Shown here: positions 1 through 36,332 of the stretch, in pieces
How positions within the stretch are numbered: position 1 is the first letter of the stretch
Layout of the letters: each line of letters begins with the position of its first letter
From: a virus
Taxonomy: Duplodnaviria; Heunggongvirae; Uroviricota; Caudoviricetes
IMG/VR virus record: IMGVR_UViG_2721755676_000006
Length of the DNA stretch: 36,332 bases
Direction: 5' to 3' (one strand)
Notes under the pieces: generated by a model
Told to the model about the DNA's origin: nothing
The model's database searches: none
Seen by the model: the letters and a program-made list of their open reading frames with translations, nothing else
Position numbers and translations under genes: made by a program

Positions 1-258
1 ATGCAAACCGTTATTTTTGGTCGTCCGGGTTGCCCTTACTGTGTGCGTGCAAAAGATCTGGCTGAGAAATTGAGCAATGAACGCGATGATTTTCAGTATC
101 AGTATGTAGATATTCGTGCGGAAGGGATCACTAAAGAAGATCTACAACAAAAGGCAGGTAAACCCGTAGAAACCGTGCCGCAGATTTTTGTCGATCAGCA
201 ACATATCGGCGGCTATACCGATTTTGCTGCATGGGTGAAAGAAAATCTGGACGCCTGA
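1..258 (+). CDS. grxA: glutaredoxin 1
   Basis: 85-aa ORF with CPYC redox motif near the N-terminus; ATG at 1, TGA at 256-258; size and sequence typical of enterobacterial GrxA. Confidence 0.9.
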   Translation: MQTVIFGRPGCPYCVRAKDLAEKLSNERDDFQYQYVDIRAEGITKEDLQQKAGKPVETVPQIFVDQQHIGGYTDFAAWVKENLDA

Positions 259-268
259 TCGTCTGACA

Positions 269-287
269 AGCCCTCGCGTTGAGGGCT
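269..287. terminator. hairpin between convergent grxA and ybjM (AGCCCTC-loop-GAGGGCT) followed by T-rich tract
   Basis: 7-bp GC-rich inverted repeat read directly, T-run at 295-300; sits between two convergent stop codons. Confidence 0.45.
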
Positions 288-665
288 TTACTGATTTTTT
301 CTGTGCTGTGGTTTAAACAAACTACTGATAAATAAGAAACACAGTGCCCCCAGCGCACACCAGAACACCGCGCTTAGTAACCATGCCAGCTCTTGCCAGA
401 ATGAGCGCGTCGGTGAAAAAAACAGCCGCATAATGAGCATCGAACAGGGTGCCGCCAGCATTGCGCCAAACAGAGGTTTCAGGACTTCTCTACGCTGTGA
501 AAAGAAGCTGGCGACTGCTCCAGGAAGAATGAAAAATAGCAAGCCGATTTCAGGATGCCCGGCAGCCCGAAAAGCGCCTTTCATGTGCGTCGCCAGAAAA
601 AGGCACACCACAATGAAGAGGACAAAACAGCAGATTGCCCCCGCCCAACGTTGTTTATGTTTCAC
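288..665 (-). CDS. ybjM: inner membrane protein YbjM (GTG start)
   Basis: 125-aa hydrophobic ORF convergent with grxA; matches the grxA-ybjM-ybjL neighbourhood of E. coli. Confidence 0.75.
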   Translation of the reverse strand: MKHKQRWAGAICCFVLFIVVCLFLATHMKGAFRAAGHPEIGLLFFILPGAVASFFSQRREVLKPLFGAMLAAPCSMLIMRLFFSPTRSFWQELAWLLSAVFWCALGALCFLFISSLFKPQHRKNQ

Positions 666-934
666 TCGTTCCTCCTGACACTGCGTCTATCGAACACATT
701 TTTCGCCAGTGTGGCGTTCAGTAAGATAAAGCCGCTTCGCATTCCATGCTAATATAGGCCAACGCAATTCATATAGCCGTTGATACCTAATGTGATTACA
801 CTAGTAAAATATATTGTTACTTTACTATCGTTTAGGTGCGCTGAATGAATCTGCGCCCTGAATTCTGGTAAAAAACATTATCGTAAATTACCATTTCTTT
901 CAACAGCTTACTAGTAAACAAGAAGTTAGCCTCC

Positions 935-2620
935 GTGAATATAAACGTCGCCGAATTGTTAAATGGGAATTACATTCTGTTATTATTTGTGGTCCTCGCG
1001 CTTGGGCTATGTCTCGGAAAGTTACGACTTGGTTCGATCCAACTGGGTAATTCCATTGGCGTTTTAGTCGTATCGCTGTTATTAGGCCAACAACATTTCA
1101 GCATTAACACCGATGCGCTTAATCTTGGCTTTATGCTGTTTATTTTCTGCGTCGGGGTCGAAGCCGGACCGAACTTTTTTTCCATTTTTTTTCGCGATGG
1201 GAAAAATTACCTAATGTTAGCACTGGTGATGGTTGGCAGTGCGCTGGTGATCGCCTTAGGGTTAGGTAAGCTGTTTGGCTGGGATATTGGCCTGACGGCC
1301 GGTATGTTAGCAGGCTCTATGACGTCGACACCGGTTCTGGTCGGTGCTGGCGATACACTGCGTCATTCCGGCATGGAAAGCAGGCAGCTCTCACTGGCAC
1401 TGGATAATCTGAGCCTCGGGTATGCCTTAACCTATTTAATCGGTCTGGTGAGTTTGATTGTTGGTGCGCGTTACTTGCCGAAATTGCAGCATCAGGACTT
1501 ACAGACCAGCGCCCAGCAAATCGCCCGCGAACGTGGCCTGGACACTGATGCCAACCGTAAGGTTTATTTACCGGTGATCCGCGCCTATCGCGTCGGCCCG
1601 GAGCTGGTGGCCTGGACCGACGGCAAAAATCTGCGTGAACTGGGTATTTATCGACAAACCGGCTGCTACATTGAACGTATTCGACGTAACGGGATTCTGG
1701 CAAATCCAGACGGTGATGCCGTGCTACAAATGGGCGATGAAATAGCGTTGGTAGGCTATCCCGACGCCCATGCCCGACTCGATCCCAGCTTCCGTAACGG
1801 TAAAGAAGTTTTCGATCGTGACCTTCTCGACATGCGTATCGTCACTGAAGAAGTGGTCGTTAAAAACCATAACGCTGTAGGTAAACGTCTCGCACAACTG
1901 AAGTTGACCGATCACGGTTGCTTCCTTAACCGCGTCATTCGTAGCCAGATTGAGATGCCGATAGATGACAACGTCGTGCTTAACAAAGGTGACGTTTTAC
2001 AAGTCAGCGGTGATGCCCGTCGCGTAAAAACCATCGCCGATCGCATCGGCTTTATCTCGATTCACAGCCAGGTCACTGACCTGCTGGCATTTTGCGCCTT
2101 CTTTGTTATTGGGCTGATGATCGGGATGATCACCTTCCAGTTCAGCACATTCAGTTTCGGCATGGGGAACGCTGCCGGGTTGTTATTCGCCGGAATTATG
2201 CTGGGCTTTATGCGTGCTAACCACCCGACCTTCGGTTACATTCCGCAAGGTGCATTAAGCATGGTGAAAGAGTTCGGCTTGATGGTGTTTATGGCAGGCG
2301 TTGGTCTGAGCGCCGGTAGCGGTATTAATAACGGCCTGGGCGCGATTGGCGGTCAGATGTTGATTGCCGGATTAATTGTCAGTCTTGTGCCCGTGGTTAT
2401 CTGTTTCTTGTTCGGTGCTTATGTATTGCGAATGAACCGCGCACTGTTGTTCGGCGCAATGATGGGCGCACGCACCTGCGCGCCGGCAATGGAGATCATC
2501 AGTGATACAGCTCGCAGTAACATCCCTGCGCTGGGCTACGCGGGCACCTACGCAATCGCCAACGTCCTGCTGACGCTGGCAGGGACAATCATCGTCATGG
2601 TATGGCCAGGATTAGGATAA
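935..2620 (+). CDS. ybjL: putative AAE-family transporter YbjL (two membrane domains flanking TrkA-C-like soluble domains; GTG start)
   Basis: 561-aa ORF with hydrophobic N- and C-terminal halves and a central soluble region; chromosomal context. Confidence 0.85.
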
Positions 2621-2732
2621 AACTGAAGTTGCCCTGAAAATGAAATTTTTTTGCACAACCGCAGAACTTTTCCGCAGGGCATCAGTCTTAATTAGTGCCA
2701 CTGCTTTTCTTTGATGTCCCCATTTTGTGGAG

Positions 2733-2775
2733 CCCATCAACCCCGCCATTTCGGTTCAAGGTTGATGGGTTTTTT
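2733..2775 (+). terminator. intrinsic terminator-like hairpin (CCCATCAACC ... GGTTGATGGG) plus TTTTTT
   Basis: 10-bp perfect inverted repeat with 17-nt loop followed by T6 at 2770-2775; lies in the ybjL-prophage junction interval. Confidence 0.5.
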
Positions 2776-2855
2776 GTTGCCTGAAATTTAAGCTGTTTAA
2801 AATCATGATGTTAGAAGCACTGTTTTTTAACGATGGCGACAAAATGGCGGCAGCG

Positions 2856-3074
2856 TCAAAGAGAGAGCGCCACCTGTCCTGATTTCATTGGATGCGGCTG
2901 AACCGGATTTGACTCTTTTGGCGTTGCAATCGAACGAACAAAAGTTTCATGGGTAACAAAAGTATGGCTGCAGTTAATGTTCTGGCACTGGTTGTAACGC
3001 TCTTTGGTCAATGAAGATACCTGAAAACTGCTGCGAGTATGGGCGGCACTTCCACACAGTGGGCAAATCATCAT
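2856..3074 (-). CDS. ogr: Ogr/Delta-family zinc-finger late-gene transcription activator
   Basis: 72-aa product MMICPLCG...C..C with the CxxC-N22-CxxxxC arrangement typical of P2 Ogr; ORF track start (GTG 3107) trimmed to tandem ATGs at 3074/3071. Confidence 0.85.
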   Translation of the reverse strand: MMICPLCGSAAHTRSSFQVSSLTKERYNQCQNINCSHTFVTHETFVRSIATPKESNPVQPHPMKSGQVALSL

Positions 3075-3164
3075 TTTTCGAGTTCTCCCCATTTTTGCTA
3101 AATTCACAATAATGATACCGCATTATTCCATTTTGAAAACTTAAAAGTTCTCCATTGCGAAGAA

Positions 3165-4265
3165 TCATTCCATTTCGAAATCATCAATCCTCACTTCAAG
3201 CTCCAGACTGGTCGTAAAACCGTTATCCGGGCTGACGGTATGCGTCAGAGTCGTAATGGTCCATTCCGCATCATCTATCGGCTGTTTAAAACCACTGACC
3301 TTCACAGGCATTTCCGTGTAGAGATCTGCCCGCCCTTCTGCCAGTTGTAGCGAAAATGACGCAACGCCGCGTTGCAGGCGTTCCCACTGCATTTTCGCCG
3401 CTCGTTCGGCGTTGCTCCGGTTGGCATAAGTGCGATTAAGTACCAGCACGTTTTCATCCGTACCCACCAGGTAATCGCCCTGCTTCGCTTCTGGCTCTTT
3501 CTTCTGCTTCTTAGTTCTGCGCTTACGCTTCACCGTGGTGCTTTCTTTCTTCGCAGGTTCGCGGGTATGCAACCAGCTGGCAATTACGCCCGTGTAGGCT
3601 CCGCGATCTGCCAGGGTAAATCGGTGACTGTCGCCGTCCTTGCGTGTGATAGTGATCACTGGCAGAGGTTTACCAGTGGCGCTTTTGCCCTGCCCCTGCC
3701 GGATGAATAACAGATTGCCATTTTTCACCGACGCGATGGCACCGTACTGTCGCGCCAGCCGCATCAGAAAACTGCCGTCACTCTCATTAGTCTGGTCTAT
3801 ATGCTCCACGGGCTTATCCGACAGGTCTTTACCCAGTGCCATCTTCAGCTTGTGCCGCGCGGCTATTTCCTTCACCACTTCCCCGACGGTGGTCTTATGC
3901 CACGATTTTTCACGGCGGGTATTCAGCGTTTCCCGAAAATCAGCACTTCGCGCCCGGATAGTCAGGCGGTCCGGTGCGCCAGTGTGTTCAATCTCGTCCA
4001 CCGTGAATGTCCCTTTCGGGAAAAGCGGCTGCCCCTTCCAGCCCAGCGCCAGCGTAATGACCGCACCACGGCGCGGCAGCACGATTTTTCCGTCGGCGTC
4101 GTCCAGCTCCAGATCAAGCTGGTCCGCGTCAAAGCCCCGATTGTCCGTCAACGTCAGACTCATCAGACGGTTATCCAGCACAGTAGTGATATCCCTGCCC
4201 TCAATACTGATGCTGAATGCGGGAGTTTTGTTGCCTTTGTTAAGCAGTTCAGAGCTGAAATTCAC
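3165..4265 (-). CDS. D: tail protein D (late control gene D family); GTG start with GGGAGGG RBS
   Basis: 366-aa ORF with P2 gpD-like blocks (RLMSLTLTDNRGF, WKG, FLMRLARQYGA); position between ogr and U. Confidence 0.85.
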   Translation of the reverse strand: MNFSSELLNKGNKTPAFSISIEGRDITTVLDNRLMSLTLTDNRGFDADQLDLELDDADGKIVLPRRGAVITLALGWKGQPLFPKGTFTVDEIEHTGAPDRLTIRARSADFRETLNTRREKSWHKTTVGEVVKEIAARHKLKMALGKDLSDKPVEHIDQTNESDGSFLMRLARQYGAIASVKNGNLLFIRQGQGKSATGKPLPVITITRKDGDSHRFTLADRGAYTGVIASWLHTREPAKKESTTVKRKRRTKKQKKEPEAKQGDYLVGTDENVLVLNRTYANRSNAERAAKMQWERLQRGVASFSLQLAEGRADLYTEMPVKVSGFKQPIDDAEWTITTLTHTVSPDNGFTTSLELEVRIDDFEME

Positions 4266-4747
4266 GACAGCAGCCCTCCCACCGTTTTACTGATATCACT
4301 TAAGGCAGATGTTGCCGTGTCCTGCAGATTATTCAGTTGCGTACTGAGATCACCGAACATATCGGACAGGGATTCATCCACCCGTTTGAGCGACAGGGTG
4401 AACTCAATCCGGCGCGGCATACCATCGCGGAAAAACTCCGTTTTAGTCTGATTCAGTCCCTCAATCACATACATGCCATAAATCGTGCCGCTGCCTTCAA
4501 TCAGGGGCCATGCTTTCCCCTGTTCTGCCATCTGCTCCAGTGCCAGCAACGACAGCCTGCCGCCTGTTATCTCCGGCATAAGAACACCAGAAAGCGTCAG
4601 CATGTCGTTGTCCGGTCCCAGAAACTGCGTGGACGGACGACGATTTACCCGACTGTTTGCCGCATGTCGCCAGCTGCGTTGATACTGCAGCTCCTGATAC
4701 GGTACGGTGCGCAGCATAAACACGTACAATCCCAGCACCATCATCAT
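4262..4747 (-). CDS. U: tail protein U
   Basis: 161-aa ORF starting MMMVLGLYVF..., P2 gpU-like; stop overlaps D start, start overlaps T stop (ATGA). Confidence 0.85.
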   Translation of the reverse strand: MMMVLGLYVFMLRTVPYQELQYQRSWRHAANSRVNRRPSTQFLGPDNDMLTLSGVLMPEITGGRLSLLALEQMAEQGKAWPLIEGSGTIYGMYVIEGLNQTKTEFFRDGMPRRIEFTLSLKRVDESLSDMFGDLSTQLNNLQDTATSALSDISKTVGGLLS

Positions 4748-7700
4748 GCGTCGTATCCCCCCTGATCGCTGTAGTTACTCCTGGCTTTTGCCTTCAGCCT
4801 GCGTTCACGTTCATCAAGCTGGCGTGCCACCTCCCGCGCAATATCCTGCGCACTTTGTCCTGGCTGCGTCTGGATGATGATCTGCGTCGGTGCCTCAATC
4901 CGGTGAACGGGCGGCACAGCAGCTGCGCGACTCACCATCGCTTCACCGCCTTTCGCGGGAAGTGCCAAAGGATGCAACGGTGGAAGCTCTGCTGGCGCGG
5001 CAGCAACGCCCATCATTCCGGCGACAACCGCAGCCAGTGCAGCGGTATTTCTCCGGCTGGTCACGTTTGCCGGACCGTTGACAATTTCCGGCCCGTTTTC
5101 ACCGACAATGCCGAACTGCCCGCGCGGGATATACCCGCCGCTGTCATACATCCCCGCAAAGCCATATCCCCATGACGGAAAACCACCCGATGGCATTATC
5201 ACTTTACCGTCTGCATTCACCGTCGCAAGTTGCTGACGCGTCACGCTTTCCGGCAGTTTCGCTTTTGCAGCCTCTTTACTGACAATGCCGAGTTTCTCCA
5301 GCAACCAGGAAACGCCGGATTTCAGGGAGTCCAGCGGATGCATGACCATATTCAGCCCTTCCGCCAGTGCCTCTCCGAATCGCCGCCCCATTGCCGCTGC
5401 ACTCTGCAGTTCGGCAGAGGTCGACTTAACGGGCGTCAGCAGATCAGTAAACCAGCCCCACAGCGCCTGTACTTTGTCGCCAATCCACTGAAACACAGGC
5501 TTAAGTGGTTCGAATGCTGCACTGATGGGACCTGCCGCCGCTTTGAATCCTTCCACCACACCAGCGAGAAATGCGGTGATGGGTTGCCAGTATTTCCAGA
5601 CAACCAGCGCCACGCCCGCCAGTGCAGTAACCACAAGACCTATCGGACTGAGCAGAGCACCTAACAGACCAGATATGGCATACAGGGCAACGCGCAGCAT
5701 CGCCAGCGGACCGGATGCCAGTACTCGCAGCACCGCGCCTGCGGCAGCCAGTCCACCGCGTAGTGCTGCCAGTGGATTCATAAACATCACAGCAACAGCA
5801 CGTAAACCGGATAATCCAGACCGCAACAGTGCAACCGGCACACCTGCTACAGTTTTCAGGACATTCCCCGTCAGTGATGCCGTGCGGCGCAAAGACGACA
5901 ACGGCGCAGTAAGTAAACCCGCTGCGTTGCCCGATGAAGCAAGCCCGCGTCGCAGCAGTGCCAGTGGAGTGCCAGCTAACCAGGACAACGCGCTGCTGGT
6001 TCGTGTTACTGCTGCCGTAACGGAAGGTAACGTTTTGATACCCAGCACAGAGAATCCCAGACGGATGACTGCCAGCGGCCCCAGCACTGCAGCCAGCGCC
6101 ACCGCTAAGGTGCCGAGGCCTAGGGTAACCGCAGCCACAACAGCCGCTACTTTCATCAGTGTGCCTGTCAGTTCCGGGTTAGCTTCCACCCAGCGGCGCA
6201 ACGCCCCCGTGATGCTTTTCACCGTGTACAGAATATCCATCAGCGGCTGGCGCAGCGTTTCGCCCAGGCTGCTGAAGGTATTCTGTGCAGTGGTTTTGAC
6301 CAGCAACCACTGCGCAGAAAGTGAATCCTTGTTAATGTCGGATTCTTTCTGCATGGAGCCGAGCGCATCATTGCCCGCTGTCAGTTTTAGCTGGCGCTGT
6401 AGTTCCGGCAGGTTGTTTGCCAGTTTCGCCGCGTCATCGCCAAACTCTTTACCAAACAACATAGTCATGGCAGACAGACGCTTGTCCTGCGGCAGTGCGT
6501 TCACCTTCTCCAGCACACGCTGGATAGTTCCCATCGCATCCTTCGTCATCTGCTTTTCAATCACTTCAGGATTGAGTTTCAGCAGATTCATCCCTTCAAA
6601 GAAACTCTTGCTCTGCATGGTGGCAATGGACAATTCACGCACCATCGCGTTTGCTGCACTGGCTGCAACCTCCGGCGCAGCTCCCAGTGTCAGGAAGGTG
6701 GAACCCAGCGCCGCCGCTTTACGATAATCCAGACGGTCAGCCACACCGCCCAGGCGTTGCATCACATCAATGATGTCCGCCCCTTTCGACATGGCGTTAT
6801 CATCCAGATAGTTCAGCGCATCACCGAGCTGTTCAATATTGCGGGTAGGGATTTTGTAGAGCTGAGCGATTTTCCCCAGACTTTCTGACAGTTCATCCGC
6901 TGGCAGCTCAAAGGCTGTTGCCGCCTTTGCTGCTGTGCTGGCGAAGGCCAGCAGGTCACGTTTCTGGTCTTCCCAGCTGTCGTCAGGGTTTGCGACGTTC
7001 ATGCGCGCCCCACCTTCAACCAGTGCGGCGAAGTCCACCGCACCGTTTTCCATCGGCAGCTGTTCGCTGGCAGCCTTGATGGCATCCTGCATTTCATAAA
7101 AACGTGCAGTACGGTTTCCATTATCGTCACGCAGACCATTGACCTGCTTTGCCACACCTTTCATGGCATCTTCCATGCTGGTATAGCTTTTTACTGCCGC
7201 CATCACTGGCGTCCCCATTGCCAGCCCTGCAGCCGTGGTAGTGGCTCCGGCTCCTGCAATACGATCGCGCACCTCCAGCGAACGGGCATAACTGGCACGC
7301 GCCGCATTCATCCTGCGCTGAGCTTCACCCAGTCGCTTCAGCCGCGCCTCCTGTTTCGACAATTCCTGGTTATAACGTGATGTTTCACGGGCTAAACGGG
7401 CAGTTGCTCCCGCATCATCTTTCGCAGAAATTCCCGCCCGGTACAGTTCTGCACGCACAAGCGCCGTTTGCTTCTGCAAATATTTTTGTTGTTCTTCCAG
7501 GCGTTGGACTGCCAGCGTTTGCCGACCTAAAGCCACAAGGTGCCGTTGTGATGGTTGTTCCATCGCCTCCAGCTCAGAGCTAAGCAAATTAGCCTTCTGT
7601 CTGGCATAGTTCAGCCTGTCGCCTAACTTCTTGTTATCGGCCTGCAGCTTGCGAAATTTTTCCAGGCTGTTACCCGCCTGATTGAGTTGCTTTAATGCGT

Positions 7701-7821
7701 CACGGGAGTTTCTGATTGCGCCAGCCAGCTCTTTCGAACTGGCCTGTGCAGCACGGAATGGGCGGGTGAGTTTGTCAACCGCATTAAGAATGACCTGCAG
7801 CCGCAGGTTATTATTACTCAT
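4744..7821 (-). CDS. T: tail tape measure protein
   Basis: 1025-aa Ala/Leu-rich ORF with coiled-coil N-terminus and Gly/Ala-rich hydrophobic middle; position downstream of E/E'. Confidence 0.9.
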   Translation of the reverse strand: MSNNNLRLQVILNAVDKLTRPFRAAQASSKELAGAIRNSRDALKQLNQAGNSLEKFRKLQADNKKLGDRLNYARQKANLLSSELEAMEQPSQRHLVALGRQTLAVQRLEEQQKYLQKQTALVRAELYRAGISAKDDAGATARLARETSRYNQELSKQEARLKRLGEAQRRMNAARASYARSLEVRDRIAGAGATTTAAGLAMGTPVMAAVKSYTSMEDAMKGVAKQVNGLRDDNGNRTARFYEMQDAIKAASEQLPMENGAVDFAALVEGGARMNVANPDDSWEDQKRDLLAFASTAAKAATAFELPADELSESLGKIAQLYKIPTRNIEQLGDALNYLDDNAMSKGADIIDVMQRLGGVADRLDYRKAAALGSTFLTLGAAPEVAASAANAMVRELSIATMQSKSFFEGMNLLKLNPEVIEKQMTKDAMGTIQRVLEKVNALPQDKRLSAMTMLFGKEFGDDAAKLANNLPELQRQLKLTAGNDALGSMQKESDINKDSLSAQWLLVKTTAQNTFSSLGETLRQPLMDILYTVKSITGALRRWVEANPELTGTLMKVAAVVAAVTLGLGTLAVALAAVLGPLAVIRLGFSVLGIKTLPSVTAAVTRTSSALSWLAGTPLALLRRGLASSGNAAGLLTAPLSSLRRTASLTGNVLKTVAGVPVALLRSGLSGLRAVAVMFMNPLAALRGGLAAAGAVLRVLASGPLAMLRVALYAISGLLGALLSPIGLVVTALAGVALVVWKYWQPITAFLAGVVEGFKAAAGPISAAFEPLKPVFQWIGDKVQALWGWFTDLLTPVKSTSAELQSAAAMGRRFGEALAEGLNMVMHPLDSLKSGVSWLLEKLGIVSKEAAKAKLPESVTRQQLATVNADGKVIMPSGGFPSWGYGFAGMYDSGGYIPRGQFGIVGENGPEIVNGPANVTSRRNTAALAAVVAGMMGVAAAPAELPPLHPLALPAKGGEAMVSRAAAVPPVHRIEAPTQIIIQTQPGQSAQDIAREVARQLDERERRLKAKARSNYSDQGGYDA

Positions 7822-8250
7822 CGTTGGCCCCGCTTCTCTGAATCGCTTTATACCGCCATTCCAGCACTTCGGTCAGCGGCATAACGTCAGTAACGGATGG
7901 CGGCCAGTGAAAAATGGTGGCGATATCTGCCACCAGATCGTCAACCGTCAGGCTGTCGGTAAACCGGCAAGCACCGACTTCTTCAACAAAAAAGTGACAA
8001 CCTCAACCGACATGGCAGTGAGATCTGCCGGGTCCATCTCTGCAATTTCCTGTGCAGTCAGTACCGGACTGGAGATGCGGGGGATCACGGTCATCATCGC
8101 GTTCACATCCATATCCATAATGGCCTGCAGGCGTGTACCGCGCAGCGCACCGGACTGCGGTTTACGCAGCACAATTTCGGTAATTTCTGTTTTACCGCGC
8201 TTGATAGGGGTATCCAGTTGAATGGTCTTTTCAGTCTGCTTATCGCTCAT
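7814..8250 (-). CDS. E': tail assembly chaperone E+E' made by programmed -1 ribosomal frameshift
   Basis: Slippery heptamer T_TTT_TTG in the E frame at 7987-7993 (minus strand); the -1 frame is open for 58 codons to TAA at 7814-7816, overlapping the T start codon. Confidence 0.65.
7948..8250 (-). CDS. E: tail assembly chaperone E (zero-frame product)
   Basis: 100-aa ORF directly upstream of T, equivalent to P2 gpE / lambda G. Confidence 0.8.
   Translation of the reverse strand: MSDKQTEKTIQLDTPIKRGKTEITEIVLRKPQSGALRGTRLQAIMDMDVNAMMTVIPRISSPVLTAQEIAEMDPADLTAMSVEVVTFLLKKSVLAGLPTA
7987..7993 (-). other. programmed -1 frameshift slippery site TTTTTTG
   Basis: Read directly: minus-strand codons ACT TTT TTG in the E frame; downstream -1 frame has no stop until 7814. 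Confidence 0.6.
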
Positions 8251-8304
8251 TTTGTTGTCCTGTAAATTGGGTTCTGGCGCGGTATCCCGCGCCGTTCAGA
8301 TAGA

Positions 8305-8820
8305 TCAGAGGCCGAGGGCGTTGCGGTGCGCTTCCATCAGGTCTACACCGTCCACAATCTCCACCATGTTGATAAGGTCCACTTCATAGAGCACCTCACC
8401 ATTGATGGTCAGCTTCGCGTAGCTGTTGGTACTGGTCACTTTGGTGGTGTTGCTTTCGCCCGTCTTCCACTCGCCGGAATCCACTTCTTTGTGACGTCCA
8501 CGCACCACAAGCTCCACAGCCTGCACTTCCCCGGTATCGTCACGCTGGATAGAGCCGGTAAAGCGCAGCTGGATGCCATCCACCGTGGCTTTGCCCATCT
8601 GCTTAAACAGCAGCAGTTCAGTACCACCAATGGAAAATTCTGTATCCAGTGCACTGTCATCCAGTCCCAGATCCACATCCACCGCCCCCGGCATTCCGCC
8701 ACCGCGATACTTCTCATATTTGCGGGTGAATTTCGGCAGCGTCAGCGACTCAACGATCCCCTGCCAGTTGTTCCCGTCGTTAAACAGGTTCAGGTGTTTT
8801 AATTTGCGTGGTAAAGCCAT
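8305..8820 (-). CDS. FII: major tail tube protein
   Basis: 171-aa ORF, P2 FII-like, immediately downstream of the sheath gene. Confidence 0.88.
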   Translation of the reverse strand: MALPRKLKHLNLFNDGNNWQGIVESLTLPKFTRKYEKYRGGGMPGAVDVDLGLDDSALDTEFSIGGTELLLFKQMGKATVDGIQLRFTGSIQRDDTGEVQAVELVVRGRHKEVDSGEWKTGESNTTKVTSTNSYAKLTINGEVLYEVDLINMVEIVDGVDLMEAHRNALGL

Positions 8821-8829
8821 GTTGTCCCC

Positions 8830-10002
8830 TTACGCGCTGACCTGGCTGGCAAAATTCACCAGGTACTGATCGGTGATGCGCTGGCGCAGCATCAGATTTT
8901 CAAGTGGCGGCACTGGCGTGTAGTCATAGTCGATGGTGAGTTTTCCGGCTTTCAGCGTGTCTTTGTCGTTCACCGACTCATCCAGCCAGCAATCACCACC
9001 AATGAGATAGCCTTGACTGACCAGGCTGCGCATTTTGGCGCGGATACCTTCGATAATGTCGCGGGCCAGCGACGGGTTAAGCGGTTTATCCACCGCCCAC
9101 ATGTGTGCTTCTGCCATCGTGTCCATCAGCACCTGCGCCGTGCGGGTGTAGTTTTCGAAGGCAAAGAGCGGGTCATCACTCAGGCAGCGGGAACCCCAGA
9201 AGCGGAAACCGTCTTTACGCACAAGTGTGGTGACGTCGTTCTGGTTCAGCAGACCTGCATCGGTTGCCGGGTCCTGCAGATCCCAGAACACATCTGCAGA
9301 AATTCCGGTGACACCGTTCACGCCCACGTTGGACAGGCTTTTGTGCCATCCGGTCTGCTCGTCAATTTTGGCGCGCAGACCAAGCGCACGGGCGGTGGCA
9401 TATGCCGTTGCTTCGGCATTCAGCACCGTGTCCCAGCCAGTAAAGTCAGGCCAGATCAGCATCCCTTCGCGCTGGCTGAAGTTTTCACGGTAAGTGATCG
9501 CCTCCTGTACCGTCTTGCAGCCATACGCTGACAGGTAAGCAAATCCACGCAGGCTTTGCGCCACGCTCAGCAACTCAGTAGCTACCGCCTTGGTGTCGTG
9601 GCCTGGCACGCCGAGAATGCGCGGTTTAACGCCGAGCTGAGCCTGTGCAGATAACAGGGCTTTCATACCTGTTTTTTTACCTTCAGCAGTCACTGCGCCG
9701 ATGATATTGGTCGTGGTTTCGTCTTCCGTTTCACCCTGCGGCACACGCACAACAACGGTCACGGGTTTTGCCTGGTCAGCGATGGCATCCAGCGAACGAG
9801 CCAGCGTGCCTGACTCACCCGCTTTACCGCTGGCAGTCAGCACATCAGTGATCAGCACGGGTTTATTAAGAGGAAACATTTTTGCATCGGCATCATCGCC
9901 CGTGCAGACCATACCCACGATGGCGGTGCTCACCGTGGTAATGGATCGGGTGCCTTCGTTGACTTCAACAACGCGCACCCCGTGGTGGTAATCCTGAGCC
10001 AT
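8830..10002 (-). CDS. FI: contractile tail sheath protein
   Basis: 390-aa ORF, P2 FI-like; ATG at 10002 preceded by AGGAGG. Confidence 0.9.
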
Positions 10003-10077
10003 AGTGGCGAACCTCCTGATTGGATTAGGCTTCGCCCTATGTTGAAGTGATTGTGCCTGACAAACAGCTAAGCGCAG

Positions 10078-10097
10078 TTGTACCGTTATTCACACAA
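10078..10097. promoter_or_regulatory. candidate Ogr-dependent late promoter element (TTGT-N12-ACAA dyad) for the FI-FII-E-T-U-D operon
   Basis: TTGTACCGTTATTCACACAA read directly, about 80 bp upstream of the FI start; the same dyad recurs upstream of V and O. Confidence 0.4.
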
Positions 10098-10144
10098 AAT
10101 GACGGTATTTGTCTGCTTGCAGGGATAATCAAAATTATGCTGAT

Positions 10145-10711
10145 TCAGGGGGATTCATTGCTCTTATTTGCCGGAAATTTTCTATAAATGGTAGAAACGC
10201 CTACATCAAAAATCAGTGCAATACGCTGTCTTGATTCTCCGGCCTCGAGTAAACGTCCAATCTGTGCCCACTGTTCAGTGGTCAACTTAGGACGGCGTCC
10301 ACCTACTCTGCCTTTGGCACGAGCTGCAGCCAGCCCTGCCCTGGTACGTTCAACTATCAGTTCGCGTTCCATTTCAGCCAGGGCCCCCATGACATGAAAA
10401 AAGAAACGGCCCATTGGGGTGCTGGTATCAATACTGTCAGTCAGGCTTCGGAAATTCACGCCACGCTGACGCAACTCTTCTATCAGCGTAACAAGATGCC
10501 GCATACTGCGCCCCAACCTGTCTAGCTTCCAGACAACCAGCGTGTCTCCTGCCGATAGTGTCCTGAGCAGTTTTTTCAGCCCCGGTCTGTCGGACTTAGT
10601 GCCACTGATTTTATCCTCAAAAATCCGCTCACATCCCGCGCAGTTCAGTGCATTACGTTGCAAATCGGTGTTCTGGTCATTTGTTGACACGCGTACATAG
10701 CCAATAAGCAT
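10145..10711 (-). CDS. serine DNA invertase (Hin/Gin/Pin/Cin family)
   Basis: 188-aa ORF with N-terminal resolvase catalytic motif (YVRVSTNDQ), C-terminal HTH (GVSTIYRKF); adjacent to the tail-fibre genes. Confidence 0.9.
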   Translation of the reverse strand: MLIGYVRVSTNDQNTDLQRNALNCAGCERIFEDKISGTKSDRPGLKKLLRTLSAGDTLVVWKLDRLGRSMRHLVTLIEELRQRGVNFRSLTDSIDTSTPMGRFFFHVMGALAEMERELIVERTRAGLAAARAKGRVGGRRPKLTTEQWAQIGRLLEAGESRQRIALIFDVGVSTIYRKFPANKSNESP

Positions 10712-10766
10712 GATTATCCCCCTGACTAAAAACCGGGGATGATGCCAGTTAGCTGTTACCTCTGCA

Positions 10767-10792
10767 TTTTCTTAAACGTTGGTTTGGGAGAA
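10767..10792. repeat. invertase crossover site B (26 bp, two 12-bp half-sites around a 2-bp core)
   Basis: TTTTCTTAAACG-TT-GGTTTGGGAGAA; the 14 bp 10779-10792 are an exact inverted copy of 12363-12376. Confidence 0.7.
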
Positions 10793-11122
10793 GCCAGATA
10801 TATCATTCAGCGAGGAGCTAATGCCAATGGTGCATGGATTCGCTGGTCAGATGGTGCAATAGAAGTCTTTGGAACGGGTGGGTCTAATGATAATGGACTG
10901 GCTAAAGTCGTTTACCCAATTGCACTGCCTAAACTTTCACGTTTTATCAGTATCGCGGAAAGAATAAGAACAGATTACGAGAGCACACCTAATAATGTTC
11001 ACGTTTCAATGATCGTGGATGATCAGGTAACAAATACCGGTTTTTATGCCCGCTGCCAGATGTACGACGGCAGACCATCATCAAATGCTTTTTCCTGGAG
11101 GGTTTATTGTGCGCCTGTTTAA
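10781..11122 (+). CDS. alternative tail-fibre C-terminal exon (no own start; fused in-frame to the H N-terminus after inversion)
   Basis: Reading frame runs in-frame through site B (..VGLGEARYI..) for about 109 codons to TAA at 11120-11122; the H frame across site A reads ..TYLGLGEG.. Confidence 0.6.
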   Translation, partial: GLGEARYIIQRGANANGAWIRWSDGAIEVFGTGGSNDNGLAKVVYPIALPKLSRFISIAERIRTDYESTPNNVHVSMIVDDQVTNTGFYARCQMYDGRPSSNAFSWRVYCAPV

Positions 11123-11306
11123 TCCAGTTACTTTGACTGAAGTAATCCCCGGTCTTCATGATGTGACCGGGGCTATTGAATTACCGGAGGACAACTGGTT
11201 TTTTACTATGACAGAAATTCCTCAGGGCATGGAGCTAACAATTAATGAGAAAGGGGAACCAATATTGATTGAGGTTAATCAGTCTCAGGGAAAGCAGGCC
11301 AAATAA
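11109..11306 (+). CDS. short alternative tail-fibre assembly protein candidate (tfa', about 65 aa, GTG start)
   Basis: GTG at 11109 preceded by GGAGG; overlaps the end of the alternative exon by 14 nt and the 3' end of minus-strand tfa by 32 nt; unusually short. Confidence 0.35.
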   Translation: MRLFNPVTLTEVIPGLHDVTGAIELPEDNWFFTMTEIPQGMELTINEKGEPILIEVNQSQGKQAK

Positions 11307-11880
11307 TATCAGGCGCGGTGCTGGTATCTGTTGCCGTCACCGCGTCAATGTAATCCAGCACGGCGTTAAGCCGGGTTGTTTCTGCCTGCATCAGCTTCCG
11401 TCCGGCCTGTAATTTCAGCTGAATCAGACTGATGGAAGCCATTGCAGCATCAATCAGTGACTGACGCTGTGCTTCTGCCGTGTCTACTGCGGCGCTATGC
11501 TGTGCCTCAGTATCGGTCACCCATTTCTCACCATCCCATTTATCGTATGGTGTTAACGGGGCGATAGTTGTGGTATTTTCAGGGTAATCACCCGGAGCTG
11601 TGATTTCTTTTGACTCTCCCGTTTTGGTGCTATAGACGATTTCACCGCGATGGTCTGGCACATATTCCCATGAGTTAAAATTTGCAGAACGACAGATAGC
11701 ATAACCCACCTTATATGTGCCAGGGGCATCTAAACAGGAATATGCAGGAATACCGACACCAATGGCAAGATATTCAGTTGAAGCTGAAATATATTCCTGC
11801 GTCTCACTATCATAGTTATAAACGGTAATATCCCCCGACTTTGTAGCAATAAGCTCACTATTTAATATTGCTTTATCCAT
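11275..11880 (-). CDS. G: tail-fibre assembly protein (Tfa, P2 gpG / lambda Tfa family)
   Basis: 201-aa ORF ending ..DTSTAPDIIWPAFPETD, the conserved Tfa C-terminal signature; start overlaps H stop (TAATG). Confidence 0.85.
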   Translation of the reverse strand: MDKAILNSELIATKSGDITVYNYDSETQEYISASTEYLAIGVGIPAYSCLDAPGTYKVGYAICRSANFNSWEYVPDHRGEIVYSTKTGESKEITAPGDYPENTTTIAPLTPYDKWDGEKWVTDTEAQHSAAVDTAEAQRQSLIDAAMASISLIQLKLQAGRKLMQAETTRLNAVLDYIDAVTATDTSTAPDIIWPAFPETD

Positions 11881-13424
11881 TATGCTGCTCTCACGATATA
11901 GTTAAATGCAATGTTTCGAGGGCGATTCTCTGATGCTGTTGGTACAACCCTGGATGCATCAAAACTGAATCCTGTGTAAGGGGTATTTTTTGTTTCATAT
12001 GTGCCTAGGTTATTATAGATATTTCGCGTAGCTTGAGATGCTAAGGCAAAAGCACCAGTACCAGTCTGTAACCTGAAAGTTGCTGAATCAATGGTGCCTT
12101 TAACTTCATTTATAAAGCCTGTTATATTCCGAATGGTATCTCCCTGTGACGAAAGCAAGCTACGGTTAGTATCAATCCCTCTTCCATCATCCCAGCCACG
12201 AATAAACTCACCGCGTAAATCAGGCAATTTATTTGTCGGGTAAACCTTTGCCAGTTCCGGGTATTCTTCAGCAGAAAAAGCCGCCCCGTTGCATTTCAGC
12301 CAGCCTGTTGGCGGAGTGGCGGAAGGCCACGGAACAGGCACGCCAACGGGTAATGCCGAACCTTCTCCCAAACCAAGGTATGTGAGAAGACCAGCTACAT
12401 CCTTTCCACTCAAATTAGTCAGCGTATTGTCCAGCGGTTGTTTACCTGCCAGCGCATTAAGCATTGTCGTGGCAAAGTTCGGATCATTCCCCAGTGCCGC
12501 CGCCAGTTCGTTCAGTGTATCCAGTGCCGCAGGTGCAGAACCCACCATTCCTGCAATCGCCGATTTCACAAAAGCCGTAGTGGCAATCTGTGTATTATTG
12601 ACCGACTGCGCCGCCGTAGGGGCTGTTGGCGTTCCGGTGAGTGCCGGACTCGACAGCGGCGCTTTCAGTGCCAGCGCATTGTTAATGGTGGTACTGAATT
12701 TCGGATCATTGTTAATGGCTACGGCTATTTCTTTCAGCGTGTCCAGCGTGGCTGGCGCACCATTAATAAGAGCCGTCAGTGCCGCCTGAACAAATGCGGT
12801 GGTCGCAAGCTGCGTGGTATTATTCCCCGCCGCTGGCGTTGGCGCTTTGGGGGTTCCGGTAAACGTTGGACTTTCTTTGGGTGCATACTGTGAATGCGGG
12901 TCCGGCGCGGCAAGATGTTTTGCCATCAGGTCATCCACGTACACCTTCAGCTCCAGTGCCTTGTCATCCACATACTTGCGGGTTGCCAGCACTACAGCAG
13001 GGTCGATTTTCAGGGTGATATTGTCCGTGCTGCTGGTAATCAGCACCATGCGCACGGTCTGGGTACGCCCGCTGCCTTCAGCCAGTTGCGGCTTATAGCT
13101 TTCCGGGCAGTTGCCCACGGCAATCAATGCCCCGGACTCATCAAACAGGCCCACTTCACGTATCCACCAACCGCCCTCGTTTTCAGGGATCACCTGTTCG
13201 GCAATAATCTGGCTGCTGTTCTGCGGGTCGATATAGAGCATATTCAGCGCAGCCCGGCGTTTCTCATTTACCAATGCTGTCTGCTTTGCGTCCGGCGTTG
13301 GCAATGTTCCGCCGCCATCGCCGACCGCCATATGGGTAATTTTTAAAGGCACACCGAGCGCGGCGGCGCTGGCAAGTTTCGCCGCGCCAATATCCGTCAG
13401 CAGGGTATAAAATTTTGTGCTCAT
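11880..13424 (-). CDS. H: tail fibre protein (current orientation)
   Basis: 514-aa ORF with conserved N-terminal attachment region and variable C-terminus; crossover site A lies at about codon 350. Confidence 0.9.
   Translation of the reverse strand: MSTKFYTLLTDIGAAKLASAAALGVPLKITHMAVGDGGGTLPTPDAKQTALVNEKRRAALNMLYIDPQNSSQIIAEQVIPENEGGWWIREVGLFDESGALIAVGNCPESYKPQLAEGSGRTQTVRMVLITSSTDNITLKIDPAVVLATRKYVDDKALELKVYVDDLMAKHLAAPDPHSQYAPKESPTFTGTPKAPTPAAGNNTTQLATTAFVQAALTALINGAPATLDTLKEIAVAINNDPKFSTTINNALALKAPLSSPALTGTPTAPTAAQSVNNTQIATTAFVKSAIAGMVGSAPAALDTLNELAAALGNDPNFATTMLNALAGKQPLDNTLTNLSGKDVAGLLTYLGLGEGSALPVGVPVPWPSATPPTGWLKCNGAAFSAEEYPELAKVYPTNKLPDLRGEFIRGWDDGRGIDTNRSLLSSQGDTIRNITGFINEVKGTIDSATFRLQTGTGAFALASQATRNIYNNLGTYETKNTPYTGFSFDASRVVPTASENRPRNIAFNYIVRAA
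12363..12388. repeat. invertase crossover site A inside gene H
   Basis: TTCTCCCAAACC-AA-GGTATGTGAGAA, an imperfect palindrome; first 14 bp identical to the reverse complement of site B. Confidence 0.7.
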
Positions 13425-14026
13425 GGATTCACTCTCATTGTGTCAATAACATGGACCGCCCCGCCTTCATGCGCGGTGCCACCGGAAATAATTGTTTCGT
13501 TGATATACGGATAGATCGTGATTTCTTCGCCAAGATAGCTGGCGGCTCCCACCCAATGCGGGCCGCTGGTCTGCAGATTGATGGACATGCCGATCATGTG
13601 ACGGCTACATGGTTTGGCATCGCTTATCAGTCGCTCAAGTTCCAGATAGGTATCTTCAGTGATGCCCTGGTCCTGCACGCCGATATCCAGGCGAAACGTG
13701 CCCGGTGCCTCTCCGGTCTGCCACCACTCAATAATGCGGATCAGAAAGCCGAACGGCTCCACCACCCGCCGCACGGCACTGGTGGTCCCTTTATGCTGAT
13801 GAATATAAAAAGCATCCTTCACCACCTGGCGCTTGACGCTTTCTGTCCAGCCCTCGTCCCAGCGATCCACAGAGAACGCCCAGGCGAGATAAGGCAGGAA
13901 ACTGACCGGACAGGTTGCCGGATTCCACAAGTCACGAAGCGGCACCTGCAGATCAGAAATCCCGCTGCAGGTTTGCGCCAGTCGGCGCTCCAGTGGTGTT
14001 GAACCCGGTGGCAGCAGACTATTCAT
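13421..14026 (-). CDS. I: baseplate protein I
   Basis: 201-aa ORF starting MNSLLPPGSTPLERRL, P2 gpI-like; stop overlaps H start. Confidence 0.85.
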   Translation of the reverse strand: MNSLLPPGSTPLERRLAQTCSGISDLQVPLRDLWNPATCPVSFLPYLAWAFSVDRWDEGWTESVKRQVVKDAFYIHQHKGTTSAVRRVVEPFGFLIRIIEWWQTGEAPGTFRLDIGVQDQGITEDTYLELERLISDAKPCSRHMIGMSINLQTSGPHWVGAASYLGEEITIYPYINETIISGGTAHEGGAVHVIDTMRVNP

Positions 14027-14927
14027 CCGTTCCTCCGTTGGTTACGCTCCACTGCGTACATGATGCCGCCTGTGTTTTGTTCAGGACCACATCCGCCAGA
14101 GGAGAAGCCAGCTCCACACGCTGCACACCCTCAACATGCAGGGCGGCAAAGATGGCGCTACGGCGAATATCCCGACCAAGACGCGTCTGACTGGCGATGT
14201 ACTTCTGCAGGCTGGCTTTTGCCGCTGCCATTACCGGCTCTGCTTCCGGTCCCGGATAGAGAAAAATGGTGGCTTCCACGCGATACGGGATGATTTCTGC
14301 GCTGCGAACCGTAAGACGGTCAGCCACCGGGCGAACGTTCTCACTGTTCAGAGCTTTTTCCACCACGTCCAGCAGGTCTTTTTCTGCAGTTCCATCGCCT
14401 TCGCGGCTAAGGACAGTCAGTACCACCTCTGCAGGTGCCGGGCTGGTTGCACTGGCATCCGCCACCCGACCGTCGGCACTTCGGGCATGAAATTCATAAG
14501 CTGCAGTTGGCCCCGCAACTGAAAGCCCTTCAAAGGCTGCAGGCACACGCAGGCGTAACGCTTCATCGCTTTCCATCACAGCTGCAACGGGCGGCACAGC
14601 GTCATTATCAGCAGGCGTCACCGTCAGGCGTTTCACGTTGTAGTTGGCAGCGAGCTGGTCAAGATCGCTGCCCATCGCGTAAGCCACCATCACAGCCTGC
14701 GCGGCTTCGTTAATGCGCTGGCGCAGAAGCAACTCACGGTAAGCGTTCTCCTGCAGCAATTTGGTGACGGGTTCAGATTCCAGTTCCAGCGTGCGGATCA
14801 CTGCTTCCTGCTCATCTTTCGGATGAAGCGCAACAAATTCGGCCTTGCGTTCGGCAAGCAGCGTCTCAAAGTCCGGCACATCCACAATCTGCGGCGCAGG
14901 CAACTGCGAAAGGTCAATCACTGCCAT
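14019..14927 (-). CDS. J: baseplate assembly protein J
   Basis: 302 aa from ATG at 14927 (MAVIDLSQLPAP..), P2 gpJ-like; ORF track start 14966 trimmed. Confidence 0.85.
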   Translation of the reverse strand: MAVIDLSQLPAPQIVDVPDFETLLAERKAEFVALHPKDEQEAVIRTLELESEPVTKLLQENAYRELLLRQRINEAAQAVMVAYAMGSDLDQLAANYNVKRLTVTPADNDAVPPVAAVMESDEALRLRVPAAFEGLSVAGPTAAYEFHARSADGRVADASATSPAPAEVVLTVLSREGDGTAEKDLLDVVEKALNSENVRPVADRLTVRSAEIIPYRVEATIFLYPGPEAEPVMAAAKASLQKYIASQTRLGRDIRRSAIFAALHVEGVQRVELASPLADVVLNKTQAASCTQWSVTNGGTDE

Positions 14928-15273
14928 TCTCTGCTCCTGTTGATACGGAAAGGGAAACAGGCACACCGTTATTACGCCGCCCGCTCAGCTCCACCACCAT
15001 TGAACCGTCAAAATGGCTGTTGATGGTGATGGAATCCAGCGTCAGCCGTGGCTCCCAGCGACTCAGCGCCACATACACTGCCGACATGACCTGCAGGCGT
15101 AACGCCGGATTTTGTGGCTGGTCTATCAGTGCCGACAGCAGGGAACCATATTCACGGCGAGCAATGCGGCTACCCTGCGGCGTCAGCAGAATGTCCCGCA
15201 CCGACTGGCGCAGATGGTCAATATCAGCAATGGCTTTGCCGCTGGTATTGTTCATCCCGCTATAAAGCGTCAT
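14914..15273 (-). CDS. W: baseplate wedge protein W (gp25-like)
   Basis: 119-aa ORF, P2 gpW-like (..GSRIARREYGSLL..). Confidence 0.85.
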   Translation of the reverse strand: MTLYSGMNNTSGKAIADIDHLRQSVRDILLTPQGSRIARREYGSLLSALIDQPQNPALRLQVMSAVYVALSRWEPRLTLDSITINSHFDGSMVVELSGRRNNGVPVSLSVSTGAENGSD

Positions 15274-15848
15274 ACCGGGCCTCCGGTTGTGTCGCCGCCT
15301 TTCAGAACGCCAGTATGCTGATGCGCATCAACCACGATCCCGTTAGAACTCATCGCTCCGCCGCCCTGGGTAACGCCACCATTGATCACCACTTCGCTGT
15401 TAATACGCGTGCGGTCAGCCTCCAGTACAAACTCACTGGTTTTCATGGTGATGTTGTCAGCGGCCTCAATGACCATTGATTTGATGCCCCTGACATACCA
15501 GCGCCCGGTGGCGGGTTCGTATTCAAACCAGCCACCGTCAGGATGTTCTGTCACGCAGGCGTCCGCCGACGTCGACGGTGGTGCGAACTGATTCGAATAG
15601 ACAGCGGGCAGCGCAAAGGCGGTTTCCAGATTGCCGCCCAGACTCAGCAGCACCACCTGCTCACCTTCCGATGGTCGCCACCATGTGCGGGCATTCCCGG
15701 CACGCAGCGTCAGCCAGCTAATCCAGTTGGTTTCAAGCTCGCCCGTTTTCACCCGGCAAAGCCAGTTTTCCCTGTCCACTTCGGTGACTACCCCTGTGCG
15801 AATCAGGTTGGTGATAAGGCGCATGATTTCGGTTAATTGTGCGTTCAT
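15270..15848 (-). CDS. V: baseplate spike/hub protein V
   Basis: 192-aa ORF, P2 gpV-like; first gene of the V-W-J-I-H-G operon. Confidence 0.85.
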   Translation of the reverse strand: MNAQLTEIMRLITNLIRTGVVTEVDRENWLCRVKTGELETNWISWLTLRAGNARTWWRPSEGEQVVLLSLGGNLETAFALPAVYSNQFAPPSTSADACVTEHPDGGWFEYEPATGRWYVRGIKSMVIEAADNITMKTSEFVLEADRTRINSEVVINGGVTQGGGAMSSNGIVVDAHQHTGVLKGGDTTGGPV

Positions 15849-15893
15849 AGGGAAAGGTTGCCATCAGGGGAAGAAAGGCGGCAGTGCTGCAAC

Positions 15894-15913
15894 TTGTATC
15901 AGTGCTGATACAA
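15894..15913. promoter_or_regulatory. candidate Ogr-dependent late promoter dyad upstream of V
   Basis: Perfect palindrome TTGTATCAGTGCTGATACAA in the S-V intergenic gap. Confidence 0.4.
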
Positions 15914-15916
15914 AGA

Positions 15917-16363
15917 TCACCCTGCCAGCCATTGCAGAATCATGTCGCGGGTCATTGCCTCAACATCATCATTTACACCCAGCAGGCGGCGCTCTGCGTA
16001 ACGGACCTCCAGTCCTTTGCGACTGACGCGATCACGCAGGCCGTAATGGTGAACACGGGCAATACGCTGCACCTTACCTTCAAACTGTACGCTGGCAGAG
16101 TCGGCGCTGGCGGCAGTTTTCAGGTATTTTGTGGTGCGCAGCTTTGCAAACATCTGACGTTTGATGCGCCCCTTCTTGCTGCGTGCTGTTACCCTGCGCG
16201 GTTCATAACTACTGCCATCTGGATTGCGCTGCATCCTGATATTCTGCTGCTGTGTCCGGCGCAGTTCCTGCGCCAGCTGGCGCATCATGCGGCTTCTCGT
16301 GGCTGGTTCCAGATTCGCCAGCAAGGCACTCAGCCAGTCGTCCACCTTCTGCAGTTCAGCCAC
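15917..16363 (-). CDS. S: tail completion protein S
   Basis: 148-aa ORF, P2 gpS position and size; GTG start. Confidence 0.75.
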   Translation of the reverse strand: MAELQKVDDWLSALLANLEPATRSRMMRQLAQELRRTQQQNIRMQRNPDGSSYEPRRVTARSKKGRIKRQMFAKLRTTKYLKTAASADSASVQFEGKVQRIARVHHYGLRDRVSRKGLEVRYAERRLLGVNDDVEAMTRDMILQWLAG

Positions 16364-16787
16364 GTTTCACCGTCCACATTTCTTCAGGTGCATCAGGTTC
16401 CGCTATACCTTCAACGCTCGACACACTGCCGTCAGTGCTGACCAGCACACGCTCCGTCAGTTGCAGGTTCAGGCTGATATCACAGACATCGTTGCGCAGA
16501 ATATCCACCTCAAAGGTGAATAGCTTTTCCCGTAACGCCGGGTTATTGATGGCATCGGGCTGGTTATCCCTCAGCCACAGCAAAACCGGGGCCATCAGCA
16601 GATTCTGGTCGCCGCTGAAATCCTCAATCACCACGTTGAGGGTGTAACGGTACTCCCATGACATGGAGCTGGCCCCCGTGGCAACCAGCGAACCGTTATC
16701 CACAAACAGATGCAGTTTGTCCGGGTTATTGCGGACATAAGGCACCGCTTTATTGAGAGCGTGGCGCAGGGATTGTGGTTTGTTCAC
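16356..16787 (-). CDS. R: tail completion protein R
   Basis: GTG at 16787 with AGGAG RBS; ..NKPQSLRHALNKAV.. matches the P2 gpR N-terminus; ORF track start 16808 is TTG. Confidence 0.75.
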   Translation of the reverse strand: MNKPQSLRHALNKAVPYVRNNPDKLHLFVDNGSLVATGASSMSWEYRYTLNVVIEDFSGDQNLLMAPVLLWLRDNQPDAINNPALREKLFTFEVDILRNDVCDISLNLQLTERVLVSTDGSVSSVEGIAEPDAPEEMWTVKRG

Positions 16788-17040
16788 TGTTTCGCTCCTG
16801 ACACGCAATAATCATGTCCACTTTGTCTGCACAGACCGCCCAGGCGGCCTCCGTTTCATCCAGCAACGCATTCAGATCACCGTTAGTGCGCGGCGCTGCC
16901 TGCTCCAGCCGACACGGCGTCACTCGCGGACAACCACTGACGGTAAGCTGCACCTCCGGTGAGTGCCGGACGTTCCCGCAGCCGGATAATGTCAGCAGGC
17001 AAAGGAGTATCAGCCCAGCGACGTAAATCCTCGTTCTCAC
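16750..17040 (-). CDS. lysC: o-spanin lipoprotein LysC, overlapping lysB in another frame
   Basis: 96-aa ORF with signal peptide and lipobox LTLSGC; overlaps the lysB 3' end and R 5' end as in P2. Confidence 0.6.
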   Translation of the reverse strand: MRTRIYVAGLILLCLLTLSGCGNVRHSPEVQLTVSGCPRVTPCRLEQAAPRTNGDLNALLDETEAAWAVCADKVDMIIACQERNSEQTTIPAPRSQ

Positions 17041-17311
17041 GTTTCAGTTCCTCAATCCGGCGTTGTCGTTGTCTCAGCAGTACACTGGTCTGTTCTGCTT
17101 CGGCATAGAGCCGCGCCTGCTCCCGGTTATTGGTTTCAGTCAGAATGGACAGGCTGATAAGCTGGCTGTTGCTCTTTGCCAGTGCCTGGCTTTTGCTCTG
17201 TAGCTCGTCTGCCTGCGTGCTGATGGTCTGGCTGGCATCAGCCAGCCGCCACGTCTGCCAGCCCAGCGCCGCCAGTAATAACGCCAGCACAACCAGCAGC
17301 AACCGGTTCAT
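16883..17311 (-). CDS. lysB: i-spanin LysB
   Basis: 142-aa ORF with N-terminal TM helix and coiled-coil periplasmic region; ATGA overlap with lysA. Confidence 0.7.
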   Translation of the reverse strand: MNRLLLVVLALLLAALGWQTWRLADASQTISTQADELQSKSQALAKSNSQLISLSILTETNNREQARLYAEAEQTSVLLRQRQRRIEELKRENEDLRRWADTPLPADIIRLRERPALTGGAAYRQWLSASDAVSAGAGSAAH

Positions 17312-17685
17312 GCTGCTACCTGTTGCGCCATCTGATTACGGGTGATCCAGAAAGCAATAACGGTCAGCAGATAAAAGACCAGGGTAATAGCCCACCCCGT
17401 CCAGGCGAGACTGACGACAATCAGCAATCGCATCACCCAGCTGATAAATACGTTTTCTTTTCGGGTAATTGTCTTCAGCAAAGATGCCCTCAACTCCTGC
17501 CAGAGCGGGCCATTCTTAATTAACGCAGCCAGTGCTACCGGAATTACCGCCCATGTCAGCAAACAGGCTATCCAAACGCCGGACGCTGCCAGTACCGGAA
17601 AAATCCCCTGCGGATACACCATTGCTTCGATTAACAGCGCCATCCATAACATCAGAAACAGCCCGCTGATTAATTTCTTTTTCAT
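17308..17685 (-). CDS. lysA: lysis regulatory membrane protein LysA
   Basis: 125 aa from ATG at 17685 (MKKKLISG..), multi-pass hydrophobic; ORF track start trimmed. Confidence 0.6.
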   Translation of the reverse strand: MKKKLISGLFLMLWMALLIEAMVYPQGIFPVLAASGVWIACLLTWAVIPVALAALIKNGPLWQELRASLLKTITRKENVFISWVMRLLIVVSLAWTGWAITLVFYLLTVIAFWITRNQMAQQVAA

Positions 17686-17686
17686 T

Positions 17687-18199
17687 TCAGTTTGCTCCCT
17701 GTAAGCACCAGGCCATCTCCCGCGCACGGCGGTTATCCAGCCCCTGATTAAACACACCTTTCACATAAACCCAGCGCGGCAACTGTCGGCACGCATCCGC
17801 CCAGCGCCGCTGATTGAGTAATTTCACCAGCGTGGAGCTGCAGGCATTACCTGCCCCCACGTTGAAGGCAAATGACACCACCGCGTCATACACTTTCTGC
17901 GGTGGCTGTTGCTTCACACACCTTTCCAGTGACCGCTCCACACGCAGCACGTTGGAGATAAGCCCTTCTGCTGCCTGTCGTTCCGTAATGGTTTTGCCGG
18001 GAATGACGCCCGACGTATTACCAATGCCGTCAGTCCATACACCCGCGCTGCACTGATACGGCTGCAGACGACAGCCTTCGTAATCGGCAATCAGTTTCAG
18101 TCCCTCCACGGAGGTGTGAAGCTGCTGAAAACCCGGCAGCGTGGCAGCAATAGCCAGCACGGCCCCGACAAGACAGCGTTTAACGATTGATGGATTCAT
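17687..18199 (-). CDS. K: endolysin, GH24 lysozyme with N-terminal SAR-like signal-anchor
   Basis: 170-aa ORF; E-x8-D-x5-T catalytic triad (EGCRLQPYQCSAGVWTDGIGNT); weakly hydrophobic Ala/Gly-rich N-terminus VGAVLAIAATLPGF. Confidence 0.85.
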   Translation of the reverse strand: MNPSIVKRCLVGAVLAIAATLPGFQQLHTSVEGLKLIADYEGCRLQPYQCSAGVWTDGIGNTSGVIPGKTITERQAAEGLISNVLRVERSLERCVKQQPPQKVYDAVVSFAFNVGAGNACSSTLVKLLNQRRWADACRQLPRWVYVKGVFNQGLDNRRAREMAWCLQGAN

Positions 18200-18395
18200 A
18201 GTCCTCCCGCGAGATCTGCCCGTCGCGCAGAAGCTGGTAGGCTTTGTGTTTGTAGTACCAGTTGATAGCCAGCATCAGCACACCAATCATCAGGCCGCCC
18301 AGCGTTGAGGCATCCTTGATGGACAAATCGCCCAGCCAGGCCAGCACAACGGCGATGCAGTACGTGATAAAGGCGCTGATTCGCTCAAGCGTCAT
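18180..18395 (-). CDS. holin (two-TM, pinholin-like)
   Basis: 71-aa ORF with two hydrophobic helices and charged C-terminus; sits between X and the endolysin. Confidence 0.6.
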   Translation of the reverse strand: MTLERISAFITYCIAVVLAWLGDLSIKDASTLGGLMIGVLMLAINWYYKHKAYQLLRDGQISREDYESINR

Positions 18396-18398
18396 AAT

Positions 18399-18602
18399 TC
18401 AGTCCCATAGCTGGACGGTCTGCACGGTGGTGGTTGTCGGAATGTCCGGCAGCTCCACCTGCAGTCCGTGAGGTAAAAAGGGGCCGTATTCGACAAGCCC
18501 CGGATTTGCCTTCAGTACCTGCTCCGTGACACCCTGCGTGCGCCCGTAATGACGCCAGCAAAGTGCATCCACCGTGTCATACTGATGCGCTCGCACTTTC
18601 AT
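18399..18602 (-). CDS. X: tail protein X (LysM-like)
   Basis: 67-aa ORF, P2 gpX size and position. Confidence 0.8.
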   Translation of the reverse strand: MKVRAHQYDTVDALCWRHYGRTQGVTEQVLKANPGLVEYGPFLPHGLQVELPDIPTTTTVQTVQLWD

Positions 18603-19066
18603 CAGATAAGCTCCACTGTGCAGTGCGGCGCGTCCTGCACCCGGCTGATGGCCCAGCGGGCGTCACGCCACAAATCACCGCTGGCTTCCGCCAGTTCCTC
18701 GCCTCGCTTCACACCGGATGCCGTGGCGTCATAGTCCTGGTAACGTTCGTTGAGCATGGCGCGTGCCCAGCAGTAAACCGCGTTGAAATAGTGCTGAACG
18801 CGCTCACTTTTCCCGTCCAGCTCTTCCGCCGGAACCTCTGCCAGCGAGGCATACCCCAGCATCTGCTGGCATCTGCGAAACTCATACAGCTCTGCGTTGA
18901 CCTCCGAAATTGCCGACAGCGCAACCTGCTTTAAACGCGGCTGCGTCACCGTACCGTCAGTGCGCATCACACTACGGAACTCCGACAGGTCCACATCAGG
19001 CCAGAACGGCGTATTCCTGATGATTTCCGCCTGTTCCGGTGCCTGTTCTGGCGCAACAAACTTCAT
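18602..19066 (-). CDS. L: head completion/stabilisation protein L
   Basis: ATG at 19066 with AGGAGA RBS (track start 19129 is GTG); C-terminal ..WRDARWAISRVQ.. P2 gpL-like. Confidence 0.8.
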   Translation of the reverse strand: MKFVAPEQAPEQAEIIRNTPFWPDVDLSEFRSVMRTDGTVTQPRLKQVALSAISEVNAELYEFRRCQQMLGYASLAEVPAEELDGKSERVQHYFNAVYCWARAMLNERYQDYDATASGVKRGEELAEASGDLWRDARWAISRVQDAPHCTVELI

Positions 19067-19161
19067 GCTGCTTTCTCCTGAAATAGAGGGCGGTGGACGG
19101 GGTTTTGATGTGGCAGTGCCTTTCGCCACCCCGTGCCGCCCGTGCGCGGGGGCACGTTCTG

Positions 19162-19812
19162 TCAGCGGCTGTCATTGCGCAGTCTGCGCTCCAGCTGCTG
19201 TTTGTCTTTTTTCACGCCACAGCGGGGATCGAGCTGTAACGCATGGTTGAGATGATTAAGGGCGGAAGCCGGGTTGCTTTCACTCAGGACAGCGCCAATC
19301 GCTTTATGCAGACGCGCCCGTGACTGGTCCGGCATATCCAGACCATCTGTCAGCTCCAGCGTCTGCAGCAACAGATCGGCATCAAAGCCGGTGGCGGCAA
19401 GCATTGCGCTCTGCGCCGCGTCTGCCATTTCCTCTGCCAGCACGGTCTGCACATTGCGATTACCCAGTGGCATCACCCAGCCATGACGCAGGGCATGACG
19501 CCCGATCTCCAGCGCCCCGGCATAATCTCCGGCATCAATGCGCCACAGCATCACGTACATCAGCACGTCATCCTGTTGAGCGCCTCCGGCAGCCAGGACA
19601 CCATCTGCCCAGGCGACGTATTTCGGCAGCAGTTCCACCTTGATTTCCGCTTTTTTGACCGTGGACTGAACACCCTTGAGACGGCGGCGGTCTTCCGCCA
19701 GTTGCAGCAGCATCAGGTCATAGCCCGACGCGTGGCGAACACTGCCGCCCTCGCGGGCGGCCTGTTCAGCCTGAACGCGCAGGCGATGCTGCCGTGCGGG
19801 ACTCAGGCTCAT
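19162..19812 (-). CDS. M: terminase small (endonuclease) subunit M
   Basis: 216-aa ORF, P2 gpM position between N and L. Confidence 0.8.
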   Translation of the reverse strand: MSLSPARQHRLRVQAEQAAREGGSVRHASGYDLMLLQLAEDRRRLKGVQSTVKKAEIKVELLPKYVAWADGVLAAGGAQQDDVLMYVMLWRIDAGDYAGALEIGRHALRHGWVMPLGNRNVQTVLAEEMADAAQSAMLAATGFDADLLLQTLELTDGLDMPDQSRARLHKAIGAVLSESNPASALNHLNHALQLDPRCGVKKDKQQLERRLRNDSR

Positions 19813-19815
19813 GGA

Positions 19816-20874
19816 TTACGCTCCGGTTTCTGCTGCGACGGCGCTGAAGTCGCCAATCTGGATGTTTTCCACCAGTGCGGCGCAGCGGTAGTCCTCAACC
19901 ACATAGGCTTCGTTAACGGATTCAAAGTTTTCAATCCGGTCACGTTTCGGGTTGTCGATAACTGAACGACGGCGAGTGTCTTCCTGCCAGTAGATGGACA
20001 GGTTATCCAGACGGGTGATCAGCAGCGCATTCGGCGGGAAGAACGGCGCACGCACTGCCTGCAGGCCACCCATGCGTTTTTGGCTGATGATCATATCTGC
20101 AGCCAGTTTTTCACTGTTCTCCTGCTCTTTGTTGACCAGCGGGAAATACTTGTCAGACAACAGTTCACGACCGCAAATCACCACCAGATCGTCATCGTCC
20201 TGGTAAACCACGTCGATAAGCTCATTGACGGCATCCATCACCACGGCATCCAGGTTGGCATATTCGCCACCTTTGCCGACTTTCACTGCGCCCGGTGTGG
20301 TTTCACCGCCCGTGGTGGTGCTGCCCATGACGTGATCCGGTGCATCCTCACGGATTTTCTGCAGCCAGCCTTTATTTACATCCTGCAGCAGCGGGTTTTC
20401 GCTACGGTTGGAGGTTTTCGCACGCTTCACGCCGTTAAAACCGATCATGATGCGGTCCAGTGCCTGACGTTTCACGATGGCATCACGGATGCGCACCTGG
20501 AAATCCTGAAACTTCGCCCACAGGTCCAGCTTCGCGTAGGTCAGTACCGTGTCAAAGTTGGTCTGCTCGCATTTATATTCCACATCGACCATCAGCGTCG
20601 GATCGACAGGCTCACGCTCTTTTGCGGTGGTATCAGTGGTTCCGGCAATGGTGCTGCCAACACCCAGCCCCAGCAACTGACCAGACTGCTCAGTCACTGG
20701 CGTGACGTTAATCAGCGTCAGGAATGCGGCGGATTGCTGGATCTGGTCTTCCAGCGTCTGCTGCACGGACGGCTCCACAGTGAACTTGCTGGACAGTTCT
20801 TCAACTGCCACACCGTTCAGACGCGCCAGCTGCTGCAGGTAAGCGTTAAAAGCAAAGCGGGTATTCTTCTTCAT
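19816..20874 (-). CDS. N: major capsid protein N
   Basis: 352-aa ORF, P2 gpN-like. Confidence 0.9.
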   Translation of the reverse strand: MKKNTRFAFNAYLQQLARLNGVAVEELSSKFTVEPSVQQTLEDQIQQSAAFLTLINVTPVTEQSGQLLGLGVGSTIAGTTDTTAKEREPVDPTLMVDVEYKCEQTNFDTVLTYAKLDLWAKFQDFQVRIRDAIVKRQALDRIMIGFNGVKRAKTSNRSENPLLQDVNKGWLQKIREDAPDHVMGSTTTGGETTPGAVKVGKGGEYANLDAVVMDAVNELIDVVYQDDDDLVVICGRELLSDKYFPLVNKEQENSEKLAADMIISQKRMGGLQAVRAPFFPPNALLITRLDNLSIYWQEDTRRRSVIDNPKRDRIENFESVNEAYVVEDYRCAALVENIQIGDFSAVAAETGA

Positions 20875-20890
20875 CAGGTTTTGTGCTCCA

Positions 20891-21724
20891 TCAGCAATTT
20901 GTCAGAGTGTCAGCGGGGGCATTACCGCCTGTTGCACGCTGGCGGTAGTCCTGGCGGCTGTCTTCATGGCTCAGCTTGTCCACCAGTTCATTAAAGGTGG
21001 TCAGCTGTGCCTGCAGGGCTGTCTCCAGCTCAGACAGGCGTTCTTCCTGTTCAGACAGGGATTTTTCGGTGCGCGCACTCAGGTTTTGCTGCTCAGTGGC
21101 GACCAGCTCCACGGCCTTATGCACATCAGAGAACCGGGCATCATCGGACTGCTCTTTTTTGGTGAACAGCGCCGTGACACGGGCAAACAGGGATGGTTTT
21201 TCGTCCTGGACTTCTTCCAGTTCGATCACCGTTTCCTCTGCAGCGGTAAAGAGATTGGCGGGGTTCTGCTTGCGGTTTGCCAGCGGGTTATGGGCTGCAC
21301 TGGCGCTGAATGTCAGCATTTCAGTGCCCAGACTGGCAGGGTCATCAGTGGCAGCCAGGCCAACCAGGTAGGCTTTGCCCGTATCAGCAAACTTCGGGCT
21401 GACTTCCATAGAGGTGAATAATTTCTGGCCTTTTTTCACCAGCTCCACCAGGGACTCTGTTGGCTCAACGTCGGCATACAGCGCCATCTTGCCTGCCAGC
21501 GGACCTTCCGTGATTTCTTCAGCAAACAGCGCCGTCACCTTGCCGTAGCGGTTAAAGGTGCTGTCCGGCAGATAAGACTTGATGTGCTCAAGGTTAATCA
21601 GCGCGGTATACACCGCCGGGTTGTAGCTGGCTGCCATCTGTTCCAGCCATTCACGCTGGATTTCGCGTCCGTCGGTGGTGGCACCTTCCACCCCGATGCG
21701 AAAACGCTTTGCTTTCACTGTCAT
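20891..21724 (-). CDS. O: capsid scaffold protein O
   Basis: 277-aa acidic coiled-coil-rich ORF, P2 gpO-like; divergent from P. Confidence 0.85.
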   Translation of the reverse strand: MTVKAKRFRIGVEGATTDGREIQREWLEQMAASYNPAVYTALINLEHIKSYLPDSTFNRYGKVTALFAEEITEGPLAGKMALYADVEPTESLVELVKKGQKLFTSMEVSPKFADTGKAYLVGLAATDDPASLGTEMLTFSASAAHNPLANRKQNPANLFTAAEETVIELEEVQDEKPSLFARVTALFTKKEQSDDARFSDVHKAVELVATEQQNLSARTEKSLSEQEERLSELETALQAQLTTFNELVDKLSHEDSRQDYRQRATGGNAPADTLTNC

Positions 21725-21801
21725 GAGCCGTGCTCCGTTAGAAAAAACTTACTGGAGCCTTATGGTTGCGGTGATGGGGGCAGTGAAACAATGCGCGGTA
21801 T

Positions 21802-21821
21802 TTGTACCGACAACCACACAA
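21802..21821. promoter_or_regulatory. candidate Ogr-dependent late promoter dyad in the O/P divergent intergenic region
   Basis: TTGTACCGACAACCACACAA, same architecture as the FI and V elements; about 80 bp upstream of O. Confidence 0.4.
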
Positions 21822-21866
21822 ACCGCAGGCGGGGAAAGCCTTCATTCAAGGCTGTAGGTTTGTGCC

Positions 21867-23633
21867 ATGAACACCACACTGACACCCGCAGATCTCGATC
21901 CCCGTCGGCAAGCCATGCTGCTGTACTTTCAGGGATACCGCGTAGCCCGCATTGCTGAAATGCTGGGCGAGAAAGTTGCAACCGTTCACAGCTGGAAAAA
22001 ACGCGACAAGTGGGGTGACTATGGGCCGCTGGATCAGATGCAGCTCACCACCGCCGCACGTTACTGCCAGCTCATTATGAAGGAGCACAAAGAAGGGAAA
22101 GATTTCAAAGAAATTGATCTGCTGGCGCGCCAGTCGGAGCGCCACGCGCGGATCGGCAAGTTTAACAATGGCGGCAACGAAGCCGATTTAAACCCTAACG
22201 TCGCCAACCGCAACAAAGGCCCGCGCCGTCAGCCTGAAAAGAATGTTTTCACCGATGAACAGATTGAGAAGCTGGAAGAAATCTTCCATTCCTCCATGTT
22301 CAACTACCAGCGTCACTGGTGGGAAGCCGGAAAAACCAACCGCATCCGCAACCTGCTGAAGTCACGCCAGATCGGCGCAACCTTCTATTTTGCCCGTGAA
22401 GCCCTGATTGACGCCCTGCTAACCGGACGTAACCAGATTTTCCTTTCTGCCAGTAAGGCACAGGCGCACGTCTTTAAGCAGTACATCATCGACTTCGCCA
22501 AAGAAGTGGAGGTGGAGCTGAAAGGCGATCCGATGGTGCTTCCCAACGGGGCCACACTGTATTTCCTCGGCACCAATGCCCGCACGGCCCAGAGTTATCA
22601 CGGTAACCTGTATCTGGATGAATATTTCTGGATACCGAAATTCCAGGAGCTGCGCAAAGTGGCATCCGGTATGGCTATTCACAAAAAATGGCGACAAACC
22701 TATTTTTCCACGCCATCCAGCCTGACACACAGTGCTTATCCGTTCTGGTCCGGTGCGCTGTTCAACCGTGGGCGCAACAAAGCCGATAAGGTGGACATCG
22801 ACCTGTCCCACAGCAATCTGGCCCCCGGCCTGCTGTGCGCAGACGGGCAATACCGCCAGATAGTCACCGTAGAAGATGCGGTGCGCGGCGGCTGTAACCT
22901 GTTCGACCTTGACCAGTTGCGCATGGAATACAGCCCGGACGAATACCAGAACCTGCTGATGTGTGAGTTCGTGGACGATCTCGCGTCCGTGTTCCCGCTC
23001 AGCGAGCTGCAGGCGTGTATGGTGGACAGTTGGGAAGTCTGGACCGACTTTCATGCACTGGCCCTGCGCCCGTTTGGCTGGCGCGAAGTGTGGATCGGTT
23101 ATGACCCGGCAAAAGGTACGCAGAACGGCGACAGCGCCGGATGCGTGGTGGTGGCACCGCCAGCCGTGCCGGGCGGTAAGTTCCGCATTCTTGAGCGTCA
23201 CCAGTGGCGCGGAATGGACTTCCGCGCCCAGGCTGACGCCATCAAAAAACTGACCGAACAGTATAACGTGACCTATATCGGTATCGACTCGACCGGCGTC
23301 GGTCACGGGGTTTACGAGAACGTGAAAGCGTTTTTTCCTGCCGTCAGGGAGTTTGTCTATAACCCCAACGTTAAAAACGCCCTGGTACTCAAGGCCTACG
23401 ACATTATCAGCCACCGCCGTCTGGAGTTTGACGCCGGGCACACCGACATTGCGCAGTCATTTATGGCAATCCGTCGCGCTACCACTGCCAGTGGCAACCG
23501 CCCGACCTATGAAGCCAGCCGCAGCGAAGAAGCCAGCCATGCCGATCTGGCCTGGGCAACAATGCACGCACTGTTTAACGAACCGCTGCAGGGCGAGTCC
23601 GCCAATACCAGCAATATTGTGGAGATTTTTTGA
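21867..23633 (+). CDS. P: terminase large (ATPase) subunit P
   Basis: 588-aa ORF, P2 gpP-like. Confidence 0.9.
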   Translation: MNTTLTPADLDPRRQAMLLYFQGYRVARIAEMLGEKVATVHSWKKRDKWGDYGPLDQMQLTTAARYCQLIMKEHKEGKDFKEIDLLARQSERHARIGKFNNGGNEADLNPNVANRNKGPRRQPEKNVFTDEQIEKLEEIFHSSMFNYQRHWWEAGKTNRIRNLLKSRQIGATFYFAREALIDALLTGRNQIFLSASKAQAHVFKQYIIDFAKEVEVELKGDPMVLPNGATLYFLGTNARTAQSYHGNLYLDEYFWIPKFQELRKVASGMAIHKKWRQTYFSTPSSLTHSAYPFWSGALFNRGRNKADKVDIDLSHSNLAPGLLCADGQYRQIVTVEDAVRGGCNLFDLDQLRMEYSPDEYQNLLMCEFVDDLASVFPLSELQACMVDSWEVWTDFHALALRPFGWREVWIGYDPAKGTQNGDSAGCVVVAPPAVPGGKFRILERHQWRGMDFRAQADAIKKLTEQYNVTYIGIDSTGVGHGVYENVKAFFPAVREFVYNPNVKNALVLKAYDIISHRRLEFDAGHTDIAQSFMAIRRATTASGNRPTYEASRSEEASHADLAWATMHALFNEPLQGESANTSNIVEIF

Positions 23634-24661
23634 TGGGAAAGAGTAAGAAGAACCGCGCTGCGTCGACGAAACAGATCCAGCATAAAGGCCAGACTTCAGC
23701 CGAAGCATTCAGCTTCGGTGATCCCGTTCCTGTTCTGGACCGCCGCGAACTGCTGGACTATGTGGAATGCGTACAGATGGATCGTTGGTATGAGCCGCCT
23801 GTGAGTTTCGACGGACTGGCGCGAACCTTCCGCGCCGCCGTGCATCACAGCTCACCGATTGCAGTGAAGTGCAACATTCTAACCAGCACCTACATCCCTC
23901 ACCCGCTGCTCAGCCAGCAGGCTTTTTCGCGTTTTGTGCAGGACTATCTGGTTTTTGGTAACGCCTACCTGGAGAAACGCACTAACCGCTTCGGTGAAGT
24001 TATCGCCCTTGAGCCTGCACTGGCAAAATACACCCGACGCGGGTTAGACCTGGATACCTACTGGTTTGTGCAATACGGCATGACTACGCAGCCGTATCAG
24101 TTCACGAAAGGCAACATTTTTCATCTGATGGAACCGGACATCAACCAGGAGATCTACGGCCTGCCCGGTTATCTTTCTGCCATTCCGTCAGCTCTGCTCA
24201 ACGAGTCCGCCACGCTGTTCCGCCGCAAGTATTACATTAACGGCAGTCATGCAGGCTTCATCATGTACATGACCGATGCAGCGCAGAACCAGGAGGATGT
24301 GAACAACCTCCGCAATGCGATGAAAAGCGCCAAAGGTCCTGGTAACTTCCGTAACCTGTTTATGTACTCGCCTAACGGTAAAAAGGACGGGCTTCAGATT
24401 ATCCCGTTGTCAGAAGTGGCGGCGAAGGATGAGTTCCTGAATATCAAGAACGTGAGCCGGGACGACATGATGGCGGCGCATCGTGTGCCGCCACAAATGA
24501 TGGGGATAATGCCTAATAATGTCGGGGGGTTTGGGGATGTGGAGAAGGCCAGTAAGGTATTCGTACGTAATGAATTGCTCCCGCTTCAGAAAAGAATAGA
24601 AGAACTTAATGAGTTTGTTGGATGTGAACTCATTAAGTTCATTCCTTATGACCTAAAATAA
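23633..24661 (+). CDS. Q: portal protein Q
   Basis: ATG at 23633 overlapping P stop (TGATG); 342 aa, P2 gpQ-like. Confidence 0.9.
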   Translation: MGKSKKNRAASTKQIQHKGQTSAEAFSFGDPVPVLDRRELLDYVECVQMDRWYEPPVSFDGLARTFRAAVHHSSPIAVKCNILTSTYIPHPLLSQQAFSRFVQDYLVFGNAYLEKRTNRFGEVIALEPALAKYTRRGLDLDTYWFVQYGMTTQPYQFTKGNIFHLMEPDINQEIYGLPGYLSAIPSALLNESATLFRRKYYINGSHAGFIMYMTDAAQNQEDVNNLRNAMKSAKGPGNFRNLFMYSPNGKKDGLQIIPLSEVAAKDEFLNIKNVSRDDMMAAHRVPPQMMGIMPNNVGGFGDVEKASKVFVRNELLPLQKRIEELNEFVGCELIKFIPYDLK

Positions 24662-24670
24662 AATATACAA

Positions 24671-24697
24671 ATGACACAAAAGTGTCATTTTATTTTA
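24671..24697. terminator. bidirectional hairpin ATGACAC-AAAA-GTGTCAT with flanking T-tract
   Basis: 7-bp inverted repeat between convergent Q and the AT-rich cargo operon; stop codon of the 174-aa ORF lies inside it. Confidence 0.4.
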
Positions 24698-25209
24698 TCA
24701 AGAGGCTTTACCCATTTCTCATGCAAATCCTCTAGCTTAAATGTATTATTTTTTGTCAACCATTTATGAACCAAAGCTATAATTTCTGACCTAGAATAAC
24801 GCTTATAATACAGTTCAGGATTTGCATTATATTGCTCTACTATATGTTGTCCAACTATTGCAAGTTGTCGATGGTCAATAGCGACTAAATCCCTATGCAT
24901 AGGATTTACAGCTTCAAACTTACTTTGCCCCGGATTGTTAGCTATCTGAACACCATTTTCTCTAAGCCAGTCCTCATCCAACCAAATAAGATCAATGATA
25001 TCAGGCGAGGACATAGTTGTAGCTAATGCAACAACGATTTTCTCGGCATCCTCTGTGGTAAAGTCAATTGAATCTGAAGCCCAAACAGAAAGAGTATTAT
25101 TCTTTGTTCGTGTACACCCAGTAATAGCATCGCCTGAAAAATTATCAGGCTGCAATGTTAAGTTAGGTTCCCATTTTGCAATTGATATTTTTCTTAACAA
25201 ATAACTCAT
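24685..25209 (-). CDS. hypothetical protein, third gene of AT-rich cargo operon
   Basis: 174-aa ORF; ATG overlaps the upstream stop (ATGA coupling); no recognisable motif. Confidence 0.6.
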   Translation of the reverse strand: MSYLLRKISIAKWEPNLTLQPDNFSGDAITGCTRTKNNTLSVWASDSIDFTTEDAEKIVVALATTMSSPDIIDLIWLDEDWLRENGVQIANNPGQSKFEAVNPMHRDLVAIDHRQLAIVGQHIVEQYNANPELYYKRYSRSEIIALVHKWLTKNNTFKLEDLHEKWVKPLDKIK

Positions 25210-25865
25210 TGCATGCGTCCCAAATAGTCTATGACAGATTTTTTATAATTATCCAACCAACTTATTCCAAAATCTCTTATTCCATTTAGATATAGTGCAA
25301 GTTGTGGATTGCCCCATCCTTCTGCCGCACGCAGAGCTGCTTCATTTACATATTTATCATCATAAACCGATGCAGCCAATATGATAGCATCAGCCTTATC
25401 ACCAAGAATTTCATATTCTAAGCAAGATGCAACACATATGAAATTTCGTAATTCATACGTATTTTTATTGCGAAAGAGGTCTAACCAAACCCGTTGAAAA
25501 ACCTCCCTAAAAACAAATGGATTTTCTTTGTAAAGGCCTTCAAGATAAAGTTGAGTCTTAGTGATTTCACCTTCAACATAATCTTCTGAAAATAGTAAAC
25601 TTATAGTCATTTTTTGTTTTTTAATGACTATGCTTTCAAAAGAATTATTTGAATCATCAATTTTTTTCAAAAAAAACGAGCCAGCTTGAACTGCTGTTTT
25701 ATTTGAATTTATTCTAATATCGTTAGCTACATAAGAGGATAATTTTTTTGAGTTATCAGATACTGATGAGTTAACCAAAAAACGGTCAAAGTTATTATCA
25801 TTAATAATAGTGTTAACTTCTGACGAAGCCTCAGACAAAATTATATTTCCATAATTTTTATCCAT
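25206..25865 (-). CDS. hypothetical protein, second gene of AT-rich cargo operon
   Basis: 219 aa from ATG at 25865 with GTGAGG RBS (track start 25904 trimmed); Asn/Ser-rich N-terminus, no recognisable motif. Confidence 0.55.
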   Translation of the reverse strand: MDKNYGNIILSEASSEVNTIINDNNFDRFLVNSSVSDNSKKLSSYVANDIRINSNKTAVQAGSFFLKKIDDSNNSFESIVIKKQKMTISLLFSEDYVEGEITKTQLYLEGLYKENPFVFREVFQRVWLDLFRNKNTYELRNFICVASCLEYEILGDKADAIILAASVYDDKYVNEAALRAAEGWGNPQLALYLNGIRDFGISWLDNYKKSVIDYLGRMQ

Positions 25866-25872
25866 GGCAGCC

Positions 25873-26568
25873 TCACTTATTCGTATAACGAGATAATTGC
25901 TCAATTAAATTGGCATTATTTTCTTGCAACTCACTAACAATAGAGTTCGCAGAATTAAAATCAAACCGAAGCGAATTATTTTCTGCCAATGTATTTGTAT
26001 CCACCTCAAAGTTTATTACTTCTGTTGGATGATTATTATTTACTAATGGAGTCTGAATGAAACAACGACGAACAGTACTCCCACTATTCACACTCTCATT
26101 TAAATTTTTCAAATTGACTCGCTCAACAATACGATTATCCCATTCAAATGGTTCTGCATTACGATGAGTGAATAGCTCTCTGTAAAGCCTGGAGTAATTA
26201 TCCTGACTATCATGATAAAAATATGAATTAATAACTGACAGTCTTGTCGCTTTTTTATTAGGGAATATTGACTGTAAAGACTTCATAATATCTTTAACTT
26301 TATTTATGAACTCTTCACTGGAACCGCCGACTCCATGAAAGACAATAGCCCCCAAGGGAAATTCAACCCGAAAATTTTGGTCAGGCGAAGTCATAATAAC
26401 TATTTGACGCTTTTCCCCTGTTAAAGCATTCAACTCCTGCCCAAACATGGGTAAAAGGGATAACGCAGCCAAATTAGACAACAGCATCGAAAGCACTGGC
26501 GGTGTAGCAGTGACATCAGAATTGTTTGTAAAATATGATGCTTGGTAATTTTGAAATAATAATTCCAT
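25873..26568 (-). CDS. hypothetical protein, first gene of AT-rich cargo operon
   Basis: 231-aa ORF with strong AGGAGGA RBS; soluble, no recognisable catalytic motif. Confidence 0.6.
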   Translation of the reverse strand: MELLFQNYQASYFTNNSDVTATPPVLSMLLSNLAALSLLPMFGQELNALTGEKRQIVIMTSPDQNFRVEFPLGAIVFHGVGGSSEEFINKVKDIMKSLQSIFPNKKATRLSVINSYFYHDSQDNYSRLYRELFTHRNAEPFEWDNRIVERVNLKNLNESVNSGSTVRRCFIQTPLVNNNHPTEVINFEVDTNTLAENNSLRFDFNSANSIVSELQENNANLIEQLSRYTNK

Positions 26569-26723
26569 TTTATCCTCCTGAACAATTCATGCGCCATTTG
26601 GCACGAACAATCATTCTTTCAGTATATTAGATTATCCACACAGCTACTAGTAGCCTAACGAAGAAACGGCATAACTGGTCTACTTCGGAAATCCAACAAC
26701 ATAATGGTACCAGCTTGCGCGCG

Positions 26724-26742
26724 CTCGTATCCCCGCCACGCC
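26724..26742 (-). other. candidate cos cohesive-end sequence (P2/186-like)
   Basis: Minus-strand GGCGTGGCGGGGATACGAG; the first 13 nt match my recollection of the 186/P2 cohesive-end consensus GGCG(T/A)GGCGGGGA. Confidence 0.4.
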
Positions 26743-27013
26743 TGCCCGCTTTATATAGTGGTTTTCATGCACCTGCATGACATAAGCAAAAGCCCGCCAT
26801 ACCTAGCAGGCCCCAACTAGAGCGATCCTTAAACGATCATGCGGATTCATGCAGTATAGACATGCAGTAGTTACGCCAAACCGTGTAGCGAGGCCACCTG
26901 CTAAAAATGTTCACGGAGTAACATTTGATCTCCACTGCAAAAAATGAAACTTTCGCTTTCACCAAATATAACAAGAGGTAATCTTTGGTGTTTTACACAG
27001 CAAACGGTGAGCC

Positions 27014-27595
27014 ATGAAAGTCAACATAAAACAGATTGTTGGAAATTGGGAATTAGGTCTTGCGATGGATAAACACAGCATCCGCAGCATTCCCATTGGT
27101 TACGATGAGTGGGGACATATGCGGTTTGAGACGGAGCGTACTGAGGTAGGCGAATCTCTTTTCCAGCTTAAATACCGTGACGATTGGTCACAAGTTAAGC
27201 CTTTAGCCCAATGCCTAGCAGAGCATGCCTTTCCTCATTTCAGCAATGTCGGGTTTATCGTTCCAATGGCTGCATCTAATCAGCGTGCACGCCAGCCAGT
27301 GACCGAAATAGCTCAGGAACTAGCCAAACTAGTTGGCAAACCATGCTTCGATGACCTCTTGTTGAAAGCCCCCGGCGGGGCATCGCTAAAGAACCTGAAT
27401 ACAAAAGAAGAGAAAATCACGGCGCTGGGTAATTCGTTCTCTGTTAATGACAGTATTGAGAATAATGGCAACTGGAATGTCCTTATCATTGACGACCTCT
27501 ACCATACAGGCGCATCTATGGAGGCTGCTTGTGCTGTGCTAAACGATTATACTAAGGTTAGAAGCATTTATGTTGCAGCTTTGACTTGGAGATAG
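27014..27595 (+). CDS. phosphoribosyltransferase (PRTase)-like protein
   Basis: 193-aa ORF with PRPP-binding-loop-like motif VLIIDDLYHTGASM near the C-terminus; AT-rich. Confidence 0.55.
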   Translation: MKVNIKQIVGNWELGLAMDKHSIRSIPIGYDEWGHMRFETERTEVGESLFQLKYRDDWSQVKPLAQCLAEHAFPHFSNVGFIVPMAASNQRARQPVTEIAQELAKLVGKPCFDDLLLKAPGGASLKNLNTKEEKITALGNSFSVNDSIENNGNWNVLIIDDLYHTGASMEAACAVLNDYTKVRSIYVAALTWR

Positions 27596-27597
27596 TG

Positions 27598-28155
27598 ATG
27601 ACTACGGTATTTGTTGCTGGTTCAATAACCATCAAAAACCTTGACACACTCATCGTGGATCGTCTGAAAAAAATTGTTAACTCGCGTTTTCGTATTGTAG
27701 TTGGTGATGCCAATGGTGTTGATTCATCTGTTCAACGCGTATTGCTAGAACTTGGATGTGAAAAAGCCACAGTATTCAGTAGCTCAGAAAAACCGCGCAA
27801 TAATCTTGGCTCATGGCCTGTACATGTAGTAAGTACTAGCCATGCAGCCGGCACTCGCGCGTTTTTCACTGCGAAAGATCTCAAAATGGCAGAAGAAGCC
27901 GATTATGGATTAATGGTTTGGGATACGAAGAGCACGGGTACTCTGAGTAACGTGATTGAGCTTCTTAAACGTAAAAAATACTCTGTCGTTTTTGTTAATA
28001 AATACAAAAAGTTCTTTATTATCAAATCTCCAGAGCACCTTGACGCTTTGATTAACTGCATGTCACCAGCCTCTTTGGAAAAAGCTGATGAAAAGATCAG
28101 ATTGCGCGAAAAAATCAACCAACTAAAAAACGAGCAAATCCAGATGTTTATGTGA
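27598..28155 (+). CDS. DprA/SLOG-like Rossmann-fold protein
   Basis: 185 aa from ATG at 27598 with GGAG RBS; motif RIVVGDANGVDSSVQRVLLELG resembles the DprA/LOG glycine-rich nucleotide-binding loop. Confidence 0.4.
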   Translation: MTTVFVAGSITIKNLDTLIVDRLKKIVNSRFRIVVGDANGVDSSVQRVLLELGCEKATVFSSSEKPRNNLGSWPVHVVSTSHAAGTRAFFTAKDLKMAEEADYGLMVWDTKSTGTLSNVIELLKRKKYSVVFVNKYKKFFIIKSPEHLDALINCMSPASLEKADEKIRLREKINQLKNEQIQMFM

Positions 28156-28244
28156 AATTCTTTGATGATAACACTAACGCCTCGCCCTGCTCGTTGTTCA
28201 ACCTTGCTGGCTTCAGAATCAAGTACTGATGCCAGCAACGTTTC

Positions 28245-28478
28245 TTAATGCAGCCAGCTGTCGTCTTCCCACACCTTCTGCATAATTTTCATCACTTGTT
28301 TTCTTTCTTCGTCCAGTTGCAGTCCGGTCAGTTCCACACCGTTAGAGCTACCTTTTCGGATACGAATTACCGTTTTGGGATACAGGGGGCGCAGATTGCG
28401 GTAAAGCTCGGATTCAAGGGCGTCCAGGGTAGACTGGCTAATCTTCTGCTCTTTATCGATCATTATTTCAATGCGCAT
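28245..28478 (-). CDS. dinI: DinI-family protein
   Basis: 77 aa from ATG at 28478 with GAGGTGA RBS (MRIEIMIDK...VWEDDSWLH); size and acidic C-terminus as in DinI. Confidence 0.65.
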   Translation of the reverse strand: MRIEIMIDKEQKISQSTLDALESELYRNLRPLYPKTVIRIRKGSSNGVELTGLQLDEERKQVMKIMQKVWEDDSWLH

Positions 28479-28488
28479 AAAAGTCACC

Positions 28489-28677
28489 TCAACTGATGAC
28501 ATCCATTGAGCGGTTGTATTCGTGAGTTCTGATTTTTGCCATGAGTTCATCAGTCAATTCAGAAACCCACTGCAGGGCCAGCCCCTTCTCTTCATCACTA
28601 CACTCACTAGCCGCTACAAGCTTAAGAAAAAAATCAATGCGCTGGAGCTTCAAAGACTCCAAAAAATAGTCCTGCAT
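28489..28677 (-). CDS. small hypothetical protein (possible Tum-like antirepressor N-terminal module)
   Basis: 62-aa ORF directly downstream of a LexA box and upstream of the DinI-like ORF, in a different frame. Confidence 0.4.
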   Translation of the reverse strand: MQDYFLESLKLQRIDFFLKLVAASECSDEEKGLALQWVSELTDELMAKIRTHEYNRSMDVIS

Positions 28678-28719
28678 CTTTCCTCCTATGACACCAAAGC
28701 AATACTGTATACATAACCA

Positions 28720-28735
28720 CTGTTTATATTTACAG
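28720..28735. promoter_or_regulatory. LexA operator (SOS box)
   Basis: CTGTTTATATTTACAG, a perfect CTGT-N8-ACAG box; a weaker half-site overlaps at 28705-28720. Confidence 0.7.
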
Positions 28736-28829
28736 TATATAATAATCTTACTGATGTAAAACGTTTTTTTACGCTCATCAGCCTGATATGCCTGGTATTA
28801 TTAAGAGCACGAATTGTTAACCCGCGTAA

Positions 28830-31250
28830 TTAATACAGGTTTCGCCACTTATCATCTTCCTGCAAACGCTGGTTCCGATAGAAGATACGCAGGCCTGCTC
28901 CTGACGGAATACTGCCTCCGCGAAGCAGTAAATCGACCTCTTTCTCGCTGCCATCAAATCCCCTGGACTTCAGTTCATACACGAGCTGCAGTCGCTGATG
29001 GTCTGTAATTCGCTGTTTGTAGTCTTTACGCCGTTTCGGTTTCACCAGGCGTAACCTTGCTGCCAGTTCCCGGCGCTCTTTTTTGCTCATACTGTGCAGG
29101 TAATCGTGCAACTCCTTGTCATCCATGCGGGTGATATCCGTTCTGGTATCTCCATCAGCTGATTTGTCTTTCCCTTGTTGGTACAAATTTTCAGCAAGGG
29201 GACAGTTATTGCCACGAGTCCGAGTCCAAGGGGCGCAAGCGCCCTGGTCGGCTGCCGCCTCCTGAACGTCAACGGCTTTACGAACCATTTTCCACTTCAC
29301 TGCATGAGTGCAGATCTTGCCCTCTGCAATGGGTGACCAGATGCCATAAATACGAATGCCGTGATCGCCATAGGCGGTCGGCTCTTCGTTGATTTCATAA
29401 GCGGTTCTGATGAGGTGATATTTACGGGGAACCAGTACGCCGCCCTGCTTCATGATGTAGGTGGCAAAACAACCAGCATCAGCAGCAGCCAGAATGGCAT
29501 CAAGACGCGGGTTATCCAGTACCGGCGCACCTGCTTTTTTGTCACCCTGTTGCCTTGCCGCCTGACCAGCCAGCAAGCGAAGTTCACGGTAAGCCTGACG
29601 CCCCGGAATACCAAAGAAGCGGAATTGCTGAACACGATGCAGAGACGCCCAGGCATTCACGTATTCAGCGTTATCACGCAGAGATTTACCCGTTTCCTTG
29701 CTGATCTCGCCAGCCAGACCACGACCGTCAATGTTCTTACTGATATATTTCGCGATGTAGCTTGTCGGCGTTCCTTTGCGCGGGTTAATCAACTCAGACT
29801 TAAAGCGCGGCCCAGTGTTATTGCCCAGCTCCTCGCGGTCTTCACGGATGGCAAACTTACGCAGTAATGCAGTGATGGCACGGCGGTCTTTTTTGCGCAT
29901 GAAACACAACAGGTGCCAGTGAACTGTGCCATCATGATGCGGCTCAGCCACCCGCACGCCATACCAGCGCAACCCGGCTTTGTGCATCGCCTTACGAAAT
30001 GCAGCAAACATGCCGACCAGATAATCGCTGCTTTGTCTTACCGTCGCGTTTGTCCAGGTCGGGTTTGGTCTGCCGTTATTTAGCGTGGAATGGAAACGCG
30101 ACGGACAGGTGATAGTGTAGAAAACGGCGCAGTCACCGCGCATTTCCGCGATAAGCTCCAGACCTTTAACACAGGCCATCATCTCATTGCGGCGATGCGC
30201 AGGGTTGCTGCTGCTGGCGTTTACCACATCCTCCATGTCCAGCGTGTCGCCGTCTTCGTTCACCAGTTCATGAGAACGGAAAAACTCCAGCGACTTACGG
30301 CGCTGCTCACGTTTATGCATCACGGCTTCATAGCTGACATAAGGAGATGCTTTTTTGCTGACCAGGCAAACAGCGCGCAACTGCTCTTCCCGCCATTCGC
30401 AACGCATCTTCCATAATTTCCGGTACCACCAGTCGGCGCACAACATACGCGCCAGCGAACCCGGAATGAGTTTATAGGGCACGGGTTTACGGCGGTTTCT
30501 TTTCCGACGGAGTTGCTCAAACGCAGGTGGGATGACATCCAGACGCAGGGTTTCCGCTGCCACCTTTTCCCATGTCTTGCGGATTTCTTCTGGCTTAACG
30601 TCATCGGTGGCATACAAATCACCACAAGCTGCATCAAGGCACATACTCATATGCGCAGCTACCAGGGTGGACAGGCGTTTCACCTGATCCTGACTCATTT
30701 CAGGCAGGATCAGCAGGCCGTCCAGCCCTTCATGGCTTGCCATAAAGCGAAAAGATGCAGATAGCTGACTGTCGCGTACATGCTCCAGTCGTTCCAGACA
30801 TGGCTTAATCGTCTCACGTAAATAGCGGGAATAAGCCTTTGGCCTGCCCAGGCTGCTGAAGTATTCAATACGTTGCATCAGCGGCTTGCTGATATGGGAA
30901 GGCTGGGCGTTGACGTCCGCCAGAATGACCATGTCTGAATTAAAACGCTGCTGCTCATGCGCCAGCTTTGCCCGGCTAATGAGCTTATCCTGCTCCATTT
31001 CGCGCTGGACAGGATCACGTGATTCATTAAAGAAATAACGCTCCCAGACCTGATCACTCAGTGCCTCGCGGCGCAACTGTTCCTGCTCGTTATCGGCAGC
31101 GTACAGAGTGATCAGGTTTGAAAGCGTAGAAACCGGCGCAACTTCCGCCGGGTCCAGATAAGGGTTAATGGCCTTTTTCGGGCTGTTCCATGAGAATGCT
31201 GCAGCAGCCTCGTTAAAGCCGCAGCAGTTGTTCATATCGGCATGACTCAT
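28830..31250 (-). CDS. A: replication initiation endonuclease A (rolling-circle initiator)
   Basis: 806-aa ORF with HUH-type motifs (..[13 protein letters not shown].. and ..[12 protein letters not shown]..). Confidence 0.9.
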
Positions 31251-32104
31251 GCACGTACTCCGTACACGGCAGAACTATCCACGCCACGCGAATAATCAAA
31301 TCCCATCCAGCAGCGCGGCCCGGAAACAGCAATGATTTCTGTTGCTGATTTACCCTCGCCAGCTGCCACACCGATGCTGCGTTTTACCTTGATATAGTGG
31401 TGAGTAAAATTGCGATACAGCGAACGGATCAGGGATGTGTCACTGTTAGAAACAATGACTGGATGTCCTTCTGATGACCGATGTTCAAGAACGGATGCCA
31501 GGTGATACTGGTCATCTTCAGTGAAACCATCAGTGTGATAGCCGGAAAACGTACCGTCATACGGCGGATCGCAATACACCACATCTCCCGCCTTCAACAT
31601 CGCCAGCGTTTCATCAAAGCTGGCGCAGATAAACGTTGCTCGCTGGGCTTTTTCTGCAAATGTGCGAAGTTCTTTTTCAGGGAAATACGGATTTTTATAA
31701 TTACCGTAGGGGATGTTGAAATGCCCGCTCTTGTTATAGCGACATAAACCACGGTAACCGTGACGATTAAGATACAGGAAATATACCGCTTTCATGAAAT
31801 CAGTAATTTCAGTTGAGCAGTTAAACTCCTGCCTTATGTTGTAATAAGCCACCTCCCTGTTTGCGATCTCAAATAAAACTCTGGCGCGAGATATAAACGA
31901 TTCACAATCAGCGGCAACCTTTTTATAGAGGTTGATTAAATCAGGATTAATATCCGCAACCAGATAGCTGGGATAATCCGTTTCCATCATCACAGCACAG
32001 GAACCCGCGAAAGGTTCAACCAGTCGCGGGCCAGCAGGAAGGTATTTTTTCAGTTCTGGCATAATGGCGGTTTTATTTCCCGCCCATTTCAGGATGGTGT
32101 TCAT
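31247..32104 (-). CDS. dam: DNA adenine methyltransferase (Dam-like)
   Basis: ATG at 32104 with GGAGGTG RBS; N-terminal KWAGNK and catalytic DPPY motifs. Confidence 0.85.
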
Positions 32105-32328
32105 ACAGCACCTCCGTTGTAATGTTTGCCTTTCAGTTCTGCGATTTCCTGACAGGTAATGCAAAGCTGCACTCCCGGAATGGCGCGGCATCGTGCTGGC
32201 GGAATTGGCGCTTCACATTCAATGCAAAGTACGCGTGACACGCCCGGTGATTTGGCACGGGCTGCACGGATATGGCGCTGGCGTTCTTCTTCAACGCGCT
32301 GCTGTACGAGATCCATTGCATCAGCCAT
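32101..32328 (-). CDS. TraR/DksA-family C4 zinc-finger protein
   Basis: 75-aa ORF with CIEC-N17-CITC; stop overlaps dam start. Confidence 0.7.
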   Translation of the reverse strand: MADAMDLVQQRVEEERQRHIRAARAKSPGVSRVLCIECEAPIPPARCRAIPGVQLCITCQEIAELKGKHYNGGAV

Positions 32329-32567
32329 TAGTGGATCTCCTGCGCTTCGTTCTGGATTGCTTCAGCAGTCACGCGCAGCAGTTCTGCCGCTTCCACGTGG
32401 TTTAGCTGGCGGGATGAGATATGACACGCCAGGCTATCAAGGCGAGCAGCCATTGCTTCAGCCCTTGCCCGGCGTTCTTCCAGACGAGCCTCTGTCAGTA
32501 AAATATTAAGCCCTGCGTCATCCGGTCCGGTTTTAGTCGTGAGGGTTTCAATATTACGCATAATCAA
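32328..32567 (-). CDS. hypothetical early protein
   Basis: 79-aa ORF co-directional with the early operon. Confidence 0.5.
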   Translation of the reverse strand: MIMRNIETLTTKTGPDDAGLNILLTEARLEERRARAEAMAARLDSLACHISSRQLNHVEAAELLRVTAEAIQNEAQEIH

Positions 32568-32628
32568 TTCTCCTGAATCTAGATAAAGGGATGCCCGGCG
32601 GGTTTACGCCATTAATTTCATTAGTTGG

Positions 32629-32970
32629 TTAATTCGGCATGGTTAGCCGTCTGGGAAATAAGCTCACCACTGCACGAAAATGATTCATTGCTTTAATCAG
32701 CTCCCGCTTTTCGTCAGTGGTCAGCTCATTAATGCTGATGCTATGACGTTCAGCTGGAATTTTTGCCATAAAGAATATGGCAGCCAGTGCCCGTTTATTT
32801 TGTTCATTATTGATATCCCGTGGATCACGCATATCTTTAATAAACCGCTCAAGCTCTGACTCAATATTCAGGCCAAAAACTTTCGCCCTTAACTCTGCAA
32901 TGTGATTAAGTCCATTCAGGCGTTCACCGGGGCTTAATGGAACAGTTGCTGCAGCGCCATTAATTGCCAT
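32629..32970 (-). CDS. hypothetical early protein
   Basis: 113-aa ORF in the early operon; function not recognisable. Confidence 0.5.
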   Translation of the reverse strand: MAINGAAATVPLSPGERLNGLNHIAELRAKVFGLNIESELERFIKDMRDPRDINNEQNKRALAAIFFMAKIPAERHSISINELTTDEKRELIKAMNHFRAVVSLFPRRLTMPN

Positions 32971-32992
32971 ACTTCATATCCCCCAAACGCAG

Positions 32993-33217
32993 CTATCGTT
33001 CTTTGTTCTTACGGTAACGCTCAAGAGGAGATACATTTTTTCGTATCGTCTCTTTAACCTGCTCTCCCCGTAAAAACGTCCCATCCTTTAACGTGAAAAA
33101 GTAACTGCCATCGCCCGACAATGACGGATAGCAACAGAGCAAATCATCTTCAGGTACTGAATAACTCTCCCCTCTGTAACGAAACTGATAAACCACTTCA
33201 CTTTCTGCCGCATACAT
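32993..33217 (-). CDS. hypothetical early protein
   Basis: 74-aa ORF; overlaps an alternative ORF 33088-33414 in another frame. Confidence 0.35.
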   Translation of the reverse strand: MYAAESEVVYQFRYRGESYSVPEDDLLCCYPSLSGDGSYFFTLKDGTFLRGEQVKETIRKNVSPLERYRKNKER

Positions 33218-33391
33218 TTGGACTTTCTCCGTTTCCTCGTGGTCAATTCAGACAGCAATTCATCTTGTGAATGACATGGATGCCAGCGTTTTCCATCCTC
33301 ACCCGTGATCCAGCCGTGACCGTAGTGCATTGCCGGGCTTTGTTTTACCAGCAGCGATGCAAATGATGGTTCTTTCGTCAGCATAAGCACC

Positions 33392-33901
33392 TCACAGCAA
33401 ACCGAATGAAGCACCGAGGCCAGTCACGGTATCAACTGCACTCGCCATCGCAGGATTAGCCTGTAAACGGGCCTGCAATGAAACAGCAGCCAGCGCCATC
33501 AGTCGTGTTACAGAGTTAATGCTGCTGATAGCATCACGACGACCGGCACTAGTTTTTACATCACCAGATACCGCACCTGCTGCAACACGCCCGATCTCTG
33601 CAGTTGCGCTCATGACGTAATGCGGCAGTTTCTCTTTTGCTACCTCATTAATCGGTACACATGGCAGACAATGAATCTGTGCCAGAAAACCATCTACCAA
33701 CGTTGAATCTTCAGTCAGATCGGTAAGCAGCCAGATTTCTGGTGCGGTTAATAAATGAGGTTGAGCTGGGTTCAGCTTGTTCCGCAGAATCTGCACATTC
33801 ATGCCCGCACGTTCTGCCAGTTGCACCAGATTGTGGCGCAGTGTGAATGCACGACAGGCTTCATCAAAATGTGGATGTTTGGAAACTTGGTAATCAAACA
33901 T
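33392..33901 (-). CDS. cII: CII-like lysogeny-establishment activator (186 type)
   Basis: 169 aa from ATG at 33901 with GGAG RBS; sequence and position downstream of apl recall 186 CII. Confidence 0.6.
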
Positions 33902-33965
33902 GGTTTTCAACTCCGAACTTATCGCAAAATCGAACTCAGCGTCTTATTGCGAAAATAGACGTCTA

Positions 33966-34169
33966 TTAAGCAGACAAAGCATCAACAGTCAGAGCAGCCA
34001 TGTTAATCATTACCTTTTCACGTTTTTTGTCTTTACGAAGACGATGACGAGGTAGTCGGCCATCAGCCAACATGTCGTTAATCGTATCAATAGAAAGGCC
34101 AGTCAGTTCGCTATAACGTTCGATTGTGACATGTGGTGTATTCAGAGTAATTGAAATGTTAGGTGTCAT
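33966..34169 (-). CDS. apl: Apl/Cox-like excisionase and lytic-promoter regulator
   Basis: 67-aa basic ORF with HTH ([18 protein letters not shown]); first gene of the lytic operon, divergent from cI. Confidence 0.65.
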
Positions 34170-34258
34170 AAGGCAACATTCCTTCTAGATATGGCTTGTG
34201 GCGAGCCGTTGTTTGTCGTGATTAGTAGTAAAGGCTCCAAAAGAACACTTCTGGTTCA

Positions 34259-34287
34259 ACTTTAAGATCGCTTTTGGAATCTGTCAA
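34259..34287 (-). promoter_or_regulatory. candidate lytic promoter (pR-like): -35 TTGACA, 17-bp spacer, -10 TAAAGT
   Basis: Minus-strand TTGACA at 34282-34287 and TAAAGT at 34259-34264, read directly in the cI-apl intergenic region. Confidence 0.35.
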
Positions 34288-34314
34288 CGAATTTTGGATT
34301 TCTTTGGAGGACTT

Positions 34315-34884
34315 GTGGATTTCAATAGCGGCGGTAAGAAAGCCATAGAACGTTTAGTTGAAGCATATGGGTTCGGTACCCGTCAGGCTCTATGTGATCA
34401 TTTAGGTGTTTCTAAGAGCACCATGGCAACGCGCTATATGCGTGATATTTTTCCAGCAGATTGGGTAATCCAGTGCGCCCTTGAAACGGGCACCTCGCTT
34501 AATTGGCTAACAACAGGGCATGGTTCAAAGCAAGCATCAGCAAATACAAATACTATAGAAGTAGAAAAATATTTATTGTCTGATGGAGCATTGCAGAAAG
34601 ACGGTTTTTATATTTTTGATAAGGGATTTCTACCCTCTACGTTTAAAAAACCTTTTGTCATCACAGATAACAATTCTGAATTTATTTGTGATAAAGAATT
34701 TGATGATATACGTGATGGTAAATGGGTAATAAGTATTGATGGCGAAATAACGATCCGTGACATTACTCGTTTACCCGGTGGAAGAATCTTCGTCGAGGGT
34801 GGAAACAGAGCCTTCGAATGCAAGATAGAAGACATTGAAATAATTGGTAAAATTATAAGTTTAACAGTCAAGTATGTTAAATAG
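34315..34884 (+). CDS. cI: CI-like immunity repressor (186 type)
   Basis: GTG at 34315 preceded by GGAGG (track start 34294 is TTG); N-terminal HTH (..RQALCDHLGVSKSTMATRYMR..) plus C-terminal domain; about 190 aa. Confidence 0.65.
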   Translation: MDFNSGGKKAIERLVEAYGFGTRQALCDHLGVSKSTMATRYMRDIFPADWVIQCALETGTSLNWLTTGHGSKQASANTNTIEVEKYLLSDGALQKDGFYIFDKGFLPSTFKKPFVITDNNSEFICDKEFDDIRDGKWVISIDGEITIRDITRLPGGRIFVEGGNRAFECKIEDIEIIGKIISLTVKYVK

Positions 34885-34899
34885 TACCGGGAGGAAACT

Positions 34900-35091
34900 A
34901 TGCTTGGTAAGGTATTTTTTGTGGTTTTGTCATGTTCTTTGTTATTAAACCCACTAACTACCTATGCTAGAAATTATCCCTGCTCAGGGAAAAAGGGAGG
35001 TGTTTCTCACTGTACCTCAGATGGCAAATTCGTTTGCAATGATGGAACTATTAGTAAATCCAAAAAAATCTGTACTAAAAACTCACGATAA
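34900..35091 (+). CDS. small secreted Cys-rich peptide (moron candidate)
   Basis: 63-aa ORF with strong GGGAGG RBS, N-terminal signal peptide (cleavage likely after TYA) and a Lys-rich mature peptide with 4 Cys. Confidence 0.5.
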
Positions 35092-35279
35092 CTTTTGCTT
35101 TTATATCTGCGTCTAAAATAAAAATGAGCCGCAGGTTAACCGCAAAAGTTACATGCTCACATAGCAAAAAGAATAGCCAACTTAATTATGGCTTCAGTGA
35201 GATGTATGGTCGTAGGATTTCATACATTGACACTGGTTATACATACAGTGAAAATGCTCTCTACTGGAGGGCATTTTTT

Positions 35280-36332
35280 ATGGCAGTACGAAAACTCACC
35301 ACTGGGAAATGGCTTTGCGAATGTTACCCCGCCGGACGAAGTGGGCGTCGTGTGCGTAAACAATTCGTCACCAAAGGCGAAGCACTGGCTTTTGAGCGCC
35401 ACACGATGGAAGAAACCGAAGCAAAGCCCTGGCTGGGTGAATCAGTGGATCGTCGAACACTGAAAGACGTGGTTGAGCTATGGTTCAAACTACATGGTAA
35501 ATCTCTGACAGCTGGGCAGCATGTCTATGACAAATTGCTGTTGATGGTTGACGCTCTGGGAAATCCCATTGCAACCGATCTCACCTCTAAAATGTTTGCC
35601 CACTATCGAGATAAACGCCTGACAGGAGAGATCTACTTCAGCGAAAAATGGAAGAAAGGAGCAAGCCCGGTCACCGTTAACCTGGAGCAAAGCTATCTAA
35701 GTAGTGTTTTTAGCGAACTATCCCGCCTGGGCGAATGGTCGTATCCGAACCCACTGGAGAACATGCGAAAATTCACCATCGCAGAAAAAGAGATGGCATG
35801 GCTTACCCATGAACAGATTGTTGAATTGCTGGCTGATTGCAAACGTCAGGACCCAATTCTGGCACTGGTAGTCAAGATATGCTTAAGCACAGGCGCACGC
35901 TGGCGAGAAGCAATAAATCTTACCCGTTCACAGGTGACTAAATACCGAATTACCTTTGTCAGAACGAAGGGGAAGAAAAACAGAAGCATTCCCATCAGTA
36001 AAGAGCTTTACGAAGAGATTATGGCACTTGATGGGTTCAATTTCTTTACAGACTGCTATTTTCAATTTTTATCCGTGATGGAAAAAACGTCTATCGTGCT
36101 CCCTCGCGGTCAACTGACACACGTTCTGCGTCATACGTTTGCGGCGCATTTTATGATGTCGGGTGGAAACATCCTGGCCTTACAAAAAATTCTCGGGCAT
36201 CACGATATAAAAATGACGATGCGTTACGCACATCTGGCACCGGATCATCTGGAAACGGCGCTCCGTTTCAACCCTCTGGCAACGCTGCCAAGTGGCGACA
36301 AAGTGGCGGCAGCGGTTGGCATTACCCCGTAA
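35280..36332 (+). CDS. int: tyrosine integrase (P2/186 family)
   Basis: ATG at 35280 (MAVRKLTTGKWLCECYP..); C-terminal R...HxLRH...Y catalytic motifs; ORF track start 35124 trimmed. Confidence 0.9.
   Translation: MAVRKLTTGKWLCECYPAGRSGRRVRKQFVTKGEALAFERHTMEETEAKPWLGESVDRRTLKDVVELWFKLHGKSLTAGQHVYDKLLLMVDALGNPIATDLTSKMFAHYRDKRLTGEIYFSEKWKKGASPVTVNLEQSYLSSVFSELSRLGEWSYPNPLENMRKFTIAEKEMAWLTHEQIVELLADCKRQDPILALVVKICLSTGARWREAINLTRSQVTKYRITFVRTKGKKNRSIPISKELYEEIMALDGFNFFTDCYFQFLSVMEKTSIVLPRGQLTHVLRHTFAAHFMMSGGNILALQKILGHHDIKMTMRYAHLAPDHLETALRFNPLATLPSGDKVAAAVGITP

What the first reader, a model, noticed from the sequence alone, without database searches (positions are those of the whole stretch)
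7814..8250. Programmed -1 frameshift producing the E+E' tail chaperone
The canonical slippery heptamer T_TTT_TTG sits in the E frame 12 codons before the E stop. The -1 frame then stays open for 58 codons and terminates at a TAA overlapping the ATG of tape-measure gene T. This reproduces the conserved G/GT-type arrangement and supports the E and T calls.
Basis: partly seen in the sequence, partly recalled or inferred. Interest (0 to 1): 0.4.

Follow-up and report, generated by a model that had tools for sequence, protein, structure and literature searches.

The report
Known P2-type tail chaperone frameshift
This is the well-known programmed -1 ribosomal frameshift that lets P2-like phages make two tail-assembly chaperones (E and the longer E+E') from one start codon; it is genuinely present in this prophage, but it is ordinary and already described.

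Summary
On the minus strand, gene E (8250..7948, 100 aa) carries T_TTT_TTG in its own frame at 7993..7987. Twelve sense codons follow before the E stop. The -1 frame is then open for 57 sense codons to TAA 7816..7814, inside the first 8 nt of tape-measure gene T (ATG 7821).

The raw pattern alone is not beyond chance: the window holds 24 copies of the heptamer and 53 in-frame slippery heptamers, and about 9% of -1 frames are open that long. The comparative evidence is decisive:
- The E part matches Pfam Phage_TAC_7.
- The -1 extension matches Pfam Phage_P2_GpE (2.6e-18).
- The fusion aligns end to end with P2 E+E' (49% identity), straight through the shift site.
- The P2 reference record annotates this -1 frameshift at the same heptamer.
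- All 80 related loci from different species keep an in-frame T_TTT_TT(G/A) and an open, conserved -1 frame that ends at or close to the predicted T start where one was found (74 of 80).
- The E'-only zone is under purifying selection in the -1 frame.

No conserved downstream RNA structure was found. A Shine-Dalgarno-like element upstream is enriched across the family but is weak in this window.

Verdict: already known, low interest. The only practical point is that RefSeq splits E' off as a separate 39-aa gene.

The parts
7948..8250 (-). Gene E, the tail assembly chaperone made by standard decoding (100 aa, stop TGA 7950..7948).
   Evidence: ORF. Pfam PF10109 Phage_TAC_7, E = 1.1e-18. 42% identity to P2 gpE.
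7987..7993 (-). Slippery heptamer T_TTT_TTG in the E zero frame (ACT TTT TTG).
   Evidence: It is identical to the P2 shift site (the P2 record marks the frameshift site). An in-frame T_TTT_TT(G/A) is present in all 77 unique related loci.
7814..7987 (-). E' reading frame (-1 relative to E): 57 sense codons plus TAA 7816..7814. It is translated only as a C-terminal extension of E residues 1-88, giving E+E' of 145 aa, i.e. join(8250..7987, 7987..7814).
   Evidence: Pfam PF06528 Phage_P2_GpE, E = 2.6e-18, on fusion residues 107-143. Alignment to P2 E+E'. dN/dS of 0.07-0.26, with variable sites 12/5/26 by codon position of the E' frame.
7948..7986 (-). Dual-coding overlap: the last 12 codons plus stop of E, and the first 13 codons of the E' linker.
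   Evidence: Nucleotide variability is reduced here: 28% of sites vary against 51% upstream, among 18 relatives.
8000..8004 (-). Shine-Dalgarno-like GAGGU, 7 nt (counted from GAGG) upstream of the heptamer. It is a candidate weak upstream stimulator; this is inferred, not shown.
   Evidence: Anti-SD duplex of -10.3 kcal/mol, in the 4th percentile of the windows of its own 3.5-kb stretch. However, 36% of synonymous variants pair as well. At family level the element is enriched.
4744..7821 (-). Gene T, the tape measure protein (1025 aa). Its start overlaps the end of E' by 8 nt (ATGAGTAA).
   Evidence: TIGR01760, E = 1.3e-92. PF10145.
8305..8820 (-). Gene FII, the tail tube protein, immediately upstream of E.
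   Evidence: PF04985, E = 8.8e-60. TIGR01611.

Best explanation
This is the E/E+E' tail assembly chaperone pair of a P2-like (Peduoviridae, Elveevirus-type) prophage, expressed through a programmed -1 ribosomal frameshift.

Proposed mechanism:
- Most ribosomes translate E to its stop and make the 100-aa chaperone.
- A minority slip back one base when tRNA-Phe sits on UUU (7992..7990) in the P site and tRNA-Leu sits on UUG (7989..7987) in the A site. The tRNAs re-pair on UUU UUU, and the ribosome continues at GUU (7987).
- The result is a 145-aa protein made of E residues 1-88 plus a 57-residue E' domain.

By analogy with lambda G/GT, the shared E part would bind the tape measure T and the E' domain would recruit the tail tube protein, so the frameshift rate would fix the E:E+E' ratio needed for tail assembly.

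What is shown here: the sequence anatomy, homology to P2 E and E', conservation of the site and the frame, and selection on the -1 frame.

What is inferred: that the shift occurs in this phage, its rate (roughly 10% in P2, from my own recollection of Christie et al. 2002; PMC5009743 says 2-3 fold above lambda), and the binding roles.
For: - Anatomy.
- Gene order FI-FII-E-T-U-D with family matches.
- PF06528 is found only in the frameshift fusion.
- The P2 reference record NC_001895 annotates E+E' as 'shares amino terminus with gpE; -1 frameshift; essential tail protein' and marks the shift site at the same heptamer.
- The fusion is 49% identical to P2 E+E'. This includes the linker right after the slip (V89, E91, G93, A94, F97, L101, VDDL), which lies upstream of any possible internal start.
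- All 80 loci from different species (gamma-, beta- and alpha-proteobacteria) have an in-frame T_TTT_TT(G/A) 6-23 codons before the E stop. Each also has a 54-76 codon -1 ORF carrying the ADIAxIFHWPPS...WR motif, and the most common ending is 8 nt into T.
- The -1 frame is never closed between the heptamer and the conserved E' domain. In 30 of 77 unique loci a -1-frame stop lies only 2-3 codons upstream of the heptamer, so the frame opens at the site.
- In the E'-only zone, dN/dS is 0.07-0.26 and third-position variation dominates in the -1 frame. The other two frames contain stops.
- Other phage records annotate the same joined CDS (Burkholderia phage Mana, Escherichia phage Midge).
- Literature: PMC3091744 (P2 shifts at TTTTTTG, giving E of 91 aa and E+E' of 142 aa; the site is conserved in P2-like phages; no hairpin). 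PMC5009743 (the G/GT mechanism; higher efficiency in P2).
Against: - No experiment exists for this particular phage.
- U_UUU_UUG is not listed among the efficient heptamers in E. coli reporter tests (PMC4066793).
- No downstream stimulatory structure is supported.
- The upstream SD-like element is weak in this window, so the efficiency here is uncertain.
- RefSeq and several phage records annotate E' as an independent 39-aa CDS.
Confidence: 0.92

Rival explanations
1. E' is an independent small gene (39 aa, GTG 7933 to TAA 7814), translated from its own start, as RefSeq/PGAP and some phage records annotate it. On this reading no frameshift is needed.
For: RefSeq annotates 'GpE family phage tail protein' at the equivalent of 7933..7814, and phage Cartapus does the same. 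ATG or GTG occupies this position in 70 of 77 unique loci. The Pfam GpE model covers only this part.
Against: - Six of 77 loci have ATT, ATA, ATC or GCA at that position.
- The 16-24 codon linker between the heptamer and that codon is always open in the -1 frame and is conserved at protein level between this phage and P2.
- The heptamer is invariant in 81 of 81 loci.
- Pairing to the anti-SD upstream of GTG 7933 is poor and discontinuous, at -5.9 kcal/mol. The argument is weak, because E's own start has only -4.0.
- In P2, E' was shown to be made as a frameshift extension of gpE (P2 record; PMC3091744).
Confidence: 0.04
2. The same fusion arises from transcriptional slippage. RNA polymerase would add one extra U in the T6 run, so a subset of mRNAs carries E and E' in one frame.
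For: The site is a homopolymeric run of six T. A +1U transcript gives a 145-aa product that differs from the ribosomal product at one residue only (TFF|VEE instead of TFL|VEE) (and the sequence itself). Sequence analysis alone cannot exclude it.
Against: - A six-base run is short for efficient slippage by E. coli RNA polymerase (from my own knowledge; usually 8-9 or more are needed).
- The conserved feature is the in-frame register T_TTT_TTR, with the third codon position restricted to G/A, not merely a T run.
- The homologous P2 event is described as a translational frameshift (PMC3091744, PMC5009743).
Confidence: 0.03
3. A chance coincidence of a heptamer with an open -1 frame, with no function.
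For: The heptamer is common in the window (24 copies). About 9% of -1 frames are open for at least 57 codons.
Against: The Pfam match of the -1 frame has E = 2.6e-18. The feature is conserved in 80 of 80 loci. The -1 frame is under purifying selection.
Confidence: 0.005

Closest known systems
Bacteriophage P2 genes E and E+E' (FETUD tail operon; Christie et al. 2002, cited in PMC3091744 and PMC5009743; NC_001895 P2p25/P2p26)
   Same: Same position between FII and T, same heptamer T_TTT_TTG in the same register, and same direction of shift (-1). Both protein parts are homologous (49% identity over the fusion). The 8-nt overlap of E' with the T start is the same.
   Different: E is 100 aa here against 91 aa in P2, because the E-specific tail after the heptamer is 12 codons instead of 6. 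The fusion is 145 aa against 142 aa. T is longer (1025 aa here; the P2 T CDS spans 19850..22297, about 815 aa). The host phage belongs to the Elveevirus-type lineage and carries a Gin-like invertase.
Elveevirus phages (Klebsiella phage 4LV2017, Escherichia phage Cartapus) and their E. coli prophage copies
   Same: 97-99.9% nucleotide identity over 7700..8400. The anatomy is identical.
   Different: None of substance. Those records annotate E' as a separate small CDS rather than as a joined frameshift product.
Phage lambda G / GT tail assembly chaperones (Levin et al. 1993; Xu et al. 2004, 2013, 2014, as cited in PMC5009743)
   Same: Same logic and gene position. Two products share an N-terminus, and the longer one is made by a -1 shift near the end of the gene that precedes the tape measure gene. 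The ratio is set by frameshift efficiency, and neither product is in the virion.
   Different: No detectable sequence similarity. The heptamer differs (G_GGA_AAG in lambda, from my own knowledge). Lambda has a non-contractile tail. P2-type efficiency is reported to be 2-3 fold higher (PMC5009743).
E. coli dnaX -1 frameshift signal (A_AAA_AAG, with an upstream SD and a downstream hairpin)
   Same: A -1 tandem slip on a homopolymer-rich heptamer. An SD-like element lies a few nucleotides upstream in most family members.
   Different: No supported downstream hairpin. The product here is longer, not shorter, than the zero-frame product. The role of the SD-like element is untested and it is weak in this window.

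Membership tests
P2-type E / E+E' frameshifted tail assembly chaperone (Peduoviridae) | The gene lies between the tail tube gene (FII) and the tape measure gene (T) in an FI-FII-E-T-U-D operon. | tested here: met
   ORFs and family matches for FI, FII, T, U and D flank E on the minus strand.
P2-type E / E+E' frameshifted tail assembly chaperone (Peduoviridae) | The zero-frame product is homologous to P2 gpE. | tested here: met
   PF10109, E = 1.1e-18. 42% identity to P2 gpE. tblastn hits to P2 and 424 phage records.
P2-type E / E+E' frameshifted tail assembly chaperone (Peduoviridae) | The slippery heptamer T_TTT_TTG sits in the zero-frame register near the 3' end of E. | tested here: met
   It lies at 7993..7987 in register ACT TTT TTG. 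The motif and register are the same as in P2.
P2-type E / E+E' frameshifted tail assembly chaperone (Peduoviridae) | The -1 frame is open from the heptamer, is homologous to P2 E', and ends at the start of T. | tested here: met
   57 codons. PF06528, E = 2.6e-18. The alignment to P2 E+E' continues through the junction. The ORF ends 8 nt into T.
P2-type E / E+E' frameshifted tail assembly chaperone (Peduoviridae) | The fusion protein is actually produced by ribosomal -1 frameshifting (about 10% in P2) and is essential for tail assembly. | not testable with these tools
   This needs a reporter assay, mass spectrometry or genetics. It has been shown only for P2 (annotation; PMC3091744, PMC5009743).
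Lambda G/GT-type conserved tail chaperone frameshift (Xu, Hendrix and Duda 2004 class) | Two overlapping ORFs lie between the major tail protein gene and the tape measure gene, joined by a slippery site, and the longer product shares its N-terminus with the shorter one. | tested here: met
   This is membership of the functional class only; there is no sequence homology to lambda G or T.
dnaX-like stimulated -1 frameshift signal | A stable hairpin or pseudoknot 5-9 nt downstream that stimulates the shift. | tested here: not met
   - z-scores are -0.15 (60 nt), -1.55 (107 nt) and -1.66 (42 nt).
- No compensatory pairs in 20 relatives.
- The family mean z is -0.32.
- No Rfam match.
dnaX-like stimulated -1 frameshift signal | An internal Shine-Dalgarno-like sequence 6-17 nt upstream of the heptamer. 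| tested here: inconclusive
   GAGGU lies 7 nt upstream with a -10.3 kcal/mol duplex, but 36% of synonymous variants do as well. Across the family, 84% of loci are in the top 5% of their own locus, and 10 of 15 clades show the element.

The most novel reading that the evidence does not exclude
The P2-family E/E' frameshift may rely on a conserved internal Shine-Dalgarno-like element a few nucleotides upstream of T_TTT_TTG, instead of a downstream structure. That would explain why a heptamer not listed among the efficient motifs in E. coli reporters (PMC4066793) gives a frameshift rate 2-3 fold above lambda's.

Across 77 unique loci, the 18 nt upstream pair with the 16S 3' tail better than 95% of windows of the same locus in 84% of cases. 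They also pair on average 4.7 kcal/mol better than synonymous recodings.

I found no description of this in the papers I could search, but the primary P2 paper was not available to me. In this particular window the element is weak.
Probability: 0.3. Interest if true: 0.3.

Novelty: already known. Interest (0 to 1): 0.1.

Why it matters
It matters mainly for annotation. RefSeq/PGAP and several phage records list E' as a free-standing 39-aa 'GpE family phage tail protein' (window 7933..7814). The biologically supported product is instead a 145-aa E+E' fusion made by ribosomal slippage. This stretch occurs in about 18% of complete E. coli genomes (998 of 5426), so the mis-annotation is widespread. 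The finding also confirms the E and T gene calls for this prophage. It opens no new biological question.

Tried and rejected
   - Folding 107, 60 and 42 nt after the heptamer gave z-scores of -1.55, -0.15 and -1.66.
   - The local hairpin 7978..7947 has no compensatory changes in 20 relatives, and its conservation is explained by dual coding.
   - The family-wide mean z is -0.32, and Rfam gives no match.
   - This agrees with the literature statement that P2 has no such structure (PMC3091744).

2. An alternative heptamer, G_GGT_TTT, in five loci. I considered using it to separate ribosomal from transcriptional slippage. Inspection showed those loci also contain the in-frame T_TTT_TTR one codon downstream, so it gives no discrimination.

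3. Other in-frame heptamers in the window with long -1 ORFs (for example A_AAA_AAG at 30356..30350). These sit in spurious ORFs that overlap real genes such as gene A in another frame.

4. The first viral-contig scan returned only relatives that were 99-100% identical over E and therefore uninformative. The genome-contig scan with a four-sequence alignment gave the diverse set.

5. PDB sequence search of the fusion gave no hit.

6. The primary paper PMC135442 is not held.

7. I did not run structure prediction or the large protein searches. The case was settled without them, and the alignment rows I had would not have been accepted.

8. Correction to my own first fusion model. One search wrote Phe-Phe at the junction. 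Under the standard tandem-slip model the A-site residue is the zero-frame Leu (TFL|VEEV). Phe-Phe would result from a P-site-only slip or from transcriptional slippage.

Full report
**Observation.**
All features below are on the minus strand.
- Gene E starts at ATG 8250 and ends at TGA 7950..7948, encoding 100 aa.
- Its codons 86-88 are ACT TTT TTG, so the heptamer T_TTT_TTG (7993..7987) is in the X_XXY_YYZ register of the E frame.
- Twelve sense codons follow before the E stop.
- The -1 frame read from 7987 (GTT GAA GAA ...) is open for 57 sense codons and ends at TAA 7816..7814.
- The tape-measure ORF starts at ATG 7821..7819, so the two ORFs overlap by 8 nt (ATGAGTAA). The TAA lies just after the ATG, not on it.

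**Is it more than chance?**
The pattern alone is not.
- The heptamer occurs 24 times in the window against 11.3 expected.
- There are 53 in-frame X_XXY_YYZ motifs in ORFs of at least 90 aa. Several are followed by longer -1 ORFs, all of them artefacts of spurious ORFs overlapping real genes.
- About 8.9% of -1 frames sampled along ORFs of at least 150 aa are open for at least 57 codons.

The case rests on homology and conservation.

**What it is.**
- The surrounding minus-strand genes are those of the P2 FETUD tail operon, in P2 order:
  - sheath FI, 8830..10002 (PF04984/PF17482);
  - tube FII, 8305..8820 (PF04985, TIGR01611);
  - E;
  - tape measure T, 4744..7821 (TIGR01760, E = 1.3e-92);
  - U, 4262..4747 (PF06995);
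  - D, 3165..4265 (PF05954).
- E matches PF10109 (Phage_TAC_7, 'tail assembly chaperone proteins E, or 41 or 14'), E = 1.1e-18.
- When the frameshift fusion is scanned, a second domain appears at residues 107-143: PF06528 'Phage P2 GpE', E = 2.6e-18.
- The nearest phages are Elveevirus members of the Peduoviridae (Klebsiella phage 4LV2017, Escherichia phage Cartapus), at 97-98% identity.
- The same stretch is found in 998 of 5426 complete E. coli genomes.

**Direct comparison with P2.**
- The P2 reference record annotates a joined CDS E+E' ('shares amino terminus with gpE; -1 frameshift; essential tail protein') and marks the shift site.
- The P2 site is GGT TTT TTG, the same heptamer in the same register. 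My reconstruction gives the known 142-aa product.
- The window's fusion aligns with it over its full length at 49% identity.
- Conservation continues straight through the junction and the following linker (V89, E91, G93, A94, F97, L101, V103-D-D-L106), and then through ADxAxIFHWPPS...LTE...WR.KA..RSG.
- By contrast, the zero-frame tails after the heptamer (LKKSVLAGLPTA here, SPNSVQ in P2) differ in length and sequence.

**Comparative test.**
A scan of one genome per species with a four-sequence E alignment returned 80 loci, from Enterobacterales, Pseudomonas, Acinetobacter, Halomonas, Burkholderia, Ralstonia and others. They were 35-98% identical to the window's E.
- Every one has an in-frame T_TTT_TT(G/A) 6-23 codons before the E stop. 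In five loci my first script reported the adjacent G_GGT_TTT, but the T_TTT_TTR is there too.
- Every one has a -1 ORF of 54-76 codons carrying the E' motif, most often ending 8 nt into the next long ORF.
- In the 77 unique sequences the -1 frame is never interrupted between the heptamer and the conserved E' domain, a linker of 16-24 codons.
- In 30 of the 77, a -1-frame stop lies only 2-3 codons upstream of the heptamer, so the frame opens at the shift site.
- Among 18 same-length relatives of the window, variable sites in the E'-only zone fall 12/5/26 on codon positions 1/2/3 of the -1 frame. Pairwise dN/dS is 0.07-0.26, and the other two frames contain stops.
- The 36-nt dual-coding zone is less variable than E upstream (28% against 51% variable sites).

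**Mechanism.**
- The best-supported reading is tandem -1 slippage. tRNA-Phe on UUU (P site) and tRNA-Leu on UUG (A site) re-pair on UUU UUU, and decoding resumes at GUU 7987.
- This gives E(1-88, ...VVTFL) plus VEEVGACRF...GANDE, 145 aa in total.
- My first reconstruction wrote Phe at position 88. That residue would arise from a P-site-only slip or from a +1U transcript. The length is the same either way, and the residue offers a way to tell the routes apart.
- The rate is not determinable here. PMC5009743 states that in P2 and relatives it is 2-3 fold higher than lambda's. My recollection of Christie et al. 2002 is about 10%.
- Function is inferred from lambda G/GT (PMC5009743): the shared part binds the tape measure, and the extension recruits the tube protein.

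**Stimulators.**
None is supported:
  - z = -1.55 for 107 nt, -0.15 for 60 nt, and -1.66 for the best local hairpin, which starts 8 nt after the heptamer at 7978..7947;
  - that hairpin shows no compensatory change in 20 relatives;
  - the family-wide mean z is -0.32, with 4% of loci below -2;
  - Rfam has no match;
  - Lynch et al. report the same absence for P2 and for Burkholderia P2-like phages (PMC3091744).
- Upstream, I noticed a Shine-Dalgarno-like element.
  - The 18 nt before the heptamer pair with the 16S 3' tail better than 95% of all windows of the same locus in 84% of 77 loci. In at least half of them no other window pairs as well.
  - The pairing is on average 4.7 kcal/mol better than synonymous recodings drawn from local codon usage.
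  - The signal is seen in 10 of 15 clades defined at 65% identity. In some clades (Acinetobacter, L119) the GGAGG sits further upstream and is encoded by different residues.
  - Sharma et al. use 6-17 nt upstream as the experimentally supported window for such stimulators, and do not list U_UUU_UUG among the efficient E. coli motifs (PMC4066793).
  - In this window the element is GAGGU (8004..8000), with GAGG 7 nt from the heptamer and a duplex of -10.3 kcal/mol. It is not distinctive, because 36% of synonymous variants do as well.
  - I treat it as a lead at family level, not as a finding for this locus.

**Rivals.**
- Independent initiation of E' at GTG 7933 is what RefSeq and Cartapus annotate. 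The evidence against it:
  - 6 of 77 loci have a non-start codon there;
  - the linker upstream of that codon is conserved and always open in the -1 frame;
  - the heptamer is invariant;
  - the P2 experiments show E' made as an extension of gpE.
  - The weak SD upstream of the GTG (-5.9 kcal/mol) carries little weight, because E's own SD is also weak (-4.0).
- Transcriptional slippage on the T6 run cannot be excluded from sequence. However, the run is short, and what is conserved is a codon register.
- Chance is excluded.

**Verdict.**
The observation and the interpretation are both correct. The feature is the textbook P2 E/E+E' frameshift in a common E. coli/Klebsiella prophage lineage. It is already known and of low interest. 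The practical note is that public annotation of this lineage usually splits the product.

Noticed in passing
window 10145-13424: A Gin/Cin-type serine DNA invertase (10145..10711 minus; PF00239 + HTH_7) sits next to the tail-fibre genes. 27-nt inverted repeats lie at 10767-10793 and 12362-12388 (81% complementary; TTCTCCCAAACCAAGG...). The second repeat is inside the 514-aa tail-fibre ORF (11880..13424). This looks like a Mu G-segment-type invertible host-range switch of about 1.6 kb, which P2 itself lacks. Cartapus annotates the homologous genes in the same way.
   Followed up: partly
window 24600-28800: A low-GC island (33-44% GC against about 55% for the phage) lies between the portal/terminase region and replication gene A. 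It holds five ORFs of 174-232 aa with no Pfam match. One of them (27014..27595 plus, 193 aa) weakly resembles the ShosT/PsyrT defence toxins in PADLOC (E = 1.3e-8 and 1.5e-7). This may be an anti-phage cargo hotspot of the kind known in P2-like prophages.
   Followed up: partly
window 7994-8011, and loci L086-L165 just upstream of the heptamer: A Shine-Dalgarno-like sequence lies immediately upstream of the E/E' slippery heptamer. It is enriched across the family: 84% of 77 loci are in the top 5% of their own locus, pairing is on average 4.7 kcal/mol stronger than synonymous recodings, and 10 of 15 clades show it. It is weak in this window. It may be a dnaX-like upstream stimulator. I could not establish whether this has been described before.
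   Followed up: partly
window 7814-7933 (minus): RefSeq/PGAP and several GenBank phage records annotate E' as a separate 39-aa 'GpE family phage tail protein' starting at a GTG, instead of as a ribosomal-slippage join with E. The same stretch is present in 998 of 5426 complete E. coli genomes.
   Followed up: yes
window 935-2620 and 35124-36332: The prophage ends appear to lie within the window. A host-type Asp-Al_Ex/TrkA_C permease gene (935..2620 plus) lies left of gene D. A tyrosine integrase (35124..36332 plus) sits at the right edge. A Dam-type D12 methyltransferase (31247..32191 minus) lies next to replication gene A (28830..31250 minus). The att sites were not mapped.
   Followed up: no
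loci L106, L107, L109, L145 (Chromohalobacter, Halomonas, Kushneria): In these halophile prophages the E' frame runs 75-76 codons, with an extra Arg/Ser/Ala-rich tail (…GARSQASG…RRR) beyond the usual end. For three of the four, my script found no long ORF start near the E' stop. This suggests a different junction with the tape measure gene.
   Followed up: no

Follow-up and report, generated by a model that had tools for sequence, protein, structure and literature searches.

The question raised by this locus is whether three inverted repeats of the form TTGT-N12-ACAA are the sites from which the late operons of a P2-like prophage are switched on, and whether the rightward P-Q operon is served by one of them. 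The stretch of DNA analysed here (the window, 36,332 bp) is a P2-like prophage of the Peduoviridae, placed near the genus Wadgaonvirus. In a megablast search it matches P2-like phages of Klebsiella and Escherichia (Kp4849-2, 500465-1, KP12, and Cartapus) with approximately 96% identity over 15 kb. The closest annotated relative is Escherichia phage 500465-1, classed as Peduoviridae, Wadgaonvirus, and the database record of 500465-1 has no annotated regulatory features. The proteins of the window are 45-69% identical with their P2 counterparts, and the lysogeny module is 186-like, with an immunity repressor of the 186 CI type (CI repressor Pfam families). The late genes and operons were assigned from the open reading frame map and Pfam, and the ogr homologue from Pfam and an alignment with P2 Ogr, as follows.

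2856-3074, minus strand, ogr homologue, a 72-aa C4 zinc-finger protein and the presumed ligand of the dyads
3165-4265, minus strand, D
8830-10002, minus strand, tail sheath FI
11275-11880, minus strand, tail-fibre assembly gene G
15270-15848, minus strand, baseplate protein V
15917-16363, minus strand, S
20891-21724, minus strand, scaffold protein O
21867-23633, plus strand, terminase large subunit P
23630-24661, plus strand, portal Q
3165-10002, minus strand, F-type late operon (FI-FII-E-T-U-D)
11275-15848, minus strand, V-type late operon (V-W-J-I-H-G)
15917-21724, minus strand, O-type late operon (O-N-M-L-X-lysis-R-S)
21867-24661, plus strand, P-Q operon

Pfam agrees with the identities that an earlier note on this DNA had given to FI, V, O, P, S, and Q, and the Ogr homolog that it had reported is indeed encoded. 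The product of 2856-3074 matches PF04606 (Ogr_Delta) with E = 5e-22 and 78 bits, against a cutoff of 26.3, and it is 51% identical with P2 Ogr over 72 aa (E = 2e-28). Its cysteines at positions 4, 7, 30, and 35 form the motif CX2CX22CX4C.

The earlier note had also located three TTGT-N12-ACAA dyads; all three are exact matches, and no other exact match was found in the whole 36,332-bp window. Scores are those of the position weight matrix (PWM) that is described below.

10078-10097, unstranded, putative pF activator dyad of the leftward FI-to-D operon, TTGTACCGTTATTCACACAA, 24.3 bits
15894-15913, unstranded, putative pV activator dyad of the leftward V-to-G operon, TTGTATCAGTGCTGATACAA, 22.7 bits
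21802-21821, unstranded, putative shared pO/pP activator dyad of the leftward O-to-S operon and the rightward P-Q operon, TTGTACCGACAACCACACAA, 22.9 bits

Taken in the direction of transcription, the sequence of the pF dyad is TTGTGTGAATAACGGTACAA. The dyads had been described as near-identical, which is a fair description of FI and O (16 of 20 nucleotides shared in the direction of transcription) but not of V, which shares mainly the arms with the other two (11-13 of 20). The V dyad forms a perfect palindrome, each arm being 9 bp long.

Sites of this architecture are known from P2 and its relatives. The P2 late promoters PP, PO, PV, and PF share the consensus TGT-N12-ACA (PMC3931495). The binding sites of Ogr are conserved inverted repeats that have their centres near -55 of the late promoters, and activation by Ogr needs RNA polymerase's alpha subunit (PMC3152322). 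Both of these sources cite Christie & Calendar 1985 for the P2 late promoters and their Ogr sites. The sequence records of P2 and 186 annotate the following activator sites.

P2 (AF063097), 3057-3087, activator site labelled "pO, pP promoters", with the P start at 3016 (minus strand) and the O start at 3127 (plus strand)
P2 (AF063097), 10239-10266, pV site, with the V operon start at 10308, the first base of the V coding sequence
P2 (AF063097), 17555-17583, pF site, with starts at 17626-17628
186 (U32222), 3798-3817, 20-bp B-protein site labelled "activation of pV and p12 promoters"
186 (U32222), 14091-14110, 20-bp pJ site, with an annotated initiation point

The window resembles P2 in that the four late operons are in the same order, that ogr follows gene D, that a dyad of the TGT-N12-ACA type lies approximately 55 bp upstream of each start (predicted in the window), and that a single site stands between the divergent pO and pP. 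It also differs from P2. All three dyads of the window are perfect TTGT-N12-ACAA elements, whereas the P2 sites are imperfect, being TGT-N12-CCA at pF (17561-17578) and at pO/pP (3063-3080) and TGT-N11-ACA at pV (10243-10259), where the window has N12. The genus is also different, P2 belonging to Peduovirus and the window lying near Wadgaonvirus. As for 186, its sites are likewise 20 bp long, one of them is shared by pV and p12, and its lysogeny module resembles that of the window; in contrast, the right arms at pJ and p12/pV are CCA rather than the ACA of the window, and the activator is named B. The perfect dyads in the lineage of the window and the imperfect ones in P2 and 186 may reflect a difference in activator specificity.

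The dyads thus agree with the earlier claim that they fit the architecture of Ogr/Delta-family sites, both in the TGT-N12-ACA consensus and in the P2- and 186-like spacing. We consider it highly probable that they serve four Ogr-dependent late promoters of this P2-like prophage as upstream activator sites. By this explanation, the 72-aa Ogr of the prophage itself would bind each TTGT-N12-ACAA dyad, the centre of which would lie about 55 bp upstream of the transcription start, and on the P2 analogy it would make contact with the host RNA polymerase's alpha subunit. This contact would activate promoters with a weak -10 that lack a -35. The pF dyad at 10078-10097 would drive the operon from the tail sheath gene to D, the pV dyad at 15894-15913 would drive the baseplate and tail-fibre operon, and the dyad at 21802-21821 would act in both directions, from pO leftward into the capsid and lysis genes and from pP rightward into the terminase and portal genes. 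Of the elements that characterize such promoters, the window has the type of dyad, a candidate weak -10 without -35, a position at the heads of four operons, and an encoded C4 zinc-finger activator; promoters of this class are further characterized by binding of the activator to the dyad and by transcription that requires both the activator and the C-terminal domain of the polymerase alpha subunit. It is very likely that the sites are members of the well-described kind of Ogr late promoters, and the finding is real but ordinary.

The spacing between the dyads and the genes is close to that of P2. From the dyad centre to the start codon, the distances are 85.5 bp for FI (82.5 bp in P2), 55.5 bp for V (56.5 bp in P2), and 87.5 bp for O (95.5 bp in P2), so that the three agree within 1-8 bp; the centre of the dyad between O and P is 55.5 bp from the P ATG. 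The mapped starts in P2 and 186 are at +55.5 to +58.5 from the dyad centres, and the initiation point of 186 pJ is 57.5 bp from the TTGT-anchored dyad centre, or 58.5 bp if measured from the middle of the 20-bp site as annotated. With this spacing, the following -10 elements are predicted.

10039-10044, minus strand, predicted pF -10 CAACAT, from the spacing of the mapped P2 and 186 starts and a conserved block in the F set
15855-15860, minus strand, predicted pV -10 CAACCT, with spacing nearly as in P2
21762-21768, minus strand, predicted pO -10 region CAACCAT, by analogy with the P2 pO start at centre +55.5
21855-21860, plus strand, predicted pP -10 TAGGTT, a hexamer ending 6 nt before the ATG

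All four promoters have a -10-like hexamer at the same offset from the dyad (n = 34-39), and CAAC occupies n = 34-37 in pO as it does in pF and pV. The pP -10 of P2, TAGCCT, has the same offset from its dyad as TAGGTT in the window, and relatives have TATGTT or TAGACT at this place. Position 2 is A in each of the four candidates (CAACAT, CAACCT, CAACCA, and TAGGTT), and position 6 is T in all but CAACCA, where it is A and where the overlapping AACCAT ends in T. A scan of the three intergenic gaps with the sigma-70 consensus found no promoter, which is expected for activator-dependent promoters without a -35.

The analogy with P2 and 186 leads to predicted start sites as well. The pF start would be at approximately 10029-10032; the leader would then be some 27-30 nt long and carry AGGAGG as its Shine-Dalgarno sequence (duplex of -11.5 kcal/mol upstream of FI). 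The pO start would be at approximately 21753-21756, which would leave some 30 nt of leader, with GGAG as the Shine-Dalgarno sequence. The predicted pV start, 15848, is the A of the V start codon, which would make the mRNA leaderless; in P2, the V start codon is likewise at the start site. For pP, the predicted start falls on the first base of the P start codon (A, 21867).

We further examined 240 loci with relatives of O, V, and FI, taken from viral contigs. The exact TGT-N12-ACA was found upstream of V in 32 of 33 unique regions (centre to ATG 54.5-57.5 bp, mostly 55.5 bp), upstream of FI in 69 of 70 (78.5-85.5 bp), and upstream of O in 48 of 49 (85.5-88.5 bp). The relatives do not count as independent samples, and those of the O set are too alike in sequence to inform. 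The sole exception in each of the three sets is P2 itself, and a protein scan with P2 gpO for other cases of the P2-type arrangement returned solely sequences 100% identical to P2. The 12 inner nucleotides of the dyad vary widely among the relatives (e.g., TTGTACCATCGATACCACAA, TTGTGCCTGCAATCATACAA, and TTGTGTAGTTAATGTCACAA), and in the FI set the sequences and neighbours upstream of the dyad are unrelated between lineages, yet the dyad is kept. In the anchored information profiles, TTGT and ACA carry about 2 bits and the flanks 0-0.6 bits, the invariance of TGT and ACA being partly by construction since the alignment anchor demanded both triplets. Independent of the anchor are the presence of a match at the expected place in almost all loci and the bases at two positions outside the search requirement: position 1 is T in 60 of 60 sites, and A is enriched at position 20 (43 of 60). 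A second conserved block (AACATAGG or cAACnT) follows the dyad at a fixed spacing, at the place expected of the -10; in the F set, it is the AACATAGG block that is strongly conserved at this spacing.

It had been stated that no dyad clearly serves the P-Q operon. This statement does not stand, as the O dyad at 21802-21821 fits shared use, and the records of P2 and 186 each annotate one site common to the divergent promoters. The distance from this dyad to the P ATG is an invariant 55.5 bp in 69 relative loci (those in which the P start is correctly identified, 5 mis-assigned loci being left out), whereas the O-side distance ranges between 85.5 and 88.5 bp. The competing possibility is that P-Q has an activator site of its own, at 21861-21878, or an activator-independent promoter, and that 21802-21821 serves pO alone. 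There is in fact a TGT-N12-ACA match at 21861-21878, 58 bp from the main dyad, and the shared use of the O dyad is itself a prediction. However, this match overlaps the P start codon and thus lies downstream of any possible P promoter, its PWM score (11.9 bits) is at the level of random sequences, and it is lost in many relatives by a change of ACA to CCA; for its overlap with the P ATG, its random-level score, and its poor conservation, we rejected it as a separate pP site. Moreover, the O-P gap contains no other site above the random PWM level and no sigma-70 consensus promoter. A separate means of expressing P-Q is accordingly improbable.

The preferred reading, in which the O dyad is shared, has a consequence for translation that is a point against it. 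The geometry of the shared site puts the pP start on the P ATG, so that the P mRNA is required to be leaderless, unlike in P2 and 186, where the leader of the P homologue is 23 nt (approximately 23 nt for orf12 of 186) with a GAGG Shine-Dalgarno sequence; the leader in SEN1 is also 23 nt. The P start codon of the window is the homologous one; the N-terminal ends of the proteins agree to within one residue, and there is no in-frame start further upstream. The same distance of 55.5 bp from dyad to P ATG is found in Fels-2 and in a Klebsiella Dagavirus, and Aeromonas phage LPM4 has an N13 dyad at 56.0 bp from the P ATG. Despite their diverged sequences, Fels-2, this Dagavirus, and LPM4 all have a TAnnnT hexamer 6 nt before the P ATG, as the 69 close relatives do. 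No Shine-Dalgarno sequence was found upstream of V, where the duplex energy is -1.8 kcal/mol in the window and averages -1.4 kcal/mol in 30 relatives, against -11.5 kcal/mol for FI. The value for P, -6.1 kcal/mol, comes from motifs that are badly placed relative to the ATG. A tentative prediction is that V and P are both translated from leaderless mRNAs in the lineage of the window. A leaderless terminase mRNA, as predicted here, would be a small variation on the P2 model.

We then considered whether the dyads might work as RNA hairpins, that is, as terminators or attenuators between the operons, a case that is strongest for the V dyad. This dyad lies 3 nt past the S stop codon, and its 9-bp palindromic arms together with an outer GC stem fold at -26.1 kcal/mol (z = -3.6), followed by UUUCUU. 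P2, for its part, has orf30 and an annotated terminator between S and pV, just after S, whereas S abuts the dyad in the window. The FI and O dyads are self-complementary in their 4-bp arms alone. Complementarity at the six inner dyad pairs was found in 27-43% of the 60 unique sites, which is near random; this speaks against selection for an RNA stem and in favour of a DNA-binding site. Where the sequence upstream of V is a different one, the relatives keep the dyad 55.5 bp from the V ATG, but their folds are weak (-6 to -13 kcal/mol). A terminator scan found nothing spanning the V or F dyad; it did give a weak site of 5 pairs, 21796-21809, whose span overlaps one of the O-dyad arms. A hairpin or terminator role was rejected for the dyad family, which shows no conserved GC-rich stem followed by a U run, and we regard such a role as very improbable, slightly less probable than a separate P-Q site.

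A compound hairpin was observed at 15878-15930 on the minus strand, spanning the S stop codon, with the pV dyad as its inner stem. This hairpin is present solely in those relatives where S directly abuts pV, and it may be a terminator of the O operon that overlaps the activator site. Where another gene stands upstream of V, the relatives have the dyad and lack the hairpin, so that any terminator role would be secondary and lineage-specific.

Taken as one, the proposals that a single dyad is bidirectional, that V and P are leaderless, and that the V dyad doubles as the inner stem of an O-operon terminator form a tentative reading, which we hold slightly less probable than its opposite. The lineage to which it would apply comprises Wadgaonvirus, Felsduovirus, Dagavirus, and possibly an Aeromonas peduovirus. 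If it is true, the leaderless V and P would be a fixed translational difference built into the late programme.

Could the dyads simply be chance palindromes? Their number by itself is weak evidence and is not significant: three TTGT-N12-ACAA elements compare with 0.78 expected, and at least three were obtained in 8 of 100 dinucleotide shuffles. The shorter TGT-N12-ACA occurs 9 times against 10.6 expected, which is the chance level, and most of its occurrences are intragenic. When the spacer is relaxed to N10-N14, there are 6 matches against 4.0 expected, and the three extra ones are all intragenic. The earlier note had taken an equal frequency of dyads in non-promoter sequence as evidence against a promoter role; such an equality is true of the bare TGT-N12-ACA but not of the extended element.

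The placement of the dyads is a different matter. There are exactly three intergenic gaps at the heads of late operons (352 bp in all, about 1% of the window), with one dyad apiece: the gap between FI and the invertase gene (10003-10144, 142 bp), that between S and V (15849-15916, 68 bp), and that between O and P (21725-21866, 142 bp). Within these 352 bp, roughly 0.008 random TTGT-N12-ACAA elements would be expected. Similarly, a PWM trained on 57 distinct sites of relatives, from which 20-mers identical to those of the window were left out, gave 22.7-24.3 bits for the three dyads and 11.9 bits for the fourth-best match, so that the dyads score approximately 11 bits over any other position of the window. 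The best match in 200 random sequences averaged 11.1 bits, and one of the 200 reached 22.7 bits; across the window, no fourth strong site was found above the random level. It is the placement and the conservation of the dyads, not their count, that exceed chance. With all three dyads lying just upstream of late operons and their position kept in about 150 unique upstream regions of relatives in which the inner bases and flanks vary, an origin as functionless chance palindromes is effectively refuted and has a negligible probability. It follows that the minimal consensus TGT-N12-ACA is a poor discriminator alone, and that it is the extended arms and the position that discriminate.

Ogr-dependent promoters have also been proposed in phages of more distant hosts. 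In Smp131, the TGT-N12-ACA sites of PP' and PO' are given at the same coordinates, 4381-4398, and are thus one shared site (PMC3931495). Ralstonia phages phiRSY1 and phiRSA1 have putative Ogr sites of the form TGTTGT-N13-ACAACA, and the putative Ogr sites of other P2-like phages lie at -50 to -90 from the start codons. As in the window, the dyads of Smp131, phiRSY1, and phiRSA1 are upstream of four late operons and were identified from sequence; they differ in their distant hosts and in their arm sequences or spacer lengths.

The sites also bear on satellite phages. Delta activates the late promoters of the helper, and a P4-like satellite could thus use the sites of the window in trans; the promoters of P4 carry additional Delta sites. 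The likeness to P4, with its Psid and PLL promoters, is that Delta is of the same protein family as the Ogr of the window, whereas the window contains neither a satellite nor a Delta gene. P4 Delta is cited as a member of the Ogr/Delta family beside the TGT-N12-ACA late promoters of the helper (PMC3931495, citing Julien & Calendar 1995). The value of the present sites is mainly one of annotation. They mark four predicted late promoters in a common prophage family of Klebsiella, Escherichia, and Salmonella, the database records of which are without regulatory features, and they show where late expression could be taken over by a P4-like satellite.

Several other features of the window were observed. 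At its left end, 935-2620 (plus strand) is a probable host gene encoding an Asp-Al_Ex/TrkA_C permease, which places the prophage boundary near 2650-2850, just past ogr. No tRNA gene was found in a search of the window. At the other end, the stop codon of the integrase gene (35124-36332, plus strand) coincides with the end of the window, and the 186 CI-type repressor gene is at 34294-34884, plus strand. A gene for a D12-class N6-adenine DNA methyltransferase (31247-32191, minus strand) is directly downstream of a gpA-type replication gene (28830-31250). Between the portal and the replication region, 24685-28155 contains five open reading frames without a Pfam family, one of which (27014-27595, plus strand) matches the PADLOC models ShosT and PsyrT weakly (E of about 1e-8). 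Anti-phage cargo is common at this position, the portal-replication interval, in P2-like phages, and 24685-28155 may be such a cargo locus.

The pF dyad adjoins a gene for a Hin/Gin-type DNA invertase (10145-10711, minus strand; Pfam Resolvase and HTH_7). A 27-nt inverted repeat (10767-10793 and 12362-12388, 81% complementary) containing CTCCCAAACC flanks a segment of approximately 1.6 kb, and we take this repeat to resemble the gix/cix crossover sites. The segment contains the tail-fibre assembly gene and the 3′ end of the tail-fibre gene H, and it also contains opposite-strand open reading frames at 10739-11122 and 11046-11306. This organization suggests a host-range switch that works by inversion, of the kind known from the Mu G segment. 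Phage 500465-1 has, in its record, a "DNA invertase" together with two genes for tail-fibre assembly, one on each strand.

Follow-up and report, generated by a model that had tools for sequence, protein, structure and literature searches.

The window, i.e., the whole stretch of 36,332 nucleotides that was analysed, contains a P2-like prophage (186/Fels-2-like), which is located next to ybjL in E. coli and carries an inversion switch in its tail-fibre operon. Pfam searches confirmed its genes for tail, baseplate, sheath, tape measure, integrase and CI/CII; the capsid, portal, terminase and replication genes were assigned only from the size of the open reading frames (ORFs) and the gene order of P2. 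The prophage looks complete. The tail-fibre gene H is encoded on the minus strand and is composed of two parts. The constant N-terminal part, Sc (12377-13424), comprises codons 1-349 and the first base of codon 350 and matches the Pfam family Phage_tail_fib over H residues 1-150. The variable C-terminal part that is presently expressed, Sv (11880-12374, minus strand), comprises residues 351-514 and contains a Pfam Collar domain at H residues 361-408. Sv matched a short tail fibre (PDB 9cuy, 1e-29) and gp37 (PDB 2xgf, 1e-14), and on the basis of these matches it resembles T4 gp12/gp37.

An alternative, silent C-terminus of H, designated Sv', is located on the plus strand (10781-11122). It consists of 113 codons, starting with GLGEARY and ending with CAPV before the stop codon, and showed a weak match to Pfam Gp53-like_C and a match to phrog_2557 (2.8e-15), but none to solved structures. 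The sequences of the Sv and Sv' tips are unrelated to each other. In the PGAP annotation, both the Sv' exon and the adjacent ORF U' are labelled hypothetical protein.

Each of the two C-termini is followed by an accessory gene. The U gene (11275-11880, minus strand) encodes a tail-fibre assembly protein of 201 amino acids (Pfam Caudo_TAP, 6.6e-31; phrog_105 tail fiber assembly, 1.7e-95). Its start codon overlaps the stop codon of H (TAATG), and this gene is the one expressed in the sequenced orientation. Downstream of Sv' lies U' (11109-11306, plus strand), a silent ORF of 65 codons with a GTG start codon and a GGAGGG Shine-Dalgarno sequence; the 3' ends of U and U' overlap by 32 bp. No match of U' to Caudo_TAP or any other family and no recognisable chaperone domain were found, and its match to the profile phrog_5400 (145 positions) is restricted to positions 1-66. 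The possibility that U' arose recently from a full-length Tfa protein by truncation was ruled out, as the 120 homologues listed, out of 123, are all 46-91 amino acids long; these homologues are conserved across genera. The initial annotation proposed that inversion swaps the expressed tail-fibre chaperone. The partner gene does change to U', but since U' matches neither Caudo_TAP nor another family and has no recognisable likeness to Tfa, the notion of a chaperone swap derives solely from the position of the gene.

The segment that contains these alternative parts (10779-12376, no strand) measures 1598 bp from core to core, with 1594 bp between the cores, and is flanked by two imperfectly palindromic sites of 26 bp in inverted orientation. 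Site A (12363-12388) reads TTCTCCCAAACC AA GGTATGTGAGAA and has its core at 12375-12376, within codon 350 of H. Site B (10767-10792) reads TTTTCTTAAACG TT GGTTTGGGAGAA, with its core at 10779-10780, and its reverse complement is TTCTCCCAAACC AA CGTTTAAGAAAA. The inverted-repeat arms (10767-10793 and 12362-12388) are 27 nucleotides long and 81% complementary. An identical arm of 14 bp had been described earlier; the identity is real, but the exact stretch is 15 bp (TTGGTTTGGGAGAAG at 10779-10793 and CTTCTCCCAAACCAA at 12362-12376). The AA/TT crossover core is the same in both sites and falls inside this stretch. The 14-mer TTCTCCCAAACCAA occurs in the 36-kb window only at the two sites, even when up to two mismatches are allowed. 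When compared with the Din-family consensus TTNTCNNAAACCNNGGTTTNNGANAA, sites A and B each match 17 of the 18 specified positions, and they are the sole matches of at least 15/18 in the window; in shuffled windows, such matches numbered 0.03 on average, and the same scan recovered the annotated gix and cix sites. The single departure from the consensus lies in the outer half of each site, and relatives in which inversion has demonstrably taken place have these departures as well. With only two consensus matches in the window, a third site and, hence, a multi-inversion system of the Min or shufflon type are ruled out.

Site B is separated by 56 bp, precisely the distance claimed before, from the start of a gene encoding a DNA invertase of 188 amino acids (10145-10711, minus strand). 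This gene lies downstream of the segment on the same strand as H. Its product is a serine recombinase of the Din family with Pfam domains Resolvase (2e-53) and HTH_7 (1e-15), and the structure of Gin (3uj3) matches its residues 1-184 with an E-value of 8e-93. The invertase shares 86% amino-acid identity with Fin of Fels-2, 79% with Cin of P1, and 75% with Gin of D108 and the invertases of Mu-like phages. Residues Y5, R7, S9, D64, R65 and R68 are all present, S9 being the active-site serine. Thus, the original description of two inverted 26-bp sites next to an invertase of the Hin/Gin family holds. Furthermore, R153 and L154, as read from the sequence using the offset of the match to 1hcr, align with R154 and L155 of Hin, which are the residues that contact Fis (PMC3798978).

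A recombinational enhancer is predicted inside the invertase gene (10626-10693, minus strand), at gene nucleotides 19-86. It contains two cores conforming to the Fis consensus, at 10675-10689 (TGTCAACAAATGACC) and 10627-10641 (GCGCGGGATGTGAGC), i.e., gene nucleotides 23-37 and 71-85. The consensus, KNNYRNNWNNYRNNM, is said to originate from Hubner and Arber in 1989. The centers of the cores are 48 bp apart, and the center of the proximal one is located 97.5 bp from the core of site B. For comparison, the enhancer of Hin is 65 bp long; its Fis sites have a spacing of ~47 bp, and a hix site is ~100 bp away (PMC3798978). Both Fis cores are found at the same positions in the genes gin of Mu, cin of P7 and fin of Fels-2, and the P7 record has an enhancer annotated at nucleotides 19-86 of cin, again the same positions. 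Pairs of Fis cores with a spacing of 48 bp occur only seven times in 36 kb. In addition, the fraction of identical codons is 0.50 in codons 1-15 versus 0.00-0.33 (mostly ≤0.18) in later bins of 15 codons, which reflects raised conservation of synonymous sites at the start of the gene. An enhancer with two Fis sites is therefore probably present, as judged from these sequence features. A scan for promoters and terminators over 9900-13600 yielded no more matches than in shuffled sequences, and no sigma-70-like promoter for the invertase gene was called between site B and the start of this gene.

The core dinucleotide of site A at 12375-12376 constitutes positions 2 and 3 of H codon 350, in agreement with the location near this codon that was given before. 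The crossover is thus inside the fibre ORF, and one constant 5' part of H is in frame with both alternative 3' exons. At the crossover, the sequence is LLTYLGLGEGS in H and VGLGEARY in the silent exon, and in-silico inversion generates an open, in-frame H of 463 amino acids, versus 514 in the sequenced orientation. The reading frames do match across both sites, as the initial annotation held, and its estimate that ~165 residues would be replaced by ~109 was essentially right: inversion exchanges the 164 residues after codon 350 (160 of them unique) for 113 (109 unique).

Both orientations are on record. The exact 463-residue hybrid fibre predicted by the inversion was found in 14 contigs in public databases, and the 514-residue form in 26. 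The isolate L019 (GCA_022974425.1) contains the same prophage with the segment alone inverted, exactly from 10779 to 12376. After this segment is flipped back, L019 differs from the window by three SNPs over 8001-15500 (7.5 kb), all of which lie outside the segment; its invertase gene, sites and segment are nucleotide-identical to those in the window. Furthermore, the near-isogenic E. coli pairs 61/64 and DG342-2/DG341-1, which carry relatives ~93% identical over the locus, are distinguished solely by the inversion, whose breakpoints fall in the 15-bp arm; the members of these pairs have the same record coordinates or the same genome length. Near-identical copies of the locus came from draft assemblies. 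In the collection of complete E. coli genomes, where the best matches over most of the 3.5-kb locus are ~95% identical, 57 genomes have the orientation of the window and 33 are flipped. An assembly artefact was ruled out as the origin of the two orientations by the clean, exact inversion in many independent assemblies. Hence, the detection of a single orientation, which had been put forward as the result that would speak against a switch, is not what the databases contain. The switch is real, since the same prophage has been sequenced in both orientations, and inversion occurs in nature at exactly these sites. We infer that the copy in the window itself flips, as its near-identical sister prophage is found flipped.

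The locus is very probably an active two-state switch of the Fis/enhancer-type Din family (Hin/Gin/Cin/Pin/Fin), situated within the tail-fibre operon of the prophage. By analogy with the known systems, dimers of the invertase would bind both 26-bp sites, which would synapse on the Fis-bound enhancer at the 5' end of the invertase gene. Cleavage at the AA/TT core and subsequent rotation would then reverse 10779-12376. In the sequenced orientation, the late operon would produce H(1-350)+Sv (514 amino acids), which has a collar-type tip, and then the Tfa chaperone U. In the flipped orientation, it would produce H(1-350)+Sv' (463 amino acids) with a weakly gp53-like tip, followed by U' of 65 amino acids. 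Since the products alternate with the orientation, virions would carry one of two receptor-binding tips, and a population of lysogens would release virions of either type, a form of bet-hedging with respect to host range. Dependence on Fis, the rate of flipping and the recognition of different receptors by the two tips are presumed, and so is the function of U'; likeness to the G segment of Mu and the C segment of P1 suggests that the inversion affects host range.

The sites may have an additional role. The same cassette is found in Mu-like prophages with 94-97% nucleotide identity, and the homology to the window ends at site A (12379 or 12388). H15, a P2-like sister prophage occupying the same attachment site, contains a different cassette, with homology breaking at 10794 and 12362. 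These observations raise the tentative and rather unlikely possibility that the 26-bp sites double as portable junctions for module exchange. The Sv-U-U'-Sv'-invertase module would then move between unrelated phage backbones by intermolecular exchange catalysed by the invertase. Ordinary homologous recombination in the conserved flanking sequence would account for the cassette boundaries just as well. Equally tentative is the idea that U' represents a new, minimal class of fibre chaperones that serves the gp53-like tip alone.

Alternatively, the switch could be a fossil, in which the architecture is inherited, inversion is now negligible, e.g., because the invertase is silent in the lysogen, and the two orientations are old, fixed states. 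The lack of a called promoter upstream of the invertase gene would fit such a scenario, but the near-isogenic pairs differ by the inversion alone, and the invertase, the sites and the predicted enhancer are all intact. Moreover, L019 is flipped despite only three SNPs in 7.5 kb and a nucleotide-identical invertase gene, which implies recent flipping. We therefore consider a fossil switch improbable. Even less probable is that benefit to the host, by a chimeric fibre that blocks the adsorption of other phages, is the main selected function. There is precedent for this in cryptic prophages of E. coli, where inversion involving PinQ and StfE2 of e14 is reported to yield such a fibre (PMC12529663), and the invertase of one prophage can act in trans on the segments of others. 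However, the apparent completeness of the prophage argues against such a role, and H is part of a late operon, which is normally silent in the lysogen. Finally, RecA-mediated homologous recombination between the short inverted repeats can practically be dismissed as the source of the inversions: the breakpoints are resolved only to the 15-bp identical arm, a resolution that does not name the enzyme, but efficient recombination by RecA usually takes ~20-30 bp of identity, more than the arms offer. With 17/18 matches, these arms are genuine Din sites, and the Din invertase and the predicted enhancer next to them are intact. In addition, this arrangement is encountered again with many other cassettes.

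Thus, the prophage very probably carries an active two-state switch and would be able to present two receptor-binding tips, which bears on predictions of the host range of the induced phage. When assemblies are compared, differences in orientation between isolates should be read as phase variation and not as phylogenetic signal. The main value of the analysis is correct annotation, with little reach beyond it.

The switch is of an already known, ordinary kind, i.e., the textbook Mu/P1/Fels-2 type. Fels-2 of Salmonella LT2, with the invertase Fin, likewise belongs to the P2-like family and shares the gene order H, tfa, tfa', H', invertase and FI sheath gene. It also has a pair of 26-bp Din sites, of which one lies within H, besides the closely related invertase and the identically positioned Fis cores already described. 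The two systems differ in the crossover core, which is GA/TC in Fels-2 and AA/TT in the window, and in their cassettes: both accessory genes of Fels-2 are gpG-like, whereas one of those in the window encodes the 65-residue protein without an assigned function. Furthermore, H' of Fels-2 is annotated as a probable pseudogene.

The G segment of Mu shows the same order, S/U/U'/S'-gin, with gin likewise lying downstream and pointing in the same direction as the fibre gene, 26-bp sites and an enhancer within the 5' end of the invertase gene; the likeness to Gin is evident from the ~75% identity to the Mu-group Gin of D108 and from the match to 3uj3. Mu phages with the segment in the G(+) and G(-) orientations differ in host range. 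In contrast to the prophage in the window, Mu is a transposable phage with another tail module, a GA/TC core in gix, a G segment of 3 kb and two accessory proteins that are both full-length Tfa. The C segment of P1/P7 shares the AA/TT core and a nearly identical inner half-site (TTCTCTTAAACC versus TTCTCCCAAACC in the window), as well as the 79% identity to Cin and the position of the annotated enhancer in cin. Here, however, cin is found at the opposite side, where its 3' end overlaps cixL; the segment has a length of 4 kb, and the prophage is a plasmid. Like the switch in the window, those in P2-like prophages of EPEC E2348/69 and the P segment of e14 (PinE) are tail-fibre inversions in E. 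coli prophages. One of the EPEC P2-like loci has two states, as in the window, whereas another EPEC locus has three inverted repeats and four states, against only two sites in the window, and the strains and cassettes differ. Experiments on these prophages demonstrated that the different tail-fibre orientations occur side by side within clonal cultures (Goldberg et al., 2014; PMC4272514).

The locus, part of a P2-like prophage of E. coli, is a standard invertible tail-fibre segment of the Din family, and the observation made in the initial annotation was both real and rightly interpreted. The prophage starts on the left at approximately 2890, adjoining E. coli grxA, ybjM and ybjL, and many E. 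coli chromosomes match this flank at 100% identity. The tail module lies on the minus strand in the order baseplate genes J and I, H, U, silent plus-strand ORFs, serine recombinase and FI. The tail-fibre gene H (11880-13424, minus strand) encodes 514 aa with Phage_tail_fib and Collar domains, and is followed by the tail-fibre assembly gene U (11275-11880, minus strand; Caudo_TAP). Between U and the serine recombinase gene (10145-10711, minus strand; Resolvase and HTH_7), two silent segments are found on the plus strand, i.e., Sv', an alternative fibre C-terminus (10778/10781-11122), and U', an ORF of 65 aa (11109-11306). The sheath gene FI is at 8830-10002 (minus strand). U and U' are convergent, and their 3' ends overlap by 32 bp (11275-11306); the convergent accessory genes of the Cartapus, 500465-1 and H15 cassettes likewise overlap, by 29 bp.

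A repeat search revealed inverted arms at 10767-10793 and 12362-12388 with an exact shared stretch of 15 bp. The 14-mer reported earlier occurs nowhere else in the 36-kb window, even with two mismatches tolerated. Site A (12363-12388), inside H, reads TTCTCCCAAACC AA GGTATGTGAGAA, and site B (10767-10792) reads TTCTCCCAAACC AA CGTTTAAGAAAA as reverse complement. Both score 17/18 against the Din-site consensus TTNTCNNAAACCNNGGTTTNNGANAA, which was validated by its finding the gix sites of Mu where the ends of the G segment are annotated and the P7 cix sites at the annotated crossovers. No other position in the whole window scored at least 15/18, and the mean number of matches in shuffled windows was 0.03. 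The crossover had been placed at about codon 350 of H with matching reading frames; indeed, the core dinucleotide of site A occupies positions 2-3 of codon 350, site B lies 56 bp from the invertase start, and in-silico flipping yields an open H of 463 aa reading ...LLTYLGLGEARYII... Thereby, 164 residues are exchanged for 113 (160 for 109 when only unique residues are counted), so the sizes proposed before, ~165 and ~109, were off by a few residues at most.

The recombinase is a Din invertase, as had been claimed. Its alignment to the sequence of the Gin crystal structure spans the full length (E=8e-93); it shares 86% amino-acid identity with Fels-2 Fin, 79% with P1 Cin and ~75% with D108 Gin and invertases of Mu-like phages, and retains Y5, R7, S9, D64, R65 and R68. 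Its R153/L154 are, by the offset from the 1hcr match, the counterparts of the Fis-contacting residues R154/L155 of Hin (PMC3798978). A simple scan for promoters yielded none for the invertase. A recombinational enhancer is predicted in the 5' part of the gene, where two sequences fitting the Fis consensus KNNYRNNWNNYRNNM, reportedly described by Hubner & Arber in 1989, are located at gene nt 23-37 (10675-10689) and 71-85 (10627-10641). They are spaced 48 bp centre to centre, with 97.5 bp between the proximal centre and the core of site B, and only seven pairs with this spacing exist in the whole window. Mu gin, P7 cin and Fels-2 fin all have both Fis cores at these gene positions, and nt 19-86 of cin are annotated as enhancer in the P7 record. 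In codons 1-15, 50% of the codons for conserved amino acids are identical in all four genes, against 0-33%, mostly ≤18%, in later 15-codon bins, the pattern that a cis element lying within a coding region should produce. The Hin enhancer measures 65 bp, is bounded on either side by a Fis site, the two being ~47 bp apart, and lies ~100 bp from a hix site (PMC3798978).

Comparative evidence at three levels indicates that the segment flips. Among relatives ~93-95% identical over the locus, the orientation of the window was matched in 57 complete E. coli genomes (at least 80% of 10000-13500) and the in-silico flipped sequence in 33. Strains 61 and 64 carry the locus at identical record coordinates, and strains DG342-2 and DG341-1 have equal genome lengths; within each pair, the 5.5-kb loci differ in one respect only, namely that the segment is exactly reverse-complemented, with breakpoints inside TTGGTTTGGGAGAAG. 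The predicted 463-aa hybrid is present residue for residue in a public protein collection (14 contigs), as is the 514-aa form (26 contigs), and a cluster member from E. coli KO11FL, an E. coli W derivative, is annotated as 'putative variable tail fiber protein'. Two compared loci contain this same prophage. One (L013) is 99.97% identical to 8001-15500 in the same orientation. The other (L019; GCA_022974425.1) has collinear flanks with 10779-12379 reversed and, when un-flipped at the cores, shows 3 SNPs relative to the window in 7.5 kb, all outside the segment, the sites and the invertase gene, which is nucleotide-identical. The possibility that the locus is a fossil of a once active switch is therefore unlikely, since this 3-SNP sister prophage has the opposite orientation and the parts are intact. 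RecA-mediated recombination on the 15-bp arms is also an unlikely source of the inversions, on general grounds and because of the Din context. Inversion within clonal cultures was shown experimentally for E. coli P2-like prophages (Goldberg et al. 2014, PMC4272514), and programmed inversions are enriched in certain gene families, those of tail fibres included (PMC9881135).

E. coli NCTC8623 (NZ_LR134234.1) contains the locus twice (13380-16922 and 4934125-4937667, separated by ~22 kb if counted over the origin of the record), one copy per orientation, which represents either a tandem prophage or the assembly of a mixed-orientation population. In the E. coli W lineage (NC_017664, NC_017635, KO11FL, NZ_CP026085, NZ_CM135829, HBUT-L), a related locus carries an IS3-family insertion; both orientations are found among records matching E. 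coli W/KO11FL, and thus inversion appears to persist there. NZ_CP026085 and NZ_CM135829 are labelled DH5alpha and match the W/KO11FL records over the locus, which suggests mislabelling.

The locus is also modular. E. coli H15 (NZ_CP010178.1) has this prophage, likewise attached at ybjL, with a completely different invertible cassette; homology ends at 10794 and resumes at 12362. The identical U protein is found in Mu-like prophages, and so is, at 94-97% nucleotide identity, the whole Sv-U-U'-Sv' cassette with most of the invertase gene. Four such loci (L014-L017, e.g., GCA_013799665.1 CP056933.1), with Mu Gp45/46/48 baseplate genes and a much shorter constant fibre part, match 10262-12388; homology stops at 12379 or 12388, i.e., at site A, and L014 is flipped relative to the other three. 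Mosaicism of tail-fibre inversion modules has long been known, and this pattern fits it, whether exchange was site-specific or, equally, homologous.

The currently expressed C-terminus of H, Sv, contains the Collar domain and resembles the receptor-binding regions of T4 gp12/gp37, whereas Sv' shows weak similarity to Gp53-like_C and phrog_2557 and nothing more; a search for solved-structure relatives of Sv' found none. Because these matches differ, the two tips are, judged from their sequences, unrelated, and they likely recognize different receptors. The accessory gene following Sv, U, is a standard Tfa, but U', following Sv', is not and has no Pfam match. U' was considered as a truncated Tfa, which was rejected in view of short homologues across genera: they measure 46-91 aa, mostly 57-73 aa (120 listed of 123), and those listed come from Escherichia, Enterobacter, Salmonella, Citrobacter, Hafnia, Xenorhabdus and Erwinia and share 17 invariant residues. 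A secondary role in host defence, like that of PinQ/StfE2 (PMC12529663), could be imagined but finds no support in these results.

Elsewhere in the prophage, a variable hotspot occupies 24685-28155, where P2 has old/tin; it is flanked by a DinI-like gene and portal gene Q, the latter assigned by ORF size and P2 gene order. Five ORFs in this hotspot have no Pfam match. The ORF at 27014-27595 weakly matches the toxins ShosT (1.3e-8) and PsyrT (1.5e-7) in PADLOC and may therefore, with 27586-28155, form a two-gene defence system. Over 17 kb, this E. coli prophage shares ~96% identity with phages whose records name Klebsiella pneumoniae as host (OK490395 and others; Klebsiella phage Kp48xx), implying that either the host distribution is broad or the host was wrongly attributed.

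This kind of system is already known, and both states of the exact allele have been recorded. In organisation, the closest known system is Fels-2 Fin, whereas in site sequence it is P1/P7 cix, with its AA/TT core.

Follow-up and report, generated by a model that had tools for sequence, protein, structure and literature searches.

A Predicted N-Domain-Only Tfa Protein in the Alternative Cassette of an Invertible Tail-Fibre Segment

Introduction

What is encoded by an open reading frame of only 65 codons that stands directly after a silent tail-fibre tip, opposite a tail-fibre chaperone gene of full size? The question is raised by an invertible segment in a P2-like prophage. An initial annotation, made from the sequence alone, had offered three readings of the short frame: a minimal chaperone, a degraded remnant that makes the alternative fibre non-functional, or evidence of past recombination inside the segment.

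Tail-fibre chaperones limit the swapping of fibre tips in phage and tailocin engineering, and the current model places the essential activity of Tfa in its conserved C-terminal domain. Members of the Tfa/Caudo_TAP family (PF02413), such as lambda Tfa, P2 gpG, and Mu U (TfaMu), are encoded immediately 3′ of the fibre gene and in the same orientation, an arrangement that the small ORF shares. According to the summary of North et al. 2019 in PMC9608196, Tfa consists of two modules, a variable N domain for binding to the distal fibre and a conserved, helical C-terminal domain through which it trimerises.

The Invertible Tail-Fibre Switch

In the window, which is the whole stretch of 36,332 nucleotides that was analysed, the minus strand encodes the late genes of a prophage that is P2-like (Peduoviridae-type). 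The relevant features of the window are the following.

4744-7821, minus strand: tape measure gene
8305-8820, minus strand: tube gene
8830-10002, minus strand: sheath gene
10145-10711, minus strand: Hin/Gin/Pin/Cin-type serine DNA invertase (Resolvase, E 2.2e-53; HTH_7, E 1.4e-15)
10767-10793: left crossover site, 27 nt, core TT at 10779-10780 (inverted-repeat search)
10781-11122, plus strand: alternative fibre-tip exon, currently silent (phrog_2557, E 3.4e-15; weakly Gp53-like_C)
11275-11880, minus strand: tfa, 201 aa, N plus conserved C domain, currently expressed (Caudo_TAP, 6.6e-31; phrog_105, 1.7e-95)
11880-13424, minus strand: tail-fibre gene H, at present 514 aa (Phage_tail_fib, E 3.2e-65; Collar, E 4e-14)
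12362-12388: right crossover site, 27 nt, within H, core AA at 12375-12376 (inverted-repeat search)

The constant part of H comprises residues 1-354, and the variable tip is encoded within the invertible segment. When 10779-12376 is inverted in silico, residues 1-354 of H are joined in frame to a 109-aa alternative tip, giving a fibre of 463 aa that is directly followed by the small ORF. The window holds a two-state tail-fibre switch of the Hin/Gin/Pin/Cin type. The alternative tip scores 17.5 bits against Gp53-like_C (PF21882), which is below the gathering cut-off of 24.9 (E 0.006). Further crossover half-sites that would join the small ORF to a C-domain were not found above background in the window, and a promoter and terminator scan of 10000-12500 gave results at the level of the shuffle background.

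Invertible segments of this kind are known from the G segment of Mu (S/U, S′/U′), the C segment of P1, the P segment of e14, the Min system of p15B, and the Hin-type system of Salmonella. The window resembles them in having a serine invertase beside the segment, inverted sites of 26-27 bp of which one lies in the fibre gene, two convergent cassettes of tip and chaperone, and both orientations represented in natural genomes. Unlike them, it has one cassette with what appears to be a minimal N-domain-only partner in place of a full Tfa, and no spacer separates its two chaperone genes, which share 32 nt.

The Small Open Reading Frame

The features of the small ORF are given below.

11097-11101, plus strand: ribosome-binding site GGAGG (from the sequence; GGAG is conserved 5′ of the start in homologous loci)
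11109-11306, plus strand: small ORF, 65 aa, stand-alone Tfa N-domain homologue (from sequence, profiles, and alignment)
11109-11273, plus strand: conserved core, codons 1-55 (from alignment A1, dN/dS, and the match to 131-aa Caudo_TAP proteins)
11274-11306, plus strand: unconserved 10-residue tail and stop (from the alignment; antisense of the 3′ end of tfa)

The protein of 65 aa (VRLFNPVTLTEV...GKQAK) is read directly from a GTG start (11109-11111) to a TAA stop (11304-11306), with 7 nt between the ribosome-binding site and the GTG, and the 3′ end of the frame overlaps the convergent 201-aa tfa by 32 nt (11275-11306). In these respects the initial annotation was accurate, as it was in assigning the Tfa signature to the active 201-aa protein (Caudo_TAP, E 6.6e-31). 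An 86-aa version starting at ATG 11046 was considered and rejected as an N-terminal over-extension, since the ATG of the homologues falls at the GTG position; the 73- and 86-aa database entries of the family are upstream start over-calls of the same sort. Most homologues, diverse as they are, have an ATG exactly at the position of the GTG of the window and a GGAG before it.

The upstream end of the ORF is interlocked with the alternative tip, as the stop of the fibre exon (ending at 11122) falls 14 nt inside the small ORF. The same 14-nt overlap of stop and start is present in the window and in the nine homologous loci that have a fibre-tip frame, L008 being the exception. The GGAGG is embedded in the W-R codons of the conserved C-terminal SWR motif of the tip (...FSWRVY.AP.). 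Because this Shine-Dalgarno sequence is formed by codons of the fibre tip, the end of the tip is constrained at the level of both the protein and the translation signal.

Directly 3′ of the stop of the small ORF, and inside the convergent tfa coding sequence, there is a hairpin with a 14-bp stem (11312-11346). The 121-nt stretch that contains this hairpin folds only marginally better than its shuffles (z = -2.1), and it is not followed by a T-run.

Relationship to the N-Terminal Half of Tfa

The protein has no match in Pfam at E values up to 1, and a scan of NCBIfam returned only noise. It is a direct sequence member of phrog_5400, a family of unknown function (E 1.5e-25), where it covers positions 1-66 of a profile of 145 positions that appears to include long forms with N and C domains. 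A tblastn search against phage genomes found gene_1 of Cronobacter phage JK004 (5e-5). This gene encodes 128 aa, of which the first 56 residues are homologous to the small ORF, and they are followed by a Tfa C-terminus (...EEEAAALTEWKLYRILLMRVDIANPVWPIIPN).

An exhaustive profile search with the small-ORF family against 1.84 billion (1.84e9) cluster representatives gave 41 matches, which are either stand-alone proteins of 53-70 aa or longer ones (103-180 aa) in which the domain occupies residues 1-57. Among the long forms, residues 1-58 of P0132 are matched by the profile with E 2.5e-12, and P0141 and P0155 are also matched. Long proteins with this domain at residues 1-58 have 125-135 aa and carry canonical C-terminal modules: Caudo_TAP is recognised in P0132 (3e-20), P0141 (7e-28), P0155 (2e-20), and JK004 gene_1 (1e-20); Phage_tail_APC passes the cut-off in P0143 (E 1.3e-9) and lies below it in P0144 and P0135; P0154 carries a DUF4376 module. 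Alignment by hhalign of the short family (A1) with four long Caudo_TAP proteins (A2) gave a probability of 99.3% and E 4.7e-20 over residues 1-59, and the core of the small ORF aligns to residues 1-59 of 131-aa Caudo_TAP proteins.

The match to the Tfa families is confined to the N-terminal half, both in the profile search and with hhalign. The conserved helical C-terminal domain of Tfa (...W.xY...VD....WP..P) is absent from the protein, which ends 10 residues after the N domain, and the plus-strand frames downstream of the small ORF are antisense of tfa and encode nothing like a Tfa C-domain. The initial annotation had reckoned with an ORF of no Tfa similarity at all; instead, the product of the frame has homology to the N-terminal domain found in genuine members of Caudo_TAP. 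Its residues 1-55 are homologous to the fibre-binding N-terminal domain of the family, and it lacks the family-defining C-terminal domain, the presumed driver of oligomerisation. Its size is about one third to one half of that usual for Tfa. Given the modular organisation of Tfa described in the literature and the homology to residues 1-59, the small ORF corresponds to the N module alone. As judged by sequence comparison, it is a Tfa N-domain-only protein and an intact member of a stand-alone family of about 57 aa.

Conservation and Selection

A search of 5.8 billion proteins found 123 protein clusters of small-ORF homologues, nearly all of them 57-66 aa long. Their hosts belong to Escherichia, Enterobacter, Salmonella, Citrobacter, Hafnia, Pseudescherichia, Xenorhabdus, and Erwinia, and genome scanning added Intestinirhabdus, Trabulsiella, and Pantoea. 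In alignment A1, invariant or nearly invariant positions are found all along residues 1-53, and the sequences cannot be aligned past residue 55 or so. The consensus of the core (residues 1-55) is MRLFNPxTxTEVIPGxHDxxGAIELPxDNWFF..EIPxGK.LxVNxxGEPxL, and core identity between genera is 61-70%.

Selection was estimated by the Nei-Gojobori method on core codons 2-55 of ten loci. The values of pN are 0.02-0.32, as compared to 0.39-0.9 for pS; omega is 0.03-0.04 in the least saturated pairs and about 0.1-0.2 in the others, in which synonymous sites are saturated. The core of the small ORF is under purifying selection, with a dN/dS of about 0.03-0.2. Overlap with other genes is limited to 14 nt at the start and 32 nt at the end, so that the constraint seen in the core belongs to the frame of the small ORF itself. 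The ORF is real, and not a chance frame of 65 codons, because it has homologues in 123 clusters, a dN/dS well below 1, and profile matches. That homologues of about 65 aa could be full-length and functional had been allowed for by the initial annotation; with regard to length this has been confirmed, and the function we infer.

Short Forms outside Invertible Segments and the Tip-Plus-Partner Cassette

Short forms of the family also occur where no switch is present. In a P2-like prophage, the 57-aa protein P0125 is encoded by the only gene between a P2-type fibre of 527 aa and the convergent gpU and tape-measure genes, the gene order being V-W-J-I-H(527 aa)-[57 aa], then gpU and tape measure. 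This locus has no invertase nearby, and its gpG slot holds no further chaperone gene. The stop of P0125 is followed at once by AAAAAAGGGAGCC-AGGC-GGCTCCCTTT, a hairpin plus T typical of a bidirectional terminator. P0126 (60 aa) follows a fibre of 214 aa and precedes convergent lysis genes in several phage contigs of 25-75 kb, and comparable short forms outside invertible segments are P0130 and P0156. The latter has 70 aa and belongs to a sub-clade of MWYWNP type, in which JK004 gene_1 is one of the long forms. At least two sub-clades, those of MRLFNP and MWYWNP type, thus contain both short and long versions.

In the locus L016, the strong bidirectional terminator (4175-4205) lies directly 3′ of the 57-aa homologue in this non-invertible P2-like prophage, whose tail operon past the fibre module is inverted relative to the canonical gene order of P2.

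Every short-form gene examined is preceded by a homologous tip (35% identity, 1e-16; 32% identity, 4e-15). The shared tip and the 14-nt overlap indicate that the inherited unit is a cassette of tip plus mini-partner. In a phage collection of 50,697 records, tblastn found no cultured, plaque-forming phage with a short form apart from the partial genome of Escherichia phage S164, and a search of the literature for short chaperones in P2-like invertible segments found nothing.

In JK004, three of the four fibre-tip-like cassettes are seen without a chaperone gene after them, which implies that a partner may not be strictly required. The JK004 locus (L005) was also noted for its own organisation. 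Between 2878 and 5168 it has six direct copies of a crossover-like site, AACGTTCGTTTRGGCGAAGC, which resembles the left site of the window. Four of them directly precede tip-like ORFs of about 110-120 aa on one strand (3248-3601, 3640-3999, 4412-4750, and 4784-5116), and only one cassette has its own Tfa. Inverted copies of the site are absent from the 3.4 kb inspected. The array may be a multi-cassette system for switching fibre tips.

The Junction with tfa and the Unconserved Tail

Five loci, namely the window, L004, L006, L007, and L009, share one junction: the stop codon of the convergent tfa starts exactly 2 nt past codon 55 of the small ORF. These loci come from different genera, and their convergent Tfas differ in sequence and in length (124-201 aa). 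The loci from Xenorhabdus and Pantoea have a spacer of 26-87 nt, often with a hairpin, and there the small protein ends after 57-61 residues. Because loci with a spacer end in this way, the tail of the E. coli protein, VNQSQGKQAK, represents read-through into antisense tfa. The spacer between the convergent chaperone genes would have been lost, with the frame then running into antisense tfa until it met a stop, and the last 10 or so residues of the small protein would have no conserved role.

On the sequence evidence, the identical junction in five loci argues for a single old event, and the opposing cassette was probably exchanged later through the conserved region coding for the Tfa C-domain. 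Past recombination inside the segment, as proposed by the initial annotation, is thus retained only as an ancient and family-wide event; as a local lesion it is contradicted by the same junction at five loci. A convergent overlap is moreover not special to the small ORF, as phage 500465-1 has two full-length tfa genes with an overlap of 29 nt. The tip of that phage and its alternative-cassette Tfa (147 aa) were considered as relatives and set aside, as they have no similarity and represent a different cassette.

Both Orientations in Natural Genomes

Of 5426 complete E. coli genomes, 114 contain the 531-bp cassette of tip plus small ORF, and all three of the E. coli genomes inspected have the alternative orientation. 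In E. coli DSM 103246 and WAT, a prophage of the same type carries the segment inverted with respect to the window, with a 463-aa fibre, a 65-aa gene, and an intact invertase; the flanks of L023 and L024 are opposite to the segment, relative to the window. In E. coli ESBLEC_MG48 (L002), the alternative tip is fused to the fibre gene and the 65-aa gene is in the expressed position. The invertase of this strain is a frameshifted fragment (L002 4634-4838) and, since it is broken beside a fused alternative tip, the copy is probably locked in the alternative state.

In E. coli ECOR29, the invertase and the whole segment are found with 95% identity in an e14-like element, the cassette being 100% identical. 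This match indicates that the switch moves as a module between unrelated prophage types. The region of 95% identity joins L001 2484-4600 to window 10262-12379 and comprises most of the invertase and the entire segment; the similarity stops at the crossover site inside the fibre gene, and the e14-like element carries pinE, ymfQ, and baseplate J.

Segment-sized contigs are the expected output of an assembler where a culture holds both orientations. The homologous loci often make up an entire contig of 1.2-1.7 kb, a size close to that of the segment (L006, L007, L012, L014, and many others), which suggests assembly breaks at the inverted repeats and mixed orientations in the sequenced populations. 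The alternative orientation need not be treated as defective.

Structure Prediction

AlphaFold2 (AF2) predicts an all-beta structure of four strands for the 65-aa protein, with a moderate pLDDT of 71.5 that falls below 50 at residues 61-65. A search with this model (pLDDT 71.5) gave no significant structural neighbour, and sequence-profile searches of the PDB gave no match with the small ORF or with the alternative tip exon. The reference folds for the N domain are TfaMu (PDB 5YVQ) and the beta-sandwich of Pam3 gp25. In the account of the cyanophage Pam3 given in PMC9608196, the tail-fibre chaperone gp25 contacts the fibre tip through an N-terminal beta domain, and the model of the small ORF is also all-beta. 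Pam3 gp25, according to the same account, trimerises through a C-terminal helical bundle, whereas the small ORF lacks such a bundle.

Proposed Role and Alternative Explanations

We consider it probable that the small protein serves the alternative tip as its cognate, translationally coupled partner and binds to it, in other words that it is a Tfa without its oligomerisation domain. The homology, domain architecture, conservation, cassette linkage, and double orientation established here provide the frame within which tip binding, chaperone activity, and translational coupling would operate. In the present orientation, the cassette of tip and small ORF is silent. After the invertase flips 10779-12376, the constant part of H would be fused to the alternative tip, and the small gene would be co-transcribed and co-translated with it. 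Translational coupling is implied by the fibre stop lying 14 nt inside the small ORF and by the location of the ribosome-binding site in the last conserved motif of the tip: ribosomes ending at 11122 would re-initiate at 11109. The small protein would then bind the nascent fibre at its C-terminal tip, with one copy to each chain, and either help it to fold or stay as a cap, with no trimerisation domain of its own. If the oligomerisation module is dispensable, one possibility is that the small tip might trimerise by itself.

Among the readings of the initial annotation, the minimal chaperone is favoured, as about 57-65 aa is the norm of the family, the core is selected, and the gene is elsewhere the sole occupant of the gpG slot; the role is a putative one. 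By contrast, the short frame would be a degraded remnant if a full-length alternative tfa had lost its C-domain, leaving an alternative fibre that is non-functional or dependent on luck. Such a loss would account for the missing Caudo_TAP C-terminal signature, for the existence of long relatives with a C-domain, and for a tail made of unconserved read-through. However, the ORF is intact and of the same length, which is the norm of the family, in at least 8 genera, its core is under purifying selection (dN/dS 0.03-0.2), short forms with their own terminator are the only gpG-slot gene in non-invertible phages, and the cassette persists in 114 of 5426 E. coli genomes, with the alternative orientation in the three inspected. 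Degradation was thus not borne out and appears very improbable. The same holds for a recent local scar, in which the start of one tfa would have been fused to the end of the opposing one in this segment. The convergent stop exactly 2 nt past the conserved core, with no spacer, is suggestive of such a fusion, but the identical junction recurs in five loci of different genera with convergent Tfas of 124-201 aa, the cassette occurs at 97-100% identity in dozens of E. coli genomes as well as in an e14-like element, and relatives with a spacer or a terminator end at the same protein length; a scar of this kind is scarcely to be expected. That the ORF is spurious and untranslated, its conservation resulting from the fibre and tfa genes that overlap it, is a thought invited by its small size, its GTG start, and the overlaps at both ends. 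It is close to excluded by a core of about 150 nt that is free of any other conserved frame and under strong frame-specific constraint, by ATG and GGAG at the homologous position elsewhere, and by the occurrence of the domain fused to chaperone C-domains.

Another possibility is repurposing, with the mini-protein serving as a permanent cap or co-adhesin of the tip. It would then be a subunit of the tip retained in the virion, and not a folding chaperone, which shields the tip or aids receptor recognition. This would agree with the retention of the tip-binding module and the loss of the module for assembly and oligomerisation, and with the tight co-variation of the protein with one family of tips. 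There is precedent in Tfa proteins that stay on the fibre and bind host surfaces, as stated in PMC10579305 with reference to North and Davidson 2021; TfaMu and the "chaperone caps" of Alteromonas phages are described there as staying on the fibre, and the small protein may likewise sit at the distal tip. Against this, the core is 61-70% identical between genera, and proteins that contact receptors usually diversify faster. A retained subunit is also compatible with a chaperone role and does not exclude it. As the sole role of the protein, we regard it as unlikely, although deserving of more weight than a remnant, a scar, or a spurious frame, and the tip-binding partner remains the preferred reading.

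Conclusions

The switch itself is ordinary, and the novelty lies in the N-domain-only architecture of a protein whose kind is well known. In annotation, the label Tfa N-domain-only can be given to some 120 clusters now called "hypothetical protein" (phrog_5400, for which Pfam and NCBIfam have no model). If the pair is functional, it would represent a compact (about 500 bp) and portable cassette of tip plus helper. A family of N-domain-only proteins that is paired with one type of tip also offers a simple test case for the N domain alone. More tentatively, and with a likelihood that we place slightly short of even, tip-binding N-domain-only chaperones may constitute a natural and recurrent class, with at least two clades that each have long and short forms. 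If this is true, the conserved C-terminal oligomerisation domain of Tfa would be dispensable for small, weakly Gp53-like fibre tips.

Follow-up and report, generated by a model that had tools for sequence, protein, structure and literature searches.

What is the cargo that a P2-like prophage carries between its portal gene and its packaging site? In the window studied here, the whole 36,332-nucleotide stretch of a caudoviricete virus (IMG/VR record IMGVR_UViG_2721755676_000006), this place is taken by three co-directional minus-strand open reading frames: gene A (26568-25873, 231 aa), gene B (25865-25206, 219 aa) and gene C (25209-24685, 174 aa). The original prediction had described three genes of these sizes, and the ORF coordinates agree with it. 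Direct reading of the sequence also recovers the AGGAGGA ribosome binding site announced for the first gene, as CAGGAGGATAAAATG, with the Shine-Dalgarno motif at 26573-26579 on the minus strand, 4 nt before the ATG, as well as the ATGA overlap by which the third gene was said to join the second, GCAATGAGT. The start of gene B, which had been placed 9 nt inside gene A, has to be moved: its ATG (25865) stands 7 nt past the TGA of gene A (AAG TGA GGCTGCC ATG) and has its own RBS, GAGG. A TTG at 25904 would give a protein of 232 aa rather than 219 aa; the RefSeq start is the ATG at 25865, the same as that of the 219-aa ORF, and the 7-nt spacing agrees with this start and with the A-B gap of the homologues, the median of which is +8 nt. 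Since all three genes are annotated CDSs in RefSeq (WP_077625515 for gene B) and each of them has conserved homologues, these ORFs are not the product of chance.

The operon is the lowest-GC block within the window. Its computed GC content is 34.1% (35.2, 31.2 and 35.6% for A, B and C), against 54.2% for genes P and Q and 52.3% for the rest of the window, so that the AT-richness relative to the tail genes, first judged by eye, is a measured property; by 60-nt lines, the operon ranges from 22 to 50% and positions 1-21000 from 30 to 75%. The portal gene Q stops at 24661, and a P2-type cos core 19-mer, GGCGTGGCGGGGATACGAG, is found as a unique exact match at 26724-26742 on the minus strand, where it forms the upstream boundary of the cassette; the operon thus lies between Q and cos, as had been proposed. 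Of its 19 bases, 14 agree with the P2 core, and the E1114 clone of Rousset et al. has exactly this 19-mer in its cos stretch; in six other P2-like loci the cos core is found 117-166 bp upstream of gene A. The leader that runs from the cos core to gene A (26580-26723, minus strand) presumably holds the operon promoter; no convincing site was found upstream of gene A, where sigma-70-like matches reach 8/12 only (e.g. TGGATA-17-AATGAT, 26638-26610). At the other end, a hairpin with a 9-bp stem and T-runs on both strands (24669-24690), found by terminator scan and sequence reading, overlaps the stop codon of gene C and is a predicted bidirectional terminator common to Q and gene C. The 3' end of the portal gene itself is AT-rich (24600-24661, plus strand, 29% GC), and the C-terminus that it encodes diverges from that of P2 Q; this segment is likely the downstream recombination boundary, moving with the cassette. 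In a Klebsiella island, a C-terminal remnant of Q adjoins gene C.

The interval between gpA and gpQ, next to cos, is a variable hotspot of P2-like phages (Rousset et al. 2022), and it is indeed this hotspot to which the operon had been assigned: its genes are variable, compositionally foreign, adjacent to cos and located between gpA and gpQ. Beyond cos, on the side away from the operon, we find a ShosT/PsyrT-like PRTase with a DprA-like partner. A single prophage can thus harbour, in its gpA-gpQ hotspot, two unrelated modules that are separated by the packaging site.

We searched Pfam, NCBIfam, PADLOC and PDB sequences with A, B and C, and obtained no match. PADLOC-DB v2.0.0, which includes the Gao, Millman, Rousset and Vassallo systems together with the PDC candidates, had been suggested as a check on the locus, and at E <= 0.1 it gave no match for any of the three proteins; it gave no consistent match for 63 relatives of C either, and none for the triplets of Clostridia/Bacillota and Planctomycetota. 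PDB sequence-profile searches with five alignments returned nothing significant. In PHROGs, each protein falls in a family of unknown function (phrog_21208 for gene B) that has no structural annotation; for the distant relatives too, PADLOC, Pfam, NCBIfam and PHROGs led to no known family. The PADLOC, Pfam and NCBIfam searches uphold the expectation that these proteins stand outside the curated families and do not belong to morphogenesis or packaging. The protein accessions were found in no main text of the literature, only in the supplements of Rousset et al. 2022, whose Table S5A lists the operon as three untested hypotheticals, and of DefensePredictor, a machine-learning study of 2026 that labels gene B a putative, "predicted novel defense gene". 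The module can thus be called undescribed in that it has no named system or function, but not in the sense of being uncatalogued, given this table, the 2026 flag and the PHROG families. Likewise, the proteins are unrecognisable at the level of sequence families, but A has a predicted fold and C a weak fold lead.

The gene order A-B-C is identical in 41 loci. For a locus scan, an alignment of C narrower than the broad, too divergent one was used. The B-C junction measures -8 to +5 nt in 40 of them (median -1), and the B-C pair is retained even where A is very divergent. The carriers include P2-like phages of E. coli and Pantoea, and in other IMG/VR phages the triplet is complete in 19/19 loci. 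It follows the tail and lysis genes in the Acinetobacter phage Ab105-1phi, lies in a Klebsiella integrase-primase island, adjoins an IS on a Pseudomonadales chromosome, makes up the entire cargo of a 4.4-kb ColE1-type plasmid, and is also carried by a 7.5-kb MOBQ plasmid; the loci extend over Proteobacteria, Planctomycetota and Clostridia. At 50% identity, the family of protein C alone falls into about 1,800 clusters. In E. coli, the cassette is rare: its two alleles are present in 2/5,426 and 4/5,426 complete genomes, and while the 186 bp around the cos core are found in about 1,250 of the 5,426, the operon is carried by 2 of these. In distant taxa, the neighbours of the triplet include Wadjet JetC/JetD (E 1.5e-166 and 2e-129, in a Clostridium genome) and a PDC-M13-like gene, a PADLOC candidate (E 1.6e-47); these two defence-island neighbours are anecdotes, not a statistic. 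RelB/ParE- and HicB-like genes were read in the ORFs beside some relatives. These results show a genuine and foreign cassette whose synteny is strict, which moves between types of elements and which has no relation to the described systems; as a unit, the triplet is old as well as mobile.

Protein C has an N-terminal domain and a small helical C-terminal domain. Its confident AlphaFold model shows an N-terminal domain that weakly resembles the ADP-ribosyltransferase (ART) fold, and its weak structural matches are mostly ART-fold toxins, an enrichment seen by two methods with scores that remain sub-threshold. Classical ARTs carry R-S-ExE motifs on strands 1, 2 and 5, or H-Y-E as an alternative. 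In C, the most conserved residues form a non-canonical set: R6 on strand 1, S41 on strand 2 and H105-x-D107 on strand 5, S41 and H105 being invariant and D107 kept in at least 90% of the members. The ART, RES, DarT, Tpt1 and PD-T4-9 HMMs did not match C or 63 of its relatives, and searches of C for known ART families with Pfam, PADLOC and PDB-sequence profiles gave nothing. It may tentatively be suggested that C is an NAD+-using effector.

Protein B begins with a hypervariable, low-complexity N-terminal region of about 90 aa; its C-terminal region, about 125 aa long, is conserved, helical and HEAT-like, as delimited in alignments. Within its family, the profile HEAT_2 matches 1/22 members (E 0.0026) and UTP20_N 2/22, and DefensePredictor (2026) reports an HHblits probability of 59.7 for gene B to a HEAT protein, along with a log-odds of 7.04 for a stringent cutoff of 4. 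B and C have the layout of a type II toxin-antitoxin (TA) system, in which a small upstream partner is coupled to a small downstream effector candidate, and the pair is conserved. B is proposed as an inhibitor or partner of C, the role of inhibitor being an assignment that we hold to be rather unlikely as it stands.

For protein A, the AlphaFold model is confident and predicts a pseudo-duplicated two-layer alpha/beta fold of the TBP/guanidino-kinase-like type. The best structural matches are the ATP-dependent enzymes McsB, arginine kinase, GCL, GS and PafA, and the structure search found that it resembles non-enzymatic TBP-like proteins equally well; the catalytic domain of McsB/arginine kinase and the TBP-like folds share about 10% identity with A, without any Pfam or NCBIfam match. 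The family conserves the Arg/Glu residues R109, E142, E158 and R201, and A does not match the Pfam ATP-guanido-phosphotransferase. We do not accept guanidino-kinase membership, because the resemblance is at the level of the fold only, with no family HMM match and a catalytic Arg/Glu/Cys set that is not demonstrably conserved. Another candidate relative, TIGR04255, is an uncharacterised and sporadically distributed family of a size close to that of A; it matched weakly 1/19 members of the A family (E 0.009, far under the family cut-off) and did not match the protein A of the window. No paper in the library searched mentions TIGR04255, a family that is itself not known to have a function, and we keep it as a lead only. 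A is proposed, with low confidence, as a sensor or adaptor.

The chemistry could be altogether different, C being a Ser-His-Asp-type hydrolase built on S41, H105 and D107, or a non-enzymatic binder, and A, with its guanidino-kinase/glutamine-synthetase-like fold, could be the enzyme. We consider this unlikely. The conservation of the three residues, the sub-threshold scores of the ART matches, the ATP-dependent enzymes among the best matches of A and its conserved Arg/Glu residues would all fit, but ART-fold proteins are strongly enriched among the matches of C by both methods, H105 and D107 lie on the same strand with a single residue between them, which would be an unusual geometry for a triad, and A is equally TBP-like and without the Pfam match.

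A defence role of the operon is probable on balance, as we infer from its foreign GC content, its synteny, the range of its carrier elements, its patchy rarity and the variable N-terminus and conserved C-terminus of B, and also from the ShosT/PsyrT-like PRTase and DprA-like pair found across cos. The composite reading, an autonomous defence or TA-like module with C as its effector, has slightly less than an even chance; an autonomous defence or accessory function is consistent with the mobility of the unit, with its Wadjet and PADLOC-candidate neighbours and with the log-odds of 7.0 of gene B. In such a reading, the operon would be a horizontally mobile three-component conflict module, most likely anti-phage, of abortive-infection, toxin-antitoxin-like type, that a P2-like prophage would carry as cargo between cos and Q. 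B, made directly upstream and translationally coupled, would keep C inactive through its HEAT-like C-terminal domain, and its hypervariable, probably disordered N-terminus could serve as a degron or make the contact with the phage trigger. The beta-saddle of A, TBP/guanidino-kinase-like, might bind a phage product or a small ligand and control the B-C pair. When set free, C would draw on NAD+ for the modification of a macromolecule, or would consume NAD+, and this would lead to a growth stop. The boldest version, in which A-B-C is an unrecognised, ancient and widespread tripartite immune module made of an R-S-HxD ART-like effector, a HEAT-like inhibitor and a TBP/guanidino-kinase-fold sensor that frees the effector upon meeting a phage product, is fairly unlikely. 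If true, bacterial immunity would gain an effector family and a sensor fold that are both new, in a module shuttled by small plasmids and by temperate phages, P2-like and other.

Defence systems new to science now turn up by the dozen. Should this one protect against phages, it would be a new three-protein system, common if we consider the abundance of C clusters yet absent from Pfam, NCBIfam and PADLOC. Its carriers include gut Clostridia, phages of enterobacteria and of Acinetobacter, and small plasmids. The system would provide a test case for the silencing of a non-canonical ART-like domain by a HEAT-like partner, for what a TBP-like fold senses, and for the swapping of the Q-side cos cargo, since part of the portal gene travels with it.

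The same features can be read as those of a selfish addiction module of the toxin-antitoxin type, which would stabilise its carriers post-segregationally and have no phage-resistance function. Its place on the two small plasmids, in one of them as sole cargo, fits this equally well, as do the antitoxin-then-toxin-like coupling of B and C and the RelB/ParE- and HicB-like genes beside relatives. We nevertheless find it rather improbable: the cassette prefers a phage defence hotspot, where stabilisation of the plasmid type is superfluous for a prophage, three genes are more than the minimal TA pair, and the defence-prediction score of gene B is high. Many TA modules double as defence, and this alternative therefore overlaps with the defence reading.

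An accessory role of another kind, namely counter-defence, non-abortive competition between phages or with satellites, or lysogenic conversion, is quite improbable. Phage hotspots do hold anti-defence and other cargo, and a TBP-like fold together with a HEAT-like protein could bind or inhibit host proteins, but one would expect anti-defence genes to remain with phages, and this cassette is also found next to an IS on chromosomes, on tiny phage-free plasmids and, in a Clostridium genome, beside Wadjet.

The original prediction also mentioned, from P2-like hotspots, a system of three hypothetical proteins, which we take to be the one called Rst_3HP in DefenseFinder. That the operon is this system, or another named one, is very improbable. 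The hp+hp+hp system of E. coli E1114, validated and active against P1 (Rousset et al. 2022), shares with it three co-directional genes of no recognisable domain by cos in the gpA-gpQ hotspot, with the same cos core variant; however, its proteins of 333, 359 and 227 aa are unrelated to the 231, 219 and 174 aa found here (blastp E >= 0.3 and phmmer E >= 0.06 in a four-sequence database), which refutes the identity at the sequence level, and the present operon is in that study only an entry of Table S5A. The new systems of the P4 hotspot (Crouga, Bandua, Aernus, Toga, Reve, Hailong; Moura de Sousa et al. 2026) have other architectures, PADLOC v2 has no match for A, B, C or their distant relatives, and gene B was still labelled as putative and novel in 2026. 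As for a morphogenesis or packaging accessory, which only the position beside the portal, terminase and cos would suggest, the absence of the operon from most P2-like prophages, its non-phage contexts, its foreign GC and the lack of PHROG structural annotation make it negligible.

Among the known systems, DarTG, RES-Xre (MbcTA, ParST) and Tse2-Tsi2 dominate the structural neighbours of C, and their layout is as here: on mobile elements, a small toxin is preceded by its cognate partner, the toxicity of C being a proposal. For the possible working of the whole operon, defence by a toxin-like module, the closest analogy may be CmdTAC (PD-T4-9), reportedly a tripartite toxin-antitoxin-chaperone defence system whose toxin is said to be an mRNA ADP-ribosyltransferase: both are three-gene cassettes, and A-B-C would likewise combine a small, possibly ART-fold toxin, a labile partner and a third component for sensing or adaptation.

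The operon lies where it was first placed. Terminase gene P (21867-23633, +) and portal gene Q (23630-24661, +) are followed by three minus-strand genes, A, B and C (24685-26568, -), and the P2-type cos core comes at 26724-26742 (-), so that the operon sits between Q and the cos site. The window matches the genome of E. coli strain 210205630 (NZ_CP015912) at a P2-like prophage, with 100% identity over a 2.3-kb query. The predicted ORFs of 231, 219 and 174 aa are all present, gene A has its ribosome-binding site (AGGAGGA-TAAA-ATG), and B and C overlap by ATGA. The start of B had been misplaced inside A: its ATG, at 25865 in our reading and in the RefSeq annotation, is 7 nt past the A stop and has its own GAGG, and the A-B gap is likewise short and positive in homologous operons. 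The low GC content ascribed to the operon is borne out by calculation: it has 34.1%, compared with 54.2% in P and Q and 52.3% elsewhere in the window, and no other block of the window is as low. A terminator scan finds a hairpin at 24669-24690 (9-bp stem, T-runs on both strands), predicted to be a convergent terminator common to Q and C.

The low-GC tract begins within the last ~60 nt of Q (24600-24661, +; 29% GC), and the last ~20 residues of this Q diverge from those of P2. In a Klebsiella variicola integrase-primase island (loci L003/L004, 9948-10163), a 71-aa remnant of the Q C-terminus, with 84% identity, directly follows gene C. Judging from these sequences, the low-GC Q terminus and the Q remnant, the cassette seems to take the 3' end of Q with it when it moves. 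Within this coding 3' end, just upstream of the shared terminator, is a perfect inverted repeat with a 17-bp stem (GAACTTAATGAGTTTGTTGGATGTGAACTCATTAAGTTC, 24602-24640, +), a candidate site for recombination or regulation.

The cassette is a foreign, self-contained and strictly syntenic unit that is mobile between phages, islands, plasmids and chromosomes. Genomic contexts were collected from exact-protein look-ups, a genome scan, a viral scan and phage and plasmid BLAST, and all their ORFs were scored against the A, B and C profiles. The order A-B-C was found in 41 loci, with a B-C junction of -8 to +5 nt in 40 of them (median -1) and a median A-B gap of +8 nt. At 90% identity, the close homologues of A, B and C form only 20, 18 and 30 clusters, respectively; the C profile, searched against 1.84 billion representatives, retrieves 1,804 clusters at E <= 1e-3, of which 787 also pass E <= 1e-10, and almost all of the best 150 of the 1,804 are stand-alone proteins of 160-200 aa. 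P2-like carriers are E. coli and Pantoea prophages and unassigned IMG/VR contigs, including a second E. coli allele with ~56% identity in C; gene C adjoins the Q end in every P2-like locus, and cos, where its core is recognisable, lies 117-166 bp upstream of A. The triplet is also found in about 10 IMG/VR phages with no match to a P2-type portal or terminase, in Acinetobacter phage Ab105-1phi after the tail-fibre and lysis genes, in the integrase-AlpA-primase island of K. variicola, and next to an IS near gyrB-recF-dnaN on a Pseudomonadales chromosome. Further carriers are Microbulbifer, Kushneria and Thalassomonas chromosomes, a Planctomycetota MAG and gut Clostridia (Blautia, Lachnospiraceae, Faecalimonas, Clostridium). 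It is present on a 7.5-kb Acinetobacter MOBQ plasmid (L047, NZ_CP114612.1, 2879-4681), and it is the sole cargo of a 4,375-bp ColE1-type plasmid of Klebsiella quasipneumoniae (L046, NZ_OW968434.1, 220-2031). The A-type gene of the Clostridia has diverged strongly, and hhalign aligns it with the proteobacterial family over 152 collinear columns at E 0.0086; both groups have the motifs sNRvA, E..N and D.NT..EN..RF, and they are linked by intermediates, since A of the Acinetobacter phage and of the Klebsiella plasmid match both profiles. Decayed copies also occur: B (143 aa) and C (115 aa), both truncated, in L022 (5566-6348), and an N-terminally truncated C alone in L025 (2402-2833), whose neighbours resemble a RelB/ParE pair by eye.

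Among complete E. coli genomes the cassette is rare, its two alleles occurring in 2 and 4 of 5,426, as against ~1,250 that have the 186 bp around cos (26715-26900) at 80-100% identity. The cos 19-mer GGCGTGGCGGGGATACGAG (26724-26742, -) differs from the P2 core at five positions and agrees with it at the other 14; exactly this 19-mer is the cos stretch in the sequence that Rousset et al. 2022 give for their clone from E. coli E1114 (PMC9122126). The location is, as proposed, a documented anti-phage hotspot; P2 itself has its accessory genes, old and tin, on the gpA side, across cos from where the operon is here (pFD239 insert; PMC9122126). In the window there is cargo on each side of cos, so the two modules would be at opposite ends of the DNA in the virion. 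The second module (27014-28155, +), on the gpA side, is a gene for a 193-aa ComF-like phosphoribosyltransferase (PADLOC: ShosT 1.3e-8, PsyrT 1.5e-7) overlapping that for a 189-aa SLOG/DprA-like partner (PsyrA 0.019; phrog_289). Table S5B of Rousset et al. 2022 (PMC9122126) lists a near-identical pair as system #98 (33 loci), separated from ours by a single substitution, which falls in the 189-aa protein; the validated DprA+PRTase system of that paper and ShosTA are relatives of the pair, both much longer. A DinI-like gene (28245-28550, -; Pfam DinI 1.3e-22; 101 aa as called, against 77 aa for annotated DinI) and its upstream 62-aa ORF (28489-28677, -), together spanning 28245-28677 before replication gene A (28830-31250, -), recur beside gpA in most related P2-like loci; they look like semi-core genes, not cargo.

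The families to which A, B and C belong are new, and so is the combination of the three. Rousset et al. validated three P2-hotspot systems beside old-tin (PMC9122126), one of them made of three hypothetical proteins of 333, 359 and 227 aa (Table S2A), and the original prediction had mentioned such a system; these are different proteins, with no similarity to A, B or C by blastp or phmmer, and the identity is rejected. The P4-hotspot systems newly named in a 2026 preprint have architectures other than A-B-C. The claim that no motif could be assigned holds at the level of sequence families: PADLOC v2, Pfam and NCBIfam searches gave no match, profile searches against all PDB sequences were empty or at chance level, and the PHROGs families (19817, 21208 and 10743 for A, B and C) are all of unknown function. 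The word "undescribed" stands in part. An untested row of Table S5A (PMC9122126) lists "hypothetical + hypothetical + hypothetical" (WP_021823668 + WP_021823669 + WP_021823670), the first being the RefSeq accession of our gene A; gene B (WP_077625515) is a "Predicted novel defense gene" in the DefensePredictor supplement, with a mean log-odds of 7.04 against a stringent cut-off of 4, and nothing that we found suggests that it was cloned (Science 2026, PMC13092281). Catalogued and computationally flagged in this way, the cassette has no description, name, phenotype or mechanism that we could find.

Two distant loci (L021, 19-6516; L018, 3761-6516) have the triplet directly beside recognised defence genes. 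It comes right after Wadjet jetC-jetD in an uncultured Clostridium MAG (E 1.5e-166 and 2e-129), and after a PADLOC-candidate gene, PDC-M13/M10-like, in a Blautia MAG (PDC-M13 type, E 1.6e-47). Two small ORFs 3' of the Clostridium triplet resemble by eye, in their first residues, a SocA-type antitoxin and a MazF/PemK-type toxin.

AlphaFold2 gave a confident model of C from the family alignment (pLDDT 90, pTM 0.84), in which a beta/alpha domain at the N-terminus (~1-112) precedes a small helical part at the C-terminus. A structure search with this model returned ADP-ribosyltransferase (ART)-fold proteins as 16 of the 20 top chains, all weak matches: Tse2, AvrPphF/HopF, Tpt1/KptA, RES toxins, CC0527 and NarE, as well as DarT, SidE, heat-labile enterotoxin, CopC, ArtA and MbcT. 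Foldseek gave no match at E <= 0.001; Tpt1 came first (E 0.057, probability 0.82), with TreTu and NarE lower. Among 63 diverse relatives, W13, S41, W43 and H105 are invariant, and R6, K7, K12, D27, T35 and D107 each occur in at least 90% of them. Classical R-S-E ARTs carry Arg, Ser-Thr-Ser and Glu-x-Glu motifs on strands 1, 2 and 5. In the model, predicted strands 1, 2 and 5 bear R6, S41 and H105-x-D107, respectively, which may be the equivalents of these motifs. C may tentatively be seen as an NAD+-dependent effector, possibly ART-like with a non-canonical R-S-HxD set; a different chemistry, with C as a Ser-His-Asp-type hydrolase or A as the enzyme, is an alternative.

B begins with a Ser/Asn-rich stretch of ~90 residues that is variable in both length and sequence, while the last ~125 residues are conserved (G99, E182, W184, W203, Y207 and L215 invariant) and give faint HEAT-type signals. 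The model of A, likewise confident and built from the family alignment (pLDDT 88, pTM 0.86), is that of a pseudo-duplicated two-layer alpha/beta protein, at fold level only, and its first half has the strand-helix order of a TBP repeat (S1-H1-S2-S3-S4-S5-H2); superfamily-wide, P40, N161, N192 and R201 are invariant and R109, E142, E158 and F202 nearly so.

We infer a defence or toxin-antitoxin-like module, and a role in defence is somewhat favoured. C would be the effector; B, made just 5' of C and coupled to it, would restrain it, a doubtful assignment as inhibitor in which the variable N-terminus might be a degron or trigger-contact region; A could be a sensor or adaptor, which is rather unlikely. 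A pure addiction module would fit the cassette as small-plasmid cargo, and another accessory or counter-defence role is a further rival. Packaging or morphogenesis, named at the outset as the refuting alternative, is effectively excluded by the rarity of the cassette among P2-like prophages and its occurrence outside phages.

Elements of this general kind, mobile cargo of defence or TA type at a phage hotspot, here possibly including an ART-like toxin, are familiar. The cassette is a solid candidate, broadly distributed and cheap to test, and one among many such candidates. It is unrelated to described systems, and membership of its proteins in the families of CmdTAC (PD-T4-9), DarTG or RES-Xre fails at the sequence level. 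By analogy of function, its nearest counterpart may be CmdTAC, a tripartite system with an ART toxin, with DarTG and RES-Xre as additional possible parallels.

Follow-up and report, generated by a model that had tools for sequence, protein, structure and literature searches.

A conserved cos-like block flanked by two cargo modules in a P2-like prophage

Results

A P2-like prophage carries cargo on both sides of a cos-like sequence

The window analysed here is the whole 36,332-nt stretch of the viral record IMGVR_UViG_2721755676_000006. Its open reading frames (ORFs) fit the P2 late genes on the minus strand in both length and order, with the prophage reversed relative to the standard P2 map, and the gene order reads M, N, O, P, Q, cargo, cos, cargo, DinI, A (Table 1). 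Homologues of both terminase subunits are present at full length, and among the remaining P2-like ORFs, those that we checked for head, tail, replication and integrase functions have the expected lengths. The attR end of Klebsiella phage 4LV2017 aligns at about 2665–3200, and a full-length RybB small RNA (Rfam RF00110, 105 bits) is found at 2700–2778 on the plus strand, at or beside the prophage border and next to ogr, which suggests integration at the rybB locus. As judged from these two matches, the border lies near 2665–2784 and the prophage spans about 2665–36332, a P2-sized ~33.7 kb. The same matches led us to reject an oversized prophage that would include a 561-aa ORF (935–2620) as phage cargo. 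Window positions 1–2665 appear to lie outside the prophage; the 561-aa ORF has a full-length match to phrog_4489, a family of unknown function, and ~80% identity to two Salmonella-derived phage-collection records.

Between the two cargo operons lies an intergenic region of 445 bp (26569–27013) with a GC content of 45%, compared with 34% in the Q-side module and 42.5% in the A-side module. It contains, at 26724–26742, a sequence reading CTCGTATCCCCGCCACGCC on the plus strand and GGCGTGGCGGGGATACGAG on the minus strand (26742 to 26724), 2062 bp from the Q stop codon and 1502 bp from the DinI stop codon. An earlier note on this DNA had described a cos-like site about 2 kb from the portal gene in a GC-richer 445-bp intergenic region, with a three-gene module between cos and Q and a second module on the other side, and each of these elements was confirmed. 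Its statement that this is the sole P2/186-like cohesive end in the window was likewise borne out: the 13-mer GGCG[A/T]GGCGGGGA has a single exact occurrence in the 36.3-kb window, and the three further matches each carry 2 mismatches, a chance-level result (4 found versus 1.5 expected).

Table 1 Features of the prophage and of the region between the portal and replication genes. Positions refer to the window; cleavage-related entries are predictions.
Feature	Position	Strand	Basis or remark
Terminase small subunit (P2 M homologue)	19162..19812	-	phrog_74, E 3.8e-88, nearly full length
Terminase large subunit (P2 P homologue)	21867..23633	+	PHROG terminase large subunit families jointly span the whole protein
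Portal gene (P2 Q homologue)	23630..24661	+	Pfam Phage_portal; 94–97% identity to portals of related loci
Q-side cargo module, 2102 bp, 34% GC	24613..26714	-	Breakpoints from J2/VG12A2/Fels-2 comparison
Terminator-like hairpin	24669..24690	.	Perfect 9-bp stem, A/T runs on both strands; between Q stop and last cargo gene
Three Q-side cargo genes	25873-26568, 25206-25904, 24685-25209	-	Products of 231, 232 and 174 aa
Conserved cos block, 152 bp	26715..26866	-	Homology breakpoints and conservation profile
Predicted 19-nt 5′ cohesive-end sequence GGCGTGGCGGGGATACGAG (cosN equivalent)	26724..26742	-	Homology to SEN8, 186, P2 and P4 cos
Cut-proximal conserved segment TCATGCAGGTGCATGAAAACC..AAAGCGGGCA	26743..26780	-	With the 19-mer and CGCGCGC, the ~55-bp P2/P4 core
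Terminator-like GC hairpin and T-run (GGCCTGCTAGGTATGGCGGGCTTTTGC)	26786..26812	-	Centroid fold; conserved in relatives
Three TGCAT/GCATG repeats (about −124, −110, −99)	26837..26866	-	Same positions in SEN8, 186, P2 and P4
A-side cargo module, 1307 bp, 42.5% GC	26867..28173	+	Homology breakpoints
ShosT-like phosphoribosyltransferase, 193 aa	27014-27595	+	PADLOC ShosT
DprA/ShosA-like protein, 185 aa, most likely ATG start 27598	27598-28155	+	Model and structural match
DinI/Tum-like gene, part of the conserved backbone that adjoins the hotspot at its A side	28245..28550	-	Pfam DinI, E 1.3e-22
Replication protein A	28830-31250		
Integrase	Right edge of window		

The cos-like sequence aligns in register with known cos sites

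We joined the annotated right and left ends of 186, P2, P4 and SEN8 and aligned these four sequences and the window without gaps, anchored on the cut. Comparison with the cos regions of P2, 186 and P4, the check that the earlier note had named, yielded a 152-bp block that aligns ungapped and in register with the cut. All five sequences share three TGCAT repeats at about −124, −110 and −99, a (TCA)TGCAnnTGCAT(T/G)AAAACC element at about −38 to −18, and AAGCGGGC(A/G) immediately ahead of the cut, followed by the 19-mer and then by YGCGCGC. In this register, the window 19-mer is identical to the published SEN8 'cos site' (19/19) and matches 186 at 15/19 positions and both P2 and P4 at 14/19. Over positions −35 to −1 of the ungapped anchored alignment, identity is 94% to SEN8 and 71–74% to P2, P4 and 186, and 6–8 of the 8 positions from +20 to +27 match in comparisons with P2, P4 and 186.

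The SEN8 record opens exactly at the position aligned with the window 19-mer, and the SEN8 genome announcement gives exactly this 19-mer as the SEN8 cos site (PMC5427200); in SEN8 and Cartapus the cos feature was annotated by analogy, and the cos assignments published for the TACGAG variant are annotations. Yersinia phage MLG42 and Escherichia phage Cartapus, like SEN8 and Fels-2, have exactly the same 19-mer and adjoining CGCGCGCA as the window. According to Ziermann & Calendar 1990, as that work is cited in PMC3931495, a core of ~55 bp is common to P2 and P4 and needed for packaging, and in the alignment the window stretch from about −29 to +26 corresponds to this core. The features of a P2/186/P4-type cos are found together here, namely a GC-rich 19-nt end, the ~55-bp core, upstream TGCAT repeats and a position between the replication/accessory arm and the portal gene in a genome coding for a gpM/gpP-type terminase; the repeats are included on the strength of the present alignment, and we did not find them stated as a feature in the literature examined.

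By analogy with 186, the top strand would be cut before 26742 (in the minus-strand reading) and the bottom strand after 26724. Overhang positions 14–19 read TACGAG in the window and AAGCAT or AAGCAC in 186, PSP3, P2 and P4, and the cut positions given for the window are therefore extrapolated.

At least 120 IMG/VR contigs carry the 31-mer around the cut unchanged, and the stretch ~26715–26869 matches 91 phage records by BLAST, 82 of the 91 at 80–95% identity, with hosts including Klebsiella, Yersinia, Salmonella and Escherichia. One could ask whether two GC-rich sequences, that of the window and the P2/186 cohesive end, resemble each other by chance, as the chance-level frequency of the 2-mismatch 13-mers might suggest. 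This explanation, to which we give practically no weight, is refuted by the recurrence of the 31-mer in those contigs and by the in-register alignment to known cos sites over ~150 bp, and it also has to face the exact 13-mer.

The conserved block has sharp edges and contains a terminator-like hairpin

Pairwise comparison with Escherichia coli J2, E. coli VG12A2 and Fels-2 revealed breakpoints at 26713–26715 and 26865–26866. J2 is collinear with the window over 22100–26866 and then jumps to 28174, VG12A2 is collinear up to 24612 and resumes at 26715, and Fels-2 matches, between Q and DinI, 26713–26865 only. A conservation profile built from 110 distinct contexts with the same core, among the matches listed, falls to noise outside about −125 to +26. 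From the cut, the block reaches ~125 bp towards A/DinI; in the other direction it takes in the 19-nt end and stops ~8 bp (CGCGCGCA) further towards Q. Its GC content is 52.6%, compared with 54.8% in the backbone and with 34% and 42.5% in the flanking modules. In the 127 bp upstream of the cut, CATGC occurs 4 times against 0.14 expected from its window-wide frequency (~25-fold enriched). The TGCAT repeats are putative recognition elements for the terminase (gpM).

The hairpin at 26786–26812 is kept as GGCCCGCCAG..CTGGCGGGCTTTTG in relatives, and a simple terminator scan made no call for it. Two positions of its left arm that are C in the clade consensus are T in the window; on our reading of the sequence, pairing is then possible only as G-U in the minus-strand RNA. 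Such G-U-compatible changes hint at an RNA terminator directed against transcription from the A/DinI side, and part of the conservation of the block could come from this embedded terminator-like hairpin rather than from packaging. Folded as RNA, the block gains no stability over shuffled sequence (z = −0.37), and Rfam returned no match in the cos region; both results fit a DNA site recognised by protein.

These observations bear on a second explanation, in which the functional cos lies elsewhere, for example beside Q as in P2, and the block is kept as a terminator, a promoter or a small RNA. The terminator-like hairpin would be at home in such an element, as would promoters, which both cargo operons need close by. 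We nevertheless consider this highly unlikely: the window contains no second cos-like sequence, the nearest cargo gene is just 23 bp away from the Q stop codon, the fold and Rfam results are null, and the block stands in register with the annotated cuts of P2, 186 and P4.

Cargo between cos and the portal gene is the normal state in phages with this cos core

A search of IMG/VR for exact copies of the 31-mer at the cut gave at least 120 loci; all census figures are among the matches listed and apply to this 31-mer variant. Among these matches, the distance from cos to the Q stop codon is at least 600 bp in 73 of the 87 loci with a complete portal 3′ end, with a median of 1.5 kb, a maximum of 3.5 kb and 66 distinct values, and the P2/186-like spacing of 150–300 bp occurs in just 12/87. 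Cargo is present on both sides of cos in 36 of the 57 listed loci that could be measured on both sides. Most of the listed phages with this cos core thus carry cargo in the interval from cos to Q, which is their normal state. Clustering of the 300-bp flanks of ~116 loci among the matches listed gave 79 Q-side and 49 A-side clusters, and 109 of these loci contained 101 distinct pairings of a Q-side with an A-side flank, indicating that the two slots reassort almost freely. In one viral contig (IMGVR_UViG_3300011853_000021), two cos cores lie in opposite orientation ~3.2 kb apart (6699–6729, plus strand; 3440–3470, minus strand), which could reflect an assembly artefact or two adjacent elements.

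Individual phages display the same layout. Fels-2 carries a 1.7-kb gene between Q and the block, in SEN8 the portal gene is separated from the annotated cos by two genes, and Cartapus, deposited as a phage genome, has one gene (DUF4145) in this position. The earlier note had called the position of the cos-like site atypical; the distances measured among the matches listed, the annotations of these three phages and the literature since Dodd & Egan 1996 all contradict this. As cited in PMC6868368 and PMC5694545, Dodd & Egan 1996 deals with the slot between cos and the portal-operon terminator, which holds retrons Ec67 and Ec86 (186-related prophage), and the position from cosL to gpQ was proposed to be a hotspot in P2-like genomes (PMC5694545). 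Rousset et al. 2022 catalogued a cos-proximal gpA–gpQ locus with 18,150 occurrences in E. coli and 1,650 arrangements (PMC9122126), and a 2026 study deals with the same gpA–gpQ hotspot (PMC13586616). The window has the variable, compositionally foreign genes that mark this hotspot, lying between A/DinI and Q (34% and 42.5% versus ~55% GC). The arrangement of cos with flanking cargo is already known and has long been described.

The earlier note had pointed out that such a layout must still permit packaging. The underlying observation, a cos homologue separated from Q by an inserted operon, holds; packaging itself poses no puzzle, as conservation ends 8 bp past the 19-nt end on the Q side. In cargo-free relatives, the spacer from cos to Q measures ~150–180 bp and contains the Q terminator, and in the window it is wholly replaced from +28 onward. 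P4 diverges from P2 at the same point past the cos core, and P4 cargo (gop) begins there; since P4 is packaged by the P2 terminase (PMC9122126), the portal-side flank appears dispensable. For SEN8, with its genes between cos and portal, phage particles were obtained and the sequence was determined from phage DNA (PMC5427200); the layout is therefore compatible with packaging.

The block could instead be a decayed cos relic in a cryptic prophage, no longer cut and conserved through recent common descent only. Many P2-like prophages are defective, which speaks for this reading. The core 31-mer, however, is identical to that of phages deposited as genomes, and the recovery of SEN8 as particles also speaks against decay. 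Moreover, phages of Klebsiella, Salmonella, Escherichia and Yersinia retain the block at 82–90% identity despite complete turnover of its flanks, and the prophage carries full gpM and gpP genes alongside its other checked P2-like ORFs of expected length. On this evidence, a relic is improbable.

The two cargo modules occur separately beside cos in other genomes

The Q-side module stands in for the ancestral spacer between cos and Q, including the native Q terminator, and the same module adjoins cos in E. coli J2. Its three proteins match phrog_19817, phrog_21208 and phrog_10743, each of unknown function; they gave no significant Pfam match (two weak matches fell below the curated cutoffs) and none in PADLOC or NCBIfam. 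BLAST of the module DNA against phage records returned no match, and neither did a protein-level search of phage records with the 231-aa product. The hairpin at 24669–24690 is probably a bidirectional terminator that the module brought with it in place of the native Q terminator. The operon is entered as 'hypothetical' in Table S5 of Rousset et al. and is a candidate defence system. We rejected its identification with the validated 'hp+hp+hp' system of that study, the proteins of which measure ~340, 350 and 230 aa and look unrelated.

The A-side module adjoins cos at 100% identity in E. coli VG12A2 and others. Its phosphoribosyltransferase (PRTase) matches PADLOC ShosT (E 1.3e-8) and PsyrT (1.5e-7), with an NCBIfam ComF match below cutoff. 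The 185-aa product of the second gene belongs to a family of ~1,500 unannotated proteins, and this partner had no PADLOC ShosA, Pfam or BLASTP match. Searches with a 189-aa protein of this module gave no BLASTP alignment to the APEC O1 DprA-like protein, no tblastn match in phages, and noise only in a PDB sequence search. A single-sequence AlphaFold model was unusable (pLDDT 41), and we used an alignment-based model of the 185-aa protein instead (pLDDT 94); the highest-ranking PDB entry is ShosA from E. coli APEC O1 (8zva, E 6.8e-5, TM 0.56), followed by DprA and other SLOG folds. To us the PRTase/DprA-like pair looks like a compact version of Shosta in which the gene order is reversed, with a putative function suggested by these profile and structural matches.

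Each module has its own DNA upstream of its first gene, 146 bp on the Q side and 147 bp on the A side. The earlier note had assigned the divergent promoters of both cargo operons to the intergenic region, which is plausible; module-specific promoters would be expected in the ~146 bp of own DNA between first gene and cos block. A sigma-70 scan of 24500–28700 identified no consensus site in the upstream stretch of either module, with a total count at shuffle level. The two modules occur together in no complete E. coli genome in the collection, and each occurs separately beside the same cos block.

Discussion

We conclude, with a probability of about 0.9, that 26715–26866 is the functional cos of a P2-like prophage that appears to be intact and has Fels-2 and SEN8 among its relatives, with cleavage and the exact cut positions extrapolated from 186 and P2. 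The homology to known cos sites, its register, the edges of the block and the frequency of the layout are direct observations, and it is by analogy with P2 and 186 that a sequence of events can be proposed. The terminase, composed of the gpM homologue, expected to recognise cos, and the gpP homologue, expected to cut it, would recognise the block mainly via the ~125 bp on its A/DinI side, which include the TGCAT repeats and the TGCATGAAAACC..AAAGCGGGCA segment. Staggered nicks would then leave 19-nt 5′ overhangs reading GGCGTGGCGGGGATACGAG, and the hairpin at 26786–26812 may stop transcription arriving from the A/DinI side. Because only ~8 bp past the overhang are conserved on the Q side, the DNA from there to the end of Q would be free for replacement, here by a 2.1-kb three-gene module. 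The block would serve as a fixed anchor between two separately exchanging cargo slots, the second and independent one, beyond the block, being occupied by the compact Shosta-like pair.

On its portal side, cos would thus need at most ~8 bp past the overhang in this clade, which would explain why the site tolerates insertions. The predicted ends of the virion genome, 26724 and 26742, are of use chiefly for annotation, and the comparisons delimit the cargo modules to the base (24613–26714 and 26867–28173). The cargo appears more interesting than cos itself, comprising a Shosta-like PRTase/DprA-like pair and a three-gene operon without known domains. We tentatively propose that the cos block acts as a recombination anchor splitting the gpA–gpQ hotspot into two slots, and that the Q-side operon (24685–26568) is an uncharacterised anti-phage system without recognisable domains, distinct from 'hp+hp+hp'; as a whole, this proposal is possible rather than probable.

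The closest known systems are the SEN8 and Fels-2-like phages (Felsduovirus; Elveevirus, e.g. Cartapus and MLG42), which share with the window the 19-mer with CGCGCGCA, the genomic position, and cargo genes between cos and portal. They differ in the cargo genes on both sides, and SEN8 also in the upstream part of the block, where identity to the window is just 66–74%. The cos of coliphages 186 and PSP3 reads GGCGTGGCGGGGAAAGCAT and that of P2 and P4 GGCGAGGCGGGGAAAGCAC. The first 13 nt of the 186 sequence match the window exactly, and 186, PSP3, P2 and P4 all have the in-register layout of TGCAT repeats, TGCATxAAAACC, AAGCGGGC, 19-nt end and YGCGCGC. In P2, 186 and PSP3, however, the portal gene ends ~170–180 bp from cos with no intervening gene, whereas the window has 2062 bp and three genes in this interval.

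In the retron Ec67/Ec86 slot, as in the window, foreign DNA takes the place of the spacer that runs from cos to where the portal/packaging operon ends. The window differs in that its cargo is a three-gene operon rather than a retron, and in that the native Q terminator is also replaced, the module bringing its own bidirectional hairpin. The gpA–gpQ and P4 cos-adjacent hotspots of Rousset et al. 2022 include the very locus described here, and their Table S5 contains both window modules (WP_021823668/70 and WP_024219116/WP_024219117; PMC9122126). That study treats the interval from A to Q as one hotspot, whereas the present data describe two slots split by a 152-bp cos block. Finally, the A-side pair resembles Shosta (ShosTA) of E. 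coli APEC O1, tested in the same study, in that a PRTase matching ShosT stands beside a protein that is structurally closest to ShosA and then to DprA, and in its location in a P2 hotspot, although the window proteins are far smaller (193 and 185 aa versus >400 and ~327 aa) and their genes stand in the reverse order.

Follow-up and report, generated by a model that had tools for sequence, protein, structure and literature searches.

Rousset et al. 2022 validated a DprA plus phosphoribosyltransferase (PRTase) system from the P2 hotspot, the large ShosTA (PMC9122126; also Millman 2022), in which the DprA gene comes first and the two proteins measure 357 and 424 aa. ShosT, at 424 aa, carries an N-terminal HAD/PPase domain (residues 1–164) that is nearly dispensable (PMC11961720), and its toxicity is lost in a D331A/D332A mutant (PMC11961720, PMC12961424). 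ShosA (~330–357 aa) requires its N-terminal SAM domain for stability, and its residues R139, R234 and R261 are the counterparts of the ssDNA-binding R52, R143 and R170 of HpDprA, R139 and R234 being essential for antitoxin activity. In PsyrTA/RqlHI the toxin gene precedes an SLOG-type partner within one operon, and the toxin includes a RecQ-like helicase domain. The toxicity of RqlH requires the Asp of its PRPP pocket, the isolated RqlH PRTase domain is not toxic alone, and RqlI, a DprA/MoCo-carrier-like protein with a C-terminal HTH, is a binding partner of RqlH, and its gene follows in the order rqlH-rqlI (PMC4670107). The PRTases of retron type III effectors, of Ophion (OpnC) and of ‘NADR’ are reported to belong to the ShosT/PsyrT clade (bioRxiv 10.1101/2025.09.30.679545).

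Here we describe a compact PRTase–SLOG gene pair in a window of 36,332 nucleotides (IMG/VR virus record IMGVR_UViG_2721755676_000006), the whole stretch of DNA that was analyzed, which derives from a P2-like prophage of E. coli. The original prediction pointed to a DprA-like plus PRTase system from P2-like hotspots. Such a system is indeed that of Rousset et al. 2022, but what was validated there is ShosTA and not the compact pair, which corresponds to hotspot system #98 of the same study, a catalogue entry only, with one residue of difference in protein 2. We consider the pair to be a stripped-down relative of ShosTA and PsyrTA/RqlHI, and probably a toxin–antitoxin-type cassette.

A coupled gene pair at the P2 Q–A hotspot

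The two open reading frames (Table 1) encode proteins of 193 aa (protein 1) and 185 aa (protein 2). Both are real genes, judging by their homologs, which form 741 clusters for protein 1 and 1,813 for protein 2 at E ≤ 1e-3, and by the 57–93% identity among the best matches of both. At 50% identity, protein 2 has 2,066 clusters. Gene 1 ends with a TAG at 27593–27595, as read from the sequence, and gene 2 starts at the ATG at 27598 rather than at the TTG at 27586 of the mechanical ORF list, because its homologs all begin with MTT(V/I)F there and the PGAP start is identical. With a GGAG ribosome-binding site inside gene 1, the two genes are translationally coupled, much as first proposed. The description of both genes as AT-rich was right in direction and moderate in extent, with a GC content of 0.457 for ORF1 and 0.400 for ORF2, while the structural genes stand at 0.56.

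Table 1 Features of the gene pair and its flanks (window coordinates)
Feature	Position	Strand	Description
Gene 1	27014..27595	+	ComF/ShosT-type type-I phosphoribosyltransferase, predicted toxin/effector; WP_024219116.1, RefSeq name ‘ComF family protein’
Gene 2	27598..28155	+	SLOG (DprA/LOG/YpsA-fold) protein, predicted antitoxin/sensor; WP_024219117.1, RefSeq name ‘hypothetical protein’
PRPP-binding loop VLIIDDLYHTGASM	27479..27520	+	Gene 1 residues 156–169
GGAG ribosome-binding site of gene 2	27588..27591	+	Inside the 3' end of gene 1 (last codons), 6 nt ahead of the ATG; read from sequence
Glycine-rich loop VGDANGVD	27700..27723	+	Gene 2 residues 35–42; equivalent of DprA/ShosA SGLAYGID
cos-like packaging sequence GCGCGCTCGTATCCCCGCCACGCCTGCCCGC	26716..26750 (approximate)	.	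Cargo-locus boundary; context, outside module
Imperfect inverted repeat CACCAAATATAAC/GTAATCTTTGGTG	26960..26990	.	24 nt 5' of gene 1 ATG; possible operator, weak

Upstream of the pair, the cos-like GCGCGCTCGTATCCCCGCCACGCCTGCCCGC matches the cos-proximal sequence of P2-hotspot clones (Rousset Table S2), with the portal gene at a greater distance on that side. On the other side, 3' of the pair, the minus strand carries a DinI-like gene, a small ORF and gpA, which encodes the replication endonuclease. The predicted site, between the cos-like sequence and the replication genes, is thus borne out; it is the Q–A hotspot, which holds old/tin in P2 and is an experimentally supported defence hotspot (PMC9122126). 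Residence in the hotspot does not guarantee defence, since only three of the eight other P2 systems cloned by Rousset et al. were active (PMC9122126). A promoter scan found no sigma-70 consensus promoter 5' of gene 1, and match counts in the promoter/terminator scan were no higher than the shuffled expectation. Small palindromes occur in two other alleles of the pair at a position similar to that of the 26960–26990 repeat. An AT-rich trio of minus-strand genes at 24685–26568 was considered as the validated ‘3 HP’ system of Rousset et al. and rejected, the pFR109 proteins being much larger and unrelated.

A ShosT-type PRTase and an SLOG-fold partner

Protein 1 is a type-I PRTase of the ComF/ShosT kind whose PRPP loop is intact, in line with the initial reading of the first ORF. 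It matched the PADLOC ShosT model PDLC03962 (E 1.3e-8, residues 60–190 against 81–208 of 237) and the C-terminal part of the PsyrT model (E 1.5e-7, 538–681 of 689). Both models were matched by all 25 relatives of protein 1 (best ShosT value 5.7e-11), and the retron PRTase_III-A model gave a weak match in only one of the 25. In the DD-x3-TG loop (VLIIDDLYHTGAS), D160, T165 and G166 never vary among 25 sequences, and the conservation of D161 is at least 90%. The loop aligns to those of APRT and ShosT, the ShosT counterpart being ILVIDDFCTEGNA, so that D160/D161 correspond to ShosT D331/D332 in the alignment. A mapping of ShosT K280, R285 and H240 onto protein 1 was dropped, the alignment being unreliable outside the loop. 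The AF2 model is confident (pLDDT 90.7) and has the PRTase alpha/beta fold; its best Foldseek match was H. pylori ComF (7p0h, E 1.4e-5, TMq 0.60), with ShosT (8zvb/8zvd) at E ~4e-5 and APRT also present. Of 148 PDB matches at E ≤ 1e-3, the 50 listed were almost all PRTases or PRTase-fold proteins.

Curated family models were less responsive. Pfam Pribosyltran (PF00156) reached 15.6 bits, under the gathering threshold of 26.3, and matched the PRPP loop only; more distant relatives scored 20.7–27.8 bits, one of them (P0490) above the cut-off. NCBIfam ComF (TIGR00201) gave 23.8 bits, far under its cut-off of 233.55, and protein 1 has no Cys before residue 66 and hence lacks the N-terminal 4-Cys zinc finger of ComF. 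Sequence searches of the PDB with phmmer and hmmsearch matched the PRPP loop alone for protein 1 (E ~0.04) and found nothing for protein 2.

Protein 2 is predicted to be an SLOG (DprA/LOG/YpsA) fold protein, again as anticipated. Its AF2 model (pLDDT 94.5) has the DprA-type Rossmann fold and that of the SLOG superfamily, and the best Foldseek match was ShosA (8zva, E 1.3e-5), with ShosA and DprA ranking above LOG and the ThsA SLOG structures 7uxs/8btp also among the matches. The protein begins directly at Rossmann strand beta-1 (residues 3–8), without an N-terminal SAM domain, and consists of a Rossmann core (~1–144) and a C-terminal three-helix tail (145–185). About 50 positions are invariant, many of them polar. 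In the glycine-rich loop after strand 2 these are V35, G36, D37, A38, G40 and D42, and the invariant polar residues (D37, D42, R67, N68, N69, R87, T91, K93, D94, D102, D109, S112, T115, N118 and E121) line the canonical SLOG ligand crevice of the model, where its Rossmann strands have their C-terminal tips.

At the sequence level, Pfam DNA_processg_A (PF02481) reached only E 0.21 (11.2 bits, the cut-off being 29.6) on protein 2, the PADLOC ShosA model gave no match at E ≤ 1, and the PADLOC PsyrA model was marginal (E 0.018). Among 27 relatives, 13 matched PsyrA weakly (best 6.8e-4) and eight matched ShosA weakly. PF02481 is carried by 120 of 120 ShosA relatives listed and by 0 of 120 protein 2 relatives listed. 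Comparison by hhalign with the ShosA sequence and a 30-member alignment (E 0.03–0.05, with 0.052 for the ShosA family) aligned the glycine-rich loop as the sole segment, and a family-level homology to ShosA was rejected. Profile searches of the kind suggested as a check came out mixed, with PADLOC ShosT and PsyrT matching protein 1 and the Pfam Pribosyltran, Pfam DprA and NCBIfam ComF models staying sub-threshold, whereas structure prediction gave the expected folds for both proteins. Because every curated Pfam and NCBIfam match is sub-threshold, the PRTase and SLOG assignments draw their support from the PADLOC models, the motifs and the predicted folds.

The pair resembles ShosTA as a two-gene cassette of a PRTase and an SLOG/DprA-fold protein in the same cos-proximal P2 hotspot. 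It retains the catalytic DD in its PRPP loop, protein 1 matches the ShosT model, ShosA is the top structural match of protein 2, and both of the latter share a GxAxGxD loop and a YP(K/R)N motif. The pair is not, however, ShosTA proper, because it lacks the HAD/PPase and SAM domains, a Pfam DprA match and the ssDNA arginines, and because its genes run in the opposite order (PRTase before SLOG here, ShosA before ShosT at P2 loci). Protein 1 is a PRTase fold only, and protein 2 has a C-terminal three-helix tail of its own. In an alignment of moderate confidence, ShosA R139 falls on I/M10, R234 on A92 (with K93 adjacent) and R261 on I/L/V/M120. Of the two RecA-contact residues, K200 (YPKN) is placed opposite the invariant R67 (PRNN) and R206 opposite the invariant W73. 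Protein 2 is nevertheless basic (pI 9.5), with further invariant K/R residues.

With PsyrTA/RqlHI the pair shares its gene order and the match of protein 1 to the PRTase part of PsyrT, and some protein 2 relatives have a C-terminal HTH like that of RqlI; it differs in that protein 1 is a PRTase alone, without the helicase domain, and in that protein 2 itself has no HTH and only marginal PsyrA similarity. ComFC and DprA act jointly on incoming ssDNA in transformation. Protein 1 is closest in fold to HpComF and protein 2 shares the DprA Rossmann fold, but the zinc finger, a TIGR00201 match near the cut-off and a competence gene neighbourhood are missing, as are the SAM and winged-helix domains and the ssDNA arginines of DprA, and the pair has a mobile-element location and a sporadic spread. 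As in the SLOG families of ThsA, LOG, YpsA and the MoCo carriers, protein 2 has a glycine-rich loop and a conserved acidic/polar crevice, and SLOG sensor and enzyme families are likewise tied to conflict systems and variable effector modules; protein 2 differs from them in lacking the LOG motif PGGxGTxxE and any SIR2, TIR or TM effector, and in having a PRTase as obligate partner. Retron type III, Ophion and ‘NADR’ also pair a defence-associated PRTase with a second, modulating component, but their partners are RT plus ncRNA, rSAM plus PHP, and NADAR, respectively. The PRTase systems of the DefensePredictor and modularity-network studies (NADR and Ophion) were set aside as different systems from the pair.

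Distribution and domain variants of the pair

The genes abut in PRTase-then-SLOG order in all 33 assessable loci, with the alignments 6–16 nt apart. The pair is spread through Proteobacteria in prophages, plasmids and islands, and relatives of the two proteins occur beyond that phylum. In P2 elements it uses two distinct variable loci; elsewhere it lies in an island with transposase, integrase and RT genes, and in Neisseria it stands as a bare insertion. Relatives of protein 2 were found on 101 plasmids (55 of them conjugative) and relatives of protein 1 on 67; one example adjoins an RM system, and neighbours in variable hotspots include RM, RT and SocAB or other TA genes. The pair is rare and sporadic, being present in 24 of 5,426 complete E. 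coli genomes, and the deposited phage collection contained no protein 2 homolog and no genome with the pair. On pM308-NDM1 an IS3 element truncates the PRTase gene and leaves the SLOG gene intact.

Some protein 2 relatives (P0363, P0368, P0378, P0437 and P0453) carry C-terminal HTH_37/HTH_3 (Xre-type) or ‘addiction module antidote’ dnstrm_HI1420 domains, and in others HEPN_AbiU2 or Abi_alpha is fused to the SLOG domain. A PRTase homolog lies directly 5' of the HTH-, HEPN_AbiU2- or Abi_alpha-bearing relatives in every case checked, with a 4-nt overlap in the SLOG–HEPN_AbiU2 and SLOG–Abi_alpha fusions. These added domains, always on a partner encoded 3' of the PRTase, support the reading of the pair as a PRTase toxin with an SLOG antitoxin or sensor. 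The pair shows the general features of a toxin–antitoxin module, being a coupled, mobile two-gene operon with a partner family able to carry a DNA-binding domain. NADAR is fused to the same SLOG family in P0399 and P0497, both without an adjacent PRTase. Of two apparent PRTase–SLOG fusions, P0490 is interrupted in frame by a TGA right where its domains meet and is weak evidence as a ‘Rosetta-stone’ protein; it would be a fusion only if its low-GC host reads TGA as Trp, a reading that the neighbouring RepA_N gene needs as well. P0500 has a garbled middle, probably through a frameshift.

Proposed function and alternatives

We propose that the pair is a mobile toxin–antitoxin-type PRTase plus SLOG cassette, which we regard as probable, with an abortive-infection/anti-phage (and addiction) module as its most likely role. 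Protein 1 would be the effector, binding PRPP through its intact DD-TG loop and transferring phosphoribose to an acceptor, with damage to nucleotide pools or DNA replication as the consequence. Protein 2, made in a fixed ratio through translational coupling, would keep the PRTase harmless, and infection, or loss of the element, would remove or override protein 2 and unleash the PRTase. We infer the toxicity of protein 1, its neutralization by protein 2 and the anti-phage phenotype; the DD dependence of the related PRTases, the near-dispensable PPase domain of ShosT, the strict pairing, the mobile elements, the defence hotspot, the HTH and Abi modules and, as an indirect hint, the IS3-truncated PRTase gene beside an intact partner all support this explanation. 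Weighing against it are the lack of family-level homology between protein 2 and ShosA, the replaced R139 and R234, a gene order opposite to that of P2-borne ShosTA, the missing promoter consensus and the lack of the pair in deposited phage genomes. A PRTase of 193 aa need not be toxic, given that the isolated RqlH domain is not. Neutralization by direct binding or sensing, as in RqlI, seems more likely than the ssDNA/RecA route put forward for ShosA, because the ssDNA arginines of ShosA are missing. The SLOG–HEPN and SLOG–Abi_alpha fusions can be read as sensor–effector proteins no less readily than as antitoxins.

At ~1.1 kb and with two single-domain proteins, the pair would represent the PRTase–SLOG class of toxin–antitoxin systems in its smallest form. 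It is widespread and yet named only ‘ComF family protein’ plus ‘hypothetical protein’, and is probably under-counted in defence censuses because the PADLOC ShosA model misses the partner. Lacking the PPase, the SAM and the ssDNA arginines that underpin the current ShosTA model, it offers a clean test of what is essential to the class, namely the phosphoribose acceptor of the PRTase and the way in which a bare SLOG domain neutralizes or senses, for which the HTH, HEPN_AbiU2 and Abi_alpha variants are ready comparative material. A doubtful but consequential extension is that the partner, instead of binding ssDNA and recruiting RecA for repair as ShosA is proposed to do, recognizes or reverses what the PRTase itself makes, a phosphoribosylated base or nucleotide, making the pair a minimal PRPP-based ‘writer–eraser/reader’ comparable to the NAD+-based DarT–DarG/NADAR. 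In that case the variants with HEPN, Abi_alpha or HTH modules would mark the SLOG core as a ligand-gated switch, and the mechanism of ShosTA/PsyrTA would need to be re-read too.

LOG-family SLOG enzymes cleave N-glycosidic bonds in nucleoside 5'-monophosphates, and a related, unlikely reading is an enzymatic antagonism of the DarT–DarG/NADAR style. The PRTase would phosphoribosylate a nucleobase, free or in DNA/RNA, and the SLOG protein, acting as a hydrolase or binder rather than as a DNA-repair mediator, would remove or sequester the adduct until phage infection tipped the balance. The invariant polar crevice residues of protein 2 exceed what a scaffold needs, and the canonical ssDNA arginines of DprA are absent from it. 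The NADAR fusions point the same way, NADAR proteins being N-glycosidases that undo the ADP-ribosylation of bases and serve as the DarT antitoxin (PMC11543638, PMC11125620), as does the PRTase plus NADAR pair (‘NADR’) in the DefensePredictor supplementary tables; Russell & Mulvey, moreover, proposed a role for RqlI in which it ‘resolves’ a nucleotide that the RqlH PRTase has modified (PMC4670107). However, in place of the LOG motif protein 2 has KSTGTLSNVIE, with the Glu six and not three residues after the Thr, and ShosA and DprA outrank LOG in Foldseek. The NADAR–SLOG fusions also lack the adjacent PRTase, and the HTH-bearing relatives resemble classical binding antitoxins.

A further scheme is Thoeris-like signalling, which we consider very unlikely. 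Upon infection the PRTase would make a (phospho)ribosyl nucleotide signal from PRPP and the SLOG domain of protein 2 would be its receptor, the effector being the SLOG-attached module (HEPN or Abi_alpha) or, here, the short helical tail, perhaps by oligomerizing. SLOG is the cADPR-isomer sensor of ThsA, whose structures are among the matches of protein 2, the fusions to HEPN_AbiU2 and Abi_alpha are genuine and keep their overlapping upstream PRTase, and Iyer et al. 2017 proposed that PRTases of mobile elements make or sense a nucleotide (PMC5512222). Yet the SLOG protein has no effector domain here (185 aa) or in most relatives, the HTH/antidote fusions fit an antitoxin and not an effector, and the IS3-disrupted PRTase beside an intact SLOG gene fits a harmful PRTase. 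In ShosT and RqlH, the two relatives studied experimentally, toxicity resides in the PRTase itself and protection comes from the SLOG partner.

There is only a slim chance that the pair is non-immune, either as a plain addiction/stability module or as a ComF plus DprA-like aid to the prophage or plasmid in ssDNA handling or nucleotide salvage, benefiting recombination or replication restart without excluding other phages: the structural resemblance of protein 1 to the competence protein ComF (its best match) and of protein 2 to DprA, the frequency of the pair on conjugative plasmids, where TA modules are stabilizers, and the low yield of newly cloned P2-hotspot systems (three of eight) speak for it, but protein 1 has no ComF zinc finger and a ComF score of 23.8 against 233.6, protein 2 lacks the DprA ssDNA arginines, the distribution is rare and sporadic, the pair shares variable hotspots with RM, RT and further TA genes, Abi-type effector fusions are typical of conflict systems, and protein 1 groups with ShosT/PsyrT, away from housekeeping PRTases.

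Locus and gene layout

The DNA is a P2-like E. coli prophage with 100% identity to strain 210205630 (NZ_CP015912.1), and the pair occupies its cos-proximal Q–A locus, which in P2 holds old and tin and was shown to be an anti-phage hotspot (Rousset et al. 2022, PMC9122126). The original prediction of a two-gene AT-rich module at 27014-28155, at the old/tin position, is borne out: the pair lies between a cos-like sequence and gpA, and GC content is 0.457 in ORF1 and 0.400 in ORF2 compared with 0.56 in the structural genes. The proposed coupling of the second ORF to the first stop also holds, given that a GGAG at 27588-27591 falls within the final ORF1 codons and an ATG follows 2 nt past the stop (TAG, 27593-27595). 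This ATG, not an in-frame TTG upstream, is the ORF2 start; all homologs begin MTT(V/I)F at this position.

Features around the PRTase–SLOG pair, in gene order
Feature	Position (nt)	Strand	Remarks
Terminase and portal (gpQ) genes		plus	First in gene order around the pair
Three AT-rich hypothetical genes	24685-26568	minus	Between the portal gene and cos
Intergenic region (446 nt)			Precedes the pair; contains the cos-like sequence
Cos-like sequence	~26716-26750		GCGCGCTCGTATCCCCGCCACGCCTGCCCGC
Imperfect inverted repeat	26960-26990		CACCAAATATAAC / GTAATCTTTGGTG
ORF1	27014-27595	plus	193 aa; RefSeq 'ComF family protein'
ORF2	27598-28155	plus	185 aa; RefSeq 'hypothetical protein'
DinI-like gene, small ORF, gpA replication endonuclease	28245-28550 (DinI-like gene)	minus	Beyond the pair

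The cos-like packaging sequence is near-identical to the cos-proximal sequence of the Rousset P2-hotspot clones and divides the hotspot, with the three-ORF cargo on the portal side and the pair on the gpA side. The inverted repeat, with 13-nt arms (85% complementary), is 24 nt upstream of the ATG of ORF1 and may be either an operator or a product of chance. In two other alleles a short palindrome, CTAAAG…CTTTTAG, occupies a comparable position. The DinI-like gene is a 101-aa ORF from 28550 in the mechanical listing and 77 aa (28245-28478) in RefSeq; in the 101-aa form, the Pfam DinI match spans residues 38-100. Two more GC dips lie away from the pair in the composition profile, at 10001-12500 (0.42-0.48) and 34001-35000 (0.35-0.43).

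Identity of the two proteins

Protein 1, the ORF1 product, is a ComF/ShosT-type PRTase. General profiles match it below their cut-offs (Pfam Pribosyltran, 15.6 bits against 26.3, covering the PRPP loop only; NCBIfam ComF, 23.8 bits against 233.6). The assignment as PRTase-like is nevertheless sustained by the defence-specific PADLOC profiles, in which ShosT (E 1.3e-8) and PsyrT (E 1.5e-7) both hit; these two models match all 25 aligned relatives (best ~1e-10), and a retron PRTase model matches one of the 25, weakly. The PRPP loop, VLIIDDLYHTGAS, is essentially invariant in the alignment and aligns to ILVIDDFCTEGNA of ShosT, the PRTase toxin of ShosTA, where D331A/D332A abolishes toxicity (PMC11961720, PMC12961424). 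An AlphaFold model (pLDDT 90.7) has H. pylori ComF 7p0h as its best fold match (E 1.4e-5, TMq 0.60), followed by PRTase-like proteins, APRT and ShosT 8zvb/8zvd (E ~4e-5). Unlike ComF, protein 1 has no zinc finger (no Cys before residue 66), and unlike ShosT it lacks the 164-aa HAD/pyrophosphatase domain.

Protein 2, the ORF2 product, is a SLOG-fold protein related to the ShosA/DprA family but outside it. The original DprA/SLOG-like call is upheld by the fold and not by the DprA profile (Pfam E 0.21). PADLOC gives PsyrA at E about 0.019 and no match to its ShosA model, PDB sequence and profile searches found nothing, and hhalign against ShosA or a 30-member ShosA alignment reaches E 0.03-0.05, with coverage limited to the VGDANGVD/SGLAYGID loop and the PRNN/YPKN motif (protein 2/ShosA). 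Foldseek with the AlphaFold model (pLDDT 94.5) places ShosA 8zva on top (E 1.3e-5), ahead of H. pylori and S. pneumoniae DprA, MoCo carrier protein, LOG, ThsA-SLOG and YpsA. Membership of SLOG is therefore secure, at superfamily and not clade level.

The protein consists only of a Rossmann core (~1-144) and a three-helix tail, without the SAM domain of ShosA. DprA and ShosA bind ssDNA through arginines, in ShosA R139, R234 and R261, and antitoxin function requires the first two (PMC12961424). Motif-anchored alignment pairs these three with I/M10, A92 and I120 of protein 2, and the ShosA RecA-contact residues K200 and R206 with invariant R67 and W73. Protein 2 is still basic, with a pI of 9.5 (family median 9.35). 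Some 50 of its positions are invariant, and many of these are polar residues located where the strands end C-terminally, in the canonical SLOG ligand crevice.

Conservation, mobility and variants

The analysis covered every fetched locus whose protein 2 homolog reaches 52% identity or more (E. coli, a Klebsiella plasmid, a betaproteobacterial MAG, Neisseria dentiae and 23 IMG/VR contigs). Of the loci that could be assessed, 33 of 33 have a protein 1 homolog as the next gene upstream in the same orientation (alignments 6-16 nt apart). Five distant relatives of the SLOG protein (25-36% identity) have no such neighbor. The two genes form a single conserved and mobile unit. The pair occupies two P2-type variable loci, Q–A (window allele) and gpD–ogr (a second allele, with 57/63% identity), as well as an island with transposase, integrase and reverse transcriptase, and in Neisseria it is a bare insertion among housekeeping genes. 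Protein 2 has 101 plasmid records, 55 of them conjugative, and protein 1 has 67; one plasmid copy adjoins a type II RM system. The pair is rare in complete E. coli genomes (16 + 8 of 5,426) and was not found in deposited phage genomes; an exhaustive profile search recovers the SLOG partner in 2,066 clusters (50% identity) at E ≤ 1e-3. The gpD–ogr allele (57% and 63% protein identity; 6411-7558 in chromosomal loci L004-L007, also L023 and L024) sits in a P2-like element adjoining ihfA/pheST, in 8 of 5,426 complete genomes yet in many draft contigs.

Of the 150 best SLOG representatives, roughly one in four exceeds 230 aa. Those checked carry a C-terminal Xre-type HTH (HTH_37/HTH_3; P0363, P0368, P0378), an 'addiction module antidote' HTH (dnstrm_HI1420; P0437, P0453), HEPN_AbiU2 (P0487) or Abi_alpha (P0465), the last two genuine under the standard code. 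Each readable contig (L045, L046, L049, L050) encodes a complete protein 1 homolog (32-50% identity) directly upstream; in three of them its gene and the SLOG gene share 4 nt, and in L049 it stops 3 nt short of the SLOG gene. The C-terminal module of the partner varies among these metagenome contigs, and L046 adjoins a SocAB toxin–antitoxin locus. A second component that bears an HTH is the hallmark of an autoregulating antitoxin. RqlI, a DprA/MoCo-carrier-like antitoxin, has the same architecture and makes physical contact with its helicase–PRTase toxin, RqlH (PMC4670107).

On plasmid pM308-NDM1 (NZ_AP018832.1; L043 263-2471) an IS3-family transposase leaves only PRTase residues ~60-193, while the SLOG gene is complete and identical to that of plasmids without the disruption; two sister plasmids are likewise disrupted. 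Such a pattern, although from a single lineage, would be expected of a PRTase that is the harmful component. The SLOG core also occurs with an N-terminal NADAR or DUF4326 fusion and no PRTase (P0399 in L047 and L048, P0497, P0414, with IS21 genes adjoining). A PRTase–SLOG fusion, P0490 (L044 1491-2705), was set aside: it requires that an in-frame TGA, placed precisely where the two domains meet, be read as Trp. A neighboring RepA_N gene likewise needs TGA as sense (contig GC 27.6%), and P0490 is either a true fusion from a host using code 4 or a gene-calling artefact.

Relation to known systems and proposed function

A DprA-like plus PRTase system from P2-like hotspots, mentioned in the original prediction, does exist: Rousset et al. 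validated 'DprA + PRTase' from the P2 hotspot against T7 and lambda (PMC9122126). That system is ShosTA (a DprA-family protein of 357 aa, then a HAD-PRTase of 424 aa), whereas the pair studied here appears only in the Table S5B catalogue, with sequences identical save one residue, and is not among the eight systems cloned (PMC9122126). Our literature search found no paper that tests it, and the PRTase systems of two other recent studies were rejected as different. In organization the pair is closer to PsyrTA/RqlHI (toxin first, SLOG partner second, optional partner-family HTH) than to P2 ShosTA. It is a compact, widespread variant of the known PRTase plus SLOG class, not a new kind of system.

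We consider the pair a probable toxin–antitoxin-type abortive-infection or addiction cassette. By using PRPP to modify an acceptor, the PRTase would disrupt nucleotide metabolism or DNA replication, an effect shown for ShosT and RqlH. The SLOG protein, co-translated with it, would neutralise it until phage infection or element loss released it. ShosA-specific neutralisation, through ssDNA binding by the DprA arginines and RecA recruitment, is unlikely to apply unchanged, and direct binding or sensing by protein 2 is more parsimonious. A more novel alternative is that protein 2 enzymatically reverses or recognizes a phosphoribosyl adduct. NADAR enzymes reverse base ADP-ribosylation, and the NADAR fusions hint that the SLOG domain may deal with ribosylated bases or nucleotides. 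Thoeris-like signalling and a non-defence role both fit less well than the cassette. The biological interest is moderate because the pair strips the class to two core domains, without features that current mechanistic models deem essential.

The three very AT-rich ORFs overlap (GC 0.34; 231, ~219-232 and 174 aa). Apart from sub-threshold Pfam hits (HTH_70, YgjP-like), their matches are confined to PHROG families with no assigned function (phrog_19817, 21208, 10743). They were rejected as Rousset's validated '3 HP' system. Other prophages have the pair but not these ORFs, and Rousset Table S5A lists by itself a related trio that has WP_021823668 in common with them; the three ORFs therefore form an independent cargo module, and a candidate defence or accessory system.

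Follow-up and report, generated by a model that had tools for sequence, protein, structure and literature searches.

A LexA-Boxed tumA–tumB Locus, a Probable Two-Cistron Counterpart of Phage 186 tum, in a Fels-2/186-like Prophage of Escherichia coli

The element contained in the analyzed stretch of DNA (36,332 nt; hereafter, the window) is an E. coli prophage of the Fels-2/186-like (Peduoviridae) kind, inserted beside ybjL, and its minus strand carries a locus that is very probably an SOS-induction module, namely, a LexA-repressed tumA–tumB operon in which TumA acts as an antirepressor against the CI repressor and TumB is an accessory protein. Comparison with related phages supports the reading of this locus as a split version of the tum gene of phage 186, with two cistrons corresponding to the two parts of one polypeptide. 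The split arrangement is already known, and the window adds another case of a module that has been described and validated by genetics. By analogy with its relatives, the locus would mark the prophage as a DNA-damage-inducible one of the Fels-2/186 type and not as a non-inducible one of the P2 type.

Organization of the Locus and Known Relatives

The SOS locus was found on the minus strand, where it immediately follows replication gene A (28830–31250, minus strand; Pfam Phage_GPA, 2.5e-127). Its first gene, tumA (28489–28677, minus strand), encodes a putative antirepressor of 62 aa and is preceded by the Shine–Dalgarno sequence AGGAGG (28682–28687, minus strand), which is part of primer NHR28 in PMC12055606. 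The second gene, tumB (28245–28478, minus strand), encodes a DinI-family protein of 77 aa, and its own Shine–Dalgarno sequence, GAGGTG (28485–28490, minus strand), overlaps the tumA stop codon. The gap between the two ORFs is 10 nt, and the ATG codon of tumA is 199 nt away from that of tumB, so that the genes are in different frames; the preliminary description, according to which the DinI-like ORF lies in a different frame and has its own ribosome-binding site, was thus borne out.

Two predicted hairpins flank the operon. The first (28750–28782, minus strand; RNA fold −12.3 kcal/mol, z −3.1) follows the end of gene A and leads into the tumA promoter, overlapping its −35 hexamer, and it probably terminates transcription or insulates the operon against read-through from the early operon; analogous palindromes precede the LexA boxes of Gifsy prophages (Lemire 2011, PMC3121763). 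The second, a strong hairpin at 28200–28242 (on the minus strand, −23.0 kcal/mol with z −5.5; on the plus strand, −19.8 kcal/mol with z −4.5), lies between tumB (minus) and a convergent cargo gene (plus) and is likely a bidirectional terminator closing the SOS operon; a T-rich tail was present solely on the plus strand. The cargo downstream of tumB consists of convergent Shosta/PsyrTA-like ORFs. The prophage also encodes an integrase, a CII-like gene (PHROG CII-like activator) and a 186-type CI repressor of 196 aa (34294–34884, plus strand; phrog_4 repressor; 33% identity to 186 CI), which is the presumed target of TumA.

The gene order of the locus matched that of the 186, PSP3, Fels-2 and E. 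coli HS records. In phage 186, Tum is one fused polypeptide of 146 aa expressed from promoter p95; the gene occupies the same genomic position as the locus in the window, has a single LexA box and is followed in the operon by orf97. In the Salmonella phage PSP3, as in the window, gene A is followed by a LexA box, a tumA gene of ~60 aa and a DinI-like tumB gene of 77 aa; in PSP3, both genes share one frame, with a stop codon between them, and have a single LexA box. The PSP3 record (NC_005340) gives "similar to 5' end 186 tum; UV induction of prophage" for tumA and describes the second gene, tumB, as "similar to dinI and 3' end of 186 tum". The prophage Fels-2 of Salmonella LT2 carries STM2728, which encodes a TumA 98.4% identical to that of the window, and STM2726.1, its DinI-like partner, with a double LexA box present and a co-directional ORF of 243 aa after tumB. 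The 2002 study of Bunny and colleagues reportedly traced the death of lexA null mutants of Salmonella LT2 to the tum homologue of Fels-2. In both Fels-2 and PSP3, tum is split in two, with the antirepressor activity in the upstream gene (Lemire 2011, PMC3121763), and the Fels-2 tum homologue was discussed by Bunny, Liu and Roth (2002), as far as this is relayed in Lemire 2011 (PMC3121763). A literature search for TumA and TumB as whole words returned unrelated papers only.

A more distant parallel is offered by the Gifsy prophages 1, 2 and 3, in which a LexA-repressed operon encodes a DinI homologue together with a small antirepressor (GfoA/GftA) directed against a non-cleavable repressor (PMC3121763); these operons, however, have the reversed order, with dinI first, and belong to lambdoid prophages, whose repressor is of another family. 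The elements of a Tum-type module that can be read from sequence were found together in the window: a position after gene A, a 186-type CI, a LexA site overlapping the −10 hexamer (read from the sequence), homology to the N-terminal part of Tum and a DinI module.

Promoter and LexA Operator

The perfect SOS box reported in the preliminary description upstream of the 62-aa ORF was confirmed: CTGTTTATATTTACAG at 28720–28735 (CTGTAAATATAAACAG on the minus strand; LexA box 1) is the sole CTGT-N8-ACAG motif in the window. It should be noted that a motif of this kind is not rare by chance, with 0.48 occurrences expected and at least one found in 38 of 100 shuffled sequences. The 20-nt LexA consensus TACTGTATATATATACAGTA was matched at 28718–28737 with three mismatches, whereas none of the 100 shuffles contained a match with three or fewer mismatches. 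Related loci were represented by a set of 33 genome loci from different species and three reference loci; among the 35 with sufficient upstream sequence, a CTG-N10-CAG LexA box was present upstream of tumA in 34.

At sequence level, the promoter reads TTTACA-17-TACTGT, with the −35 hexamer at 28755–28760 and the −10 hexamer at 28732–28737 (both on the minus strand), the latter located within the 20-nt LexA site, which covers the −10 hexamer and the likely transcription start. Promoter p95 of phage 186, to which this promoter is equivalent, is annotated as LexA-controlled with TTCACA-18-TACTGT; the −10 hexamers are the same, and the geometry of the overlap between LexA site and −10 hexamer is alike. 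The tumA promoter was recognized by this comparison; a scan for sigma-70 consensus promoters did not flag it because TACTGT is a weak −10 hexamer. Hexamers resembling TTTACA or TTCACA, read by eye, occurred at a similar spacing in most of the related loci.

A putative second LexA box, GTGGTTATGTATACAG (28705–28720, minus strand; GTG-N10-CAG), is an addition to the preliminary description. It has one base in common with box 1, and one of its half-sites is GTG rather than CTG. Colicin-type double SOS operators, in which the boxes overlap by 1–2 bases and lie over or downstream of the −10 hexamer, are characterized by tight repression and late induction. Boxes 1 and 2 have this arrangement and, judged by their sequence, form a colicin-type double operator. 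Over 36 nt, this operator (ACTGTAAATATAAACAGTGGTTATGTATACAGTATT) could be aligned almost base for base with regions upstream of the colicin N and pesticin genes of small plasmids, although those operators drive bacteriocins, whereas the one in the window drives a prophage antirepressor, and the promoter and leader sequences around the operators show no relationship. Double boxes were found in 23 of the 35 Fels-2-type loci, a single box in 11 and none in one; among the 81 loci with a fused Tum of the 186 type, 80 had a single box and none had a double one.

Genetic Evidence from the Related Prophage DuoHS

The most direct evidence for the function of the module comes from DuoHS, a P2-like prophage of E. 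coli HS, in which neither the markerless Δtum mutant nor the lexA(Ind−) strain gave lysis or virions after mitomycin C treatment (the Phollow study, Nat Microbiol 2025, PMC12055606). The primers of that study, NHR24 and NHR28, fuse ATAGGAGGAAAGATG to TGAGGTGACTTTTATGCGCATTG, by which the start codon of the 62-aa ORF is joined to its stop codon, and the two halves have exact matches in the window at 28675–28689 and 28469–28491. The gene deleted as tum in DuoHS is, consequently, this 62-aa ORF, and the design of the primers spares tumB and its ribosome-binding site. Since the deletion removes the 62-aa ORF alone and induction is lost, induction requires tumA in DuoHS; it also requires a cleavable LexA.

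The two prophages are close relatives. TumA of DuoHS (ECHS_RS04495) is 98% identical to that of the window, differing in one residue (T51S), and its DinI-like neighbor is ECHS_RS04500. The promoter, the double LexA box, the tumA–tumB spacing and the integration site on the ybjL side are alike, with ybjL being 100% identical, and across the promoter–tumA–tumB segment, the DNA identity between the window, HS and Fels-2 is ~97%. The CI repressors have 87% identity, the differences (13% of positions) lying mostly in the N-terminal half. The cargo after tumB in DuoHS consists of two co-directional hypothetical ORFs, in contrast to the convergent ORFs of the window. SOS inducibility has been shown for this near-identical allele and may be carried over to the window prophage by likeness; the experiments proposed in the preliminary description, such as mitomycin C induction of the lysogen, have in effect been performed on the sister prophage, with the predicted outcome.

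Against this background, it is improbable that the operon is a moron that benefits the host or modulates the SOS response, for example, by tuning RecA, in a prophage as non-inducible as P2. Such a role would fit the weak UV inducibility reportedly found in Bunny's 2002 study for the LT2 prophages, including Fels-2, as well as the tight repression implied by a double LexA box and the fact that none of the CIs studied by experiment is identical to that of the window. Against it, mitomycin C induction of DuoHS needs the near-identical module, a linked 186-type CI gene accompanies tumA in every case, and the repressor encoded in the window is of this type and not a P2 C repressor. The earlier expectation that the prophage would be SOS-inducible, unlike P2, is in agreement with the presence of both a 186 CI-like repressor and a LexA-boxed tumA; the features of a P2-type element, a short C-type repressor and the lack of a LexA-controlled antirepressor, were not found.

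TumA and the N-Terminal Part of 186 Tum

TumA was assigned to phrog_698 (E-value = 3.6e-38), whereas searches with its sequence in Pfam, NCBIfam, PADLOC and PDB gave no match. BLASTP of the 62-aa ORF revealed no match to 186 Tum and none to PSP3 TumA; BLASTP of PSP3 TumA against 186 Tum failed as well, which indicates that pairwise comparison is too weak for such short modules. Comparison of profiles depended on their depth: a shallow TumA profile (at least 81% identity) gave an hhalign probability of 31% against Tum, whereas a profile of 51 sequences, built with diverse members from a search of representative proteins, gave 96.3% (E-value = 1.6e-9) against a profile of the 186 Tum N-terminus. 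The two profiles aligned colinearly (columns 3–44 to 3–44), and the controls yielded 0.1% for the reversed profile and no more than 1.2% for 30 column shuffles. The common core can be written approximately as E-x4-[LI]-[EQ]-R-[IV]-x-hydrophobic stretch-C-x3-[DE]-[KR]-x-[LI]-A-[LI]-x-W/L-[IV]-[AS]-E-[LI]. PSP3 TumA represents a very divergent subfamily (hhalign 12% against the family of the window and 77% against 186 Tum).

According to the AlphaFold2 model (pLDDT 90), TumA is a hairpin of two helices (residues 2–23 and 28–61), with the conserved cysteine at the turn. A Foldseek search of PDB with this model returned generic helical hairpins alone (best E-value 0.9). Taken together, the profile comparison supports the homology of the 62-aa ORF to the N-terminal antirepressor part of 186 Tum, of which it would correspond to the first ~45 residues, and the designation of the locus as Tum-like in the preliminary description gains support from this relationship as well as from the similarity of the downstream ORF to the C-terminal part of the same protein.

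The DinI-Family Protein TumB

The DinI-like ORF as called mechanically spans 28245–28550 (101 aa), with the Pfam DinI domain (PF06183) over residues 38–100 (E-value = 1.3e-22). The domain was matched over profile positions 1–63 of 63 with a score of 80.4 bits, well above the family cut-off of 24.2. The start of tumB was placed at the ATG at 28478, which gives a protein of 77 aa, as in the homologues from PSP3, Fels-2 and E. coli HS; by this comparison, the 101-aa ORF is an over-extension of tumB. TumB had 41% identity to residues 71–145 of 186 Tum and 78% identity to PSP3 TumB. Its score with the NCBIfam equivalog model for chromosomal DinI (NF007893) was 42.7 bits, below the cut-off of 111; on this basis, TumB is classified as a phage paralogue and not as an orthologue of host dinI.

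Several lines of evidence point to TumB as a probable accessory modulator of the SOS response or RecA. In the record of phage 186, tum has an annotated internal start that gives the DinI part alone and "modulates SOS induction"; tumB directly follows tumA in 19 of the 35 related loci and is absent or was not detected intact in the other 16, which keep tumA and the LexA box; the TumB score lies under the cut-off for host DinI; and deletion of the dinI homologues of Gifsy phages left induction unchanged (Lemire 2011, PMC3121763). The same data bear on the reading in which TumB is itself the inducer, for example, through RecA-dependent inactivation of CI, and the 62-aa ORF is a leader or regulator. 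This would agree with the presence of a recognized domain in TumB only and with database annotation, in which TumB is named and TumA is left as hypothetical. It is nevertheless very improbable, since the Δtum mutant (PMC12055606) keeps tumB with its ribosome-binding site and still loses induction, since nearly half of the related loci retain tumA and the LexA box with no intact tumB detected, and since the upstream gene of PSP3 is the antirepressor, while the Gifsy dinI homologues can be deleted without effect (Lemire 2011, PMC3121763).

Distribution of the Two-Gene Arrangement

The order of replication endonuclease, hypothetical protein and DinI-like protein was found in 67 phage records, with the two-ORF layout in at least 56, and recurred in 1124 of the 5426 complete E. 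coli genomes. TumA homologues formed ~484 protein clusters across Enterobacterales; the called length is 62 aa in many of them, and the longer calls match with upstream extensions. When 1.84 billion representative proteins were searched with the TumA profile, 87 clusters were found, essentially all of them short and standalone, and no genuine TumA–DinI fusion was detected among these representatives in the TumA subfamily. Three long matches that had appeared to be fusions (P0288, P0261 and P0275) were rejected, as they comprise a false positive with HEAT repeats and chimerically called ORFs. The frame of tumB relative to that of tumA was 0, 1 and 2 in five, seven and seven loci, respectively, which leaves no conserved frameshift logic; a programmed frameshift joining TumA to TumB was ruled out on these grounds.

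In approximately one-fifth of complete E. coli genomes, tumA is labeled as a "hypothetical protein" or, wrongly, as a "levan regulatory protein". The practical value of the present analysis lies in annotation, as a function can be transferred with confidence to a very common unnamed gene.

Of the two possibilities left by the preliminary description, that the parts of the antirepressor are separate or that they are frameshifted, the former held and the latter did not. That the two ORFs are what is left of one fused tum gene after a frameshift or sequencing error, the locus being a pseudogene or depending on programmed frameshifting for full-length Tum, is the least probable of the explanations and is refuted as far as the comparative data go: the different frames, the short gap between the ORFs, the tumB frame remaining open for 24 more codons upstream and the fusion in phage 186 would speak for it, but the two-ORF layout recurs in the records, genomes and clusters listed above with no genuine fusion and in all three frame relations, tumB has its own Shine–Dalgarno sequence and is missing or was not detected intact in 16 of 35 loci, and in-frame deletion of the 62-aa ORF alone ends induction in DuoHS (PMC12055606). 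The "possibly altered antirepressor architecture" noted earlier is the one already known for tumA/tumB in PSP3 and Fels-2.

Proposed Operation of the Module

In terms of the SOS-induction module, LexA in a healthy lysogen would occupy the double operator over the −10 hexamer and transcription start of the sigma-70 promoter and keep the operon silent. After DNA damage, RecA would become active, LexA would cleave itself, and the two-gene operon would be transcribed. TumA, as a helical hairpin of 62 residues, would then bind the 186-type CI, which would lose its hold on the lytic promoter, and lytic growth would follow. TumB, translated separately, would probably modulate RecA filaments and the timing of the SOS response and be dispensable for the switch. 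We infer the occupancy of both boxes by LexA, the direct binding of TumA to CI and the role of TumB. Direct Tum–CI binding was reportedly established in the 1998 work of Shearwin for the fused 186 Tum, a distant relative. The choice of CI as the presumed target of TumA follows, by analogy, the biochemistry of this protein. According to the summary given in PMC3121763, 186 Tum binds CI directly and reversibly and blocks its binding to the operator (Shearwin 1998).

Relationship between TumA and CI

Comparative analysis of TumA and CI across 378 locus pairs revealed no covariation of their identities (Spearman −0.06). The window and Fels-2 have TumA proteins that are 98% identical and CI repressors with only 39% identity, and identical TumA proteins were found beside CIs only 35–41% identical, an observation that is unexpected under tight TumA–CI antagonism. 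On a coarser scale, TumA type and CI were paired, as no CI cluster (70% identity) was common to the Fels-2-type and 186-type loci. The N-terminal domain of CI had 55–100% identity within the Fels-2 clade and 31–54% identity between this clade and the 186 clade, whereas the C-terminal domain had median identities of 32% within the Fels-2 clade and 29% between clades.

This pattern in the sequences suggests that TumA may recognize the conserved N-terminal domain of CI, be promiscuous within the clade and thereby be able to cross-induce heteroimmune relatives. In its stronger form, in which Fels-2-type TumA is a broad-specificity antirepressor that inactivates the CIs of at least 13 immunity clusters through their N-terminal DNA-binding domain, the proposal is tentative and somewhat doubtful. 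If it is true, heteroimmune Fels-2-like prophages residing in one cell would be co-induced, and, owing to the double LexA operator of the colicin type, the decision would fall late in the SOS response, at high levels of damage.

The double LexA operator, the frequent absence of tumB and the near-invariant TumA beside such dissimilar CIs seem to be less documented than the split arrangement itself. The double operator, the dispensability of tumB and the non-covariation of TumA and CI could seed a study of the evolution of antirepressor specificity and induction timing in P2-like prophages. One locus of the set, from Pantoea stewartii (L028), combined a CI of the 186 clade with a Fels-2-type TumA and is an exception that breaks the pairing pattern.

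Association of TumA with the Repressor Type

The TumA protein, homologous to the N-terminal part of the Tum antirepressor of phage 186, was compared with the CI repressors encoded by loci L007–L039 and L042, by Fels-2 (L004/L006) and by the window (CI at 34294–34884, + strand), with CI clusters set apart at an identity of less than 70%. Near-invariant TumA was accompanied by at least 13 CI clusters across these loci, and CIs with an identity of only 35–41% occurred beside identical TumA alleles. The type of Tum was tracked only by the N-terminal domain of CI. Only one locus, L028 of Pantoea stewartii ATCC 8199, broke the correspondence between Tum type and CI clade; there, both TumA (84% identity; tumA at 10001–10186) and the backbone were of the Fels-2 type, while CI (approximately 3204–3725) belonged to the 186 clade (60% identity to 186 CI).

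No model of TumA (28489–28677, − strand) was found in Pfam, NCBIfam or PADLOC. The protein is labeled as a "hypothetical protein" in RefSeq and as a "levan regulatory (domain) protein" in some phage and UniRef records, and no basis for the latter name was found in the present analysis.

Operator and Downstream Region of tumA

The tumA operator is predicted from its sequence to be a double LexA box of the colicin type (box 2 at 28705–28720, − strand), and the operators upstream of the colicin N and pesticin genes were nearly identical to it (L040, 1501–1543; L041, 1201–1242). The double box was found in 23 of the 35 Fels-2-type loci, whereas it was detected in none of the 81 loci of the 186 type with fused Tum; it is a typical feature of the former and is absent in the latter.

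No match to tumB, the DinI-family gene located 3′ of tumA in the window, was found in loci L012, L016, L022, L026, L030–L037 and L039, all of which, except for L037, kept tumA together with a LexA box. In L016, L026 and L039, the terminator-like GC hairpin, which follows tumB in the window, came directly after tumA. In L037 (Siccibacter turicensis), a decayed copy of tumA with a missing N-terminus (10045–10179) was present; no LexA box was found at this copy, and the replication gene A upstream of it was represented only by a fragment.

Neighboring ORFs and the Attachment Site

Two overlapping ORFs of 193 and 189 aa (27014–28155, + strand) are convergent with tumB. The 193-aa product had a phosphoribosyltransferase-like (PRTase-like) C-terminus and matched ShosT (1.3 × 10−8) and PsyrT (1.5 × 10−7) in PADLOC, while the 189-aa product had no match in Pfam, PADLOC or NCBIfam. 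Judging by sequence, the pair looks like a Shosta/PsyrTA-like toxin–antitoxin or defence cassette within a variable cargo region of the prophage. Three successive ORFs of 174, 232 and 231 aa (24685–26568, − strand), located between the portal gene and this cassette, had matches solely in phrog_10743, 21208 and 19817, three PHROG families without an assigned function, and gave no match in NCBIfam and defence-system searches.

The ybjL gene of the window (935–2620, + strand) encoded a product 100% identical to YbjL of E. coli HS, and the window prophage is integrated at the ybjL-side attachment site that is also used by DuoHS, the near-identical prophage of that strain.
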